Assembly: GCA_963755715.1 (NCBI GenBank)
Contig: CAVWLW010000069.1
Span: 32,001 to 96,000, forward strand
Direction of reading: 5' to 3'
DNA: 64,000 bases
Origin: an uncultured delta proteobacterium
Lineage (GTDB): Bacteria; Desulfobacterota; Binatia; UBA9968
The stretch's first letter is position 1. Every line of letters starts with the position of its first letter. The notes below the pieces were generated by a model. That model did not search any database, was not told the origin of the DNA, and saw only the letters and a program-made list of their open reading frames with translations. The position numbers were made by a program, and so were the translations under genes. Shown here piece after piece: positions 1 to 64,000 of the stretch.

Positions 1-1415
1 AATAGTTATGGATATGAAACCAGTGATCATCGGGCATATTGTTTTTCTTGGTGAACTCGACCCATTCCTTGGCCCATTCAGGCGAATCCGGTCCATGATG
101 CACGCGGATGCCGTGACCGTAGTGCATAACCCCGCTGCGGTTCCGTTCGGTAACGTTGTCGCCGATTTGATTTTCGTCTGGTCGCTTGTAAAACTTTGGG
201 TTGGTGCCGAGCGCGGCTTCGTAGAGCAGCCAGTAGCCCGGACGATCGTGATAGGGATAGGTGAGCTTCGTTGATCTTCGGATATTTTAGAAACTCGCGC
301 CAGGCTTCGGCGTAGACACCGCTTCCCCTAACATCGGCGACATAGCCGTCTTTGATTATAACTTCGGTTCGGGGAAAATGCCCCGCGTGATTTGCCGTGC
401 CGGCAATCACGCCGTCGGCCTTCGGCGTCGGCGAGCGCGGGTTCCATTTCTTTTGAAACGCCGGATATTCGACGACGGAATACGGGAATCGGCCCGTGGC
501 TTGATTGGGGAACATGTAGAGATGTCCTTGCTGGTAAACGCCGCGCGCCCAGCGCTCCGACATATCTTCGGTTAAATCGCTGCTGAGGTTGGTTCCTTCT
601 GGATCTGTGATCTCCAAACGATCCGCCCAGGCGATCGGCTCGATGGTGCGCTCTTCGGCCAAACGCCAGACATCGCCCGGAAATTGCGAGATCTTGCTCA
701 TCACCGTCCAGCGATTGTCGAAAACCATCACGCCAAGAAATTTCTCTTCGTAGGGCCGCACGTAACGTCTCAATGTCGTCGTCCCGGCTCTGCCCCAGAA
801 AAAACCTCTGACCTGGGGATTTTTCTCCAGGTAATCCTTGATCCCCTTGCCGATGTTCTCGCGGTCGAGCTTCTTTTGCGCTTCTTTCAATCGTTCGGGC
901 AACTGGGCGCGTGCCGGATACAACGCGTCATACAAATCGGGGCGTCTCTCTTTGAGCCACTTTTTTGGAACTTCAGGATCCGCGAAGCGCCCATCGATCC
1001 ACTGTCGCGCTTCGATGTAACCCTGCTCGGCAGTGAACTGGCGGCGCGCTTTGAGCAGTTCCGCTGCCTCGGCGCGGCTAACGCCGACCAATTCATAGTC
1101 GTGCAGCAGTTGAACCTTTACCCCGCGCTCTTCGATGGCTTTTTTGACCGCTTCGACAATCATGTCGTCCGCGGTCGCTTCGAGAACGATGGCGATGGCT
1201 TCGCCTTTTTTGACCATACCGAATCCGCCGCCTTGTAGCCCCGTGGTCTGGCTCGCAATAGAGCGCGCAAACGGCATGACCTCATCGATCGACTTCGGCG
1301 CCTTGGTGTAAGAAGGAAATCGTGGCGACGGATACGTGGCCTTCTCCGCAGCGTATGAAAACTCACTCTCTGTCAGAGCGACCGACAGGCTGAGCAAAGC
1401 GATCCATCGCTTCAT
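1..1415 (-). CDS. Exported M29/NicX-like (leucyl-aminopeptidase-like) metalloprotein, paralog 1; frameshift near 268, runs off the left edge
   Basis: Signal peptide MKRWIALLSLSVAL; YPSPRFPSY, DPEGTN and QQGHLYMFP motifs. Removing one A near 268 restores ELTYPYHDRPGYWLLYEAALGTNPK..ERNRSGVMHYGHG..DHWFHIHN, matching the three paralogs at 10.6-15.9 kb. Family assignment is from motif resemblance only. Confidence 0.75.
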
Positions 1416-1584
1416 AAGACCTCCAAGTTTTCCTCGTTTTCTTTTTATAGCTATCGATCTTCATCCATCCTAGCATTGCCTGAGTCGATCCTTCTCGATT
1501 CTGGCCGGTCGCCCCTTGGGTTCGAAAACATTGCGCGTTCAATTTTTTCAAGCCGCGAAAACTTTGACGGATAGTCATCCATAG

Positions 1585-2676
1585 CTAATTTTTCCAGAGC
1601 TGAGTAAAAAATCCGCTCTGTTCGATTTCTTGCAACACCGACAGATCGACAAAGCTCTCCGGCGACGCTTTCTTGGCTTGCGGGTTCCGCTCAGCCATTT
1701 CATCTATAATAAACTTTATTCCCTTAAGCGTCGGGTAGGGGATTTTTTCGAGTTTTTCTGAGTAGAACGTATAGGCGTCGTCCAATATGTCCTTGTCATC
1801 TATTCTTAAATACTTTTTCATCACCTGAATGGAAAAATCCCGGTCCGTAATAAACCGGTGCAGACCCTCGGCGTAGGCTTGGAGAAAGCCCTTCACCACG
1901 GGCCGCCGTTCGCGCATGTATTTAGTCGTGACCGTGACACAAGTCTGCTGAAGGTCCACGCCCAGCGTGTTCAAATCAAATAACTGTCTCATGCCAAGCT
2001 TTTTAGCGCGACTTGTTTGCGGAGGGTTGGCAAAGCCCGCTTGAATCGCCCCTCTCTCCAGCGCGGTAATGATCTCAGGCAAGCCGCCCATCTGAACGAC
2101 GGCCACATCCGTGTTTCGCTTCAGGCCGTAACGCTGAAGAAAAATTGACACTGCCGTGTCGCTCAAGGCGCCAAATCGAGATATCCCGAGCTTCTTCCCT
2201 TTGAGCTGCTCGGGACTCGTAATTTCCGGACGAGCGTAAATCGTGCCGGCAAGCTTGTTCTGCACACTCGCGATGATTCTCACGTCGGCCCCTGCCAAGA
2301 TCGCCCCGGCGGTAGAAACGCCGGTTACTTGAGCCAGCTGAATTTCGCCCGCAATCAGCGCTTGGGTGGCTGCAACCGCAGGGATATAAATGAGATCCGC
2401 TTCTATACCGTACTTTGAGAGGTAGCCTGCTTCTTTTGCTATCCAAGGAGCGACTTGCCCCGCGTTCAGAGCTGCATACGCGAACTTGATCGGTTGAGCG
2501 AAAACATCTGCGCTGCTTAAAAGGAGTAGCGTCAAAGACAGCACCAGATGCTTTATGAAAAACCGCCAGCCTAGTCGCCTGACCGAAACGATCGCGGCTT
2601 TCCTCTCATGGAGACTTCTCGTGGGGCCGTATGGAAAATCTGCGAGCAACGTTCGTGAGTGATCATAGAAGTTCAT
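1585..2676 (-). CDS. ABC substrate-binding protein, NMT1/SsuA/TauA family
   Basis: WIAKEAGYLSKYGI and LKGKKLGISRFG motifs; hydrophobic signal region; GAGGAGG RBS upstream. Confidence 0.85.
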   Translation of the reverse strand: MNFYDHSRTLLADFPYGPTRSLHERKAAIVSVRRLGWRFFIKHLVLSLTLLLLSSADVFAQPIKFAYAALNAGQVAPWIAKEAGYLSKYGIEADLIYIPAVAATQALIAGEIQLAQVTGVSTAGAILAGADVRIIASVQNKLAGTIYARPEITSPEQLKGKKLGISRFGALSDTAVSIFLQRYGLKRNTDVAVVQMGGLPEIITALERGAIQAGFANPPQTSRAKKLGMRQLFDLNTLGVDLQQTCVTVTTKYMRERRPVVKGFLQAYAEGLHRFITDRDFSIQVMKKYLRIDDKDILDDAYTFYSEKLEKIPYPTLKGIKFIIDEMAERNPQAKKASPESFVDLSVLQEIEQSGFFTQLWKN

Positions 2677-2716
2677 TTCACGATCCTCCTCTGTTACATT
2701 GCTTCATGCCTCATCT

Positions 2717-3673
2717 TCATTTCGCGGTGATCCCTAGCTCCTTCTGCGCATCTTTGAGAATCGAAAGATCCGCAACTTCCGATAGCGAAATCTCGCGCTC
2801 CACCTTGCCGAGCTTTTTTAGTTCGTCAATCACCAGGAGCATTCCCTTTTCGGGCACGCTTCCGTCTTCGTTGAAGAGCTTCAAGACGTTTTCATAGGTG
2901 GCCGTTGCCATCTCTTTATCAATCTTCGACCACTCCGTCATGAACTGAATTGTGCTCTCGCGATTCTGACGGATATAACGTGTGGCCTTGATCCCAGCCT
3001 TAATCACCCGCTTGACCTCATCCGGTTTCTCTTTGATCCTTTTTAGGCTAGCGACCACACCACTGGTAGGGTAACTGAAAAGTTCGTACGCCCTCGCAAG
3101 CACGACAAAACCCATCTTCTTACCGAGAAAATCCAGCGGGGGAGAGCCCATCGTGCCGGCGGTCAACCCCTGCTTCATCGCAGAAAAGCGGCGTTCGTTC
3201 GTGCCTAATGGAAGAAACTTGATGTCCTTGTCAGGGTCAAGCCCAAAATGCTTGAATATCAACCTTGCCGTAGACTCCAAAGCGCCGCCCGAGGTGTTGA
3301 GTCCAATTGCGTTACCCCTCAGCTCTTGAACGGATTTGAATTCGGGACGTGCAATGAGCGCGCTGGGGGAGCCCGGCACGTAACAGGCCAGCACTCTAAG
3401 CGGCGCTCCCTGGATCGCGGCCGCGACCGAATTTCCAATGACCGTCCAGTAATCAAGTTCTCCGCTGACTAATGCGGCGAGTGCAACGGTGGGATTTATG
3501 CGGATGATCTCACCTTGAAGACCATCCTCTTTAAAGAAGCTTCGCTTTTCTGCTAAAGCCAGAGGAAGAAATTGGGCGTTGAGTTCCGGAACGCCGATCC
3601 TGATCTTATCTGCGGCATGGACCGAGATGTGAAAGAGAAAAAGAACGAGCAAAGCGCCAAGAAATTTCTTCAT
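2717..3673 (-). CDS. ABC substrate-binding protein, NMT1/SsuA/TauA family
   Basis: Signal peptide; LAEKRSFFKEDGL and GLDPDKDI motifs; tandem paralog of 3713..4663. Confidence 0.85.
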   Translation of the reverse strand: MKKFLGALLVLFLFHISVHAADKIRIGVPELNAQFLPLALAEKRSFFKEDGLQGEIIRINPTVALAALVSGELDYWTVIGNSVAAAIQGAPLRVLACYVPGSPSALIARPEFKSVQELRGNAIGLNTSGGALESTARLIFKHFGLDPDKDIKFLPLGTNERRFSAMKQGLTAGTMGSPPLDFLGKKMGFVVLARAYELFSYPTSGVVASLKRIKEKPDEVKRVIKAGIKATRYIRQNRESTIQFMTEWSKIDKEMATATYENVLKLFNEDGSVPEKGMLLVIDELKKLGKVEREISLSEVADLSILKDAQKELGITAK

Positions 3674-3712
3674 AAGGCACCTCCGCTTCGTACGACCGGC
3701 CCAAATCGAAAA

Positions 3713-4663
3713 TTACTTTATCCCCATCTCCCTCTGTGCCACTCGGAGAATCGATAGTTCCGCAACATCGCTTAAAGAAACTTCTCGGGTCACCTTGGCC
3801 GCCCTCTTCGCCTCATCGATCAGAAGCCGCAGCCCGCTATCAGGGAGATTGAGATCTTCACTAAAAGTTCCCACGGAAGAATCGTACGTCGCCGCCGCCA
3901 TCGCGCTATCGATCTTCAGCCACTCCGCCATGATTGGCAGTGTGCCGTCACGATTCTGACGAATATACCGGTTGGCCTTGATGCTAGCTTTAATCGCCCG
4001 CCTGATCTCATCCGGCCTTTCTTTTATTTTCTTCGCGCTGGCGATCAATCCGCTGACCGGAAAATTGAATAGTTCATTCGCGCGGGCTAGCACGACAAAC
4101 CCCAACTTCTTACCGAGAAAATCCGTGGGCGGCGAGCCTAGAGTGGCATGAGTCAATCCTTGCTTCATCGCGCCAAAACGAGAGTCGAGTGGCCCCGTTG
4201 CGAGAAACTTGATCTCCGTGTCGGGATCAATGTTGAAATGTCGCAGCATCAGCCTGGCCATCCCTTCGAGAGCTCCAGCGTAAGCATTCACGCCGATGGT
4301 CTTACCCTTTAATTCGGGGACGGACTTTATTTCCGGTCGGGAGATTAGCGCAGTGGGAGAAATTGGCACGTAAGCAGCCACGAGCTTGACGGGCACTCCG
4401 CGGATCGCCGCGGCAACCCCAGGGCCAAGCACCGTATAGTAGTCGATGTCACCGCCGACCAACGCTTGAAACGCAATCGCAGGATTTATTCTGATGAACT
4501 CTCCTTGCAGTCCTTCGTCTTGGAAAAAGCCGCGCTTGTCCGCAATGGCCAGCGGAACGAACGGCGCAGCGAGATCTGGGAATCCGATCCTGATTTTCTC
4601 AACAGCAAAGGCTGACGTCTCGAGAACAAGGATCGCGAGCAGGGCCAAAAGACTCGTCCGCAT
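3713..4663 (-). CDS. ABC substrate-binding protein, NMT1/SsuA/TauA family
   Basis: Signal peptide; ADKRGFFQDEGL and LKGKTIGV motifs. Confidence 0.85.
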   Translation of the reverse strand: MRTSLLALLAILVLETSAFAVEKIRIGFPDLAAPFVPLAIADKRGFFQDEGLQGEFIRINPAIAFQALVGGDIDYYTVLGPGVAAAIRGVPVKLVAAYVPISPTALISRPEIKSVPELKGKTIGVNAYAGALEGMARLMLRHFNIDPDTEIKFLATGPLDSRFGAMKQGLTHATLGSPPTDFLGKKLGFVVLARANELFNFPVSGLIASAKKIKERPDEIRRAIKASIKANRYIRQNRDGTLPIMAEWLKIDSAMAAATYDSSVGTFSEDLNLPDSGLRLLIDEAKRAAKVTREVSLSDVAELSILRVAQREMGIK

Positions 4664-4753
4664 CGGAATCCTCCTGGCTATCGCGCTGAGTCGCTTTGTA
4701 TCAGCTCCCTTTGCAACAGTCCCGGTGGCGACCGGCGCAGTCTTGAACCCCGC

Positions 4754-6302
4754 CTACTTGAACTCCGCCTTCTTGCTCAAATAGAACTTGCGCATCGCCG
4801 GGCGATACTTATCCATCATCTCCCGGTTCAGGTCAACCGGCGGCTTGGCGCCCGGAGGCAGCAAAGAAAAATATTTGATCTCTTTCGTATCTTGCTCGAA
4901 CTGTTTCTTCGCCGCGGCAAGCAATTCCGGCGACGTCAACAAATCGAGGATCGAGGCCGCCATCACTTTGGCGCCCACCACGGCGCCTTTATGGGCAATT
5001 GAAGTCGTCGGCGCGATGCCGGCCGTCCAATGGTGCGCTTGCACTCCTGGTATTGCGGAGGGAAAACGCAGCGAGCCCATCGGTACGTTCCAAGTATAAT
5101 CACCGATATCGTTGGACGAAGTGTTCTGCGTGCCGGCGCGAAGCGGCGCGACTTCCGTCGATAACCCTACTTCTTTGGCGCCGATCGACTTCTGCACCTC
5201 CTTGGCGAACTTAATTTCGTCATCATTCCACTTCGGCATCCTCACCATCTCAATATTTTTCTGAATCGCTTCGGCGATCGCTTTGTTGCCGAGCGACGGC
5301 CACGCCGCGCCGAAGGGCTCCATTTCCATCGTCGTCCCCGTCATTAATGCAGCGCCGCGCGCAATGTTGACCAGCTTGTCAAAATTTTCCTTCGCCCAAG
5401 GTCCGTTGGCGTCGCGAATAAACCACCAGATCTGGCCAACGTCGGGAATAATGTTTGGCTGTACGCCGCCGATGGTGATCGCTCGATGGCCGCGGTACGT
5501 CGGCCGCAAATGTTCGCGCAGCTTGTCGAAACCGATATCCATCAACTCGACGGCATCGACTGCGTCGATGCCGTCCCAAGGATTGACGCCGCCGTGTGCG
5601 GTTCGTCCCTTGAAAGTAAACTTGGCGCCGATCAACGCGTAGTTCTGTAAGCCGTAACCTGTGGAGAGGCTATCTTGAATATGCGTGATAATGCCGGCAT
5701 CGACGTCTTTGAGATAACCGTCACGCACAAGATAAGGCCGGCTCATCAACTGCTCTTCCGCGGGACCGATCGAGAGAATCACCGTGCCTGCAATCTTGAA
5801 TTGCTCCATCGCTTTCTTGACTGCCTGCGCCGCCCCCACGGACATAGCAGCCATGACGTTATGGCCTTCCATATGTCCTGGCGCGCCCTCGACGAGCGGC
5901 TTGCGCGGAATGCTTCCCGGCGTTTGCGAACCTTCCGGTAGCGCATCCATCTCGGTGGCGATCAGAATCACCGGCTTACCCGATCCCCATGTCGCCCAAA
6001 CATTGGTCGGTAAACCCGCCCCGCCTAGCTCGACTTTGAAACCGATCTGCTCCAGCGTGCTTTTCAAATATTTCGAGCTTTCGTATTCCTGCATGCCCGG
6101 CTCGGCGAAATAGTAGAGCACGTCGCCGACAGTCGCGATTGCCTCGGCATTGCGGTCGACCGCCTCGAACGCGACCCGCTTGGGATCAGAGGGAGAGTCG
6201 GCCGTTGCTGGCGACCAAGACAAACGTGAGAACCAACACCGCCAGTATGAGCATAATGAAACTCAAGCTCTTACGAGAGAAAGTTCGTTGCAGCCATCCC
6301 AA
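4754..6302 (-). CDS. M20 family amidohydrolase (AbgB/aminobenzoyl-glutamate hydrolase-like), probably exported; frameshift near 6224
   Basis: EMDALP, GHMEGHN, PAEE, GRTAHGG and SNDIGD motifs. An upstream frame after a GGAGGA RBS encodes MGWLQRTFSRKSLSFIMLILAVLVLT, which joins the ORF if one T is removed. Confidence 0.85.
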
Positions 6303-6371
6303 AGTCCTCCGTTATGCGACGATTAAGCCTGAATTGCCGTAAAAACAGGCACCGAAACGTTGATCGAATAC

Positions 6372-6698
6372 CTAGGTGTCATTCCGAGCAGAGCGAGGAA
6401 TCTCGTCCTTGAACCATGCGGCACTGAGGTCGAGCCATTTAGGATTCATCGAATCGATCAAACGTGTTTTCTTCGCCCGCCGCCAACCTTTGATTTCTTT
6501 CTCTCGGGCCAATGCTGCCTGAACATCACTCGTTTCTTCGAAGTACACAAGTTCCGAAATATTGTAACGACTGGTAAAGCCAGGAATAATTTTATTCTTA
6601 TGTTCGTAGACACGGCGTACCAAGTCATTCGTAACGCCCGTGTACAGAGTACGAGAAGTGTTCGTCATGATGTATACAAAGTATTGGTCGCGAGGCAT
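6372..6698 (-). CDS. Small GIY-YIG nuclease (YhbQ/UPF0213-like)
   Basis: YFVYIM..TLYTGVTNDLVRRVYEHK..FT..Y..LVYFE..ALAREKEIKGWRR. Confidence 0.92.
   Translation of the reverse strand: MPRDQYFVYIMTNTSRTLYTGVTNDLVRRVYEHKNKIIPGFTSRYNISELVYFEETSDVQAALAREKEIKGWRRAKKTRLIDSMNPKWLDLSAAWFKDEIPRSARNDT
6377..6404. repeat. REP-like palindromic unit at the left end of the GIY-YIG cassette
   Basis: TGTCATTCCGAGCAGAGCGAGGAATCTC; imperfect inverted copy at 6720..6748. Confidence 0.75.
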
Positions 6699-6719
6699 GC
6701 ACTAACCCAAAGATCGGTC

Positions 6720-6748
6720 GAGACCCTTCGCTCGCGCTCAGGGTGACA
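6720..6748. repeat. REP-like palindromic unit at the right end of the GIY-YIG cassette
   Basis: Reverse complement reads TGTCACCCTGAGCGCGAGCGAAGGGTCTC. Confidence 0.75.
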
Positions 6749-6812
6749 CCCAAAGAGGACTTTTACTTGCCACGATGGGAACACTAAAAAACATGAATTC
6801 GAATGACGCGAA

Positions 6813-7529
6813 TCACACAAAATTCCCATCGCGCATATTGTAAACTTTTTTGAAATGCTCGACGGCCTTGGGATCATGGCTCGCCATGATCACCGTCTTG
6901 CCGTATTTCTCGGCGAGTGACAGAAAAAGTGCCGTGATCGTTTCAGTGTTTCCCGTGTCCAGATTGCCAGTGGGTTCATCGGCGAGAATGAGCGCGGGGT
7001 CGTTGGCCAACGACAGCGCCACGGCGACCCGTTGCTGCTCGCCGCCGCTCAGCTCCTCCGGCCGCTTGTTCGCTTTGGCGCCCAGGCCGACCATTTGCAA
7101 CAAGCCGTCGACGCGCTGTTTACGCTGCGCCGCATCGACATCGGCGATCAGCATCGGCAGCTCCAAATTTTCTCCCGCCGTGAGGGTCGGAATGAGATTG
7201 AAAAACTGAAAAACAAAGCCGACTTTGTGGAGCCGGTATTTTTCCAGATCGCGCTCGGAAAGTGCCGCGAGCTTCTGGTCGCCGACGAGAATGTCGCCGC
7301 CGGTCGAATGGTCGACTCCGCCGAGAAGATTGAGCAGCGTCGTCTTGCCGCAGCCGGACGGCCCCATCAATGCAACCGCCTCGCCCGGACCGATTTCCCA
7401 ATCGACGCCCTTCAACGCCCGCACTTGTTCCGCGGAAGTTTCGTAAGCCTTGGTCAGCTTGGCGACTTTGACCGGCACGCCGCGATTCTTGAAAAAACCG
7501 TTCTCCGCCATGATGTCCTCCGAAGTCAC
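6813..7529 (-). CDS. ABC transporter ATP-binding protein, LolD/MacB-like
   Basis: Walker A GPSGCGKT, signature LSGGEQQRVAVA, ILADEPTGNLD. Confidence 0.93.
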   Translation of the reverse strand: MTSEDIMAENGFFKNRGVPVKVAKLTKAYETSAEQVRALKGVDWEIGPGEAVALMGPSGCGKTTLLNLLGGVDHSTGGDILVGDQKLAALSERDLEKYRLHKVGFVFQFFNLIPTLTAGENLELPMLIADVDAAQRKQRVDGLLQMVGLGAKANKRPEELSGGEQQRVAVALSLANDPALILADEPTGNLDTGNTETITALFLSLAEKYGKTVIMASHDPKAVEHFKKVYNMRDGNFV

Positions 7530-7536
7530 AATGATT

Positions 7537-7610
7537 GGAGTGATGGAATGTTGGAGTACTGGAGTGATGCACTCGGCCTACCCATGACTCCATCACTCCA
7601 TTACTCCAGT
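7537..7610. repeat. Intergenic 8-mer tandem repeats (GGAGTGAT-like) facing their inverse (ACTCCATC-like)
   Basis: GGAGTGATGGAATGTTGGAGTACTGGAGTGATG...ACTCCATCACTCCATTACTCCA; similar unit at 46563..46630. Confidence 0.7.
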
Positions 7611-7620
7611 GCCCTACTCG

Positions 7621-10573
7621 TTATCCTTCCGTCATGCTCGTGCGCGCCGAGCGGCGGAATACCCATAGGCTAAAAAGCAACGCGATGGCTACCACAACCG
7701 CCAGCAATCCGAGGCTGATCCACACAGTCCAATCGGAAATCACCAGATGTGTCGGCAACAGATGAACGACAGACTTCAGTTCGCGCAGGCTCCAAATCAA
7801 ATTCGTCAAACCGAAGCCGGCGGCGCCCGCAACCAAGAGACCCACGACAAGACCGAGCAATGCCGGCGCGAGCAGGCTCGAAGCAAAGAACCTGAAGAGC
7901 AACACCGGCGACACGCCGCGCACGCGCAGCAAACCTAAAGTGCGGCGGTCTTCGAGATAGTTCGTCAACGCAATGGCGAGAATCGCGATCAGCGCCAAGA
8001 GCACGCCGCCGATGAGATAGATCCGCATGTTCTCCAGCGCGAGAAAGATAAACATATCGCCGCCAACCTTCTTCAGCTCGCGCTTGAGCTCGCGCACTTC
8101 CAGTGGACGAGATTTGAGCGTTTGCGACAGAGACTTCACAATCGCTTGAGCGTCGCCGTCCGGTTTCACCCGCACGAGCAAGAGAATGCGCGGAATCAGA
8201 ACTTTAAGATTGGCCATTCGCGGGTTGTCCATCGTTCCGACGAGATAGGCATCGGTGCTGGAAAGATAGTTCAAGTAATCGATGCGCGCCGAGACATAAC
8301 TCTGCCGATCGGAAATGCTGCGCGGCGGCATGCCGGGAAGAAAGCCGACGATGCCGCTCGCGGGTACCAACACCGGTTTTTTGCTCAGATCGGCGCCCAA
8401 CAGCACCGGCTCGCCCGCGCTCAGGTTCCAAAACGCCGCCACCGGTGGCGACGCCGCAATGGTTTGACCCTTTAATTCCGTGATCACCTCGCTGAACTTC
8501 CCGGTGACTCCCAGTTTTTCTTCGAAGATGGTGTTTTTCAAATAGCGCTGTGGATCGTCGATCAGATAAAGCGGGACGCCGCTGAGTCCGTATCCCGGAA
8601 AGAAAAAACCGGGCAAAATTGCTTCGAAGAGATACTCAATCGACGTTACCTGTGGGTGTTGAAAGGAAGCTAGACGTTCTTTCAAGGCCGAGCGAATCGC
8701 TTGCACCTGGCCGCCAAGTCCCTGTTCGAATTGCTCCGCCGAGACCAGATCGGTGGGACTAATCGACACGTGCAGTTCGCTGCCGACTTGCACCGTGGCG
8801 CCGCGCAGCGCTTTGTCTTCGAAAGACTTGGACGCGATGCTCGGATACAAGCTCACGCTCGCCATCAGGCCGACGATCAGAAGAAAACTCGAAATCCGGT
8901 GCGGCTTGAGCGACATATGCTTGAGCGACAGCGTGCGCAGCTTGCCGCCGACGAAGTAAGTCACCGAGCTGAGCAGCCCGCTGATCAATTGGCGCTGGGC
9001 GACGAGCAGCGCGACCAGACCGTAAACGAAAAGCGGCAGGGCGATGAAATCGAGCGCCCGATCGAGCATGGTCGCGGCTTGAACAAATTGAGTCCACGCC
9101 GCGCTGTCTTCCTCGCCGGCGACGAGATGCGACGACAAACTGTAATCGGCGATCCAGCCGACAATCTTGTAAGCGCCGATCAAGAGCGCGAGCCATTCCA
9201 GCGCAGCGAAACCGCTGCGCGCTTGGGTCAGCTCCGACACCGCCACGCGGCGCGACGCCTCGAGCGGTGAAATCGTCGTCGCATAACGAATCAGCTTGCG
9301 GCTGATCAGCAGGACCAACACTAACCCGACGATCAAGAACAACAACATCAGCAGCGGTCCCTGGACGCGTGAGAGGGTGGTCCAGGACAGCACGCCGCCT
9401 TCGTAAACATACAGCGGAATGAGCGTTCCCAGCGTCAGTCCGATGATGCCGCCAATCAGCCCGCCAAGCCCGATCGAGATCAATAGACTTTGGCCGAGCA
9501 GTTTTCCCGGCACGCCGCGCAGGCGCATGAGACCGAGCTTGCGCCGCTCATTGAGAATCAGCAGTGACGAAAGATTCGACGCGAGCATCCAGGCAATCGC
9601 GAGCAGAGGAATAGCGATCAGTAGCGTCGCCAAGCCGATCAGGCGGGAGATTTCCGCCATGCGCTTGAGCAGAACAAGAATCGCGTTGTCGACAAAGATC
9701 GTCGGCCCCAAAGATTTGGATTTTTGATCAACCTCGGCATGGAGCTTCTCTAAGATTTGCCAGCGAACCTTGAATATCCCAGCCGGAGATCAGCGCCTTT
9801 CGGTCGACGCGCGCTAGATGAACGACTTCCGGAAGATATTCCCCCGCGGTCACGTGAATATCGGTGTGATCGCCGAGCGCTCCGCGCGACAATGCATCGA
9901 AGCGCTGGAGCAGTTCGAAGCTATGGGGCACGACGAGAATGACGCCGATGTAAGGGACAAAAGAAATCGAGCCGATCTCATCCATGAAATAGCGATTCAC
10001 TTCCGAACGTTCCAAACGCACGATACCGCTGAGCGCCATGTCAAAAACGCCGGCGCTGGTCTTTTTGTGCTCGGAGTAAACTCGCACGGTAAAGCGGCGC
10101 GAGCCCTGGAGCGCCAAATACGCTTTGCCCATGTGCTGCTCGGGACCCACGAGCGCAAGAAATGCCTTGTTGCCGTTGGCCGCCGTCGGCCGCGCTTCGG
10201 GCGGCAAGAGCGAAACGTCGGTCGCCGACAGAACCGACACCCAGGGTGATGCGAGCGGCTTGCCGTCGACCATCAGAATCGCTTCCGGCGGCGGTTTGGA
10301 GCGCAGGAAACTCAAGCTTTCGACCCGTTGAATGCCGGAGATCTTGCGCAATATCGGCGAGACTTCAGCGGAGATTGAAAAATCGCTGGTCTGGTAAAGC
10401 GCAATGTCCCAGGACAAGCGTGAAAGCTGATCTTCGATATAGAGCTTCAGCGCATAATGGGAGGCCAAATTGATCGCCGCCAATAAACCGGCGACTAAAA
10501 GTGTGACGATCCCGAAAGCAAGAAAGGCTCTTTTGCCAAGAATTTGCGCAAGTCGGACGTGCAGGCTGCTCAC
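7621..10573 (-). CDS. Large FtsX/MacB-type ABC permease with two FtsX modules; frameshift near 9745
   Basis: ERRKLGLMRLRG and EDRRTLGLLRVRG FtsX motifs; many TM segments; ORFs 9728..10573 and 7621..9711 join on removing one base (ANLRELHAEVDQKSKSLGPT). Confidence 0.85.
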
Positions 10574-10658
10574 TTTTACATTTTGGATTTTAGATTTTCG
10601 ATTAGGGATTCAACACAGGATTCCGGTCGAGAACCTAAAACCTCATGTCCTTTCCTGC

Positions 10659-12356
10659 TCATTTTTTCGGTTTCACCGGCGGATAAAAATACTCGAAGGT
10701 GCCGGCGTCGATCTTCCGCATGACTTCGCTAAAAGTTTTCCACGGGTCTTTCGCGTAGTCCTGATACTTTCCCGGAGCGTTGATTCCGGGAATATACGGC
10801 GACCAGTCATCGCTCAGCACTTCGTCGGGATTGCCGTAGCGCGACGCCAGAGCGCGAATCTCCGGACTCTTGAGGGCATTCACTTCGCCTTTTTCGATCA
10901 AGGTCATCCAAGTGTTTTTGGTGCCGCGTACGCGCACGCGGTAAGTCGGCAGCGTATTATGAATATGCCACCAGTGATCGTTGGGCAATCCGTTTTGCTT
11001 GGCGAAATCCATCCATTCCTTGGACTCCGTCGCTTTGTCCGGTCCGTGATCGAGACGAAGGCCAAAACCCCAATGAATCACACCGGCGTTGTTGCGTTCG
11101 GAACCATTGGTTCCTTCCATATTCTCATCCGGCCGCCTAAAGAATTTCGGATTGGTGCCCATGCCCGCTTCATAGATCCACCAGTAACCGGGCTGGTCGT
11201 GAAAAGGATAAGTGAGCTCGTTGATCTTCGGATATTTGAGAAACTCGCGCCATAACTCGCCGTATAGGCCGCCGCCTTTGACTTCCTTGACATAGCCGTC
11301 CTTGACGTGCACTTCGATGCGCGGATAGGAGCCGGTGTGGTTGCTGGTTCCGGCGAAGACGCCATTCACTTTGACAAGAAAACGAGGATTATATTTTTTT
11401 GTGAATGCCGGATAATCGACGGAAGAGTATGGAAAGCGGCCGGTTGCCTGATGAGGAAACATGAATAGGTGACCTTGCTGATAAGCCCCTTCCGCCCACG
11501 CTTGCGCCTGCTTTTCCTCGAGCTCGAATGAAAAATTCGTTCCTTCAGGGTCATTCACTTCGACCCGATCTGTCCACGCCAGCGGCTCGACGACGCGTTC
11601 TTCCGCCAAGCGCCAGATGTCGCCGGGAAAAGTCGCGGCTTTGTTCATGAGCTCATAGCGGTTGTCAAAAATAAAGTTGCCGTAGAATTTGCTGCCGTGC
11701 GGCTCGATCGCTTTGCGTGTAACTGTCCGGCCGCCGCGCCGCCAAAAAACTGCATTGACGTCTTTGTGCTGATCGAGATATTTGATGATCGAATCGGCGA
11801 CGCTCTTGCCGCCAAAGCGTCTGCCCAGATCGATGAGCTCCTGCGCGCTGTCGTCTTCGCGTTGAAATACGGCCTTGTAAAGATCCGGACGCCGCTCTCT
11901 CAGCCACTTTTTGGGAATCTCGGCGTCGCCGAAGCGTTGCAAAATCCACGCGCGCATTTCCATGTAGCCCTGCTCCGAGGTGAACCAGCGGTTGGCTTTC
12001 ACCGCTTTCATCGCCTCTTCCTTGCTGACACCGAGGAGCTGGTACTCCGGAACGATCTGGATCTTTACGCCACGCTCTTCATAGGCGCGTTTGATCGCTT
12101 GCAGGATCATGTCTTCAGCCGTCGGTTCGGTGAAGATCGCGACTGTTTGTCCCTTCTCGACAAGCCCCAACGGAGTGCGGCCTCCGGTCTGGCGCACCGC
12201 CGCACGAGCAAAAGGCATGACGTCGTCGATCGATTTCGGCGGCCTGACGTAAGATGGAAAACGCGGCGCCGGATATTTGCCTTTTTCCTGCGCGCCAGTC
12301 AAACCGATTAGCGAAAACAAGATAAGTGCTGTCCAGCCAATTCTCGCTATCTTCAC
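10659..12356 (-). CDS. Exported M29/NicX-like metalloprotein, paralog 2
   Basis: Probable GTG start at 12356 after a GAGGG RBS, then a signal peptide; KYPAPRFPSY, QQGHLFMFP, EAGMGTNPK, ERNNAGVIHWGFG and HWWHIHN motifs. Confidence 0.8.
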   Translation of the reverse strand: MKIARIGWTALILFSLIGLTGAQEKGKYPAPRFPSYVRPPKSIDDVMPFARAAVRQTGGRTPLGLVEKGQTVAIFTEPTAEDMILQAIKRAYEERGVKIQIVPEYQLLGVSKEEAMKAVKANRWFTSEQGYMEMRAWILQRFGDAEIPKKWLRERRPDLYKAVFQREDDSAQELIDLGRRFGGKSVADSIIKYLDQHKDVNAVFWRRGGRTVTRKAIEPHGSKFYGNFIFDNRYELMNKAATFPGDIWRLAEERVVEPLAWTDRVEVNDPEGTNFSFELEEKQAQAWAEGAYQQGHLFMFPHQATGRFPYSSVDYPAFTKKYNPRFLVKVNGVFAGTSNHTGSYPRIEVHVKDGYVKEVKGGGLYGELWREFLKYPKINELTYPFHDQPGYWWIYEAGMGTNPKFFRRPDENMEGTNGSERNNAGVIHWGFGLRLDHGPDKATESKEWMDFAKQNGLPNDHWWHIHNTLPTYRVRVRGTKNTWMTLIEKGEVNALKSPEIRALASRYGNPDEVLSDDWSPYIPGINAPGKYQDYAKDPWKTFSEVMRKIDAGTFEYFYPPVKPKK

Positions 12357-12415
12357 GGCGATCCCTCTTAAACTTTTGAACCTTTGAACGATTGAACCTT
12401 GAACTGCGCCCAGCG

Positions 12416-14098
12416 CTATTTCTTCTTCGGATAGAAATACTCGTACGTTCCGGCATTCACTTTTTTCATGACTTCCATAAACGTCTTCCAGGGATCCTTG
12501 GCATAGTCCTCGTATTTCCCCGGCGCGTTGATACCCGGCAGATGCGGCACCCAATCTTCCGCCAGCACTTCGTTGGGATCACCGTAGCGCGATGCCAAGG
12601 CGCGAATCTCCGGACTCTTGTATGCCGTAAGCTCGCCTTTATCGATGATCGTTATCCAAGTGTTCTTCGTGCCGTGCACCCGCCCGCGATAGGTCACCAG
12701 CGTGTTGTGGATATGCCACCAGTGGTCCTTCGGCAAACCGTTCTGTTTGGGGAAATCGATCCACGCCTTCGATTCTTCCGGCTTGTCGGGATCATGAATC
12801 ACGCTGCCACCAAAGCCCCAGTGAATCACGCCAGCGTTGTTTCGCTCCGATTGATTGTTGCCTTCCATGTTTTCATCGGGCCGCTTGAAAAACTTTGGGT
12901 TGGTGCCGAGCCCTGCTTCGTAGAACCACCAGTAGCCCGGCTTTTCTTGATAAGGATAGGTCAGCTCGTTGATTTTGGGATACTTGAGAAACTCGCGCCA
13001 CAGCTCGCCGTAGACGCCGCCGCCTTTGACCTCCGTCACATAGCCGTCTTTGACGTAAACTTCGATGCGTGGATAAGAGCCGGCGTGGTTGCTCGTGCCG
13101 GCGAATACACCGTTGACTTTGGTCTGCAGCGGCGCGTTCCATTTCTTTTGAATCGCCGGATAGTCAACGACGGAAAAAGGAAATCGTCCCGTCGCCTGAT
13201 AGGGCGACATGAACAAATGCCCTTGATTGTAGGCGCCCGACGCCCAAGTCTTCGCTTCCTCTTCGGTCAATTCGAAGGACATGTTCGTGCCTTCGGGATC
13301 GAATGCTTCGACGCGGTCGAGCCACGCGAGCGACTCGAGCACGCGCTCTTCCGCCAGACGCCAGACGTCGCCTGGGAACGTCGACGCTTTGTTCATCAGC
13401 TCGTAGCGGTTGTCGAAAATATAATTGCCGTAAAATTTTGCGCTATGCTGCTTGAGCAAACGCGCCGTGCGTGGTCGGCCGCCGCGGCGCCAGAAGACCG
13501 CTTTGATGTCGGGGTGCTGATCCAGATATTTGATCATCGCCTCGGCGACGTTCGGCCCGCCGAACTGTTTGGCCAGCTCGCGTTGCTTTTGCGGGACTTC
13601 GTCACCCTTGGTGTAAATCGCGTTGTAGAGATCCGGGCGGCGCTCTTTGAGCCATTTTTTCGGTACTTCGGGATCGACGAACAGATCATCGATCCAGCGG
13701 CGCACTTCCATATAGCCCTGCTCCGAAGTAAACCAGTGCATGGCGTGAATCGCCTTCAGCGCTTCTTCTTTGTTCACGCCCAAAAGCTCGTGCTCGCCGA
13801 CGATGTAAGTCTTGACGCCGCGCTCCTCGTACGCTCTCTTGATCGCCTGCATCACCATCGGATCGGCGCCGACTTCAGTGACGATAAGCGCGGCCGTGCC
13901 TTTTTCGACCAGGCCCAACGGCGTGCGGCCGCCGGTTTGGCGTGCCGCCGCGCGCGCAAAAGGCATGATGTCGTCGATGGATTTCGGCGGCTTCAAATAC
14001 GAGGGAAAACGCGGCGCGGGATATTTTTTACTTTCCGCCGCGCCGGCAGATTGAAAACTGCCGAACAAGATCATCGCTATCGCAAAAAGATATTTCAT
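12416..14098 (-). CDS. Exported M29/NicX-like metalloprotein, paralog 3 (intact)
   Basis: Signal peptide MKYLFAIAMILFGSFQSAGA; same motif set as the other paralogs. Confidence 0.8.
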   Translation of the reverse strand: MKYLFAIAMILFGSFQSAGAAESKKYPAPRFPSYLKPPKSIDDIMPFARAAARQTGGRTPLGLVEKGTAALIVTEVGADPMVMQAIKRAYEERGVKTYIVGEHELLGVNKEEALKAIHAMHWFTSEQGYMEVRRWIDDLFVDPEVPKKWLKERRPDLYNAIYTKGDEVPQKQRELAKQFGGPNVAEAMIKYLDQHPDIKAVFWRRGGRPRTARLLKQHSAKFYGNYIFDNRYELMNKASTFPGDVWRLAEERVLESLAWLDRVEAFDPEGTNMSFELTEEEAKTWASGAYNQGHLFMSPYQATGRFPFSVVDYPAIQKKWNAPLQTKVNGVFAGTSNHAGSYPRIEVYVKDGYVTEVKGGGVYGELWREFLKYPKINELTYPYQEKPGYWWFYEAGLGTNPKFFKRPDENMEGNNQSERNNAGVIHWGFGGSVIHDPDKPEESKAWIDFPKQNGLPKDHWWHIHNTLVTYRGRVHGTKNTWITIIDKGELTAYKSPEIRALASRYGDPNEVLAEDWVPHLPGINAPGKYEDYAKDPWKTFMEVMKKVNAGTYEYFYPKKK

Positions 14099-14134
14099 CG
14101 CCGTCTCCCTAAGTTTGGCGCTTATTTTCTCTAA

Positions 14135-14175
14135 ACGATTTGAACGGCTTGAACGTTTTGAACGATTGGAACGAT
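14135..14175. repeat. Intergenic 9-mer tandem repeat (TTGAACGNN)
   Basis: TTGAACGGC TTGAACGTT TTGAACGAT TGGAACGAT; related arrays at about 12371-12405, 33208-33236 and 38245-38266. Confidence 0.75.
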
Positions 14176-14177
14176 TT

Positions 14178-15879
14178 TCATTGTTTCGGTTTAATCGGCG
14201 GATAGAATCCCTCGTAACTCCCAGATTGAATTCGGTTGATCACGCCGGAGATCGTTTTCCACGGATCTTTTGCGTAGTCTTCATACTTGCCCGGCGCGTT
14301 GATGCCCGGCAGATGCGGCGCCCAATCGTCGCTCAAGCACATCGCGCGGGTCGCCGTAACGCGAGGCCAGGGCGCGAACTTCGGGACTCTTGAAGGCGGT
14401 CAGCTCGCCTTTGTCGATGAGCGTGATCCAGCTACTCTTCGTGCCGCGCACTTTCACGCGGTAGGTCGGCAGCAGATTGTGAATATGCCAGCCATGATCG
14501 TCCGGCAAATTCGCCGTCTTGGTAAATTCGGTCCACTCTTTCGGCAGCAGCGCCTCTTTGGGCCCGTGCAACATGTTCAAACCGAAGCCCCAGTGAATCA
14601 CGCCGGCGTTGTTGCGCTCGGAGATATTGTTGCCTTCCATGTTTTCATCCGGGCGCTTGAAAAATTTCGGATTGGTTCCCAAGCCGGCTTCGTGCAGCCA
14701 CCAGTAGCCTTTTTGCGGCATAAACGGATACTGTGCCTCGTTGATGTTTGGGTACTTTAAAAATTCGCGCCATAGATCGCCGTAAATGCCGCCACCCTTG
14801 ACCTCGCTCACGACACCGTCTTTGACCGTCACTTCGATTCTCGGATAGGCGCCATAATGGTTATTGGTGCCGGCGAACACACCGTTGACTTTGATCAGCA
14901 CGGGCGCAAGCCAATGTTTGCTCCAAGCAGGATAATCGACTTTGGAATAAGGAAACCCGCGCGTCGCCTGAGTCGGGTATAGATAAAGATGACCCTGCTG
15001 ATAAGCTCCTTCTCCCCACGCCTCCGCTTCTTTCTCGGTCAATGAAAAGGTGAAGTTGGTGCCCTCCGGATCGGTCACCTGAACCTGATCGACCCAACCG
15101 AACGATTCGATCACGCGCTCTTCGGCAAGCTTCCAAACGTCGCCGGGAAACGTCGCCGCTTTGTTCATCAGCTCCCAGTGATTGTCGAAGATGAAGTTGC
15201 CGAGCAGTTTTTCGCCCTGTTTGCCCATCGCTTTGCGGGTGTTTGGCCGGCCGCCGCGGCGCCAGAAGACGCCTTTGATTTCTGGATGAGCATCCAAATA
15301 TTTCTCCAGCAAAGCGCCCATATTTCTCTGCGCCAGTTTGCCGAAAATTTCTTTGTGCGCCGGCGTAATCACTTCGTCGTCGCGCGAAAACATTGCCTTA
15401 TAGATATCCGGGCGCCGTTCCTTGAGCCATTTCTTCGGCACCTCGGGATCGGCGAAGCGCTGCGTGATCCACGGTTTAATCTCCATATAGCCAAGTTCCG
15501 ACGTGTACCATTTGTTCGCTTTGATCGCTTTCAACACCTCCTCGCGGCTGACGCCCGCAAGCTCGTATTCGGGGATAATGCGCACTTCGACGCCGCGTTC
15601 TTTATAGGCGCGCACGATCGCTTGCAGCACGGTATCGTCGGCAACGGCTTCGGTGACGAGTCCGATCAGCGTTCCCTTTTCGACCAAACCCAGCGGTGTG
15701 CGGCCGCCGGTCTGACGCACCGCCGCGCGGGCAAACGGCATGATGTCTTCGATCGACTTTGGCGGCTTGACGTAGGACGGAAATCGCGGCGTGGGATATT
15801 TGGCGGTCTCGGCGGCGCGGAGCGGTAAAACCAACACCAGCGAAACCAAAGAGATAAAAATCGTCATCGTCGACTTCAT
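14178..15879 (-). CDS. Exported M29/NicX-like metalloprotein, paralog 4; frameshift near 14335
   Basis: ATG at 15879 after GGAGGA; signal peptide; removing one base restores VLSDDWAPHLPGINAPGKYEDYAKDPWK..FYPPIKPKQ, as in the paralogs. Confidence 0.8.
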
Positions 15880-15949
15880 GCGATCCTCCGCGAAGCTCGT
15901 GGCTTTTGCCGGTCGAACCAACGATTAATTTGAATATATTTGGAAACGA

Positions 15950-15998
15950 TTTGGAATCTAGTGACTTTGAAGAGGGGTTGTCAAGCGAATTTCGCTTG
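15950..15998 (-). promoter_or_regulatory. Sigma70-type promoter with a palindromic operator overlapping -35
   Basis: Minus strand TTGACA-18 nt-TAGATT; CAAGCGAA-T-TTCGCTTG palindrome; near-identical copy at 21539..21585. Confidence 0.65.
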
Positions 15999-16118
15999 GC
16001 ATTGGGGAATCGTCGTTGTGAAACTTTTCTAAAATCTCAAGAGTAAAAACGCCCTGAGATACCAACAGAAAATATTTCGATCTCGATGTGTTGCCGAACG
16101 GGGAGACTATCGTCTGAC

Positions 16119-17234
16119 TCATTTGCTGAGAATCTTTTCGGCAAACTCGGCCGCCGGCCGGCGAACTTTGATGACTTTATCCTCTAGATGGTTGCGCAAC
16201 CTGTGATAGTCCGTAAGAGTCATGACGTCCTTGGCGGCATCGACACCGATCTGGCTCATCCATTTCGTATCCACGTCTAAACGTCGCGTTCCCTGCTTCA
16301 TGACCTTCGCGTAAAACTCTTGGCCTTCTTTGCCGAGAAACCAGTTGACGAACACTTTCATTGCATTCGGATGGGGCGGATTCTTGACGATCCCAAGCAC
16401 GCCGTAGCCGCTGCTCGCCGGCAGCCCTTCTTTGGGAGTCGGAAGTTCTTTGATCGGCAGGCCGGCGTTAAGAAATGGCTCATACTCGGATCGGCCGAGG
16501 CCGATGGTCACCGCGAGTTTTCCTTTTGCAAGCGCATCCGCGACCTGTCGAAGATTGCGGCTCAGGAAAAGATCTTGCTGCACGAGCTTCTTAAGGTAAT
16601 CCTCGCCCTTGATCTCCCACATAAAAGACCACAGCGAGATTCCCGAACCGCCGATGCGCGGATCGTTCAAACCGATTTTGCCCTTCCACTTGGGATTCAG
16701 AAGATCGTCGAAAGAGCGTACCTCATCCGCCTTCGCCAAATCGGCATTGTAGAACAACCCTTCAGTGCCCGCGTTGGCGACGAATGAATAAAGGAAACGA
16801 TTGGTCTTTAGGTTATCGTTCCAGATATGGCCGCCCCACCAGTTTTTGGGATCTTTCACCTCAGGTAAAATCATATAGGCGCTCACGGCGTCCAACATGC
16901 CATTGTCTTGCAGGGACATCGCCGTCGTCGTTCCTTGAATCAAACCGTCGATGGTGCGCACGCCGGCGTTATACTCTGACGAGATCCGGTTCGCCGAATC
17001 CGCGCCGCGCGACACCAGTAGCTCGGCATCGATGCCGAATTTTTGTTTCAACAAGGGCTCCAGCTCCTTTCTCAATTCAGCGCTGGGCGGAATCGCCAAT
17101 ACAATCTTGCCCTCGGCCTTGGCCTTTTGCAGCGCCGTCTCCCATTCGCCGCGCCATTCGGCGGCGGATGCTGGCTGCGACATGACAAAAATTGCCACGA
17201 CCATTGGGAACAGAGAAACTATTGTCTTCGTCAT
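16119..17234 (-). CDS. ABC substrate-binding protein, Fe3+/thiamine/polyamine (AfuA-like) family
   Basis: Signal peptide; AKAEGKI, DLLNPKWKGKIG and PPHPNAMKVFVNWFLGKEGQ motifs. Confidence 0.85.
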   Translation of the reverse strand: MTKTIVSLFPMVVAIFVMSQPASAAEWRGEWETALQKAKAEGKIVLAIPPSAELRKELEPLLKQKFGIDAELLVSRGADSANRISSEYNAGVRTIDGLIQGTTTAMSLQDNGMLDAVSAYMILPEVKDPKNWWGGHIWNDNLKTNRFLYSFVANAGTEGLFYNADLAKADEVRSFDDLLNPKWKGKIGLNDPRIGGSGISLWSFMWEIKGEDYLKKLVQQDLFLSRNLRQVADALAKGKLAVTIGLGRSEYEPFLNAGLPIKELPTPKEGLPASSGYGVLGIVKNPPHPNAMKVFVNWFLGKEGQEFYAKVMKQGTRRLDVDTKWMSQIGVDAAKDVMTLTDYHRLRNHLEDKVIKVRRPAAEFAEKILSK

Positions 17235-17389
17235 GCTCTTCTCCTGGATTTACGAATCTGTCTCACAACGCCAGTGGCAGTGCTAGTCGAGAATCTCATC
17301 TGCTTGATGGTATGAGCCGGTCGCGCGCAAAAATTGCCGCGGGGCGCGATAGCGACCAACCGGCAGGCATAATCTGTTGATGATTGTGA

Positions 17390-17421
17390 TGTGACGGAGC
17401 CGCTGGCGCGGCTCCGTCACA
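17390..17421. terminator. Perfect 14-bp inverted repeat (terminator or mRNA-stabilising hairpin)
   Basis: TGTGACGGAGCCGC-TGGC-GCGGCTCCGTCACA, downstream of the deacetylase gene; no clear U-tract. Confidence 0.5.
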
Positions 17422-17465
17422 GGATTCGGGGTTTAATGAGACAAAATCGAACGCTGGCCGCGCTG

Positions 17466-18335
17466 CTATTTCATCGCCATCGCGCGCGCTCCGTAGCTCA
17501 CGCCTGACGACGGTTTGATTCCAGCGCACTCGAGCACTCGCCTCGCCACTTCTTCCGTGGTCGCAAACCAGATGCCTTCGTGCTTCTTCACGTAAGCCAT
17601 CAGCTCATCGAAGACCTCGATCCGGCCCGGTCGGCCGACCAGAAACGGGTGCAATGAAAACTGGCAATAGGTGTGGAACGATCTGGATTCCGCATAGAAC
17701 GTGTCGAACGATTTCTTCCAGATGGATAGCGCGTCGTCGGGATCGGCGGTTTTCCCACCTTGAAAAATAAACATGTCGCCAAACGGTTGGCGCGGCACTT
17801 CGACGATGATGCGGTCGCCGTCCTTCAGGAGATATGGCAGATCGTGCGAAAAGGAATTGCTATTCCAAATAAACCCTTGACCAATGCCCAAGTCGGGAGT
17901 GAGATGACTCTGGAAGCAGCAGCGCCAGCCGTTGATCTTTTCGCCCGTCAAACTGGTTAAAACCTCGACCGTCTTGCGCATGGTTTCAACTTCTTCTTCC
18001 GGCGTCAGCCTCCAGGCCTTTTCGTGGTGATAGCCATGCCCCGCAACATCATGACCGGCGGCATGGATCGCTCGAACCGTGTCCGGAAATCGCTCCGCCA
18101 AGGCGCCGCAGATGACAAACGTCGCCTTAAGATTATATTTCTCCAATACCCGCAAGACTCGCCAGATTCCCACCCGCGGTCCATATTCGCGCCGGGCGTA
18201 CTCTTCGGCGTCGATGCGGCCTTTCGAATCCGGCTCCAACCCCTCGGCTCCTTGGTAGTTGAATACCAGATTGACTGCGCACCGAAACGGTTCCGGCCAT
18301 TTGAGCTTCTCCCCTAGAAAAATCTCTTGCAGCAT
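17466..18335 (-). CDS. Polysaccharide deacetylase (CE4/PuuE-like) family protein
   Basis: EYGPRVGIWRVL, KATFVI, GHDVAGHGYHHE and LHPFLVGRPGR motifs. Confidence 0.88.
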   Translation of the reverse strand: MLQEIFLGEKLKWPEPFRCAVNLVFNYQGAEGLEPDSKGRIDAEEYARREYGPRVGIWRVLRVLEKYNLKATFVICGALAERFPDTVRAIHAAGHDVAGHGYHHEKAWRLTPEEEVETMRKTVEVLTSLTGEKINGWRCCFQSHLTPDLGIGQGFIWNSNSFSHDLPYLLKDGDRIIVEVPRQPFGDMFIFQGGKTADPDDALSIWKKSFDTFYAESRSFHTYCQFSLHPFLVGRPGRIEVFDELMAYVKKHEGIWFATTEEVARRVLECAGIKPSSGVSYGARAMAMK

Positions 18336-18452
18336 ACCCGACCTCCTTTGGCTTCGTTTGCTTTACGCCGTGCAGAGAGTAGCTTTTTTTCCTTCGCTTT
18401 GTAAAGCGAAACCTCGTTTCCTAGGTCTTTCGTTCGCGCCGCAGTAACTCGT

Positions 18453-19610
18453 TCACCTAGCGGCCTTTGTTCCCTTTAATGACGCATCGAGAAACTTCTG
18501 CACTTCATCCACGTCCATCCACTCAGTATCCCACAGCCGAAAGTATGGCACGCCGTCTTTACGGCGTGAAAGCGGCGGCACGTCGTCTTTTGGAATGTCG
18601 ATTCTTGCCGAATCACAGCTTCCCTGACTCTTCTGAAAAGAGATCTGACCTTCCCGCGACATCAGCCAATTGAGAAAAAGTTTCGCCGCGTTGGGATCCG
18701 TGGGCTGGTCCATCAGCATGAAACTGGAAGCGGCCGTCTCGACGACCGGCGCTTCCTTCATACGCCGCGGATCCAAAATATCCACCGGCAGCTTTTGTTC
18801 TTTCGCTCGCAAGACTTCACGCGGAGAAGTGAAAAGCAGGAAAGCCAGTTTCCCTTGCGCGAGCCAATCCACCGCCTGCCGCGGGTCCTGGCTCAGCACC
18901 AGATCCATTTCGGTCAACAGGCGCTTGAGAAATTGCGGTCCGAGCTCCGGGTGAAAGTAAATCAGCCTGCCACCCTCGCGACCGCCGGCCGCGCGCGGGT
19001 CCATGGAGCCGATTTTCCCCTTCCACTTCGGATTGAGAATATCGCCATAGGACGTCAGATCCGCGGGTTTCACGAGCTCGGTGTTGTACGACACCATGTC
19101 GATGTGCACGCTGACGCATGGCGACAAGATATATTTGCCGTCGGGGTCGGCGTATTGATGTTTCCCCTGCCACCATTTTGATTTATCCGTGACCTCGGGC
19201 AAAACGAGGTTGCCGTCGACGGCTTGCAGCGGAAACGGCCGGGCTCGATAAAGTGCCGACGCCGATCCGGTGCCAAGCTTCGCTATGTCCGCGAGAAATT
19301 TTCCGGCTCTTCTTTCCGCCATCAACCGCGTCACCAGCTGGCCGGAGCGTCCTGCAATCAGAATGACTTTGATCTTTGGAAATCGTTTTTGAAAATCGTT
19401 GACGCTGCCCTCGATCCCTTCGTTTGCGTACAGCGTCAGTTGTCCTTCTTTCTCCGCGGCCTTAATCGTTCGGTCCCATTCTTCTTGGGACGGACCGGCG
19501 CTCGCGGCAAGGGCGGCACCGCATTCGAAGAGAATGGCAAGCGCGAGAAAATAAACCGCCCTGTGGAAGGAGAAAAGCAGAGAGATATTTTTGGAGCGCC
19601 GAGATGTCAC
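18453..19610 (-). CDS. ABC substrate-binding protein, AfuA-like family
   Basis: AAEKEGQLTLY, NPKWKGKIG and PNAAKLFLNWLMSREGQ motifs; probable GTG start overlapping the aldolase stop. Confidence 0.85.
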   Translation of the reverse strand: MTSRRSKNISLLFSFHRAVYFLALAILFECGAALAASAGPSQEEWDRTIKAAEKEGQLTLYANEGIEGSVNDFQKRFPKIKVILIAGRSGQLVTRLMAERRAGKFLADIAKLGTGSASALYRARPFPLQAVDGNLVLPEVTDKSKWWQGKHQYADPDGKYILSPCVSVHIDMVSYNTELVKPADLTSYGDILNPKWKGKIGSMDPRAAGGREGGRLIYFHPELGPQFLKRLLTEMDLVLSQDPRQAVDWLAQGKLAFLLFTSPREVLRAKEQKLPVDILDPRRMKEAPVVETAASSFMLMDQPTDPNAAKLFLNWLMSREGQISFQKSQGSCDSARIDIPKDDVPPLSRRKDGVPYFRLWDTEWMDVDEVQKFLDASLKGTKAAR

Positions 19611-20329
19611 CAGGTATTCCAGCGCTCGCCGCGTTTGATCAACCGTTCGTAAAAATTCCATTCCGGGGAGCGCGGCGGCCTCGGACCTCTTGCCGTCACT
19701 CGCTCCGCCTCGACTTGCTCATATTTCTTTACCACGGCCCGAGGAATCGGACTCGCTTTCCCGACACTCTGTGCCCACAGAAGCATCTTTGCCGTCCGCT
19801 CCAGGTGGACGGTGTTCAGGCAAGCTTCTTGGATCGTATTGCCGATAACGTTCGCCCCATGCCCTTTCATCATCAGCGCGAAACTCTGTCCCATCGCCTT
19901 GGTCGCTCGCTCGCCGTCTTCTTGATAGGTGCCGTAAAGCCATGGACTGACGGGCACTCCCTTGCCGAACTTGATCGAATGCTGATGGATCGGCACGATT
20001 TTCTTGCCGGTCGCGATCAGGGAAACGGCCACCGGCGGATGACAGTGAATCACGGCACCGGTATCCGGACGTTTTCGAAATAATGATGTGAAGAAAAAGA
20101 TTTCCGCCGGCGGATCGCGCCGGCCGGAAATCTTTTTGCCGTCGAAATCGTATTCGAGGATTTCATCGTCAGCAAGGTCGGGGTCGAAGGGCGGGCGCAT
20201 CGGCATGATGAGAAAACTATCGCCCCGCGGCGAGCGACAGCTCACATGGCCCCACATGTCCGCCAATTCCCACCGCAGGATTTGCACCGCGGTGGATAAT
20301 TTATCTTTGAGTTCTTCGTTGTCGCTCAT
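19607..20329 (-). CDS. Class II aldolase/adducin family protein
   Basis: WGHVSCR, PAEIFF, AVIHCHP and LMMKGHG Zn-binding motifs. Confidence 0.9.
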   Translation of the reverse strand: MSDNEELKDKLSTAVQILRWELADMWGHVSCRSPRGDSFLIMPMRPPFDPDLADDEILEYDFDGKKISGRRDPPAEIFFFTSLFRKRPDTGAVIHCHPPVAVSLIATGKKIVPIHQHSIKFGKGVPVSPWLYGTYQEDGERATKAMGQSFALMMKGHGANVIGNTIQEACLNTVHLERTAKMLLWAQSVGKASPIPRAVVKKYEQVEAERVTARGPRPPRSPEWNFYERLIKRGERWNTW

Positions 20330-20362
20330 GATGCACCATTTGTCTATTTTCCCAATTGAGAT

Positions 20363-21604
20363 TCATCGCATGATCAAGCGCTCCGCCGCGGCTAACGCCG
20401 GCTTGCGAACCGTGTCTTGCTTTTCTTCGGTGTGACTCTCGAGGCGATGATATTGCTCCACGCTCATGAATTCCCGCGCCGGCCTGACCGCATAGGGTTC
20501 TTTCGGCACCTCGACATCGAGACGCCGCGTCGGTTCGCCGATGGCATTTTGATAGGTCTCCTGTCCTTCTTTACTCAACAGCCAATTGACGAAGAGCTTG
20601 GCGGCGTTGGGATGAGGCGGATCCTTGATCACCGCGAGCACGCCGGAACCAGTAACAGGATAAATGCCGTCTTTGAGTTGCGGCAGCGGCTTGACCGGAA
20701 GTCCAGCCTTCACGAAGGACACGAAATTGTCGATGTCCAGACCGATGGTGAGAGCTACAGTACCCTTCGCCAAGGCTTCGGCAAGCGGTCTCTCTTCGGT
20801 CATGATCAGCAAATGTTGCTGCACGAGCTTCTTGAGAAATTCTTCACCCTTGGTTTTCCACAAGAAAGTCCAGTTGCCTTGTCCAGCGCCGCCGCGCCGC
20901 GGATCGCTGTAGCCAATCTTGCCTTGCCACTTGGGATGCAAAAGATCGTCGAGCGAGCGCAACTCTTCCGGTTTCACGAGATCGCTGTTGTACCAGAGGG
21001 CGTCCTGAACAAAGGCGAGGAATGAATAGCCATAGCGCTTGGTTTTATCCACGTACATATGGCCGCCCCACCAGTTTTTCACTTCCCTGACTTCGGGAAG
21101 AATGAATTGCGCTTCGACCGGCTCGAGCATGCCGGCCAAACCAAAAATAATTGGCCCCGATCCACCCGTATGGACATCGGTGAGTCGAAGCCCCGCTCTA
21201 AACTCGTCGGCAATTTTCTTGGCGACGGCTGCGCCACGGCCCGTAAAGAGCTCCAACTCGATGCCGTAACGCTTCTCAAAAACCTCCTTCAAGCTCTTCC
21301 TCAATTCGGCGCCCGCTGGTATTGAAACGACCACCTTTCCTTCTTTCTTTGCCGCAGCGACAATCTGTGGCCACTGAAACGTCTGGGCTTCGACGACGCA
21401 AGAGATGCCGGCGATCAAAGCGATGATTACAGTCGTTTGTACATGAACGGAATATTTTTGGCGCTGCGGCAAAAACTCACTCCTCGATGTAGATCCAGAC
21501 AAAAACATCTCACATAAAGATCGTCTTGTAAGAAATGGTTTGGAATCTAGTGACTTTGAAGACTGCTTGTCAAGCAAATTTTGCTGCCGACTCGCGCAGA
21601 ACAT
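20363..21604 (-). CDS. ABC substrate-binding protein, AfuA-like family (true start probably near 21470)
   Basis: AAKKEGKVVV, LLHPKWQGKIG and PPHPNAAKLFVNWLLSKEGQ motifs; paralog of 16119..17234. Confidence 0.85.
   Translation of the reverse strand: MFCASRQQNLLDKQSSKSLDSKPFLTRRSLCEMFLSGSTSRSEFLPQRQKYSVHVQTTVIIALIAGISCVVEAQTFQWPQIVAAAKKEGKVVVSIPAGAELRKSLKEVFEKRYGIELELFTGRGAAVAKKIADEFRAGLRLTDVHTGGSGPIIFGLAGMLEPVEAQFILPEVREVKNWWGGHMYVDKTKRYGYSFLAFVQDALWYNSDLVKPEELRSLDDLLHPKWQGKIGYSDPRRGGAGQGNWTFLWKTKGEEFLKKLVQQHLLIMTEERPLAEALAKGTVALTIGLDIDNFVSFVKAGLPVKPLPQLKDGIYPVTGSGVLAVIKDPPHPNAAKLFVNWLLSKEGQETYQNAIGEPTRRLDVEVPKEPYAVRPAREFMSVEQYHRLESHTEEKQDTVRKPALAAAERLIMR
21539..21585 (-). promoter_or_regulatory. 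Second copy of the sigma70 promoter/operator
   Basis: TTGACA-AGCAGTCTTCAAAGTCAC-TAGATT on the minus strand; AGCAAA-T-TTTGCT palindrome. Confidence 0.65.
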
Positions 21605-21836
21605 TCAAAAAAATTCTTTGCTGCGCTCGAATGCCTCCGTGACGAAGAAAGAAGCGTAAAACTGAAATAATTTCTTCCGCCAACCACTGCCATGAAAAAA
21701 TATTTGTGGTCGCCGCGGCCATCGAGATACGAGCAACTATTACCGCCAAAGATCGTCGATTCAATTTTTTCGCCGGAAAACTCTTGCACGAATAACGCGA
21801 TTCCATTACTCTGCGGGAGTTCTTAGGTTTCTCGCT

Positions 21837-23246
21837 ATGCGAGCGGTCAAAGTTATATTTGCGCTCTTCTTAGGAGTTACTGGAATTTTCGGATGTTCGT
21901 CGACCGAGCGTTTGTATCCTCGCACGACGACGACGGTCCCGTTCCCGCAAGCCGAAACCGACGTTAGTGGTCTTTCTGACTCGGCAACCGGTCCCTCTTC
22001 GTCCAATTTATCCGCCAGCGTAATTGAACCATCCGTGACCGACGAGCAAAATCCACTCACTCCAGCGCGCGAGGTGAAACCCAGCCCACTGCTCGAGCCG
22101 GTTGAACCCCAGTCGGAGCGCGTGGAAAGCGCGGAAAAGCCCGCGCAAACATCAAAATCATCTGCGCCGGCGGCGCAGTCTCCGCCGAGCTTGCGCACCG
22201 ATAATCGCTTGTTGGAATTGCTGGAAAGAGATTTGGAAAAAGCCGTCGATCAGCCGAAGGAGCGCCGCCGGCTGCAATTCTCCAAAGAAGTCGTCGAAAA
22301 TCCGAAGGTGCGTCAATTTGTGAGATATTATTCGACGACAGGAAAAATTCGCTTTCAGCAGCTACTCGGTCGCTCCGGCAAGTACCTGCCGATGATCGCG
22401 AAAGTGCTCAGCCAAGAAGGGTTGCCGGAAGAACTCGGTTATCTGGCGTTGCTCGAGAGTGAGTTTGTCGTCAATACAACGTCACGCAACGGCGCCGTCG
22501 GTCTGTGGCAATTCATCGCGACGACCGCGCGCCGCTATGGCTTGCGCATTGACGAGTGGGTCGATGAACGGCGCGATCCGGTCAAATCGACGCGCGCCGC
22601 GGCGGCTTATTTGAAAGACCTGCACGACTACTACGGCCGCTGGTATTTGGCCACGGCCGCTTACAACGCCGGTCCGGGAAACGTCGACAAGGCGTTACAA
22701 CAGAGCGGCGCAAAAGATTTTTGGCATATCAAAACGAAAACTCAGCTCACCGAAGAAACGCACAACTTCGTGCCCAAGTTCGTCGCCATCTCGCTGATCG
22801 CCATGGACCCGAGCAAGTACGGCTTGAATGATGTGCGCTACGAGGCGGCGCTGGATTATGAAGAAGTGGAGTTGAAAGCGCCGATGAAGCTCGCGGCGCT
22901 CGCGCAATCAGCGGAAACCGATATCCCGGATCTTCGCGATCTCAATCCCGCGCTCTTGCGTGATATGACGCCGCCCGGCGAGCAGAGTTTTCGTATTAAG
23001 GTGCCGGTAGGAAAGGCGTCCATTCTTCTTGCGAAAACGATCGAAAAGCCGGTCGAGAAAAACACGGAACCGACACAAGTCGTCACCCACGAAGTGAAAA
23101 GAGGCGAGACGCTTTTCTCGATCGCGCGCTCTTACGGCCTAGAGGTGCGCGCCTTAATGGAATTTAACGGTCTGACGACGTCACGGCTGTTGATCGGCCA
23201 AAGGCTTAGGATCTGGCTGGAAGGTCTGCGAGGCGTGCTGCGCTAA
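21837..23246 (+). CDS. mltD: Membrane-bound lytic murein transglycosylase D-like lipoprotein (SLT + LysM)
   Basis: Lipobox IFGC; LALLESEF, GAVGLWQF, AAYNAG and ETHNFVPK motifs; C-terminal LysM HEVKRGETLFSIA. Confidence 0.88.
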   Translation: MRAVKVIFALFLGVTGIFGCSSTERLYPRTTTTVPFPQAETDVSGLSDSATGPSSSNLSASVIEPSVTDEQNPLTPAREVKPSPLLEPVEPQSERVESAEKPAQTSKSSAPAAQSPPSLRTDNRLLELLERDLEKAVDQPKERRRLQFSKEVVENPKVRQFVRYYSTTGKIRFQQLLGRSGKYLPMIAKVLSQEGLPEELGYLALLESEFVVNTTSRNGAVGLWQFIATTARRYGLRIDEWVDERRDPVKSTRAAAAYLKDLHDYYGRWYLATAAYNAGPGNVDKALQQSGAKDFWHIKTKTQLTEETHNFVPKFVAISLIAMDPSKYGLNDVRYEAALDYEEVELKAPMKLAALAQSAETDIPDLRDLNPALLRDMTPPGEQSFRIKVPVGKASILLAKTIEKPVEKNTEPTQVVTHEVKRGETLFSIARSYGLEVRALMEFNGLTTSRLLIGQRLRIWLEGLRGVLR

Positions 23247-23250
23247 AAGT

Positions 23251-24537
23251 TTACGAACGTTTCTCCATCGGGACGTAATCGCGTATCTCGGCGCCCAAAT
23301 AAACTTGTTTGGGGCGGGCCAGCTTCTGGTCCGGATCCGTTAACATTTCTTCCCATTGAGCGATCCAGCCCGAGGTGCGCGGAATCGCAAAAAGCACGGG
23401 AAACATATCCATCGGCAGCCCCATCGACTGATAGATTAATCCTGAATAGAAGTCGACATTCGGATAGAGTTTGCGCTTGATGAAGTAGTCATCGGAGAGC
23501 GCAATGCGTTCGAGCTCGAGCGCGATGTCGAGCAATGGATTGCGCCCTTTGACTTCAAAAACCTGGTCGGCGACCTCTTTGATGATCTTGGCGCGCGGAT
23601 CGTAGTTCTTATAGACGCGATGGCCGAAGCCCATCAAGCGCCCTTCCCCGCCTTTGACCTTTTTAATAAATTCGGGAACTTTGTCCTTGGCGCCGATTTC
23701 CATGAGCATCCGCAGCACCGCTTCGTTCGCCCCTCCGTGCAGCGGTCCATAGAGAGCCGCTGCGGCGGCGGCGACCGCCGAATAGGGATCGGCCTGCGAG
23801 CTGCCGACGCTGCGCATGGCGTTGGCGCTGCAATTCTGTTCATGGTCCGCGTGCAAGATGAAAAGAATATCGAGGGCCCGCTCGAGCACCGGATTCGGCT
23901 TGTATTTGAGCTCCGTCATCTTGAAAAGCATGTTGAGAAAATTACCCGTGTAACTCAAATCGTTGTCCGGATACGAATAGGGCAATCCGAGACTATGACG
24001 GTAGGCAAAAGCCGCAAGCGTCGGCATTTTACTGATTAACCGGTAAGTCTGATCGTGTCGGGACTTGACGTCAAATATCTTTTTGGCTTCGGGATAAAAT
24101 GTCGAGAGCGCGCCCACAGTGCTGACCAATATCCCCATGGGATGGGCGTCGTGATGAAAGCCATCGATCAGTTTTTTTATATTTTCGTGGATGATCGAAT
24201 GATAAGTGATGTTGTGGTTCCACTCTTCGAGCTGCGCTTTGTTCGGCAGCTCACCATAAAGCACCAAATAGGCGGTTTCTAAGTAGGTGCTCTTTTCGGC
24301 GATCTGCTCGATCGGATAGCCGCGGTAGCGAAGAATGCCGCGGTCGCCATCGATATAGGTAATCTTGCTTTGGCACGACGCGGTATTCATGAACCCCGGA
24401 TCGTAACTGACAATGCCGTCATCTTCCGTGATTCTGATCTGAAACAAATCGGTCGCCTTGATGGCGCCGTTTTTAATCGGAATCTCGTATTGTTTGCCGG
24501 TTCGGTTGTCGGTAATCGTCAGTGTCTCGGAGGCCAT
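23251..24537 (-). CDS. gltA: Citrate synthase
   Basis: GILRYRGYPIE, LHADHEQN, GPLHGGANE, MGFGHRVYK and YPNVDFYSG motifs. Confidence 0.97.
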   Translation of the reverse strand: MASETLTITDNRTGKQYEIPIKNGAIKATDLFQIRITEDDGIVSYDPGFMNTASCQSKITYIDGDRGILRYRGYPIEQIAEKSTYLETAYLVLYGELPNKAQLEEWNHNITYHSIIHENIKKLIDGFHHDAHPMGILVSTVGALSTFYPEAKKIFDVKSRHDQTYRLISKMPTLAAFAYRHSLGLPYSYPDNDLSYTGNFLNMLFKMTELKYKPNPVLERALDILFILHADHEQNCSANAMRSVGSSQADPYSAVAAAAAALYGPLHGGANEAVLRMLMEIGAKDKVPEFIKKVKGGEGRLMGFGHRVYKNYDPRAKIIKEVADQVFEVKGRNPLLDIALELERIALSDDYFIKRKLYPNVDFYSGLIYQSMGLPMDMFPVLFAIPRTSGWIAQWEEMLTDPDQKLARPKQVYLGAEIRDYVPMEKRS

Positions 24538-24611
24538 CGTATTTACCTTTCAGCTGCCCTTCGCGTCTGTTGTTTCTTTTAAACCATCCCCTTGCGCCGG
24601 TCAACTATGCT

Positions 24612-25070
24612 TCAAGTTTCCGGCGCGCCTGATATCCAATTGATTTTCCAGCGTCCGTGCGCCTTAGAACAGCAGAGCACAGTCGCGGGCAGAAAATCGA
24701 CGACAGCGCGTTCAGGATCGCCGCTGATGAGCAGGGCCGCAAGCCGCTTCAGATATGGCAAGTGTCCGACCAGCATGATTGAACACTCGGCGGCGTCAAG
24801 CTCGGCTTTGACAACCGCCGGATCATCTTCGGGCAATAAGCCGGCGTGCTGTTCCACCGCCAAGTTTGGCGGGAACGCTTTGGCAAGGATCTCTGCGGTC
24901 TGCTTGGCGCGCAGAATTCCCGAATGATAGATCCGCGAGACTTCACTTCCGCGCTCCAGCATCTCGCGCGCGGCGCGTTGAACCTGTTCGCGGCCTATCC
25001 GCGAGAGCGGACGCTCGGCGTTTTCCACCGCGGCGACTGCGTCCCCGTGTCGAACCAAATAGAAATTCAT
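24612..25070 (-). CDS. sixA: Phosphohistidine phosphatase SixA
   Basis: YLVRHGDA, RAKQTAE and MLVGHLP motifs. Confidence 0.9.
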   Translation of the reverse strand: MNFYLVRHGDAVAAVENAERPLSRIGREQVQRAAREMLERGSEVSRIYHSGILRAKQTAEILAKAFPPNLAVEQHAGLLPEDDPAVVKAELDAAECSIMLVGHLPYLKRLAALLISGDPERAVVDFLPATVLCCSKAHGRWKINWISGAPET

Positions 25071-25259
25071 GTCGGGTGAGAACCTGGCGATCCGAACCAG
25101 TCAAGTGCGGATGCGAATCTGCGGCGATAGCGTTGCCGCAAGTGCGAATCGTCGACGGTGACCGCTGACTTTGTTGCGTCGTGTTGCAAAAACCCGTTGT
25201 TCATATAGTATGCCGCTCATCAATTTGCAATCTTGTCAGGCGCAGCGCGTTCGATAATC

Positions 25260-25988
25260 GTGATCGAGTTTCGCAAGGTCAATAAGTGGTTCGGCTCGCT
25301 TCACGTCCTCAAGGACATTGATCTCACCGTCGAGGCGGGAAATGTCGTCGTGGTCTGCGGCCCGAGTGGCAGCGGCAAAAGCACCTTGATTCGCTGCATC
25401 AACCGGCTCGAGACGATTCAATCCGGCGATATCATCGTCGACGGCTTGTCTTTGAGCGACGCCAAACTCGATGCCGTGCGGCTGCGCACCAATGTCGGCA
25501 TGGTCTTCCAATCGTTCAATCTCTATCCGCACATGACCGTGCTCCGCAATATCACCTTGGCACCGGTGAAAGTAAAAGGCCTCGCCGAAAAGGAAGCGGA
25601 AAAAATCGCTAAGGCGCTTCTCGACCGGGTCGGGATCCCCGACAAAGCCGATGTCTTCCCCGCCAATCTTTCCGGCGGTCAGCAGCAGCGGGTCGCCATC
25701 GCGCGGGCGCTCGCGATGGCGCCGAAAGTCATGCTGTTCGATGAGCCTACCTCCGCGTTGGATCCTGAAATGATCAACGAAGTATTGGAGGTCATGACCG
25801 ACTTGGCTCGCGACGGCATGACGATGGTGGTGGTGACCCATGAAATGGGTTTTGCCAGGCGTGTTGCACACCGCGTCGTTTTCATGGATCAGGGACAAAT
25901 CATCGAAGCCAATGATCCGGAAAGATTTTTTGCCGCGCCGGAATCTTCCAGAGCGCAACAATTTCTGAGCAAAATTCTCTCACATTGA
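25260..25988 (+). CDS. Polar amino acid ABC transporter ATP-binding protein (GlnQ/GltL-like)
   Basis: [30 protein letters not shown] and [11 protein letters not shown] motifs. Confidence 0.95.
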
Positions 25989-25998
25989 GGAAAACAAC

Positions 25999-26859
25999 AT
26001 GAAGCGAATTCGTTCCTTGTGGCTTATCGCGCTCTTCAGTGTTTTTGCCGGCTATAGCTTGAGCCGGGCGGAAACCACGCTGGAAAAAATCGATAGAAGC
26101 GCCGTGCTCGTTATCGGCACGCGCACCGGCTCGCCGCCTTTTGCTTACGTCAATAAGAGCAATGAGTGGGTCGGCTTCTCAATCGATTTGGTCGAAAAAG
26201 CGATACTTCCCGTGCTCAATCAAAAACTCAACAAACAAATCAAATTGGAAAAGAAAGAGTCGGCGCCGCAGACGCGAATCCCGCTTTTGACGTCGAACGC
26301 CGTCGATCTGATCGCCGAAACCATGACCGACACGCAATCGCGGCGCGACCAAGTTGATTTCAGTTTGACCTTCTTCGCCACCGGCGCGCAATTTCTCGTC
26401 AAGAAAGGCAGCCCGATTAAAGGCTTGCAATCGATCGCGGGCAAGCGCATAGCGGCGCAGCAAGGATCGACGAATGCCAAACTTATTCGCGAGCGCGTGC
26501 CCAACGCCAAGCTTCTTGAATTTCCCGACCAGCCCGCGGCGTTTCAAGCATTGGCTCAAGGACAGGTTCAAGCCTATACCAACGACGGCATTCAATTGGC
26601 CGGTCTGCGCGCGAAAGCGCCTAAACCCGACGATTACGCCGTGGTCGGCGAGTTCTTTTCCTATGAACCGTACGGCATGGCGATGCGCAAGAATGATTCT
26701 GACTTTCGCCAAGCTGTGAACGCCGGTTTGATGAACGCGATCGCCTCCGGCCTCTACTTTGAGATCTACGACAAATGGTTTGGTGCCAAAGGCGAAGTAC
26801 CCTACCCAATGACCGCTGAAATCAAGCGGTTCCTGCAAATGCAAGTGGTACCGAAGTAG
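25999..26859 (+). CDS. Polar amino acid (Glu/Asp-like) ABC substrate-binding protein
   Basis: Signal peptide; PPFAY, TRIPLL, QQGST and EPYGMAMRKND motifs. Confidence 0.9.
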   Translation: MKRIRSLWLIALFSVFAGYSLSRAETTLEKIDRSAVLVIGTRTGSPPFAYVNKSNEWVGFSIDLVEKAILPVLNQKLNKQIKLEKKESAPQTRIPLLTSNAVDLIAETMTDTQSRRDQVDFSLTFFATGAQFLVKKGSPIKGLQSIAGKRIAAQQGSTNAKLIRERVPNAKLLEFPDQPAAFQALAQGQVQAYTNDGIQLAGLRAKAPKPDDYAVVGEFFSYEPYGMAMRKNDSDFRQAVNAGLMNAIASGLYFEIYDKWFGAKGEVPYPMTAEIKRFLQMQVVPK

Positions 26860-26930
26860 GCAACAGGCATTAGGCAGCAGGCAATAGCAGAAATCACCGA
26901 ACCGGATTCTTGCTATTGCCTAATGCCTGT
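26858..26930. repeat. 7-mer tandem repeats (AGGCAAC/AGGCATT) with an inverse tract
   Basis: AGGCAACAGGCATTAGGCAGCAGGCAATAG...CTATTGCCTAATGCCT. Confidence 0.65.
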
Positions 26931-26949
26931 TGCGTAATGCCTTTTTCGA

Positions 26950-27675
26950 ATGAATTACCACTTCAATTGGAGCGTTCTTTGGAGCGGGCAAACCGGCGCT
27001 TGGCTGCTCCACGGGGTATTCATGACGCTGGAGATTTCGTTGGTCGGCTGGTTCATCGCCGCCGCACTCGGGATTCTTTCCGGCGCGCTTCGCACCCTGC
27101 CGATATTACCCTTGCGCTGGCTTGCGGCCGGCTACGTCGAGTTCTTCCGCAATGTGCCTTTGCTCGTTTGGATGTTTTTTTGGTACTTCGGCGTGCCGCC
27201 GTTCTTGCCGCAGGCGCTGCAAGACTGGCTGCTCGATCACGGCGCTGAATTCTGGGCCGGCGCATTCGCTCTCGGCGTGTATCACGGCGCCCGCTTCTCC
27301 GAGGTGATTCGCTCGGGGATCGGCGCGATTCCGAAGACTCAGTTCGAAGCAGCGGCATCCACAGGTTTGACAACGGCGCAAGCCTACCGCCTGGTCATCC
27401 TTCCTATTGCTTTCCGCTTGATCGTGCCGCCGGCGACCAACGAGACGTTAAATCTTTTAAAGAACTCTTCCGTGGCGCTGACCATCGGCGTCGCCGAGTT
27501 GACTTTTCAAGTCCGCCAGATCGAAACCTACAGCGCCAAGGCTTTCGAAGCTCTCGCCGCGGGAACCGTTATTTATCTTGTTCTTTGTTTGACGATCTCC
27601 GCGGTCATGGCGCGTATCGAGCGACAAACCGCCATACCCGGCATGATCACACGGGGAAACACTGGAGTATCGTGA
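26950..27675 (+). CDS. Polar amino acid ABC permease
   Basis: YVEFFRNVPLLV, EVIRSGI and LLKNSS motifs. Confidence 0.92.
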   Translation: MNYHFNWSVLWSGQTGAWLLHGVFMTLEISLVGWFIAAALGILSGALRTLPILPLRWLAAGYVEFFRNVPLLVWMFFWYFGVPPFLPQALQDWLLDHGAEFWAGAFALGVYHGARFSEVIRSGIGAIPKTQFEAAASTGLTTAQAYRLVILPIAFRLIVPPATNETLNLLKNSSVALTIGVAELTFQVRQIETYSAKAFEALAAGTVIYLVLCLTISAVMARIERQTAIPGMITRGNTGVS

Positions 27676-27676
27676 A

Positions 27677-28358
27677 ATGGATTTCCAGGTAATCGCTAAT
27701 AACTTCGCTTTCCTGATGCTTCAAGGCTTCCTCGGCTTCGGTGCGTTCGCCGGCGGAACGTTGCGCCTCGCCATCCCGGCGATTGTTCTCGGATTCATTC
27801 TCGGCACAGCGATTGGTTTGGCCCGCTTGGCCCGCGCCCGGTGGCTTTATCTTGCTGCGGCCGCTTATGTGGAATTTTTTCGCGGCGTGCCGCTCGTGAT
27901 GGTCATCTTTTGGTTCTGGTTCATCGTTCCCGCGCTGATGGGAAAGTCGCTCCCTGAATACAGCGTCGCGCTCACCGCATTCGTGATGTTCGAAGCGGCT
28001 TATTTGGCGGAGATCGTGCGTTCCGGCATCCAGTCCGTGCCGCGCGGACAGGTCGAGGCCGCTACCGCCACCGGACTCGCACACGGGCAGATGATGCGGC
28101 ACGTGATCTTGCCCCAAGCCCTGCGCAATATGATTCCCGCTCTAGTCACCCAATTCATCGTGCTTGCTCAAAGACACATCGCTCGCATCGATCATCGGTT
28201 ACGTCGATCTCACCAAAGCCGCGCAGATTGTGAATAACCGAGAAATCCGGCCTTTTGAGCTTTATCTTTTCATCGCTATTGTCTACTGGCTCTCCAGCTA
28301 TGGCATGTCCCGGTACGCGCGTTATTGCGAATATCGGTTGAATCCAAGCCGATCGTGA
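27677..28358 (+). CDS. Polar amino acid ABC permease; frameshift near 28165
   Basis: YVEFFRGVPL and AEIVRSGI motifs; continues as LLKDTSLASIIG in the shifted frame. Confidence 0.9.
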
Positions 28359-28528
28359 ATCTCGCACGCGTCGACTTAACCAGCGCTTAACAATAATTGA
28401 CCATCGGTCGAGTTGACCCTTTCGACACCCGTGCGCTACAGTTAATACACAGCCCCGTACGTTCACACATCAAGATTAGCGAATCGAATCCAAAAGCAAT
28501 ACTCAACGCAATTTCTTCGCGAACGAAC

Positions 28529-29479
28529 ATGCTCTATTTAAAAGATACCCCGATCAACCAGATCCTCTCGATGAACGAAATGATCGAGGCGGTCGAGGAC
28601 ACGCTTAAAGAGGTCGCGCTGGGCCGCGGTTTCGAGTTGCCGCGGCGCAGGATTCATCATCCCAATCGAATGATCTTTGGGCTCCTACCGGGCTCCGTGC
28701 ATGGCGCTATGGGAGCCTATTTGCAGACCGATCTAGATCGCCGCATCCATCATGAAACGGTGATTTTGTACAGTGTCGAAACTGGCGCGCCGCTTATTTT
28801 ATTTCAAGATTGCGCCATGAATGAAAATCGGACGGCTGCGGCGGGGGCCATCGGCGCCAAGTATTTGGCCCGAGCAAACGCTAATCGGGTGGCTGTGTTC
28901 GGCAGCGCCGTCCACGCGGAAAGCCAACTCAAAGCGGTCGCCGCCGTCAGAAACTTGACGCAAGTGTGGGTTTTCAGCCCAAGTCCAAAGCACCGCGAGT
29001 CATTCGCCGTGAAACTCGGCGGCGAGCTTGGAATTCCCGTCCAAGCAGCGTTGAACGCTGAAGAAGCATTGGAAAACGCCGATATTGTCATTACGGCGAC
29101 CGATTCAAAGGCGTCGGTTTTTGACGGCAGCCAGTTGAACGCGGGAACTCACGTTACTTCGATTGCCAACGGCGACAAGACTCGGAAGCGACAGGAGATC
29201 GATGAGACCGCGATCCGCCGGGCCGACGCGATTTTTGTAACTTCCAAGGAAACCGTTTGCGTCAACGAGAGCGATATTTTTCGGGCAGTCAGAGATCGGG
29301 TCATTAACTGGGACCAAGTTCATGAGATATCAAGCTTGCTACTTGGCCGAGTTGCAGGCCGCACGGACGATCGCCAAATCACTTTATTCAAACTTCAAGG
29401 AACGGGTATCATGGACGTCGCGATCGGTCTGCGAGCCTACGAGAAACTGAAAGACGGCAATCAGGTACAGCGATTATAA
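28529..29479 (+). CDS. Ornithine cyclodeaminase/mu-crystallin family protein
   Basis: RTAAAGAIGAKYLA, DIVITAT and ITLFKLQGTGIMD motifs. Confidence 0.88.
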   Translation: MLYLKDTPINQILSMNEMIEAVEDTLKEVALGRGFELPRRRIHHPNRMIFGLLPGSVHGAMGAYLQTDLDRRIHHETVILYSVETGAPLILFQDCAMNENRTAAAGAIGAKYLARANANRVAVFGSAVHAESQLKAVAAVRNLTQVWVFSPSPKHRESFAVKLGGELGIPVQAALNAEEALENADIVITATDSKASVFDGSQLNAGTHVTSIANGDKTRKRQEIDETAIRRADAIFVTSKETVCVNESDIFRAVRDRVINWDQVHEISSLLLGRVAGRTDDRQITLFKLQGTGIMDVAIGLRAYEKLKDGNQVQRL

Positions 29480-29505
29480 AAGTTTCCAGAAGCTAGGATA
29501 GAAGC

Positions 29506-30924
29506 ATGGCGCATTACGATATGTTGGTGATCGGTTCCGGGCCTGCTGGCCAGAAGGCGGCCATCCAGGCCGCTAAAATCGGTAAAAAGGCAGGGGTCAT
29601 CGAACGTAAAAAAGTCGCCGGCGGCATTTGCATCAATACGGGAACTATACCCAGCAAATCGCTGCGCGAAGCGGTGATGTTTCTTTCCGGCTTTCGCCAG
29701 CGCAATCTCTATGGCGCCAGCTACCGGGTCAAGAAAGATATCACTTTCGAAGACCTCGCCCAGCGTTGCGATCATGTGGTCAAAGCCGAACAGGAAATCA
29801 TTCAGAACCAATTGATCAGAAACTCCGTCGATTTCATCGTCGGCACCGCGTCCCTGATCGATCCTCATCGCATCTCGATCAAGCAGGAATCCGAGTCGAA
29901 CGAACACACGGCCGACTACATCGTCATCGCCGTGGGCACCGAAACGGCCCACCCGCCGGGAGTTCCATTTGACGATGAGAGCGTCATCGATAGCGATGGC
30001 CTGCTATCGCTCAAACAGCTGCCGAAGTCATTGACGATCGTCGGCGGCGGCGTCATTGGCTGCGAATATGCTTGCATCTTGGCAACGCTCGGCATTCCGG
30101 TCGTGCTGGTGGAGCGGCGGCCGCGGCTGCTTGAGTTCGTCGATAGCGAAATTATCGAATCGCTCCAATATCAAATGCGCAATATCGGCGTGACACTGCG
30201 CCTGAATGAAGAGGTAGTCGGCGTTTCCATCGGCGCCGACAAATCCGTCGTGCTCCACCTCAAGAGCGGCAAACAAATTCGCTCGCCGCTGCTGGTTTAT
30301 TCCGCAGGCCGCGTAGGCGCGACGAAGAATCTGGGGCTGGAACAGGTCGGCATCGAACCCGACGAGCGCGGCCGGTTGAAAGTCAACGAGAATTTTCAGA
30401 CTGCCGTGCCGCACATTTACGCGGCCGGCGACGTAGTGGGATTTCCCGCCCTCGCGTCGACTTCGATGCAACAAGGCCGTCATGCCGCCTGCCATGCTTT
30501 CGGTCTCGTCTGCGAGACATCCTCGCATCTATTGCCGTACGGAATCTACACGATCCCGGAAATTTCGATGGTCGGACGCAACGAAGACGAGCTTACGCGC
30601 GACGGCGTTCCCTATGAGATCGGGATAGCCCGCTATCGGGAGATCGCTCGAGGCCAAATCATCGGCGACACCGTCGGCATGCTAAAACTGCTCTTTCATA
30701 GCGACACCCGTGAACTGTTAGGGGTCCATGTGATCGGCGAAGGCGCGACCGAATTGGTCCATATCGGCCAAGCGGTCATCGCCCACGGCGGCAAGTTGGA
30801 TTACTTCGTCGATACGGTATTCAATTACCCGACGCTGGCCGAATGCTACAAAGTCGCGGCGCTCGCGGCGCTGAACAAATTTGCCAACAACGGCGCCGCA
30901 GTCTGCAAGGCGCCGGAGCACTAA
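29506..30924 (+). CDS. sthA: Soluble pyridine nucleotide transhydrogenase
   Basis: GSGPAGQKAA, GGICINTGTIPSK (single Cys) and VFNYPTLAECYKVAA motifs. Confidence 0.92.
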   Translation: MAHYDMLVIGSGPAGQKAAIQAAKIGKKAGVIERKKVAGGICINTGTIPSKSLREAVMFLSGFRQRNLYGASYRVKKDITFEDLAQRCDHVVKAEQEIIQNQLIRNSVDFIVGTASLIDPHRISIKQESESNEHTADYIVIAVGTETAHPPGVPFDDESVIDSDGLLSLKQLPKSLTIVGGGVIGCEYACILATLGIPVVLVERRPRLLEFVDSEIIESLQYQMRNIGVTLRLNEEVVGVSIGADKSVVLHLKSGKQIRSPLLVYSAGRVGATKNLGLEQVGIEPDERGRLKVNENFQTAVPHIYAAGDVVGFPALASTSMQQGRHAACHAFGLVCETSSHLLPYGIYTIPEISMVGRNEDELTRDGVPYEIGIARYREIARGQIIGDTVGMLKLLFHSDTRELLGVHVIGEGATELVHIGQAVIAHGGKLDYFVDTVFNYPTLAECYKVAALAALNKFANNGAAVCKAPEH

Positions 30925-30964
30925 GCAGGCAGCCTCTTTAGCGCGCGGCGCCGAAATGCGCGGC

Positions 30965-31363
30965 CTATCCCATCGTGGCGACTTTCACCGGGCGGATCTT
31001 GTAAATCACGCGAACCTCGCTGGGACTGCGAAAAGGGTAACGATCTTTACCCAAATATTTCTTCGCCATCGCGTCGATGTGCGCATCCGCGCCGTTCTCA
31101 GTAATCTCTGCGACCTCACCGCGAATGGCCACGTGCCGGTACGCGTTATCTGGATCGAGAATGGAAATGGCGACGCGTTTATCGCGCCGCATGTTCTGGT
31201 CCTTGATCCTGTCCTTCGCGGTGTTGATCCAGATGAGCGATCCGTCGAAATCGATCCAAACCGGCGTCACTTGCGGGCTGCCGTCTTTTGTTAGAGTGGC
31301 CAGATGGGCGAAGACCGGCTTGGCACACAGCTCTTTCACGACATCAGGAATATTCGCGGCCAT
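30965..31363 (-). CDS. PPOX-class probable F420-dependent oxidoreductase
   Basis: AHLATLTKDGSPQVTPVW, KDQNMRRDKRVA and LGKDRYP motifs. Confidence 0.85.
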   Translation of the reverse strand: MAANIPDVVKELCAKPVFAHLATLTKDGSPQVTPVWIDFDGSLIWINTAKDRIKDQNMRRDKRVAISILDPDNAYRHVAIRGEVAEITENGADAHIDAMAKKYLGKDRYPFRSPSEVRVIYKIRPVKVATMG

Positions 31364-31393
31364 ATACTTTCCTCCTGTTCGAAAGTTTTTGTA

Positions 31394-32041
31394 TCAGCAA
31401 AAATGATCGTAAAGCTCGGTTAAGTCATCGATCAACAAGTCCGGCGCCGCCGCGATGAGATCGCTCTTGTCACCCAAGCCGTAGGTGACACCGCAGGTCA
31501 TCACCCCGGCGCGTTTTCCCGCTTCGATATCGGTGTCGCCGTCGCCGACGATCACCGCGCTGGCGGCGGACAGCTGAAAGCGCCGCAGGGCGACATGCAA
31601 AAGCGCCGGGTGCGGTTTTTTTTCCGCCGCGCTGTCGCCGCCGAAGATCGCATCGAAGCAATCTTCCACGCCGAGTCCGCGCACCACGGCGAGCGTCAGC
31701 CGATACATTTTGTTGCTCACCACGACCTTTCGCTTAGCACAGAAATAATCGAGCACATCGCGGACGCCCGGATAGAGCACCGTGCGATCGAGCAAATGCC
31801 GTTCGTAGTGTCCAAGAAAAACATGCAGGACCTGTTGAAAATCGTCGGGACTCTTCTCCGGCAAGGCGTGCCTGATCAAATATTCCACACCCCGGCCGAC
31901 CTGAGCGTGGATCGATCGCTCGGGCAGGGGCTCAAGGTCGAAACGGGCGCGGGTGAAATTGACGGAGCTGGCGAGATCGTGACCCGTGTCAGCGAGCGTG
32001 CCGTCGAGGTCGAACATGACCAGGTCAATCCGCTTCTTCAT
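31394..32041 (-). CDS. gph: HAD hydrolase, phosphoglycolate phosphatase-like
   Basis: FDLDGTLAD, KKPHP and VGDGDTDIEAG motifs. Confidence 0.8.
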   Translation of the reverse strand: MKKRIDLVMFDLDGTLADTGHDLASSVNFTRARFDLEPLPERSIHAQVGRGVEYLIRHALPEKSPDDFQQVLHVFLGHYERHLLDRTVLYPGVRDVLDYFCAKRKVVVSNKMYRLTLAVVRGLGVEDCFDAIFGGDSAAEKKPHPALLHVALRRFQLSAASAVIVGDGDTDIEAGKRAGVMTCGVTYGLGDKSDLIAAAPDLLIDDLTELYDHFC

Positions 32042-32164
32042 TCCATTAGATTCAAATTGAAAAAGTTTATGAAGTCAACGCGAATAAAATTACCTTTGCT
32101 CTTCGGGGCCAGGTTAATATACCTTGGGTTGGTGGAATTCAGCAGGGCGCACGGGAGGAACGGC

Positions 32165-33166
32165 GTGAAGCAAAAATTGACCGGCGTTTTCTTCGCTATC
32201 GTCGCGGCGGTTCTTTGGCTGGAGACAGACTCGGCTTGCGGCTCGGACAAGGTCAACACCGCCTACATCTCCACTACTCCCGGCTCCTCGTCGGTGATCT
32301 GGGTCGCTAAAGATGCAAAAATTTTCGATAAGCACGGCATCGACGCCACAGTCATCTTCATTTCCGGCAGTGTGCGCGGTATCCAGTCGATCCTCGCCGG
32401 TGAAATTCCGATCGGCGAAGGCGGCGGGCCGGGCCTCGCCAGTGCGCGACTCGCCGGTGGTGATGTCGTGGCCATCGCCGGTAACGTCAATGTGCTGCCC
32501 TATTATCTCGTGTCCCAACCGAGCATCAAAAAAGCCGAAGACTTAAAAGGCAAGATCGGCGGTAATCACATCGCCGGCACCACCGCGGAGTTCGCGCTGA
32601 AGGTCGGCTTAAAGAAAATCGGCATCGACCCGCTTAAAGATGTAAATCTGCGGGTGATCGGCGGCGCCATCGAGCGCATGGTGGCGCTGCAAAAAGGCAT
32701 CGTCAATTTCACCGTCGTGACCGAAGCCGGCAAGGCGATGGCGGAAAAACTTGGCTACCCGACGGTCGTCGATATGGTGGCGCTGCAGATTCCCTTTCCC
32801 CAGAATGGCATCTACACTTCAACCAAACTCATTCGCGACAATCCCGATTTTGTCCGCCGCTACATGCGCGCCTACGTCGAAGCAATTCATTATTACAAAA
32901 CGCACAAGGAAGACACGATGAAGATCATGCGCAAATATTCGCGTGTCGAGGACCGAAAAATCCTCGAAGAGGCGTGGGACTGGCATACCAAATTCATGCC
33001 CGAAGCGCCCTACCCGCCTGCCGACGGCTATCAGCTAATTCTGCAAGATATGGCGGAAAAAAATCCCAAAGCCGCGCAGGCCAATGTCAAAGACTACATC
33101 GATACGCGTTTTGTTAAAGAACTGGAGGATTCAGGGTTTATCAAGAATCTATCGCGGAACAAATAG
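32165..33166 (+). CDS. ABC substrate-binding protein, NMT1/SsuA family
   Basis: GTG start after GGGAGG; WVAKDAKIFDKHGI and DLKGKIG motifs. Confidence 0.85.
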   Translation: MKQKLTGVFFAIVAAVLWLETDSACGSDKVNTAYISTTPGSSSVIWVAKDAKIFDKHGIDATVIFISGSVRGIQSILAGEIPIGEGGGPGLASARLAGGDVVAIAGNVNVLPYYLVSQPSIKKAEDLKGKIGGNHIAGTTAEFALKVGLKKIGIDPLKDVNLRVIGGAIERMVALQKGIVNFTVVTEAGKAMAEKLGYPTVVDMVALQIPFPQNGIYTSTKLIRDNPDFVRRYMRAYVEAIHYYKTHKEDTMKIMRKYSRVEDRKILEEAWDWHTKFMPEAPYPPADGYQLILQDMAEKNPKAAQANVKDYIDTRFVKELEDSGFIKNLSRNK

Positions 33167-33237
33167 TTCAACCCGTTCAACTCGTCAGCATGATCGGATC
33201 GCACAAACGTTTTGAACTTTTGAACGGCTTGAATGGT

Positions 33238-33693
33238 TTAGATTTTTTCCCGCGATGCCTGCAACACCTGATGCATCGGCTCGACATCGATGACCAGCAA
33301 AGACAATTGGAGCTTTTCATCGCGCAAGTTTCCCGGCACCTCGGTCATTATTTCCTCTTCGAGTACGTGATAGACGGGTATTTTGAGCGCGACGCCGGCG
33401 AGCGGCCCGGCATAGCTCGGATCGCCTTCCGTCACGGTTTCCGCGAATACTTCGACGCCGTTGGCCTCGCCGTTCCCTAAAATCACCGTCAAATTTTCCG
33501 GACCATACTGGTCCGCCAGGCGTTTGATGACCCCTTGGTTTTCAAAGTTCATCGCGCCTGCGGCGGTTCAAACAAAGCACTCGGTGGCTTGAAATATGAC
33601 CTCATAGCCCGCGCCTTCCAGGCATTCGGCGATCACCGGTCCGGGCACGCCATCCCGTTCCCCGATGGCGATGATTTTCTTACCTTTAAGCAT
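33238..33693 (-). CDS. grdA: Glycine/sarcosine/betaine reductase selenoprotein A (151 aa, Sec at codon 42)
   Basis: RBS GGAGGT and ATG at 33693 give [44 protein letters not shown](33568-33570)[11 protein letters not shown]..[18 protein letters not shown], the GrdA CxxU signature. Confidence 0.95.
33513..33563 (-). promoter_or_regulatory. Putative bacterial SECIS hairpin immediately 3' of the UGA
   Basis: By-eye pairing CCGC/GCGG, AGGCG/CGCCT, GATGA/TCATC, CTTTG/CAAGG around an AAAAC loop. Confidence 0.65.
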
Positions 33694-33703
33694 TCGACCT
33701 CCG

Positions 33704-35138
33704 TTAGACTTCATTGCGATCAACCAAAAAAGAACAGCCGTCCGACAGTTGCGTCATCCGGCCAAGAAACAAGCTGCCCTTGGCAATCAGTAAAGCGTTC
33801 CGAATCGCGCCGACGTTGCAAGGCGTCCATCGCGTGTCCCAAGTAAACGATCGCCGAGGGAATATGGCCTTGCGTCGGCGCATAGCCTAGCATACCGCGG
33901 GAGCGGACAAAATCCTCCATTTGGTTCTTCTGAATTTGTCCACGCATCACCGCCAATGCCGCCAGGGTTAGATAGTTTGTTCGCGGCACATCGCCGCTCC
34001 CGGACGGCACCGTGATTTCCGGGTTGTGTAGCTCCACGCCATAGCGATCAACGTCAATCAATTTCATCCCCAGTTTGGCGAGCGGTTTTTCCGCGAGGCA
34101 TTCGGCCATTGCCTGGGGCGATGCGCCGGCGCCGACCGGATGAAACGCGGCGGAATCGAGCCGCATGCAAATCTGCCCAGGCTTTGCTGGCGATAAGATC
34201 GCTGCGAAGCTGCCGAGCACGTCTTCGAGCACCGGCATGTTTTTTTTCAGGTGCGATTCGAATTTCATGCCGAGCTTAGCCAACGATCCGCCGGCGACCA
34301 CAGCAACTTTTTTTGCAACACCGGATTGAACCAAGCTGGCGCCGTGCACCATGGCGTACATCGGCCCGGCGCAAAACGCCTTGGTGTCGCATCCTGACGC
34401 ATTGACGCAACCGACGTCTTCGGCGATCGCCTTGGCCAGATTGCCGCCGCCGCGATTGTACCTGTCGCCGACGGCTTCTTCGGAGCAACTGATGACAAAG
34501 TCGATATCGGCCGGCTGAATCTCAAGCTGCTTAAGCACCGTTCGCAGCGAATGCGCCGCGCTGACTTTGCCGGCGAGATTTTCCAGCAGGACTTCGGCGG
34601 CAAGGCTGGCGTCCTCTTCATGCGCCGCCTCGAACGCGCCGATCATCCGGTCGCCGTCGCGCAGCGCGAGCGCGCCCTTGTCGCAGAGCGCTTGAATCTC
34701 GCCGAGCGATCGCAAGCGAGGCGCGCGACCGATCAAATGCCGCGCTGCATGCTCTTGAAACCAACTCTCTTCAAACGAGACCAGATCAAACTGATCGGAG
34801 CCTGCGAGCAAGCCATAAAACTTCGATTGAGCCACCAGATCGCCGAAGCGGCCCTCCGGCGTCGCACCTTCGATCAATCTCTCATACCAAGGCTTTGGTA
34901 GATCGCTGAGTTTTTCCGGCGCGATATTGCCAATGTAAACCTGATGCGGCGCATAAGCCGTCGCCGCCGCGAAATCGCGCAGCCGCTTCGCCAACTGCTC
35001 GCCCAGCGCGGGCTGTGCGCGGATTTCACGCAGCGGTTTCGATCCGTAACGCACCAGGTCCGGTACATGAGTCAATGAATAGGAAACGCCTTCGATGCCG
35101 ACCCTAATCGGTTTCAACCCATCTTTGAATTCACTCAC
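33704..35138 (-). CDS. grdC: Glycine reductase complex component C, beta subunit (FabH-like); frameshift near 33810
   Basis: [48 protein letters not shown] and PTQGHIPS motifs; the shifted tail reads [16 protein letters not shown]. Confidence 0.92.
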
Positions 35139-35167
35139 GCTTGTCGCCTCTCGCCTGTCGCCTACCT

Positions 35168-35723
35168 CTATCCGCTAAACACATTGTTGTTCAAGAACAC
35201 TTCGGCATCGTCACTGCCAAAAAACACCAGCCGGACTTCCTTGAGTATCTTGTCGTCGCGCAGAAATTGCTCGATCGCTCGCGATGCCACGACGGCCGCT
35301 TCGCTGATCGGATAACCGTAGACGCCGGTCGATATCGCGGGAAAAGCGACGGTTTGAAGACCATTTTGAATCGCAAGACTCAACGAGCTGTAGTAACACG
35401 CCGCCAGCAGTTCCGCCTTGTCTTCGACCGCCGCGGCCGTATACCGGACCGACGGTATGAATCACATGCTTGGCTGGCATTTTTCCAGCGGTGGTAATAA
35501 CGGCTTGGCCGGTCGGCAAGCCATCAGGAAACCGCTCGCGGCGAATTTCTTTGCACGCCGCCAAGATCTCCGGGCCGCCGGCGCGATGGATCGCTCCATC
35601 GACGCCTCCGCCGCCCATGAGCGTGCCATTAGCCGCATTGACAATGGCGTCGACGCTTTCTTTGGTAATGTCGCCGACCTTTACGATTACTCGATCGTTA
35701 AGAAAAGAGCGTCCGGCGTCCAT
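35168..35723 (-). CDS. ymdB: Macro-domain O-acetyl-ADP-ribose deacetylase; frameshift near 35425
   Basis: [21 protein letters not shown] and HVIHTVGP motifs; [13 protein letters not shown] in the second frame. Confidence 0.88.
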
Positions 35724-35843
35724 TTTAAAAGCGCTTCATCGTCCTGCCGAATCTAACGAAGGCAAGAAGCCTCGATCCTTGAAAAATCGCTGTGTGAGTC
35801 TCTTCGGTATTCGCGCCGTATCGCGCGCAAATCGTTACAGCGA

Positions 35844-36578
35844 TCAAGCCAAAGGTGAGAGCCTTTTCAAGGCCGGCAACAATTCATCGTAGCCGTGAAT
35901 GAGACCCCGCGGCTGGGCCGCGACTAATGTTTGTTCGTCGTTGTACGAATGCTCGGTCGAGAACGCGATCGGAATCACTTCGAGATAGCTGTCGCCGACT
36001 TTGCAACCGTGCGCATTGTTGCCCGCTCGGAGATAGCTGGCGGTGCCCGTGAGCAGGATAAGGCGCATCTGCGCCGGTTTATGCTTGCGATACAGATAAT
36101 AGAGCCCCTGCTCCTTGGCGTAATAGGTCTCGTCCCGATCGACGATCTCGTCAAAGTATCCGCCGATGCCGGCTTTCTCCATTGCCTGATGCTTATAGCG
36201 CCGGCCACCAGTGGTCATCAGAATATTGCGCAGACCGGCTTCCTTGCTTTCTTTTAGCGACTTCTCGATGCCGTCAATAAACTCCGGCGGGGTCACGTCG
36301 TAACCGTGACTTTGGGCAATCTCGAGCGCTTGGCGGCGGATCTCGACGCGCTTCGCCTCGTTGAACGGCAAATTGCGATCCTTCTCGTACTCCTTGGCGA
36401 AGATCAGCGGAATGAGAAACAGGTCGAAAGGACCGTCGGCCACTTTTCTCAACTGCTCGAAGGTCAACGGCGCCAAACCGTAGCGTGGCAAGATTTCATT
36501 GGCGATCACGTATACGCGGCCGATATCGGTTTCCACCGTATCGGACATCGTGCGCAGCAAAAATGTTTCAACTGCCAT
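35844..36578 (-). CDS. Divergent HAD-like protein
   Basis: HAD-like layout (ILMTTG, GIGGYFDEIV, C-terminal P..LIHGYDEL) but no DxD motif. Confidence 0.5.
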   Translation of the reverse strand: MAVETFLLRTMSDTVETDIGRVYVIANEILPRYGLAPLTFEQLRKVADGPFDLFLIPLIFAKEYEKDRNLPFNEAKRVEIRRQALEIAQSHGYDVTPPEFIDGIEKSLKESKEAGLRNILMTTGGRRYKHQAMEKAGIGGYFDEIVDRDETYYAKEQGLYYLYRKHKPAQMRLILLTGTASYLRAGNNAHGCKVGDSYLEVIPIAFSTEHSYNDEQTLVAAQPRGLIHGYDELLPALKRLSPLA

Positions 36579-36638
36579 GGTTCTTATCCTCCGGCGGAGC
36601 AATGTTAGTGAACCGTGAACGATCTGGCAAATGCAATC

Positions 36639-36920
36639 TTATTCTGCGCCTCTTTCGAATGGTAAGCGGTGTTTGCGTTCGGAATTGCATCTTTTACAGC
36701 TGGCGACGAGATTGCCCTTCGTGGACTTGCCGCCCCGAACGATCGGCACCAGATGATCCATGGTCAGTTCGTTGGGTGGGAATCGTTCGCCGCAATGATG
36801 GCAAACTCCCGCCCCACGTTTGCGCTGCCACCACGGGCTGGCGCGCAACTCGCGCGCCTTTTGCCGCTCGCGGCGAATCTGCTCTTCAGAAACTTCGACC
36901 AAAAAAGCGGCTGATTCCAT
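36639..36920 (-). CDS. Small HNH endonuclease-family protein
   Basis: CHHCG..LTMDHLVPIVRGGKS..NLVASCKRCN. Confidence 0.9.
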   Translation of the reverse strand: MESAAFLVEVSEEQIRRERQKARELRASPWWQRKRGAGVCHHCGERFPPNELTMDHLVPIVRGGKSTKGNLVASCKRCNSERKHRLPFERGAE

Positions 36921-36923
36921 AAA

Positions 36924-37121
36924 TTATTTTAATTTGTATAAATGCCGCAGATTTTTGAGGTAAACGGCAAAGCCGATTGCAACGGCCAGATACAAAACCG
37001 ATCGCGCGACGGCCCAAGGATCGCCGCTCGCCGAATAGTTGCGAAACTCCCACCCGGCGAAAAAGCAGAAAAAGACCGCCGCGCTGCTGATAAGTATTTT
37101 ATGAGCCGTAATCAGCTTCAT
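36924..37121 (-). CDS. Small two-TM membrane protein
   Basis: Two hydrophobic helices; abuts the HNH gene on the same strand. Confidence 0.65.
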   Translation of the reverse strand: MKLITAHKILISSAAVFFCFFAGWEFRNYSASGDPWAVARSVLYLAVAIGFAVYLKNLRHLYKLK

Positions 37122-37252
37122 CGTCCGTCTGATCTAATCAAGCATATCCGGCGCGCTCGGCGCAAGCACGAGTATGACCTCGTTGCGCCTTGGCAAAGTC
37201 TTGATATAGATTTCCCCAGCAGATCTAGCAGCTCTAAAAGGAGAAGCTCACG

Positions 37253-37633
37253 ATGAACAAAGAAATCATCAGCACCGCCAACGCGCCCAAGGCCATCGGG
37301 CCCTACGAACAAGCGATCAAGGTCGGCGAGTTCGTTTACGCTTCGGGCCAAATCCCGCTCGATCCAAAAACCGGCAATCTCGTTGAGGGTGGCATCACGA
37401 TTCAAACGCGCCGGGTGATGGAGAATCTCAAAGGCGTCGTCGAAGCCGCCGGCTCTTCCCTCGAGCGCGTCGTCAAAGCCACGGTGTTTTTGAAAAATAT
37501 CGGCGATTTCGCCGCGATGAACGAAGTCTATGGCGAATATCTCGGCCAGGCGAAGCCGGCTCGCTCCACGGTCGCGGTGGCGGATTTGCCGCGCGGCGCC
37601 CTGGTCGAGATCGACCTTATCGCGCTTGTGTAA
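37253..37633 (+). CDS. ridA: RidA/YjgF family enamine deaminase
   Basis: APKAIGPYEQA, SGQIP and PARSTVAVADLPRGALVEI motifs. Confidence 0.93.
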   Translation: MNKEIISTANAPKAIGPYEQAIKVGEFVYASGQIPLDPKTGNLVEGGITIQTRRVMENLKGVVEAAGSSLERVVKATVFLKNIGDFAAMNEVYGEYLGQAKPARSTVAVADLPRGALVEIDLIALV

Positions 37634-37645
37634 AATCGCTCCAGA

Positions 37646-38218
37646 TCAAATCCCTAGAATCATTCGTACCAGACTTTGCAGCACGAGCTTGGCGGCGCTG
37701 CCGAAGCTCTTGGCGACGAGAACGGCGCTGTCATCTTCGTCGCCGCGCGGATAAGCATAAATTCCTTTCGTGCCGGTCACCACCCAAGATTTGGGATTGG
37801 CGTAGACCTCGGGTAATTTTGCCACGACTTTTTCTGCGCTCATCTTCACGGCGCGTGTGCCTCTTTGATAATCCTTGTAGCGATGGAACTGGCCGCGATT
37901 GAGCCATATCCCGTCGCAGTGACGGCAGCGCTGTAGTTGAATTTCTTTCGGTAGAATCGGATCGGCAAATATCTGCAGCGCGTCGGCGCAGCGCGGGCAG
38001 TAGAGTGTTTTTTGCGGCAGCGGCAACGCTTCGCGTAAGAGATTTTCATTTAATGGATCGAGCCGATCGGCTTCGTCGGGATCGACCGGAAAAAGTTCCC
38101 ACTTATCGCACCAGATGCCGCCGCACTTGCCGCACTGATCGAGTTGAATGAGCGTGCCGGGATTGGCCCGCGCCATCACCTCGGCCATCTCACAATCGCA
38201 TTGGGGACAACGCAGCAT
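37646..38218 (-). CDS. Tandem zf-TFIIB zinc-ribbon protein
   Basis: CPQC..CGKCGGIW and CPRC..CRHCDGIWL. Confidence 0.8.
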   Translation of the reverse strand: MLRCPQCDCEMAEVMARANPGTLIQLDQCGKCGGIWCDKWELFPVDPDEADRLDPLNENLLREALPLPQKTLYCPRCADALQIFADPILPKEIQLQRCRHCDGIWLNRGQFHRYKDYQRGTRAVKMSAEKVVAKLPEVYANPKSWVVTGTKGIYAYPRGDEDDSAVLVAKSFGSAAKLVLQSLVRMILGI

Positions 38219-38232
38219 GGGCAAATTCTGCT

Positions 38233-39210
38233 CTATTGAAGCACTTGAACTTTTGAACCTTGAACCCAGGGCTGAGGCATGCCGGCCATTCGATACAATA
38301 AGAGAATGCGGCGTTCGATCGGCGGATGGCTGGCGAGCCAATCGGCGATTTTCCCGTCCCGTTCATCGATCCGGCGGCGCAAGGGATTGATCAAAAACAA
38401 ATGCGCCGTGCCGCGCGTCGCTTTGTGAAAAGGCATCGCCGCGTCGCGAATTTTTTCCAACGCGCGCGCCAGGCCGCGCGGATTGCGCGTGTACTCGGCC
38501 GCCGTGGCATCGGCCAAATATTCGCGCTGGCGCGACACGGCCATCGCCAGGAGCCGCGCGATCAGCGGTGACAAGGCGATCAGGATGAGTAAGGGAATGA
38601 TCAACAGAATATTTTTGCCGGCAAGCCGCCGGCCGGAGCGGGAGTCATAAAAGCCGCGCTGGCCCCAATCGGCAAGAATCGCGATGCCGCCGAGAAGAAT
38701 ACTCACCAGCGTCATCAGCAAGACGTCGTCGTTGCGAATATGCGAGATCTCGTGCGCGATCACGCCCTGGGTTTCTTCGCGGTCCAGCAGCGTGAGCAGT
38801 CCCGTGGTGACGCAGACCGCGGCATTTTTCTCATTCGTTCCGGTAGCTAGCGCGTTGGGCGCCGGATCGAAGATGACAAAGATCCGCGGCATGGGCGAGC
38901 CGGAGGCGAGCGCCATCTCCGTGACGATGTTGTGCAATTCGCGGTGCTCGGGAATTTGTAAATTGAGCTTCTCGGCGCCGAGGGACGACAGAATCATGTC
39001 GCTGCCGCCGTAATACGCCGTCAAAGTGGTAACCGCGGCAAACCCGAGCGCAAAAAGGGTCGCAACCGGCAACGCCGGTCCGGCGCGGGCAAAGTCATCG
39101 AAATGGAGGAAATCGATGGCAGCGCCGATGAAAAGAAAAAACACGATGAAGACGCCCACCAGAGCGGCGCTGCAACGCTGATTGTGCGCTTGACGCTGGG
39201 CGAAGTCCAA
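38233..39210 (-). CDS. htpX: M48 family membrane zinc metalloprotease, HtpX-like
   Basis: PNALATG, AHEISH, SRQREYLAD and SHPPIERRI motifs; next to lemA. Confidence 0.85.
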   Translation of the reverse strand: MDFAQRQAHNQRCSAALVGVFIVFFLFIGAAIDFLHFDDFARAGPALPVATLFALGFAAVTTLTAYYGGSDMILSSLGAEKLNLQIPEHRELHNIVTEMALASGSPMPRIFVIFDPAPNALATGTNEKNAAVCVTTGLLTLLDREETQGVIAHEISHIRNDDVLLMTLVSILLGGIAILADWGQRGFYDSRSGRRLAGKNILLIIPLLILIALSPLIARLLAMAVSRQREYLADATAAEYTRNPRGLARALEKIRDAAMPFHKATRGTAHLFLINPLRRRIDERDGKIADWLASHPPIERRILLLYRMAGMPQPWVQGSKVQVLQ

Positions 39211-39242
39211 AGCCGGCGGTGTGTCCAGCGGCAGCCCCTGCG

Positions 39243-39801
39243 CTAGCGGGTAAGGGAGAGATTCACGCGCGGCAGAGCCTTCTCCGCCTCCGCGACTTCG
39301 AAGAACTCGCTGGGTTTAAAGCCGAACAAACCCGCGAGCATGTTCGACGGAAAGACTTGCTGCTTGGTATTATATTGCGTGACCAGATCGTTGTAGTACT
39401 GGCGCGCGAAGGCGATCTGGTTTTCCGTCGTCGTCAATTCCTCCTGCAGGTCTGAAACGTTTTTGCTGGCCTTGAGCTCGGGATAGTTTTCCATCAGCGC
39501 GAACGACTTTGCCCAGCGATTGCGTCAGCGCCGTCTGAGCTTCGGCGCTTTCTTTCACTCCTTTCGCGGCCATCGCCTGGCTGCGCGCATCGATCACTTT
39601 TTGCAAAGTATCCTGCTCGTACTGCATGTAGCCTTTGACGGTCTCGACGAGATTAGGAATCAAATCGTAGCGCCGCTTGAGCTGCACGTCGATTTGCCGC
39701 CAAGCGTTCTGGATGCGCAGGCGCAACGCGGTGAGCCCGTTGTAAGTCGAAATAATCCAGATGCCGATCACGAAAATGATCGCCCAAATGACAAAGATCA
39801 T
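39243..39801 (-). CDS. lemA: LemA family protein; frameshift near 39510
   Basis: IDVQLKRRYDLIPNLVETVKGY and ENYPELKA..ENQIAFARQYYN motifs. Confidence 0.92.
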
Positions 39802-40828
39802 AGGCCGCGCAATCCTCCCAACTCGTCGCGAAACAAAATCGACCGGCTCACGTCGCGTACGTGCGCGACGCCGGTCATGGTCAAAACCCGCTGCATCTCT
39901 TCGGCAAAAATCGCGAACACCCGCTCGACGCCGCGCGCGCCGAATGCGCCCACGCCCCAGGCAACCGGCCGCCCGATGAGAACCGCTTTCGCGCCCAGGG
40001 CCAGCGCTTTGACGATATCACCGCCGCTGCGGATGCCGCTGTCGAGCAGCACGGGAACTTTGCCGCCCACGGCCTCGACGACTTCGGGCAATGCTTCCAA
40101 GGCGGAGCGGTTGAAGTCGAGAATACGGCCGCCGTGATTCGACACGATCAGCGCGTCGGCGCCGGAGTTCACCGCGGCTTTCGCGTCGTCCGCGCCCATA
40201 ATGCCTTTGACGACGACCGGCAGCGCGACCTGCTGTTTCATCCACTCGATATCTTGGGTCGTTGACTTGTGGCCCTTGCGCGGCTTGCCATCCTTCGTCG
40301 ACAACGGCACTTCGTCGCCGATCTTGACCGGCCGCACAGTATCCATAGTGATGCCGACGGCGGCGAAGCCGAGGTCCTCCGCCGTTTTGGCATACTCCGA
40401 AACTTCTTCCCTGCCGCGGTTCATGTACGCCAAGAACACCAGCGGCGACTTGGCCGCATCGCGCCAGTCCTTTGGGAGCGAATTTCGCCGCCTGGCTGAC
40501 AAACATCATCGCGCCGGCCCGGGCGGTGCCTTCGGCGACTTGCCGTTCCGCATCCTTGCTGATCAGGCTGAAGCTTCCCACCGGCGCGGTCATCGCGGGA
40601 AGCGGCAGCGTATGGCCGAACAAGCTCGATGGAAATATCCGGCTCAGCGACGTCGTGAAAAATTTTCTGGCGAAAAAGATATTGGTGGAAGGCGCGCGGA
40701 TTGCGATGAAACGTCGCCTTGGTCTCCGCCGCGCCGTTGAAATGTTTCCATGCCTCGGCCGGCGCTTTGCGCCGCATGATCTTGCGCAGGTCGCGAAGTC
40801 CCATTTGTTCGAGTGGTTTTTCGCTCAT
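39798..40828 (-). CDS. FMN-dependent alpha-hydroxy acid oxidase; frameshifts near 40620 and 40475
   Basis: TAPVG, VVKGI, VSNHGGR, DSGIRSGGD and KALALGA motifs across three frames. Confidence 0.88.
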
Positions 40829-40835
40829 GAAAACC

Positions 40836-41705
40836 TCAGTTCAGAGAAACCACTTCCCAGCAGTTGGTGCCGGGATCGCGGAAGCAAAACGACGCGGTGC
40901 CGTTATTTTCCTGTAACGGCAACAGCTCGCTCACGCCGAGTTCCTTGCCCGATTGGTCGAACTCACGATAAGCCTCTTTCACCGCGTCTTTCGAAGCGAC
41001 GGTCAGAGTATTGCGAAAGTTTGGCGAAAATACTTTGGGATTTTCGCGCAGCGCACAGACAATATAAGTTTTCGCCGTCGGATGCTTGACGTAGATCACG
41101 TGGCTGCTGAATCGATGCACTTCGAGATTCAAAACCCTCGTGTAAAAATCTTTGTTGGCCGCCAAATCGGTGGCGACCAAAGTGCCGTGGGTAAATGCCT
41201 GAGGCACGTAACCTCGCCCCGGAAAGCGTTCCGCCGGATACACGTTCTCCCAATGCGGCTTCTTCACGCCGCCGAATTTCTCCGCCGCCGCCTCTTTGCG
41301 CGAAAAATCTTCATAGCACTCGATTTCCCAACCGTTGGTGCCTGGCTCGACAAAGTAACAGGAGTACGAACCGTGGCTCCACGTCGGTTTACCAATGGCA
41401 CCGAGCTTGTACTGTTGCTTGTGTGCCGTCAGATACTCGTATGCTTTGTCGACTTCCTCCGTGGTGAGCACGCGCACGCCCCAATGATTGTGCATCGGCT
41501 TTGCAGGCGCATCCGCTCCCGCTTCGTGCAACACCAGCATCCACGGTGAATTGGGATGCTTGAGGGTCGCTTCGCCCGGTTCTTTGGACATTTTTTCAAA
41601 CGCGAGCAATTCGGTCATCACGGCAAACGAATCCTCCAGATTGCGACATTCCATATGCGTCGCCGATAGCGTGATGGGCTGGATCATGACCTGACTCCTC
41701 ACCAA
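40836..41705 (-). CDS. Two-domain VOC/glyoxalase family protein
   Basis: H..E, YFVEPGTNGWEI, THGTL and FRDPGTNCWEV motifs. Confidence 0.75.
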   Translation of the reverse strand: MVRSQVMIQPITLSATHMECRNLEDSFAVMTELLAFEKMSKEPGEATLKHPNSPWMLVLHEAGADAPAKPMHNHWGVRVLTTEEVDKAYEYLTAHKQQYKLGAIGKPTWSHGSYSCYFVEPGTNGWEIECYEDFSRKEAAAEKFGGVKKPHWENVYPAERFPGRGYVPQAFTHGTLVATDLAANKDFYTRVLNLEVHRFSSHVIYVKHPTAKTYIVCALRENPKVFSPNFRNTLTVASKDAVKEAYREFDQSGKELGVSELLPLQENNGTASFCFRDPGTNCWEVVSLN

Positions 41706-41883
41706 TTAGGCCAAACTAATTCTGAAGCGGAAATTTACAGTGCTGCGACGAGGCTGTCAAATCGACTCCCACCGAACTTGTAGTTCGGTAGGAGGTCGCC
41801 CTGAGCAAAGCGAAGGGTCCAATCATCCTTGACACAACCAGTTGTTTTCCTTAAATTCGCCCAGCTTTGAGGGAGCGCTTTCC

Positions 41884-42912
41884 ATGAACAAGAAACGTAT
41901 GCTTGTTGCTTTTGCCGTCAGCGCTCTTGTTTCATGGTCGGCGAATGCAACGCTGGCTCAGGAACCTTTCTACAAAGGCAAGACCATTCGCGTCGTAGTG
42001 GCGACTTCCGCCGGCGGCGGATTCGATGCTTACACTCGAATGATTACTCGCCACATGGGAAAATTCGTGCCAGGCAATCCCGCTTTCGTTGTCGAGAACA
42101 TGCCGGGAGCCGGCCATCTGATCGGCGCCAATCACATGTACAAAGTCGCCAAGCCGGATGGTCTCACCCTCGGCCATTTTCAAGGCGGCCTTTTTCTTTA
42201 CCAGGTTTTTGGACGGCCCGGCATCGAATTCGATGCGAAACAATTTGAGTTCATCGGCAGCCCGATCAAAGAAAGCCGCGCCTGCGCTTTCACGAAAGCC
42301 AGCGGCATCATCAGCGTGGAAAAATGGCTGGCATCGAAGACGCCGGTGAAACTCGGCGGCATCGGCGGCGCCGCGCCCGATGACATTGCTCGCATGCTCG
42401 CCGCCACGACGGCTCTGCCGGTTCAACTGGTCGCCGGCTACAAAGGCACCTCCGAGATTCGCATGGCGGCGGAGAGCGGCGAGCTTGCCGGCGGCTGCTG
42501 GACATGGGACTCAATCCGCGCCACATGGACGAAAGCGATTCAAAGCGGCGATGCCGTCGTCGTGCTGCAACTTCTATCCAAGCCCCATCCCGAGTTAGCC
42601 AACATTCCATTGGCTCAAAGTTTGGCTAAGTCGGACGAAGCGCGCCAATTAATGCAGGCCGGCGTCCAGGACCCCGCCGACTACTACCGTCCCTACGTGC
42701 TACCGCCTCGCACACCGAAAGATCGCGTGGAAATTCTGCGCAAGGCGCTCCAAGACACGATGAAGGATCCGGAGTTTCTCGCCGACGCCGCCAAGTCGCG
42801 CCTGGACATCGATCCAGTCACCGGCACAGAATTGGAAAATCTTGTCCGCGGATTGTTCAAACTCAGCCCGTCCATGATCAGCAAACTGAAAACAATTCTG
42901 TTGCCCAGCTAA
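41884..42912 (+). CDS. Tripartite tricarboxylate transporter (TctC/Bug) substrate-binding protein
   Basis: FYKGKTI..SAGGGFD, VENMPGAG, KPDGLT and GYKGT motifs. Confidence 0.9.
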   Translation: MNKKRMLVAFAVSALVSWSANATLAQEPFYKGKTIRVVVATSAGGGFDAYTRMITRHMGKFVPGNPAFVVENMPGAGHLIGANHMYKVAKPDGLTLGHFQGGLFLYQVFGRPGIEFDAKQFEFIGSPIKESRACAFTKASGIISVEKWLASKTPVKLGGIGGAAPDDIARMLAATTALPVQLVAGYKGTSEIRMAAESGELAGGCWTWDSIRATWTKAIQSGDAVVVLQLLSKPHPELANIPLAQSLAKSDEARQLMQAGVQDPADYYRPYVLPPRTPKDRVEILRKALQDTMKDPEFLADAAKSRLDIDPVTGTELENLVRGLFKLSPSMISKLKTILLPS

Positions 42913-42961
42913 TTGTATTGCGAGAGTCGGTTGGCGAAATTGCCCTAACCAAGGAGAACAG

Positions 42962-43991
42962 ATGATCAGAATTTCAAACCTGTTGTTACTGTCATGTCTC
43001 ATGACCGTCGCGAGCGGTGACTGGGAAACAGTGCACGCTCAAAGCAACTTTTACGAGGGAAAAACCATTCGGCTGATCGTCGGCTTCACCGCCGGCGGCG
43101 GCTACGACGCCTATACGCGCACGATCGGCCGGCATATGGGCAAACATATTCCCGGCAACCCGGTCATGATCGTCGAGAATATGCCCGGCGCCGGCAGCAT
43201 GATCTCCGCCAACTACATTTACAAAGCCGCGAAGCCCGACGGATCTGACCATCGGCCATTTTATCGGCGGCCTTTTTTTGCAGCAACTGCTCGGCAAACC
43301 GGGGATCGAGTTCGATGCGGCCAAGTTTCAATATGTCGGCGTGCCGGGCCAGGATAATTTTGTCATCGGCATCGCCAAATCTACCGGCATCACCGACGTG
43401 GAATCCTGGCTCGCCTCCAAGCAAATCGTCAAGTTCGGCGGCGTCGCTTCAGGCTCCGGTTCGGACGATATCCCCAACGTGCTCAAGGCGACACTTGGAC
43501 TACCTATCCAACTCGTCTCCGGCTACAAAGGCACCGCCGACGTGCGCCTGGCGTTTAACAGCGGCGAAGTCGCCGGCCTGAGCAACTCCTGGGAGTCGAC
43601 CAAATCGACTTGGCGCAAGGAATTGGAAACCGGCGAGTTGAAACTGGTTCTTCAGGCGACTCTAAAGCCGCATCCTGAATTTCCCAAGTTACCGATGGCG
43701 CTCAACTACGCCAAGACGGACGAAGCCAAACTGCTGATCTCGACGGTGGCGCGCGTCCATGGCCCAACAGTGCGGCCCTACGTCCTGCCGCCGAACACAC
43801 CCAAAAACCGGGTGGAGATTATTCGCAAGGCGTTCATGGACACGATGAAAGACCCCGAGTTTCTCGCGGAGGCGAAAAAGGCCAATCTCGATATCAATCC
43901 CGACGATGGAGCCGTCCTGGAACAAAACGTCAAAGAGATTTTGAAACTCGAACCAGGACTAATCGCCAAGCTCAAAGAAATCCTCAAATAA
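42962..43991 (+). CDS. TctC/Bug substrate-binding protein; frameshift near 43245
   Basis: AGGGYD and NMPGAG motifs; continues in ORF 43278..43991. Confidence 0.88.
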
Positions 43992-44035
43992 CAGTCTCGA
44001 AGAGACTGTTATCCTGAGCGTCGTTCAGAATGACA
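43990..44035. repeat. Hairpin plus a REP-like TGTYA...TGACA unit between convergent genes
   Basis: AACAGTCTC-GAA-GAGACTGTT and TGTTATCCTGAGCG-T-CGTTCAGAATGACA. Confidence 0.6.
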
Positions 44036-44105
44036 ACTCATATCTCGTGATTGCGACACAATTTCTTTTTGTGTTTTGCGGCGAATTCAGATTTTCTGCT
44101 ACCTT

Positions 44106-45143
44106 TCACTTCGCTCGGTTAAAAATCTCATTGAAGCGCGCCACAGTGTCGTTATAGTTTTCGATCATCCCCTCCGGCCGTGCCGGGTAGAGCTGCAATC
44201 CCTGCGTTAGACTCGGCGGATCGGGCGCAACGTCCGGCCGCGCCGGAATTCTCCGCAGGCTGCGCAGCAAATTTTGCCCTTCTTTCGACAGCACGAAATC
44301 GACAAACAGCTTGGCTGCGTTGGGATGCGGCGCTTTTTCTGGAATTGCGATGGAGTTGATCGCGGTGATCGTCGGCCCTTTGAACCGGACCCAATCGACC
44401 GGCGCGCCGCTCGCCTTCATACGCTCGATGCGATTGGAGTAGACCACCGTCGCGAGCGCGATTTCGCCGGCGGCCACAAGTTGCGCCAACAGCGTGTGAC
44501 CCGCGCGCATCTGTGGATTTTGCCCGGCAAATTTTTTCATATAGTCGAGTCCTTTGTCTCGACCCAGGATCTGCATCCAGTGATAGAACCATTGGTACTC
44601 TTCGGTTTCTAAACCGACCCAGCCCTTCCATTTGGGATTCAATAGATCTTCGTAGCTCGACGGCGCATCCTTCGGCGCCACGAGTCGAGTATTGTAGCCG
44701 ATGACGTAGGGAATTTGATAGAAAGCCGTCCAGTATCCCTGCGGATCTTTAAATCCGTCTCGATAAGCGGCCGCTTCATCGGAAACGTATCGCGCCAGCA
44801 ATTTCAGGTTCTTTAGCTGATACACTTGAATGATGCTGGTCTGAAAAATATCGGCGGTGTGCGTGTTGGCACGGTGCTCGACGAGAAATCGCGCCTGCAC
44901 TTTTTCGCCGCTTGACCGAAAAATTTCAGAAGTTATGAAAGGATATCTTTTAGAAAACTCTTTCGTGTACAGATTCGCTTCGTCGGTGTCCATGCCGGTG
45001 TAAAGCACCAGCCGGCCTTCTTTCTTCGCTCCTTCCAAAACGCGCTCGCGCTCGGCGGCGGCGCCAAAGACCGAAGCATAGGGATGCAAAAGCAGCGCAA
45101 ACAAAAACCCAATGAAGCTCCAGCGGCACGCTCGATGGCACAT
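44106..45143 (-). CDS. ABC substrate-binding protein, AfuA-like family
   Basis: GAKKEGRLVLY, DLLNPKWKG and APHPNAAKLFVDFVLSKEGQ motifs. Confidence 0.88.
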   Translation of the reverse strand: MCHRACRWSFIGFLFALLLHPYASVFGAAAERERVLEGAKKEGRLVLYTGMDTDEANLYTKEFSKRYPFITSEIFRSSGEKVQARFLVEHRANTHTADIFQTSIIQVYQLKNLKLLARYVSDEAAAYRDGFKDPQGYWTAFYQIPYVIGYNTRLVAPKDAPSSYEDLLNPKWKGWVGLETEEYQWFYHWMQILGRDKGLDYMKKFAGQNPQMRAGHTLLAQLVAAGEIALATVVYSNRIERMKASGAPVDWVRFKGPTITAINSIAIPEKAPHPNAAKLFVDFVLSKEGQNLLRSLRRIPARPDVAPDPPSLTQGLQLYPARPEGMIENYNDTVARFNEIFNRAK

Positions 45144-45240
45144 CTTGCTGCCTCCTTCCTCACGTTCCTGCACCAAGCATAAACTCCGACGACATTGCCG
45201 TGTCAACCCAAAATTGGCGGCTAACTCAGTAGGAGTAAAC

Positions 45241-45270
45241 TTGACAACCAAGGTAAAGCTCTCTTATGGT
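45241..45270 (+). promoter_or_regulatory. Possible sigma70 promoter for the amidohydrolase
   Basis: TTGACA at 45241 followed by TATGGT; a divergent TTGACA on the minus strand near 45201. Confidence 0.4.
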
Positions 45271-45391
45271 CGACAACAGAAGCAATTTAAAATCATTCAC
45301 CTGCGCTTATCCGAGGCTTACGGCACACGAGTAGAATTGCACGATGGCCGCGGTATTATTCGCGGCACATGATCGAGCAAGGGGGAAGGTT

Positions 45392-46564
45392 ATGCCGGAT
45401 TTCAAACTCATCTCGGCTGATAGCCACGTCAACGAACCGCCCAGCGCTTGGGAGCGGGTGCAAAAGGAATACGGCGAGCGCGCGCCGAGAGTCGTCAAAG
45501 ATCCGGCGGGCGTGCCCAAAGGCATCTGGCTGCTCATCGACGGCCTGCCGCCGGTCGGCTTATCGCACTATTCGAAGGGTCTCGTCGTCAGCAAGAACCA
45601 AGGCATCTCCGAAGTCGACCAGGAAAAACATTTCGAAACCATTCGCTTTAACGAAACGTTTCGCTACGAAGATTATCCCGGCGGCTGGGAACCGGCCGCG
45701 CGGTTAAAGGACCAAGATACCGATGGCATCGACGCCGAAGTTCTTTTTTCCAGCGCCGTGCGCCAACTCTATAGCATCACCGACGAACCGTTCCAGCGTG
45801 CCATTTTTCACTCGTACAACGCCTGGCTCCACGAATTTTGCGGTCTCAATCCGAAGAGACTCATCGGACTGGCGACGCTGTCGATATTAGACATCGAGCA
45901 TACGGTCACGGACATCCGGCACTACGCCAAGCTCGGTTTTCGCGGCGTACAAATCCCCACGCGGATCCGGGACAGCGGCTATTACGAGCCGAAGTACGAG
46001 CCTATGTGGGCGGCACTGGAAGAATGCGACATGATCGTGAACGTGCATACCAGCGCTACCCAGGGCGTCGCGCGCACGCACTACGAAGGGCCGCGCGACG
46101 TCGATCCCAAAAAACAGCCCCTCGGCCTCGCCAACAAACAGGCTCCGGCGCAGCAGTTCCTTGGCAACATGATTCTGTCCGGCGTCTTCGACCGCCATCC
46201 CGGTCTCAAAGTCGTCTGCGCCGAGTTCGACGTCGGCTGGGTTGCCAATCTCGTGCAACAGGTCGACTACTGGTTCGGCCGCGCCAGCACCTATGATGCC
46301 GAAAAAAATATCAACAAGCTGCCGCCTAGCGAATATTTCAAAAGAAACGCTTTCTTCACCTACCAAGACGACCGCGCCGGCGTGCTCACCGCCTCCGTTT
46401 ACGGCGAAGACAATTTTCTCTGGGCTAGCGACTATCCGCACGGCGTGACGACGTGGCCCAACTCCCAAGCCACCGTCGACAGGAATTGCACCGGCATTGA
46501 CCCGAATGTAAAACGGAAATTGAATCGCGAGAATGCCGCGAAGCTCTATCGTCTTGTTGATTGA
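45392..46564 (+). CDS. Amidohydrolase_2 family metal-dependent hydrolase/decarboxylase
   Basis: ISADSH, VNVH, EFDVGW and WASDYPH motifs. Confidence 0.9.
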   Translation: MPDFKLISADSHVNEPPSAWERVQKEYGERAPRVVKDPAGVPKGIWLLIDGLPPVGLSHYSKGLVVSKNQGISEVDQEKHFETIRFNETFRYEDYPGGWEPAARLKDQDTDGIDAEVLFSSAVRQLYSITDEPFQRAIFHSYNAWLHEFCGLNPKRLIGLATLSILDIEHTVTDIRHYAKLGFRGVQIPTRIRDSGYYEPKYEPMWAALEECDMIVNVHTSATQGVARTHYEGPRDVDPKKQPLGLANKQAPAQQFLGNMILSGVFDRHPGLKVVCAEFDVGWVANLVQQVDYWFGRASTYDAEKNINKLPPSEYFKRNAFFTYQDDRAGVLTASVYGEDNFLWASDYPHGVTTWPNSQATVDRNCTGIDPNVKRKLNRENAAKLYRLVD

Positions 46565-46647
46565 GTGAATGGAGGGGTTGGAGTGTTGGTCCGAAACGCA
46601 TCCTCCATGACTCCATCAATCCCGCACTCAACCTTTGAGGAGGAATC

Positions 46648-46866
46648 ATGAAAATCACCATCGATCGAACCAAATGTGACGGTTACGCTAAATGCGTTCA
46701 AGCCTCGCCCAAAGTATTCAAGCTCGACGCTAAAATGATCGCCGAAGTCATAGATCCCAAAGGCGACACGGACGAAAAAATCTTGCTCGTGGCGAAAATC
46801 TGTCCGACGAAAGCGATTACTCTCGAAGAAGAAGGAAGCGGAAAAAAACTCTTTCCAATCGAATAG
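46648..46866 (+). CDS. Small ferredoxin, probably [3Fe-4S]
   Basis: CDGYAKC...CPTKAI; GAGGAGG RBS. Confidence 0.85.
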   Translation: MKITIDRTKCDGYAKCVQASPKVFKLDAKMIAEVIDPKGDTDEKILLVAKICPTKAITLEEEGSGKKLFPIE

Positions 46867-46900
46867 TCGGGTCAGGAAGGTGAAAGCCTACTAAAACCGG

Positions 46901-47623
46901 CTACGGCAACCCAGCTAACAATTGGCCGTAGCCTTTTTGCGGCTGCCGCACGCGCAACCGCTTCTGAATCTCCCAGCACTGCGTCACGCCCGGATGAATC
47001 ACCGGCACGCCGAGATCCTGTTCCAGCGGTTCGATGATATCGAGGATGCGCAGTTTGCCGCCCTGGAAATAAATCCCGTCGGCGTCGCGATGGCGCAAAA
47101 ACAGCTTTCTCGCTTCAGCGTAGATGTCCTTCGACGACAACCGACCGACCTCTTCCCAAGGTCCGGGAAGTTTCGCTAGCTCCAAAACATCGAAACCTGC
47201 GTCGGTGAAGTAGCGCGCGACAATGCTGGTATCGTCGAAGTCGTAACCGATGCCGACAAACTTTTTGATCTTGAGCGCCTTCATCGCCGCCACTTGATTC
47301 GTCGCCGATGTAAAAATGGGAACTCCGAACTGCTTTTCCCATTTGGCAATAATTTCTGCCTCGCCTTTGTAACCCAGCAGCATAAACGGCGGCGTCCCCG
47401 CCGGATGAATAAGATCAACCTTGTCTTCGGCAAGCTCGGCGATCTTCTCTTCATACGCCGGAATCGCCGCCTGAAATTCTTCGATCCTCCCATGCCGGAC
47501 GTTGTTGAAGAGCGGAATCACGCCGATCCCGTCCGGCAGCATCTTGATCAATTCCACTAACGAACCGGAACCTTTGGTCGGTTTGATGATGCCAACCATC
47601 CCGCGCCAGCAATCGTAGGGCAT
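46901..47623 (-). CDS. Maleate isomerase/arylmalonate decarboxylase (Asp/Glu racemase) family protein
   Basis: GIIKP, GVPIFTS, ADGIYF and LEQDLGVPVI..GYGQLL motifs. Confidence 0.8.
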   Translation of the reverse strand: MPYDCWRGMVGIIKPTKGSGSLVELIKMLPDGIGVIPLFNNVRHGRIEEFQAAIPAYEEKIAELAEDKVDLIHPAGTPPFMLLGYKGEAEIIAKWEKQFGVPIFTSATNQVAAMKALKIKKFVGIGYDFDDTSIVARYFTDAGFDVLELAKLPGPWEEVGRLSSKDIYAEARKLFLRHRDADGIYFQGGKLRILDIIEPLEQDLGVPVIHPGVTQCWEIQKRLRVRQPQKGYGQLLAGLP

Positions 47624-47806
47624 AGCTGTTTCTCCTAGCATTGACTCATTGAAGTCCCCTTTACTATTTCGGTGCTTAATATTCTACCGAGCAAAGCCTC
47701 TGGAAGCAGGTGTAGAAGCCTTTTCAAATCCGCGTTGATTACTGCAAGAGCTGTATCATTGCGCGATTCGATCGCGTCGAATCGCCTGAACATTTCCGTT
47801 AAACGC

Positions 47807-49872
47807 TCAGTGCGCACTGGCATGTCGCTGCGCGGACTCTCGACTGCCGGAGGTTGCCGGTGGTTCACCTGGTTTTTGCACGTCTTTGAGCACGAGTCCC
47901 TGCGGGTCTTGATTCTGCACCTGGGCGATCAGGGCATCGCAGTCCACGTCCTTCCCCTGGCCGAGGTCTCTGGGTTGGAGTGGCGTCATTACGAGCATCG
48001 TCAGAACATTGAAGAGTTTTTTAAACAGGGAATCCGTCCCGGTCTTGATCGGATCCGGAAAGACAGAAATGTTCTTAAAACCTCCCGTCACCCGGATATA
48101 GGAACGCAGGCTCAGCGGGCTGAAACCTTTCGGCACCGGCAGTACCACGATGTTGACCTTCTCATCTCGGAGGTCGATGTTGCCTTCACCGGAAACGACG
48201 GAATTGGCGGTATCGAAGACCAGCGTTTGAACGCCCATCTGTCCATTCTGTCCCTGGAGATTTAGTAAGGCACAGCGGACAGGGATGGGCTTATCGCCCC
48301 GAATGGCTACGCCCAAGGCATTAGCAACGTCGAGTCCGGCCAACCGAATTAGCAACTCGCTGATCTCGCCGCCCGACATGGCAAAGAAGGTGTTGCCGGA
48401 GGCAGTCGCCATGAGTTCGCGAAAGGATTCGCCGGTCCCCGCAAGAACGATTCGCCCTCCAATAGGGCTGAGGGTTTTTTGTGCGAATGAACGTGTCAGC
48501 CGAGGAATCGTTTCAAATCCAGGTGCCGAAGCCGCGCGTCGATCTTCACCTTCGAGGGCCGCTTCGATCCGTCGAAGGTGCTGTAGATCTCCATGCGGCC
48601 GTTGGCGACGCCGAATGCCGCCGGCGAGAAGCGCAAAACTCCGTCGTTCAAGTTTAATATGGCGTTAAGGTCGTCGATCGGTAATTTTGGCGCGAGAATT
48701 TTTTTGGCGCGCAGCCGGACATCAGCGTCCATCGCTCTCAAACGCTCGAGGTCGTAACGTTGATCAGGAAATATTCGATCGCTGTCCTTTTCTGCGGCAG
48801 CTTGCTTTTTTTGCTCCTCTGAAGCTGTCTCGCCCGGAGCTGTTCCCGGCTTGCCGCCGATGAAACCGGCCAAGTCGTCGAAGTCGAGTAAGTTAGAAAC
48901 AAGATCGGCCTTCATGAAGGGGCGCTTCGGCGCTGTATCCACCCGAATGTTACCCGACAGGTCGCTATCGCCGACCCGTCCGGAAAAATTTGAAAATGAC
49001 CAGACTTTACCGTCGTGCTTTAAATGACCTTTGAGGCGGTAAGGCGGCGTTGATGGAAACACGAGGCGGATGAGTGGATAGAGATTCGCCATGTCGTCGC
49101 CCTGAATATCAAGCGTGACGTCTTCCCCTTTCATCTCTAATGGTTCGGTTAAATTTCCGTCGATTTTTGCTTTGAGCTTTCCAGCGCCGAGGTTGATCTG
49201 CAGAGGGTAGGGCTCCTTTGCGCTTCTCAGGTTTTGATAAGAACCGCCATCCAAGGATAGAGTCAGCGGCAGTTTCTGATAGGTCCCTTCCGCTTTGAGC
49301 TTGACCGGCGCCTCTAAAAATCCCGCACCTTCCGCAGTTACCTTCAATTCAATCTGGGTTTTGCTTTCCTGGTCATCAAACAGGAGCGTACCGTCTTTTA
49401 TGATTACTTTTTCGATGACAGGAAAATTACTGCGGTTCTCTGGTACCACGGGCTCGGTCACTGCGGGCGCCGCGCGAAATTCCCAGTTTGCCGAGCCCTC
49501 AGCATTTTTTTCGAGCACCACCTTGGGTTGGGATATCGTGACCGTGGGGAGAACCACGCGAAAATGTCGAACGAGTTGCCAGAGATCTATCTCGACGTCG
49601 AAAAGTCCAACTTCGGCCATCTGCGGGTGTTTGCTCCAGCCTGCGTTCTGAAATTGTATGTCGCTGGCGCTCACTCTGGAGATCCAACCGAGATCAAGTT
49701 TTAGATCCCCATTGATGCTCAATTGCCGGCCTGTGGCTTTGCTGACTCCCGCCGAAATGTATTTCTTTGCCTTGTTCTGATCGAGTGTTGCAATAAAAAT
49801 CGCCAGCGCAATGGCAGCAATGCCGAAAACGGATCCCACCCAGATCAAAACGCGACGTTTTCGCGTGGTCAT
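47807..49872 (-). CDS. AsmA family (YhjG-like) protein; frameshift near 48495
   Basis: N-terminal TM; ATGRQLSINGDL, GRVGDSDLSG and LRAMDADV motifs; C-terminal LAGLDVA..IPVRCA..FDT. Confidence 0.85.
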
Positions 49873-50124
49873 AATTCACCTTTTACCTGCGCACACAATG
49901 TAATTATAGAAGAGCGCAAGAGACGTACCAGCGGATTACCGAGGACAATTGTTATGAAGAAAATTCACTACAATCGGGCGAGTCAGTCCTGAGACAGCGG
50001 AATTCGAGAATTTCGCCGGTGGTCTACCCAAATGTTAGGAAATTTATGGAGGAAATCTTAGAAAATGGAGGAATTTTCCGTGCAGGAATCGACTTGAGAT
50101 CACACAAATTTATCTAGTCTACTC

Positions 50125-50222
50125 CCGGAATCGCCGCCTAAATTCTTCGATCCTTCATGCCCGAGGTTGTTGAAAGAGCGGAATCACTCCCGATCCCGTC
50201 CGGCAGCATCTTGATCAATTCC
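50125..50222 (-). pseudogene. Degenerate duplicate of the 5' part of the maleate-isomerase-family gene (47458..47555)
   Basis: Near-identical to 47458..47555 apart from a few indels and substitutions; shares CGATCCCGTCCGGCAGCATCTTGATCAATTCC. Confidence 0.85.
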
Positions 50223-50241
50223 CCGCCAATCAAGCCTAAAC

Positions 50242-50373
50242 TCAGATGGACGGTCTACAATGAGCCGGTCTCCATCTTTGTAGGCTTTCAGCGACGGATT
50301 CGCGATGGGTACCAGAAACCTTGCGCAGGTCTTGGAGGTGATTGAGATACTGTTGAATTAAGACCTGGCTCAT
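50242..50373 (-). pseudogene. Truncated N-terminus resembling type ISP/N-6 methylase restriction-modification enzymes
   Basis: MSQVLIQQYLNHLQDLRKVSGTHRESV, then diverges and stops; the family match is recalled, not searched. Confidence 0.45.
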
Positions 50374-50604
50374 TTAGCGGCGGGACATCGTTGAAAAAAC
50401 GAGGGCAGTTATTTCCGACAGGCTAAGTGCCGATGCGCGCTCCGCGCGCCGCCCATTTCTCTGCTAAACGGTGCATAGAGGGTCCAGCCTCCGGCCAATT
50501 GCGATGAATTTCGTGGGGCATCAGCAAATCCTACTTCAACGGTTGGATCTTAGCTGGCGGACGGCCTTCCTGCAATGCTCTCCAGTCGTGGTTCGCTTCG
50601 ATCA

Positions 50605-50670
50605 AGATCCCTCTCTATCGTTCGGGATGACAAATCGCTTAGGTGTCATTTCGAGCGGAGCGAGAAATCT
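50605..50670. repeat. Back-to-back pair of REP-like units (same family as the GIY-YIG flanks)
   Basis: AGATCCCTCTCTATCGTTCGGGATGACA...TAGGTGTCATTTCGAGCGGAGCGAGAAATCT. Confidence 0.75.
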
Positions 50671-50756
50671 TTCTTGATGTCTTAATTCAGTTTGGGGTCT
50701 CAATGAATCGCTACTTAAACAGATATTAAATCCCTGCTTTGGTTCCTCGGGCGATC

Positions 50757-51317
50757 CTATTTCTCGTCCTGCCGGTCTCTCACGGTTTGCAAATCCTCCA
50801 AACACCCCGCGCACATGTACGCGGCGTGCGGCAAGAAAATCAATTCATCCGTTTCACGCGCCTCCATGCAGATGCCGCAAAGACGGTCTTGTTTGGATTC
50901 GCTCGCTGATTTTTTCTTGCGTACACCGGGGTCCTTGGCGGCTTCGGACTCTTCGGCGACGATGCCGCTACAAAGCTTGATGCACTCATCGCAAATGTGA
51001 ACTGCAAGGCCGGCGATCAATTTTCGTACCTCGTTCGGTCCTTTTCCACAGAAGGAACAGCCGGCTTCTTTGTCCTTATCCGAGAATTTCGGAATCTCGC
51101 CTTCCCATTTGTCGCCGTAGGCTTTCTTGAGCGTCTCTTCCAGTGCTGTGCCGATGTGCAGCAGTTGCCGCGCGATCTCGCTTCGTTTCGGCGTGCTCTT
51201 GGATTCGAGAAAGTTGCTGACCGCCCGTTGAAATATTTTCAATGCCGATCCGTACCTCTGTTCACTGATCAAGTCGGCGCACTCGACGAAACCGAATTTG
51301 GATTGGGTTGTGATCAT
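50757..51317 (-). CDS. ClpX C4-type zinc-finger domain protein with a second Cys cluster
   Basis: [22 protein letters not shown] and CGIC..MCAGC; no AAA+ domain. Confidence 0.8.
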
Positions 51318-51500
51318 CTGCGTTTCTCCCTCGCGATCAGTTCACCGACAGTCGGGTTCCCCGCACTCCTGTTGTCCCGCTAGTGAACGTAGCTTGTTGG
51401 AGTGTCCGCCAGGCACCCTCGTCTGTCAACCTATGCTGCCGAAAAACCTGATCGCCGGTCGATTGACACGTTCTATTCTAGGGCGATAAAAATGATAGCT

Positions 51501-51677
51501 ATGAAAAACGCGGTCCAACGGCTAAACGCCGAGTATCGGTTGAACCTCACGGAAGAAGAAATCGAGGCAATTACCCAACAGGCCGAGGCGGCTCAACAAC
51601 TCTTTCAGAAACTCTTTGAAGTCAATGTCGAGGGCGTCGCGCCGGCGCTGAAGATCGATCCGGCGGAGCGCAAATGA
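51501..51677 (+). CDS. Small GatC/AtzG-like amidase partner
   Basis: YRLNLTEEEIE..L.EVNVEGVAP resembles GatC; ATGA overlap with the amidase. Confidence 0.65.
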   Translation: MKNAVQRLNAEYRLNLTEEEIEAITQQAEAAQQLFQKLFEVNVEGVAPALKIDPAERK

Positions 51678-53129
51678 ACGCTCAAGACCTGGAGAATCTC
51701 ACCATCGCGGGTCTCGCGGCGGAAATCAAGAATCGAAGCATTTCTCCCGTCGAAGTGACGCGCCTTTTCTTGGAACGCATCGAACGGATCAACCCGATAC
51801 TCAATGCTTACGTGACCGTCAACGCGGACATCGCTCTCACCGAAGCTAAAAGAGCGGAAACTGAAATCTGCGCAAGGCCGCTATCGCGGCCCGCTCCACG
51901 GCATTCCCTTTTCCATCAAGGACAACATTGCGACGAAAGGCATCAGAACCACGGCCGGTTCGAAGATTTTGGACGACTGGAAACCGGACTTTGACGCCAC
52001 GGTCGTAGCCAAGCTCAAAGAAGCCGGCGCGATCATTCTCGGCAAAACCAATCTCCACGAATGGGCACTCGGCGGCACGACTATCAATCCGTTCTACGGC
52101 ACGACGCGTAATCCCTGGGATGGGAACCGGATCGCCGGCGGCTCCAGCGGAGGGTCGGGCGCGGCAGTGGCGGCAAGCCTGTCTCTGGGTTCCATCGGAA
52201 CAGACAGCGCGCAGTCGGTAAGAAATCCCGGCTCCATGTGCGGCATTATCGGACTCAAACCGACCTACGGCAGAATCAGTCAGTACGGCACAGTGCCGGG
52301 AACCGGCGCTTATTCGTGTAATCACACCGGTGTCATGACTAAGAACGTCGAAGACGCCGCGATCGTGCTACAAGCCGTCGCGGGTCACGATCCACGCGAC
52401 CCGCTGAGCGCCGACAAACCAGTGGCGAATTATCGCGATAGTCTAGGCCATGACGTCAAGCACATGCGCGTGGGAATTCTCCATGGCTATTTCGAAAAGG
52501 ACATGGCGGAAGAAGTAAAAGAAAAATTCTCCCATGCCGTGGCGGTGTTGAGGCGCCTCGGCATGGAGACCGAAGACGTCACGATACCTCACATGGATCT
52601 CATACCGGCGGTGAAAGTCTGCACCAGTCGAGTGGAAAATTCTTCAGCCCACGACCGCAATCTCAGGACCCGCCCGCGCGACTATAGCAAACAAACTCTG
52701 TATGCCTACCTTTCGGCGCTCCTCGTTCCAGCATCTGCTTATCTCATGGCGCAAAGGGTGCGGCGCATCATTTGCGAGGAATTTCGCGAGCTGCTCGCGC
52801 GCGTGCAGATTCTCGCGCTTCCGACCGTTCCGTTCACCGTTCCCACCATCGAGGAGTGTAACGCCGGTTGGTTAAATATCGATGGCAAAAAAATCCGCCG
52901 CCAAGACGAGCGCGGCGGCGCAGACAGTTTGTGCGCGATTCCGTTTAACGTCACGGGATTGCCGGCGATGAGCATCCCATGTGGCTTTGCCGAAGCGGGC
53001 ACGCCCATCGGCATGCAACTCGCCGCCGGCCCGTTCCAAGAAGAACTTATTTTGCGTGTTGCCCATGCCTACGAGCAGGCAACGGAGTGGCACCAGCGAA
53101 AACCAAAAATTGCCGTAGAACAAAGGTGA
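51674..53129 (+). CDS. Amidase-signature family enzyme; frameshift near 51872
   Basis: GPLHGIPFSIKDN, GKTNLHE, GGSSGGSG, GTDSAQSVR and GLKPTYG motifs. Confidence 0.9.
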
Positions 53130-53438
53130 CTATTCGCGCCACATAAGATCTAGCCGCAAAGCTTGTCCTGAGCGAATGCCAAGGAACTTGAATCACGCAA
53201 AGAACCTAACGCGGCAGAGCCGCAACCAATGGAGAAAAGCAGGATTCACCGCAAAGGCACGAGTTCGCCGAGTTCGGAGTGTTTCTTTATTAAAAACTCA
53301 TGGCTCCTCCGCGGTGGGTTCTCTTTTAGAACGCGACAATCAGAATAGCGACTGGGAAATTCGCGCGAGCCGCGAAAATTCTAAACATTCATATTGTAAG
53401 AATTCGTGCCGTCGTAACTTCTTGGCGCGGTTTTAGTC

Positions 53439-54462
53439 TTACTTCAGCACGTCTTTTAACTTCGCCAGGATCTGTGGGTTAGTCTTGAAAAGTGCGGCGA
53501 CGATTTTTTCCAGCTCTTCACCGGACACCGGATCGACCTCGAGTTTTGACTTATCCGCTTCGGCGAGAAAGGCCGGATCTTTGAGTGTGCGAATAAAAGC
53601 CTCGCGCATGGTGCGCACGTGTTCTTTCGGCGTCCGCGGCGGCATGACGAACGGTCTCGCGATATCGGCCGCGTCATGAATGCCGACTTGAATGAGCTGG
53701 CGCGCTTCATCGGTTTTGGCGTAGTTGATCGCCAACGGCACCTTGGGCAAATCAGGATGCGGCTTCGAGAGCGCTTGCAGAACCACATTGACGTTTCCCG
53801 ACTCGAGCCCTTTCGTCCAGGTCGATTTGATCGCCTCCCAGCTCCAGCACGCGCCCGCCAGCTCGCCGCTTTCAGCCGCTAGCCGAATATCCGCGGTCCC
53901 TTTGTAACCCAGCACCAATTGGATCGGCAGACCGAGAGCGACCTGCAAGATTCTTGGCACGTCGACAATCGGCCCGGAACCCGTGCCACCGAGTTTCACC
54001 GGCGCTTTCGCCGTCTGCCAGCTCTCCATGCTCGTAACGCCGCTCGCTTTGGTGAGCGCGCAAGCGGTTTTTTCCGGAATCGGCGAGCCGACGAATTCAT
54101 ACTTGGTGGCTTCGAACTCCGCGCCGGGACGGCCGAGCAATTGCTGCATAAAAAGACTGCCGACAAAGTGACCCAGCGTCAGCCCGTCGGGTTTCGCCAC
54201 TTTGTAAACGTGATTCGCCGAGATCATGCTGCCGGCGCCCGGCATGTTGTCGACGACGAATGACGGATTGCCCGGAATATATTTACCCATGTGGCGCGCC
54301 ATGGCGCGCGCATAGATATCGAAGCCGCCGCCGGCAGAAAGACCGACGATGATGTGCACCGTCTTGCCTCGATAATACTCCTGCTCGCTGGCACTAACGG
54401 GCCCGACCCAAAGAGCAGCCGTGATCAACACTCCTGAAACTCGCCAAAAGCTAAAGCACCAT
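53439..54462 (-). CDS. TctC/Bug substrate-binding protein (start 54462 with a +1 error near 54455)
   Basis: GGAGGA RBS before the ATG; AGGGFD, NMPGAG and KPDGLT motifs. Confidence 0.88.
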
Positions 54463-54713
54463 GTTTTTCCTCCACCATGTCGGCGTTCAGCAAAACCCCG
54501 CACGCGGGACAGTAGATTTTTTCAAACACGTAACGACCTTCGAGAACCGTCATGAGCGGTCCGGCCTGGGTCGGCGCAAACGTCTTCCTGCGCGCCGCTG
54601 CTTTCCAATCTTGACCCAGCTCGCAGAGCCGATGGCCGCAGTGATTGCAGCGAATCCATTTGCCCGTCGGGCGCGATTTCGACCTCGAGGTTTTCGCGGA
54701 ACGGATGGCTCAC
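54425..54713 (-). CDS. Acetone carboxylase gamma subunit-like Zn protein (missed by the ORF track; frameshift near 54665)
   Basis: GTG overlaps the hyuB-like stop; MSHPFRENLEVE..KWIRCNHCGHRLC..DWK..EKIYCPACGVLL. Confidence 0.75.
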
Positions 54714-56543
54714 CGGCCTTCCTCGATTTCCTGCTTGCGCATCTGCGCTCGGAGCCGGCGCGTCGCTTCGAACTCGACCTGCAAGCCGTTGCTCGTTTAT
54801 CACCACGCCATAAATCTGGCGCGCCGCATCCCGCGAAACGATCGAGTTCTCGACATCGTTTCGCACCAGCACCGGATCTCTTTCCAGCGGATCTCCATAA
54901 CCGCCGCCACTGGCCACTCGCATATAAAGCACGTCAGTTTGTTTGAGCTCGAAGTTACAGTAAGGCAGTATCTTTTCGTGACCGCCCAGCGCGGCCATGC
55001 CGGTCGGCGGCACATTCTGCGCCATCAAATCCTGAATCTTGGTGTCTTCCATCAGCATCATGACGCTTGGCGCGCCCGGATAACCGCCGAACATGCCATG
55101 GCCGGAATTTTCCAACCCCGCCACACCGTAGGCGACGCCGCGGATCTTGCCTTCGGGAGCGTCATGGAGCGTATGCGCCGATTCGACGCCGACGCCGCCG
55201 CGGAATTTTCCCGCGCCGGTGCTATCGAGCGCGTGGCGCCGAAACAGATACAGCAACGGATACTGCAATTCCATCCACTCGACGTTGGGACAGCTCATGT
55301 AGCTGCCGCCGGAATCGACGCCGTCGCGGTCGATGCGCGCGCCGTTGCCGTCCATGGCGCCGTGCGCCATGTTGATGAATGCAGAGTAGCGGCGATACTG
55401 ATTCACGCCCGAATGGCGGCAGTTTCGGTGGCTGGCGCTCGGCGCGACAATTTCTTTGCGCCACCTTTCACTGGTGGCGACCATTTGCATCAATACCGAG
55501 CTGGCGAGAAAACCGACGCCGAAGCCGGACGAAGTTGTGCTCATCGAAATCGGCGCGGGATACTGGACATTGACCAGCGTTGCCGGCGGGGCAATCACCT
55601 CCATCGGCTTGATCACGCCCTGATTCTTCGGCAAATCGTAGGCGATCGAGTAAAGAATCGCGCCGAAGCAAAAGCCGAAGGTGCCGTGAAACGGCAGATT
55701 GATCCCTTTGCGCACCTGAGGATCAGTCCCCGTGAAATCGAAAATCAAGCGGTCGTCTTGCTTGCGCAACGTCAAGCTAAGCCGGCATGGGCCGTCGGCC
55801 TCGATGGTCAGCTTTTCATGCCACTCGCCGTCCGGTATTTCGCTCAGCCGCTTGCGTAACACGGTCTCGGTGTAATGAATCATCTCGGCCGAGACGCTGT
55901 TCATCAACTCCGGTCCATACTGGCGGTACATGTCATGAAGCCGCGCCTTGGCGACATTGTTGGCGGCAATCTCGCATTTGAGATCCAGCGCCACGGCCTC
56001 GGGCTGCCGGGTCATGTGGGTGATCGTATCGAAGACATCCCGGCGCAATTTGCCTCGCTCCACGAGCTTGATGCCGGGAATCCTAAATCCTTCCTGGAAG
56101 ATTTCGGTGGCGTCCGGCGAATCACCGCCGGGCGTGATGGCGCCGACGTCGCTCACGTGAACGAACGTCGCGCTCCAGCCGACCAGCGCGTTCTGGTAAT
56201 GAATCGGCGCGACAATATAAACATCGGGGTTGTGGATCGCCGCGAGATAAGGATCATTGAGCAGAAAAACGTCGTCGGGAAATATTTCCTCTTTGCCGAA
56301 GCGCTCGAGGATGCGCTTCACCGCGAACCCGGCGCACACCACGTGATGGCCGTAGGTCTCGCCGGCGGCCATGATCTCGCCATCGGGCCGGTAGAGCGAC
56401 GCGTTGTAGTCGTGCTGTTGCGTCGTCGTCACCGTGCCGCCGGTGCGCTCCAAAGCGATGCCCATTTCACGGGTCACTTGGTGCAGCCTGTGCGACAGGA
56501 CTTCAAAGGTGATCGGGTCGATGTTGCCGTTGAGCATAGTCAC
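54710..56543 (-). CDS. Hydantoinase B/oxoprolinase (acetone carboxylase alpha-like); frameshift near 54792
   Basis: DPITFEV, NDPY..HNPD, HVSDVG, EIFQEG, GAGKFRGG and GGGYGDPLER motifs. Confidence 0.9.
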
Positions 56544-58642
56544 TCCCGAATATACATTCGGATATTATAATATTCGTCGACGACGGCACGATCGTTGGGA
56601 TTAATCACGACGGTGGTGATCGGCGTCTCGATGATGGCCGGACCGGAAATCTCGCTGCCCGGCGATAAACGGCTATAGTCATAGATTTTCGTCTCGACGA
56701 AGTCACGCGGTTCCTCGAAATAAACTTTTCGATCGGCTTTGCGCGCCGCCTCCGCCTGATTCACTTTCATCGGATGTCTTTTCAATTTCGGTCTGCTGAG
56801 CTCGCCGATGGCGACTACTCGAAAGGCCATGATCTCTTTCCCCGCCTCGCGGTAGCCTGCGCCGGGACCATAGGTGAGCTCGTACAATTCATCGAACTGC
56901 CGGTAAATCGTCTCGAGATCCTGCTCCGAGAGCGGCGCGATGCCGGGCGCGAAGGCAACATTGAGCTCATGAACCTGTTGGCGGTAGCGCATGTCCAGGC
57001 TTCGGACAATTTTCATTTGGCCGTCTGCGAATCCCGCGGCCCGCAAACTGCCCATGGCGCGCTCGACTAGTCCAGTGAAGTTGGTGCGAACATGATTGAT
57101 GTCTGCCGGCACCGAAAGGCGCTCGGATCGGCCGTAATTATAAACAACGTCCGAACTCACCAACCCGGCTGCGCCGTGCACTGAGGCGGTGAGCGGCACT
57201 ACCACTTCTTTGATGCCCAGCTCCGCGGCGTACCGGCCTGCGTGAACCGGCGCGGCGCCGCCAAAGGCAAATAGCGTGAATTCCCGCGGATCGTAGCCGC
57301 GCTCGACTGTTGCGCGGCGGATAAGATCGCTCATGTGCGAATTGGTAATCCGGTAGATGCCGCTCGCCGCCTCCGCGACGGTCATATTCATGGGTCGGGC
57401 GATTTTTTCTTTTAAGGCTTCGAGCGCCGGCGCTTTTGTCAACTTCATTCGGCCGCCCAGAAAACAATCTTCGTTGAGATAACCAAGGATCAGATCCGCA
57501 TCGGAGACGGTCACTTCGCTGCCGCCCATGCCGTAACAAATCGGCCCGGGGCTCGAGCCCGCGCCCTGCGGCCCGACTTTGAGCAGTCCGGTTTCCGGAT
57601 CGATCCAGACGATGCTCCCGCCACCCGCGCCGATCGACTCGACCCAAATTTTGGAAAGGAATAATTGATAGCGCATGAAGATCGGCTTGTGATCCATCTC
57701 GACCGCGCCGTCGCGAATCACCCCGACCTTGAATGTCGTTCCGCCCATGTCCGTCGCCAAAACATCCGCGACCCCGAGTTCAGCGCCGATGAAGCGACTG
57801 CCGATGATTCCCGAGGCCGGACCGGATTCGATCGTGCCGACGGCGTTCTTACACGTATCGTTAATCCCGAGAACCCCGCCGTAAGCTTGCATGACGAGCG
57901 GCTCACGGACCAAACCTTTGGAGCGCAAAAGCTCACCCAAGCCCCGGAGATAGGCAGCGATCTTCGGCCCGACGTAGGCGTTGAAGACGGTCGTCGCCGT
58001 GCGCTCGTATTCGCCGAGGAACGGCGCCACTTCGCTCGAAAGACTCAAATAGATGGATGGATAATTTTCTCTGATGAAGTCGGCCAATGCCCGCTCATGC
58101 GCGTCGTTCGTAAGCGACCACAAGAGCGCGATGGCGATTGACTCGGCGCCGCGGCCGATAAGCGAGCGCACCGACCGGGCAATTTCTTCGGCCTCCAAGT
58201 GGATTAAAACAGAGCCCTTGTAGTCGATGCGTTCGCCGACTTCTTCAATCAAGGATCGCGGCACGATCGGATCAGGCTTGCTTTGCGTCGACGCGCGGAA
58301 GGCATCGCTTTCGGTCAGTCCTTCCGTGGTCCTGCCGCGCATGATCAGCAACGTGTCGCCGAACCCCTGGGTCGTCAGCAGTCCGGTTCTTGGACCTGCG
58401 CGGGTAATCAGCGTGTTGTCGGCCACAGTGCAGGCGTGGAAAAAAAATTGGGTCGCGCTCAGGAGCTCGTTTTCACCGCCAAGGCCGAGATTGCGCGCCG
58501 CATCGCCCACCGCGTCGAGCGCGCCCACGGCAAAGTCATTGGGAGTCGACAGCGCCTTGCCCAAAGTGACCGTGCCATCTTCATCCATTGCCACGCAGTC
58601 GGTAAACGTTCCGCCGATATCGACACCCACGATGTATTTCAT
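56540..58642 (-). CDS. Hydantoinase A/oxoprolinase ATP-binding subunit
   Basis: GVDIGGTFTD, EYERTATT, ESGPASG, DMGGTT, SIGAGGGS and FGGAAPVH motifs. Confidence 0.93.
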   Translation of the reverse strand: MKYIVGVDIGGTFTDCVAMDEDGTVTLGKALSTPNDFAVGALDAVGDAARNLGLGGENELLSATQFFFHACTVADNTLITRAGPRTGLLTTQGFGDTLLIMRGRTTEGLTESDAFRASTQSKPDPIVPRSLIEEVGERIDYKGSVLIHLEAEEIARSVRSLIGRGAESIAIALLWSLTNDAHERALADFIRENYPSIYLSLSSEVAPFLGEYERTATTVFNAYVGPKIAAYLRGLGELLRSKGLVREPLVMQAYGGVLGINDTCKNAVGTIESGPASGIIGSRFIGAELGVADVLATDMGGTTFKVGVIRDGAVEMDHKPIFMRYQLFLSKIWVESIGAGGGSIVWIDPETGLLKVGPQGAGSSPGPICYGMGGSEVTVSDADLILGYLNEDCFLGGRMKLTKAPALEALKEKIARPMNMTVAEAASGIYRITNSHMSDLIRRATVERGYDPREFTLFAFGGAAPVHAGRYAAELGIKEVVVPLTASVHGAAGLVSSDVVYNYGRSERLSVPADINHVRTNFTGLVERAMGSLRAAGFADGQMKIVRSLDMRYRQQVHELNVAFAPGIAPLSEQDLETIYRQFDELYELTYGPGAGYREAGKEIMAFRVVAIGELSRPKLKRHPMKVNQAEAARKADRKVYFEEPRDFVETKIYDYSRLSPGSEISGPAIIETPITTVVINPNDRAVVDEYYNIRMYIRE

Positions 58643-58780
58643 GATGTTGCCCTGAACGCTTGTACCATCCTTGCGGCGAGGAATTCAAAACAGTGACGGA
58701 GCGGAGAGAAGCTGATGGAGTTGGACCGATATAGACTGCGAAACTAATACGGCGCTTCGATTTCCGAATGAATCGCGCGT

Positions 58781-59605
58781 CTAAACCTGCTGCACTTCCA
58801 GATACAGCAGACTGTGATCCGAGTAGTCTTTGATCCACTTGTCTTTTGCCGCCGCGGTCGTTTGATTGGTCCAGCCGCGCACGTCGACTTCGGCTTTCGT
58901 AGCGTCGGGGCGAGCGAACACCGTAAACTTCAGATGATTCGAAGCATAGACATGATCGAGACTGCTGTCGGGTATCGACGAGCCGGAGCCGTTGGACCAA
59001 GAAGCGTCATGAGTTTTGACGAGCCGGCGCATATCGTAAAATTGAGTGGCGCGAAGGTCCCACTTCTTGAGCTCCGTCAACGGATCGATGGCTTTTTGAT
59101 AAGGATAATCGAGGCCCATCGTATTCAGGTCGCCGAGAAATAGATAATTGGCTTTGCCGCCGGCTGCGGCGTCGAGAGTCTTGCGAAACTTGATCGCGCG
59201 TATGGCCATGTCGTCGCGCAGGCCGAAACCGCGCGGTTCGTTGCTGCTCGCCAGATGGAGAAAAAGCACGCAATAGGACTTACTCGCCACCGTGACCGTG
59301 GCGAGTAGCCCAGGTCGCATCGACGTGGTGCCCGATTTGAATTCCAGCTTCTGCGTGAAAAAAGCCGAGAGCGAGGCGCGTACGCCGACGAGAATCTCCT
59401 GGGTTTCCTGGCCCTCGGTAATCTGAAACGTGTAACCGGGAAATTTCGCCGTGACGCTGGCAAAAACCTCTTTGCTTTCGACTTCGTAAAGCGCCAACAT
59501 GTCGGGATTCTGCGCCGCTACGAAATCGATAACGCGATCGACGCGGGTCGGATCCTGTTTGAAGTGTTCGACGTTCCACGACGCAATCGAAAAGGCTTTT
59601 GCCAT
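58781..59605 (-). CDS. Endonuclease/exonuclease/phosphatase family protein
   Basis: SWNVEH, LYEV, HLAS, GDLN, LDHVY and SDHS motifs. Confidence 0.88.
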   Translation of the reverse strand: MAKAFSIASWNVEHFKQDPTRVDRVIDFVAAQNPDMLALYEVESKEVFASVTAKFPGYTFQITEGQETQEILVGVRASLSAFFTQKLEFKSGTTSMRPGLLATVTVASKSYCVLFLHLASSNEPRGFGLRDDMAIRAIKFRKTLDAAAGGKANYLFLGDLNTMGLDYPYQKAIDPLTELKKWDLRATQFYDMRRLVKTHDASWSNGSGSSIPDSSLDHVYASNHLKFTVFARPDATKAEVDVRGWTNQTTAAAKDKWIKDYSDHSLLYLEVQQV

Positions 59606-59676
59606 TGAAGATTCCCCCGGTGGAGAACAATTAGCACAATCGGAGTGATGAAAACCGCCGGCGGGCTTCGCGAGCT

Positions 59677-60423
59677 CTAGATCATAACCGTTCCGCAGTT
59701 GATATTATAGGTCTGGCCGGTAATGTAGGCCGCCGCGTCGCTGGCGAGAAAGAGAATCGGCCCGGCGATATCTTCAGGCTCCAAGACATGGCCGAGCGGT
59801 GTCGCGCGCAGGCGCGCCATCGTTTCCTCTTCCGAGCGATGGCGCCGCGGCATATCGGTGTTGGCCGAGCCGGGACAAATCGCGTTGACGGTGATCCCGT
59901 CGGGACCGAGCTCACGCGCCAGCGCTTTTACGAAGCCGATGATCGCCGCTTTCGACGCCGCATAGTCGGCAAACTCACGCGCGCCGTTATGGGCGATCGA
60001 AGACGCGATGCTGATGATGCGCCCGCTTTTCTGCCGGCGCATGGCGGGAACGAAGGCGCGGGCGCAGAGAAAGTTGCCGCCGAGATTGATGTCGAGTGTG
60101 CGATCCCAGTCTTCCTCGGTCTTATCGACCACCGGCGCTTTGAGGTAGACGCCGGCGTCGTTGACCAAAATATCGATCCGGCCAAAGCGCTCGAAAGTTC
60201 GTTCGGCGAGCCGCTGGACTGACTGCTCGCTGGCGACGTTTACGTCGAGCGCGAGCGCTTCGGCTCCGAGAGCGCGCAGCTCAGCTGCCACAGTTTCGGC
60301 TTTTTCCGCTTGTAGATCGGCGACGATCACTTTCGCGCCTTCCCGCCCCATGCCGAGCGCGATGGCGCGGCCGATGCCTTGAGCTCCGCCGGTGATCAGC
60401 GCTACTTTGTCTTGTAATCGCAT
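59677..60423 (-). CDS. Short-chain dehydrogenase/reductase (FabG-like)
   Basis: TGGAQGIG, LVNDAG and YAASK motifs. Confidence 0.93.
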   Translation of the reverse strand: MRLQDKVALITGGAQGIGRAIALGMGREGAKVIVADLQAEKAETVAAELRALGAEALALDVNVASEQSVQRLAERTFERFGRIDILVNDAGVYLKAPVVDKTEEDWDRTLDINLGGNFLCARAFVPAMRRQKSGRIISIASSIAHNGAREFADYAASKAAIIGFVKALARELGPDGITVNAICPGSANTDMPRRHRSEEETMARLRATPLGHVLEPEDIAGPILFLASDAAAYITGQTYNINCGTVMI

Positions 60424-60496
60424 CGATTGGTTCCTATCTCAAAAGTTTTTTGCAATGAATCAGCGCTAGAAACCACTCGCCACGTGGCACAAAGAA

Positions 60497-60523
60497 AGAT
60501 TTCTCCCTTCGGTCGAAATGACA
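60497..60523. repeat. REP-like unit (TGTCA family)
   Basis: Reverse complement TGTCATTTCGACCGAAGGGAGAAATCT. Confidence 0.7.
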
Positions 60524-60618
60524 ACGTGCGGCCTTTGCGCTCTCTGCGGTGATTTTCGAGTCCGATTCCGCTCTCGTTTGTAATCTATGTCTCCTTTGTG
60601 GTGAATTTCTCTTTCCCG

Positions 60619-61356
60619 CTAGACCAAGCCGCCGTTGCAATGAAACAATTGCCCGGTAATCGCCGCGCTCTCGGGCGTCGTCAGGAAATAGTACAACTCA
60701 GCGAGATCTTCGGGCCGGCCGGTGCGTCCGAGCGGGATCGCCGAATACCAGCGTTGCTGGCGTGCTTCGGGAGTCTCTTTTTCCATGACCCGCGGCGTAT
60801 CGGTTGGACCGGGCGCGACAGTGTTGACGCGAATCCCGTCAGGAGCAAGCTCCAAAGCCAAGCTCTTGGTGAACGCAATGATGCCGGCTTTAGCAGCAGA
60901 ATACGGAGCCCGCAGCGCTGAACCGGTGACGCCGTAGTTCGACGCGGTATTGAGAATTCGTCCGCTTTTTTGTTTCTGCATGATCGGCGCCACCTCGCGA
61001 CACATCAAGAAAGTGCCCTTCAAATTGGTGTCGATGACCAGCTTCCACTCGGCCCAAGTGAAATCCTCGATGCGCTTGGTATAGAAACTGCCGCCGGCGA
61101 TGTTCGCCAGCACGTCGATGCGGCCGAAGCGTTGCGCCGCCTCGCCCACCGCCGCCTTGACTTCGCGCGCCATCGTCACGTCGAGCGAAAGGGCGGCGGC
61201 CTTACCGCCGGCTTCTTCGATCTCGGCGCGCACTTGCTCCGCCGCGGCGTGCTCGTAATCCGCCACGACGACGGTCATTCCGCCCGCAGCCATTCGCTGC
61301 GCCACCGCCCGGCCGATGCCGTTTCCGCCACCTGTGATCAATGCCACTGGATTCAA
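60619..61356 (-). CDS. Short-chain dehydrogenase/reductase
   Basis: TGGGNGIG, YSAAK and VNTVAPG motifs. Confidence 0.93.
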   Translation of the reverse strand: MNPVALITGGGNGIGRAVAQRMAAGGMTVVVADYEHAAAEQVRAEIEEAGGKAAALSLDVTMAREVKAAVGEAAQRFGRIDVLANIAGGSFYTKRIEDFTWAEWKLVIDTNLKGTFLMCREVAPIMQKQKSGRILNTASNYGVTGSALRAPYSAAKAGIIAFTKSLALELAPDGIRVNTVAPGPTDTPRVMEKETPEARQQRWYSAIPLGRTGRPEDLAELYYFLTTPESAAITGQLFHCNGGLV

Positions 61357-63147
61357 AGCTGGACCTCCCTCGCCGGAGACAAATAAATTTCATCGATTTC
61401 CTTTTGATAGCGCTGCGCGACTTCTTTGCGATCGACTTTGATTTTCTGAAAGACATTGACGCCGCGCACTTCTGGGGGAAAATCGTCCTTCATGACGACA
61501 AACTTGTGAATTTTCTCGTAGTGCTCCAGCCGCGCGTTGAGCTGCTCGATCCGACTTTGCAGCACGGCTTGCGATATCGGCGTCGGTCAGGGCGGATTCG
61601 CCGAGTCCGAGAGACTCGGCGATGCGTCTGCGTTCGGGCACGAGGAGCACGGCGATAAAGGGTCGATGGTCGCCGAGCAAGACCGCTTGACGGATAAACG
61701 GCTCGTTTTCCAACTGCAGCTCGATGAACGCCGGGTAAATGCTCGATCCGTCCGCGCAATAAAAAATGTCCTTTTTCCGGCCAATGACTCTGAGCGAGCC
61801 GTCGGGCTCAAGGGCGCCCAAGTCGCCCGTGTGGTACCAGCCGTCCGGGTCGAAAACCTCCCGTGTCGCCTCGGGATTCTCAAAATAACCGGGCGAAACC
61901 GTGGGGCCGCGCACGAGGATTTCAGTGTCCGCGGCGATGCGAACTTCGACGTTGGGAAAGGGCTTGCCCAAATTGCCCGGCCGGTTCTCGCCGATGCCGC
62001 AGAGCGTCACACCGCCGCACTCGGTCGAACCGTAGGCGCCGATCAGCGGGATGCCGATCAATTCGAAAAAGCGCATGATCCGCGGCGGCATCGCCGCGCC
62101 GCTGTATGAGATATACTTGATGCGGCCGCCGAGCGCTTTGTGCGCGGTCTTTTTCAGTTCGCTCACGAGCACGTCGAACTTTTCGCGGTCGGCGGCGCCG
62201 AGCCCGTCGGCGCTATTTTTCCGATCGAGCGTCTCGATCATTTCCCAGCGCTGGCGGTTGCCCTCCTGATCGAGCAGGTCGTTCCAGATCCGTTGCATCA
62301 CTCGCGGCACCATCGCCATCGCGGTGCCCGCCAGAGACTCGACCACTTTCAAGTCGAGATCCATCTCCGTCGCTTTGATGATTGCCGTAGTCCGGCCCGT
62401 CACGGCGCTCTTGAGAAAACCAAAGCGCCCAAGCAAATGGTTGAGGCTGAGCACGATGACGAACAAGTCGTCGGGCCGACTGACGATGATCTCGCCGCCG
62501 TTGGTGATGTTCGAGAGCAAGTTATCCTGCGTGCGCATGACGCCTTTTGGTTCGCCGGTCGAACCCGAGGTGTACATAATCGTCGCCAGATCATGCGCGT
62601 GCACTGATTCGAGAATATTCGCCAAGCGCTCGGCGCTGCTGCGCCGGCCTCTTTCAACCAGCTCAGCGAAGCCAATCGTACGCGGCAGATGGGCGCTGCT
62701 TTCTTCCATGACGAAGATATGCGCCAGGGCGGGAAGTTGCCCTTGCAGGTTGAGCAGACGGCCGACAGCCGACGCATTTTCAACAAACGCCGCCCGGCAT
62801 TTCGCGTGGGCGAGCACTTTCAGGAGCATGCTGTCGGACAAGGCCGGCGCAATAACCACGTTCGGGAACCCGCCGGCCAAGGTCGCTAAATCGGCGCACG
62901 CCCGCTGAAGACTGTTTTCGCCGATAATGGCAATGGACTCGCCTCCCGCTAGACCAAGACCGTACAGCGCCAGGAGAATGTTTCGCACCAGGGAGCCAAA
63001 GTCGCGCCAGGAAATCTCCTCCCACCTGCTACCATTTTGAAGCTTCATGAACGTCCGCGCACTGAGCTCTTCGACCCGCCGAAAAAAAATCTCACCGATA
63101 TGGCGTCCATTCGCTGAGGAGTGAAGTTGGACGGTCGGCGCGTTCAT
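61353..63147 (-). CDS. Long-chain acyl-CoA synthetase-like AMP-binding enzyme; frameshift near 61565
   Basis: YTSGSTGEPKG, YGSTE, WYHTGDLG and GRKKD motifs; tail in ORF 61353..61565. Confidence 0.9.
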
Positions 63148-64000
63148 GATGGTTCGAAGTATGCGGGTTCGTGCTTCGACCGCGCCGGATCTTCGATGCG
63201 TTTAAATCCCGCTATTTCGCCGCGGTTTGCGTAGGCGTAGAGGATCGCCTCGGCGATATCGTCCAAATGCGCTTGCAAATATTTGCGCGCCGGGATCGCC
63301 AGGCGTAGCAGTTCGACGCCGCGCGCGGCTTGCCCCGGCGCCGGCGGCGGACCCTTGGTCAATCGAATGCCGGACATGTGATAAATAAATGCCGCCAATG
63401 CCTCGGCGGGAAACTGCGCTGCGCTCAGATGCGGCAGAAATGCTTTGACATCGACAAAGACCGCATGACCGGCGGCGGGTTTGATCAAGGGCACGCCGCC
63501 GTTCAAGCGGCGCCAGAGATAATTCACCTGTCCGACTCGGTCGGTCACGTATGAGTCCGCGGCAAAAATATCGCGCAGCGCCGTCGCCAAAAGCTCCATC
63601 GCGCCGCCGGACAATTGCGCGCCGTCGATAAACGCCTGCATGGCGGCTTTTTGATAAGCGCCTCGGTCGCGCGTCAAGATCAAGCCGCCGGATGAAACCA
63701 AAAAATCCTTGAGCGCGCTCAGGGTGCAGCCGTCCGCCAGCGCGCAAGTTTCTTGCACGATGGAGCGCAGCGTGTGGTTCTGATAGCCGGGCTCGCGCTC
63801 CTTGATCAGGAAACTATTTTCCAGGATGCGGCAAGCGTCGAGAAAAAGCGGAATCTTGTGCGCCGTGGCGAGCGCACGGATATCTCGCAAGTTGGCCAGA
63901 GATACCGGATGGCCGCCACAGGCATTGACGCTGAGCTCGACGTAAATACAACTCACCTTATCGGCGCCCTGCTCGTGAATCAGCGCCGCCAGCTTATCGA
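63144..64000 (-). CDS. Tryptophanase/tyrosine phenol-lyase-like PLP beta-eliminating lyase (partial; 5' end beyond the window)
   Basis: N..GGHPVSLANL, DACRILEN, SALKD, GHAVFVD and ELLRLAIPARKY motifs. Confidence 0.82.
   Translation of the reverse strand, partial: DKLAALIHEQGADKVSCIYVELSVNACGGHPVSLANLRDIRALATAHKIPLFLDACRILENSFLIKEREPGYQNHTLRSIVQETCALADGCTLSALKDFLVSSGGLILTRDRGAYQKAAMQAFIDGAQLSGGAMELLATALRDIFAADSYVTDRVGQVNYLWRRLNGGVPLIKPAAGHAVFVDVKAFLPHLSAAQFPAEALAAFIYHMSGIRLTKGPPPAPGQAARGVELLRLAIPARKYLQAHLDDIAEAILYAYANRGEIAGFKRIEDPARSKHEPAYFEPS

Follow-up and report, generated by a model that had tools for sequence, protein, structure and literature searches.

A candidate cell-envelope cassette of exported M29/NicX-fold paralogs and a YbbP-like type VII ABC transporter in an uncultured delta proteobacterium

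To our knowledge, the function of a type VII ABC transporter is set by its periplasmic partner, of which few types are known, and YbbAP-TesA, described in 2025, is the first enzyme-bearing example. We know of the M29/NicX fold so far only in cytoplasmic aminopeptidases, a ring-cleaving dioxygenase and peptide-binding proteins. YbbAP-TesA is described as having ten helices and periplasmic domains that separate TM1 from TM2 and TM7 from TM8, with a periplasmic hydrolase lodged between these domains (PMC12646458). NicX/Hpo (2,5-dihydroxypyridine 5,6-dioxygenase; PDB 7CN3, PF26233) is a cytoplasmic protein of about 350 aa, and its Fe(II) is reported to be held by an HX52HXD triad (PMC3831237). The M29 enzymes AmpS, AmpT and PepS (PF02073; PDB 1ZJC, 2AYI, 4ICQ) are cytoplasmic dimers, with a catalytic set given as EEHYHD (PMC7023490). 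The crocagin proteins CgnB and CgnE (PDB 6ZSV, 6ZSU) are reported to be cytoplasmic, with a length of about 300 aa, a ribosomal-peptide substrate, a tendency to tandem duplication and a second copy devoid of the metal site (PMC10070186). The locus described here places an exported branch of this fold beside a type VII ABC transporter, in a three-part cassette that probably acts jointly in the cell envelope. Reasoning by analogy, we give a probability of about 0.58 to the reading that the paralog(s), the permease and the ATPase form a YbbAP-TesA-like, periplasm-facing machine that presents an envelope molecule to one or more docked cleaving enzymes.

The locus occupies the left part of the stretch of DNA analysed (64,000 nucleotides, hereafter the window). 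The earlier note had placed every gene between 15879 and the left edge on the minus strand, which holds for all real genes there, and its inventory of four paralogs, an FtsX-type permease (about 980 aa), a LolD-like ATPase, an M20 hydrolase and three NMT1 binding proteins is confirmed in full. The exported paralog par1 (14202..15879) starts at an ATG at 15879 behind GGAGGA; its ORF in the window spans 14281-15921, and its C-terminal 45 residues are in another frame, the remaining piece being C69:46202-46336. It is followed by a second exported paralog, par2 (12416..14098; 560 aa), the structure of which was modelled, and by par3 (10659..12356), which adjoins the permease and starts at a GTG at 12356 behind AAGAGGG. 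The permease (7621..10573) and the ATPase (6813..7529) come next. Further to the left lie the M20 amidohydrolase (4754..6320, upper boundary approximate), three NMT1/SsuA-like solute-binding proteins recognised with Pfam and NCBIfam (3713-4663, 2717-3673 and 1585-2676) and par4 (1..1415), a divergent fourth paralog delimited by its ORF and by alignment, which starts 9.2 kb past par3 and continues beyond the left edge to C69:31717. A weak promoter-like site (TTGACA, 18 nt, TAGATT) is present ahead of par1 on the minus strand (15955..15984); the pattern scan of the region returned 4 sites against 8.3 expected by chance, so that by itself it proves nothing.

Four of these genes (par4, the leader of M20, the permease and par1) are disrupted in the window by single-base indels. 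The base concerned is missing from contigs of short-read soil metagenomes: near 267 in par4 (contigs X1, X5 and X10), near 6286 in M20, where the indel puts the leader peptide in another frame (X1 and X5), near 9751 in the permease, which thereby falls into two ORFs, 9728-10573 and 7621-9711, that differ in frame (X1), and near 14335-14338 in par1 (at 14335 in X5, at 14338 in X1 and X10). Since short-read contigs lack the extra base at these exact places, the genes are intact in the population, and the indels of the window are most likely assembly errors.

The permease ortholog in locus L019 is a single ORF of 983 aa, and 25 single ORFs of 964-1067 aa were found among relatives. All 22 permeases searched have an FtsX domain (PF02687; best E 4.1e-13); MacB_PCD gave no Pfam match in the permeases, and 21 % of the members of the permease's language-model look-alike cluster carry PF12704. 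Hydropathy places one domain of some 275 aa between TM1 and TM2-4 and, after two linker helices and TM7, another of some 260 aa ahead of TM8-10. In the 983-aa ortholog, nine TM segments are clear, a tenth at about 455-477, below the scan threshold, was read by eye, and the large domains span roughly 35-310 and 581-840. The N-terminal half aligned with the C-terminal half (prob 89, E 2.3e-06), indicating an internal duplication. As read from its sequence, the permease is of the YbbP-type fused layout, with about ten helices, two periplasmic domains, for which we infer a Porter/Sabre fold, and the internal duplication. The best solved relatives of the ATPase are MJ0796, LolD, MacB, YbbA and BceA (E 4e-51 to 2e-43); it is nearest to LolD, yet it remains under the LolD cut-off. 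Permease and ATPase are together assigned to the type VII ABC transporters (MacB/FtsX superfamily).

This pair resembles YbbAP-TesA in its single-chain permease of about ten helices, which is internally duplicated and has a large periplasmic domain following each of TM1 and TM7, in its separate LolD/YbbA-like ATPase and in the gene for a Sec-exported enzyme adjoining it. It differs in that the partner has a NicX/M29 fold with a His-rich metal site, whereas TesA is a GDSL serine esterase, and in that one to eight partner genes are adjacent rather than one; moreover, no sequence match of the permease to YbbP or to any solved permease was detected, and the complex of the cassette is a predicted one. 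With FtsEX-EnvC, LolCDE-LolA, MacAB-TolC and BceAB, the cassette shares an FtsX domain, a LolD/MacB-type ATPase and a function set by the periplasmic partner, but it has no EnvC-like coiled coil, LolA, adaptor or duct gene of those further ABC systems of type VII. BceB, as described in PMC12646458, lacks the first periplasmic domain, unlike the permease of the cassette.

The linkage between paralogs and the FtsX-type ABC genes is kept well beyond close kin. The permease is present in 28 of 44 related loci, which carry several phylum labels, and the ATPase accompanies it in 27 of these 28 (the 28th ends at a contig end). Leader-bearing paralogs lie in permease loci in 59 of 69 cases, leaderless ones in none of 6, and the par3 orthogroup (16 rows) adjoins the permease in related loci. 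Distances between permeases and between adjacent paralogs are correlated (Spearman 0.69, a value reached in 0 of 2000 permutations, the related genomes not being independent of one another), although neither linkage nor a common history is proof of contact. In the organism's own genus, all 6 genomes with the permease carry paralogs, 22 of 31 have neither, and G312, G342 (88 % complete) and G301 (65 %) have paralogs with no permease detected. Paralogs distant from any permease comprise par4 of the window and copies in L028, L039 and L041.

Of the unit proposed earlier, the paralog(s), the permease and the ATPase are conserved; M20 and the binding proteins are found with them in close kin only. 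The identity of M20 itself is supported by TIGR01891 (173.3 bits, cut-off 153.75) and PF01546 (28.4 against 24.6). All components could nevertheless serve a single pathway, in which uptake would follow the cleavage of an amide in the periplasm. The order ATPase, M20, binding proteins and par4 is seen again in L045, and partly in L011, L013, L019 and L035, and the intact M20 ortholog of L019 (517 aa) has a leader peptide. However, these recurring loci are all close relatives (68-100 % identity), and shared ancestry accounts for the recurrence; M20 occurs in 4 of 44 related loci, all from close relatives, and in 0 of 8 distant loci scanned. The uptake components attributed to the system by the earlier note are not borne out either, as no importer permease was found beside the binding proteins in 1-16000. 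We regard the single pathway as improbable and, being confined to close kin, M20 and the binding proteins as local neighbours rather than demonstrated parts of the system.

Paralog, permease and ATPase are the only families widely shared across lineage groups. A further possibility is that the ABC transporter exports, in the manner of MacB, a small product, peptide or toxin, which the exported enzymes mature or trim outside the cytoplasm. The ATPase and the FtsX domain are indeed of the kind found in MacB, DevA and bacteriocin exporters, and CgnB and CgnE, of the same fold, are reported to act on a ribosomal peptide (PMC10070186). We nonetheless consider such export unlikely: none of the genes that are common to many lineage groups encodes a precursor peptide, a membrane-fusion adaptor or an outer-membrane duct, and the permease is a fused 10-helix chain of YbbP/BceB type, not one of MacB type with its own ATPase domain. 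This possibility is close to the 'processing module' of the earlier note.

The paralogs themselves share 71 % (par1), 63 % (par3) and 49 % (par4) identity with par2. The motifs YPxPRFPSY, DPEGTN, QGHL and GTxNH are present in all four, as had been noted; the others ascribed to all of them (GTNPK, H.G.G and HxxHIHN) are found in par4 only via a second frame. The AF2 model of par2 (pLDDT 91.9, pTM 0.89) gave eight Foldseek matches at E <= 0.001, all M29 aminopeptidases or NicX (E 2.6e-11 to 8.2e-09), and bears out the two-domain M29/NicX/CgnB-CgnE fold previously proposed. Profile comparisons agree: with hhalign, the family profile matched a cytoplasmic 369-aa homolog of the same genome (prob 99.7), a 352-aa protein (prob 98.1) that itself matches NicX (E 1.6e-06), and a true M29 protein (prob 86.6, E 4.5e-06), and a joint profile matched NicX (E 3.6e-06). 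PF26233 (NicX) labels are carried by 16 of 26 proteins found with the 369-aa homolog, and precomputed labels of this family by 6 among 120 listed paralog relatives. In the Pfam copy searched, which did not contain the PF26233 model, the four paralogs of the window gave no match at E <= 0.01, and par1-par3 together with three relatives gave none at E <= 10. Membership of Peptidase M29 was rejected by family HMM, PF02073 giving no match above its cut-off; its sole match in the organism's own genome was an unrelated 352-aa ORF (18.7 bits, under the cut-off). Pfam, NCBIfam and homolog searches produced no high-identity match to a characterised family.

As the earlier note had recognised, the paralogs exceed their M29, NicX and Cgn relatives in size and bear leader peptides. 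In the par2 model, the additions to the fold are the leader, an inserted helical segment (about 102-194) and a tail of 45 residues. A hydrophobic leader is present in 69 of 76 full-length copies, from which Sec export is predicted. Judged by the model, the paralogs form, within the M29/NicX structural superfamily, an undescribed branch. At 50 % identity the family falls into 602 clusters; neither Pfam nor NCBIfam has a name for it, and it reaches 8 copies in tandem and 14 in one 2.7-Mb genome; near-identical DNA is found in soil and rhizosphere metagenome runs from 13 studies.

A putative metal site is strongly conserved in this branch. All 76 full-length copies have H294, H338, H426, H459, H462, H464 and E418; D267 occurs in 75 of them and E269 in 73, and E394, likewise kept in 73, is replaced by Asp in the remaining 3. 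The Fe(II) triad of NicX/Hpo can be rejected for the paralogs: in profile alignments, NicX His265 aligns with Glu394, and the site aligned with the Asp of HxD is not conserved: of 44 sequences, 28 have Tyr there and 3 have Thr. In the hhalign comparison with the true M29 protein, E394 and H426 face a Glu and a His; the Glu of E.G..P and the His of H..G align, the EEHYHD set is only partly recognisable in the paralogs, and the invariant His294, His338 and His459 are additional to it. Where the terminal HxD region aligns, at H459/H462/H464, no Asp is conserved. Because the ligands differ from those of both NicX and M29, neither reference chemistry is transferable. The chemistry may be that of neither an aminopeptidase nor a dihydroxypyridine dioxygenase; lipids, lipopeptides or soil aromatics, for example, might be cleaved oxidatively or by hydrolysis.

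The paralogs could instead be binding or carrier proteins that take a ligand from the transporter, given that CgnE, of the same fold, is reported to have lost the metal site and to serve as a binding protein (PMC10070186) and that LolCDE is described as passing its cargo to LolA (PMC12646458). The six histidines and Glu418, kept in every copy, make this highly improbable: the crocagin duplicate loses the site, the paralogs here do not, which argues for a working metal centre in all of them. The three tandem copies of the cassette belong to distinct, old orthogroups and the fourth is divergent; that all four keep the site suggests several specificities or a mixed assembly.

In the YbbAP-TesA-like machine as we infer it, from docking and direction of transport to metal, reaction and substrate, the ABC component would lift or present a membrane- or envelope-bound molecule to the docked enzyme(s), the His-rich metal site of which would then cleave it, by hydrolysis (somewhat likelier) or by oxygen-dependent chemistry. 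Alternatively, no substrate might be moved, and the transporter would toggle exported enzymes that trim cell-wall peptides or lipoprotein ends, as in FtsEX. Such control has precedents, type VII ABC systems being described as frequent regulators of periplasmic hydrolases, e.g. FtsEX-EnvC-amidase (PMC12646458), and M29 relatives as aminopeptidases (PMC7023490), and 4 of 20 compared loci have a gene resembling SLT lytic transglycosylases in the vicinity of the cassette. Yet permease holders are rare and patchy (4 among 301 genomes sampled from the organism's own phylum, 1 among 151 from another phylum and 6 among the 31 of its own genus), unlike a core envelope function, and 14 copies in a 2.7-Mb genome fit substrate diversity better than regulation; we therefore give little credence to pure control.

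If presentation to docked enzymes is the correct reading, the cassette provides a candidate second enzyme partner of type VII ABC transporters, unrelated to TesA. Tentatively, and with well under even odds, it might represent a new class of envelope machine, in which a YbbP-like type VII ABC mechanotransducer feeds hydrophobic molecules, embedded in the membrane or bound at the surface, to an array of periplasmic His-rich metalloenzymes of the NicX/M29 fold, expansion of the enzyme gene tuning the substrate range; soil bacteria would then gain an ATP-coupled attack on insoluble substrates outside the cytoplasm. The substrate of the paralogs, once worked out, would give a function to hundreds of 'hypothetical' proteins and would test mechanotransmission as a general route by which exported enzymes receive membrane-bound substrates.

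Between the ATPase and M20, an ORF of 108 aa (6372..6698, minus strand) with a GIY-YIG domain in Pfam, absent from the earlier note, has similar ORFs in loci L011, L028 and L046 and probably lies outside the system.

In the genome G000 the window spans C69:32001–96000. From position 15879 to the left edge of the window all real genes lie on the minus strand, and the ORF layout thus bears out the uninterrupted run described in an earlier note made from the sequence alone. In transcription order, this run begins with three genes encoding exported proteins of about 560 aa, par1 (14202–15879; ATG start at 15879, preceded by GGAGGA), par2 (12416–14098) and par3 (10659–12356; GTG start, preceded by AAGAGGG). 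These are followed by an FtsX-type permease (7621–10573), an ABC ATPase (6813–7529), a GIY-YIG ORF of 108 aa (6372–6698), an M20 amidohydrolase (4754 to about 6320), three NMT1/SsuA-like binding proteins (3713–4663, 2717–3673 and 1585–2676) and a fourth paralog, par4, which starts at 1415 and crosses the window edge. Par1, par3 and par4 are 71, 63 and 49% identical to par2, respectively. The motifs listed as shared in the earlier note are indeed present in the paralogs, the later ones being readable in par4 only in a second frame. With four sites found by a promoter scan and 8.3 expected by chance, the one ahead of par1 is simply noted, and an Rfam search of the whole window returned no RNA family.

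Four genes within 16 kb (par4, M20 in its leader, the permease, and par1 in its tail) contain one-base breaks, which the earlier note had passed over without mention. Short-read soil metagenome contigs from three studies have exactly one base fewer at all four sites. The base is absent at position 267 (par4) in runs X1, X5 and X10, at 6286 (M20 leader) in X1 and X5, at 9751 (permease) in X1, and in the par1 tail at 14335 in X5 and at 14338 in X1 and X10. The permease is a single ORF of 964–1067 aa in 25 related loci, and the M20 ortholog of one of these relatives (locus L019) has 517 aa, leader included. Given these contradicting contigs and the whole ORFs in relatives, all four genes are treated here as intact; the frameshifts are probably not real, and the genes are probably intact in nature. 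Further split genes are found in the close relatives L011 and L022 and, together with the four contradicted indels, they suggest an indel-prone assembly, calling for caution over other 'pseudogenes' in this genome. A small GIY-YIG ORF recurs beside paralog or ATPase genes in close relatives (L011:17470–17754, L028:1211–1519, L046:10326–10556), and might be a selfish nuclease gene marking rearrangement points.

The paralogs matched no Pfam or NCBIfam model at E ≤ 0.01, and only chance-level matches were obtained for par1–par3 with Pfam up to E 10 and for the par2 sequence against solved structures. A word-indexed search identified 663 related proteins at E ≤ 0.001, those with names being nearly all 'hypothetical protein', mostly in records labelled Candidatus Binatia; in an exhaustive search there were 602 clusters at 50% identity, with E ≤ 1e-30 for 143. 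The AlphaFold2 model of par2 (44-sequence alignment; mean pLDDT 91.9, pTM 0.89) provided further insight. All eight Foldseek matches at E ≤ 0.001 were M29 aminopeptidases (PepS, AmpT, AmpS) or NicX (E 2.6e-11 to 8.2e-09), followed by CgnE (E 6.1e-03) and CgnB (E 1.1e-02). These are precisely the relatives that the earlier note had named, with a structural comparison as the proposed check.

Sequence comparisons through intermediate proteins lead to the same relatives. The family profile alone matched NicX among solved structures at E 0.27. It aligned with probability 99.7 to a cytoplasmic 369-aa homolog from the same genome (L006:826–1935, contig C18 of G000), the relatives of which carry PF26233 (NicX, by database name), and with probability 98.1 to a 352-aa protein (L055:1387–2445, contig C9 of G000) that itself matches NicX at E 1.6e-06. 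A joint profile matched NicX directly (E 3.6e-06) and also matched a true M29 protein (probability 86.6, E 4.5e-06). The 369-aa homolog forms a bridge to NicX, having the canonical IHVD motif and sharing the LKALDDPEVRxLAS tail. The 352-aa protein, encoded between a molybdopterin-dehydrogenase-like ORF and another ORF, has Arg-Leu-Glu in place of the His-Leu-Asp of NicX and may be a further variant of the fold. Relative to NicX, the exported paralogs have an additional leader peptide, a helical insert at about 102–194, a poorly modelled loop near 300–328 and a C-terminal tail past about 513.

Conservation was scored across the window and 51 loci, which together supplied 76 full-length copies. 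Six histidines (H294, H338, H426, H459, H462 and H464) and E418 are invariant (76/76), D267 is found in 75 copies and E269 in 73, and E394 is present in 73, with Asp in the remaining three. E394 aligns with His265 of NicX and, in the M29 protein, with a Glu; a His of the same protein stands opposite H426 in the joint-profile alignment. Aligned by hhalign, the cytoplasmic homolog has its HxD opposite the H459-x-x-H462-x-H464 strand, the canonical His on H464 and the Asp at a site where 28 of 44 sequences have Tyr, in a register that may be off by two. The iron triad of NicX has been described as HX52HXD (PMC3831237) and the catalytic set of M29 as EEHYHD (PMC7023490). The residue alignments at E394, H426, H464 and the Asp position do not fit the NicX triad, given the Glu at His265 and the lack of a conserved Asp at the aligned place, and they match the full M29 set at best in part. 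A duplicated copy without a metal site has been described in the crocagin family (PMC10070186); here, unlike that copy, all paralogs retain the site, and each is therefore read as a putative working His-rich metal centre. That the paralogs are non-catalytic carriers is an unlikely rival reading; the retention of the site in every copy argues against it.

A hydrophobic segment precedes the YPxPR motif in 69 of the 76 copies (12-residue Kyte-Doolittle mean ≥ 1.6, in a profile-anchored count that is a heuristic and not a signal-peptide predictor), in agreement with the signal peptides reported in the earlier note. One further copy has its start cut off in an error-rich contig, and six are wholly leaderless (five in genome G124, one in G036). 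The leaders of the window copies end in Ala-rich sites with neither a Cys nor a twin Arg, and so fit Sec export. The idea of the paralogs as lipoproteins was dropped because no Cys follows the leader in the window copies; in a few distant relatives one does.

The linkage of the paralogs to the transporter was assessed in 44 related loci, obtained with a 12-sequence alignment as the query and one genome per species. The permease is present in 28 of these, and the ATPase accompanies it in 27, the remaining locus ending inside the permease gene. In ten of the 16 permease-free loci the contig either breaks off no more than about 250 bases past the paralog on its downstream side or is shorter than 4.4 kb, one is a weak partial match, and the other five (L028, L039, L041, L045, L046) hold divergent par4-type copies or an orphan copy. 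When 20 loci from five lineage groups were compared all against all, only three gene families proved to be widely shared: the paralogs (19 loci), the permease (18) and the ATPase (16). Four minor clusters occurred in 3–5 loci each, and Pfam searches of 49 neighbouring ORFs and one permease (50 in all) from eight distant loci revealed nothing recurrent. Among 31 genomes of the window's genus, six have the permease, all with exported-type paralogs (fragments only in G341); paralogs with no permease detected were found in G312, G342 (88% complete) and G301 (65%), and 22 genomes, including the unpublished G305, have neither. Leader-bearing copies lie in permease loci in 59 of 69 cases, and all six leaderless copies lie in loci without a permease, those of G124 beside UbiD, cupin, binding-protein and GntR genes. 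These counts do not amount to a formal test, because related genomes are not independent samples. Permease distances correlate with adjacent-paralog distances (Spearman 0.69, a value reached in 0 of 2000 permutations), and the cassette of paralogs, permease and ATPase is therefore passed on as a unit.

In four loci, three of the Binatia type and one from Gemmatimonadota (L013:8020–9489, L019:843–2387, L023:7233–8783, L050:5927–6937), an ORF resembling SLT lytic transglycosylases is located at a distance of a few kb from the cassette, which could be chance or a hint of an envelope role. Unannotated ORFs of about 300–490 aa, with no Pfam match, lie between or just before the paralog genes in Gemmatimonadota loci (L054:9450–11861, L051:7326–9965).

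The earlier note had proposed a larger system also including the M20 hydrolase and the binding proteins. The synteny that it expected holds for the paralogs, permease and ATPase (28/44 loci) and not for the M20 gene, which is found in four of the 44 (L011, L013, L019, L045), all close relatives. Binding proteins with at least 60% identity are likewise confined to close relatives (L011, L027, L035, L045, L046), and no importer permease lies beside them in window positions 1–16000. The M20 and binding-protein genes are regarded as neighbours in this lineage, for which a pathway shared with the cassette is possible. Solute-binding protein genes of the SBP_bac_8 and NMT1 types are numerous in the area (16119–17234, 18453–19661, 1585–4663), with no adjacent importer permease genes, and a polysaccharide deacetylase (17466–18335) and a class II aldolase (19607–20329) lie upstream of the cassette. 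Downstream of par4, to the left of the window (L010, G000:C69:14001–32000), are an NMT1 binding protein, a cupin/HgmA-like ORF, a UbiD-like decarboxylase, a LigB-type dioxygenase, a zinc alcohol dehydrogenase and more binding proteins, a neighbourhood resembling aromatic catabolism in its predicted genes; UbiD and cupin genes are likewise neighbours of the leaderless G124 homologs (L056). Nothing pointed toward a defence system or a mobile element, and both ideas were dropped.

The best solved relatives of the ATPase are MJ0796, LolD, MacB, YbbA and BceA, and an FtsX domain was found in all 22 permeases tested. Hydropathy of an intact 983-aa ortholog gives TM1 at 16–34, a domain of about 275 aa, three helices at 311–423, a segment at about 455–477 taken as a helix though below the hydropathy threshold, a helix at 507–537, TM7 at 562–580, a domain of about 260 aa and three helices at 841–972. 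The N-terminal and C-terminal halves align with each other (probability 89, E 2.3e-06), including the ERRxLGLxRxRG stretch that follows both TM2 and TM8. YbbP has been described as a pseudo-symmetric protein of ten helices with one periplasmic domain between TM1 and TM2 and another between TM7 and TM8, the hydrolase TesA being held between the two domains in a 2:1:1 YbbAP-TesA complex (PMC12646458). By hydropathy and internal alignment, the permease studied here shares this topology. As a single protein it had no sequence match to YbbP or solved structures, and its profile matched only YtrF among the latter (E 0.88).

The best reading of the cassette is, by analogy, a YbbAP-TesA-like machine, to which we assign a probability of a little under 0.6. 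The ATPase would drive movements of the two periplasmic domains of the permease, which would present a membrane-bound or envelope-bound substrate to one or more docked metalloenzymes; we infer the docking, metal, substrate and direction of transport. Within this YbbAP-TesA-like reading, the aligned Glu and His of the M29 kind make hydrolysis somewhat more likely than oxygen chemistry, as a weak inference. Less likely rivals are an export-and-process module, FtsEX-like regulation of envelope hydrolases and the larger system of the earlier note. What is new here is the partner family, together with its multiplicity and the exported, His-rich form that it takes. No paper joining 'FtsX' with 'Peptidase_M29', or 'NicX' with 'FtsX', was found in a literature search with about 1.7 million PMC articles and subscription journals outside its reach.

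The cassette is found in records labelled Binatia, Terriglobia/Acidobacteriota, Gemmatimonadota/Longimicrobiales and Candidatus Eutrophobius (Pseudomonadota), and in another genome of the window's own GTDB phylum. In a quick tree, the cassettes of L031 (labelled Verrucomicrobiia) and L014 (labelled Candidatus Acidiferrales) are nested tightly within Binatia clades, suggesting wrongly labelled or binned records and not separate phyla. Carriers of the family are rare and scattered, and it occurs in 4 of 301 genomes sampled from the window's phylum (E ≤ 1e-20) and in 1 of 151 from the phylum of a Longimicrobiales carrier. Tandem arrays contain one to eight copies. The 2.7-Mb genome of Candidatus Eutrophobius brisbanensis (G349, locus L044) has 14 family matches, eight of them in one array beside the permease (C3:1380724–1393689). 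The Binatia-type orthogroups (par1, 9 rows; par2, 14; permease-adjacent par3, 16; a downstream group, 4; par4-like, 6) are old, judging from this quick tree, in which the copies from Eutrophobius and Gemmatimonadota stem from duplications within their own lineages and those lacking a leader branch outside. Near-identical DNA is present in at least 20 runs, which belong to 13 studies, mostly soil and rhizosphere metagenomes. A metatranscriptome run (X18) has at least eight short contigs from M20, permease and paralog genes, which are no proof of transcription, the uncovered parts being uninformative. A depth spike at 6982–7518 corresponds to the conserved ABC ATPase region from many organisms.
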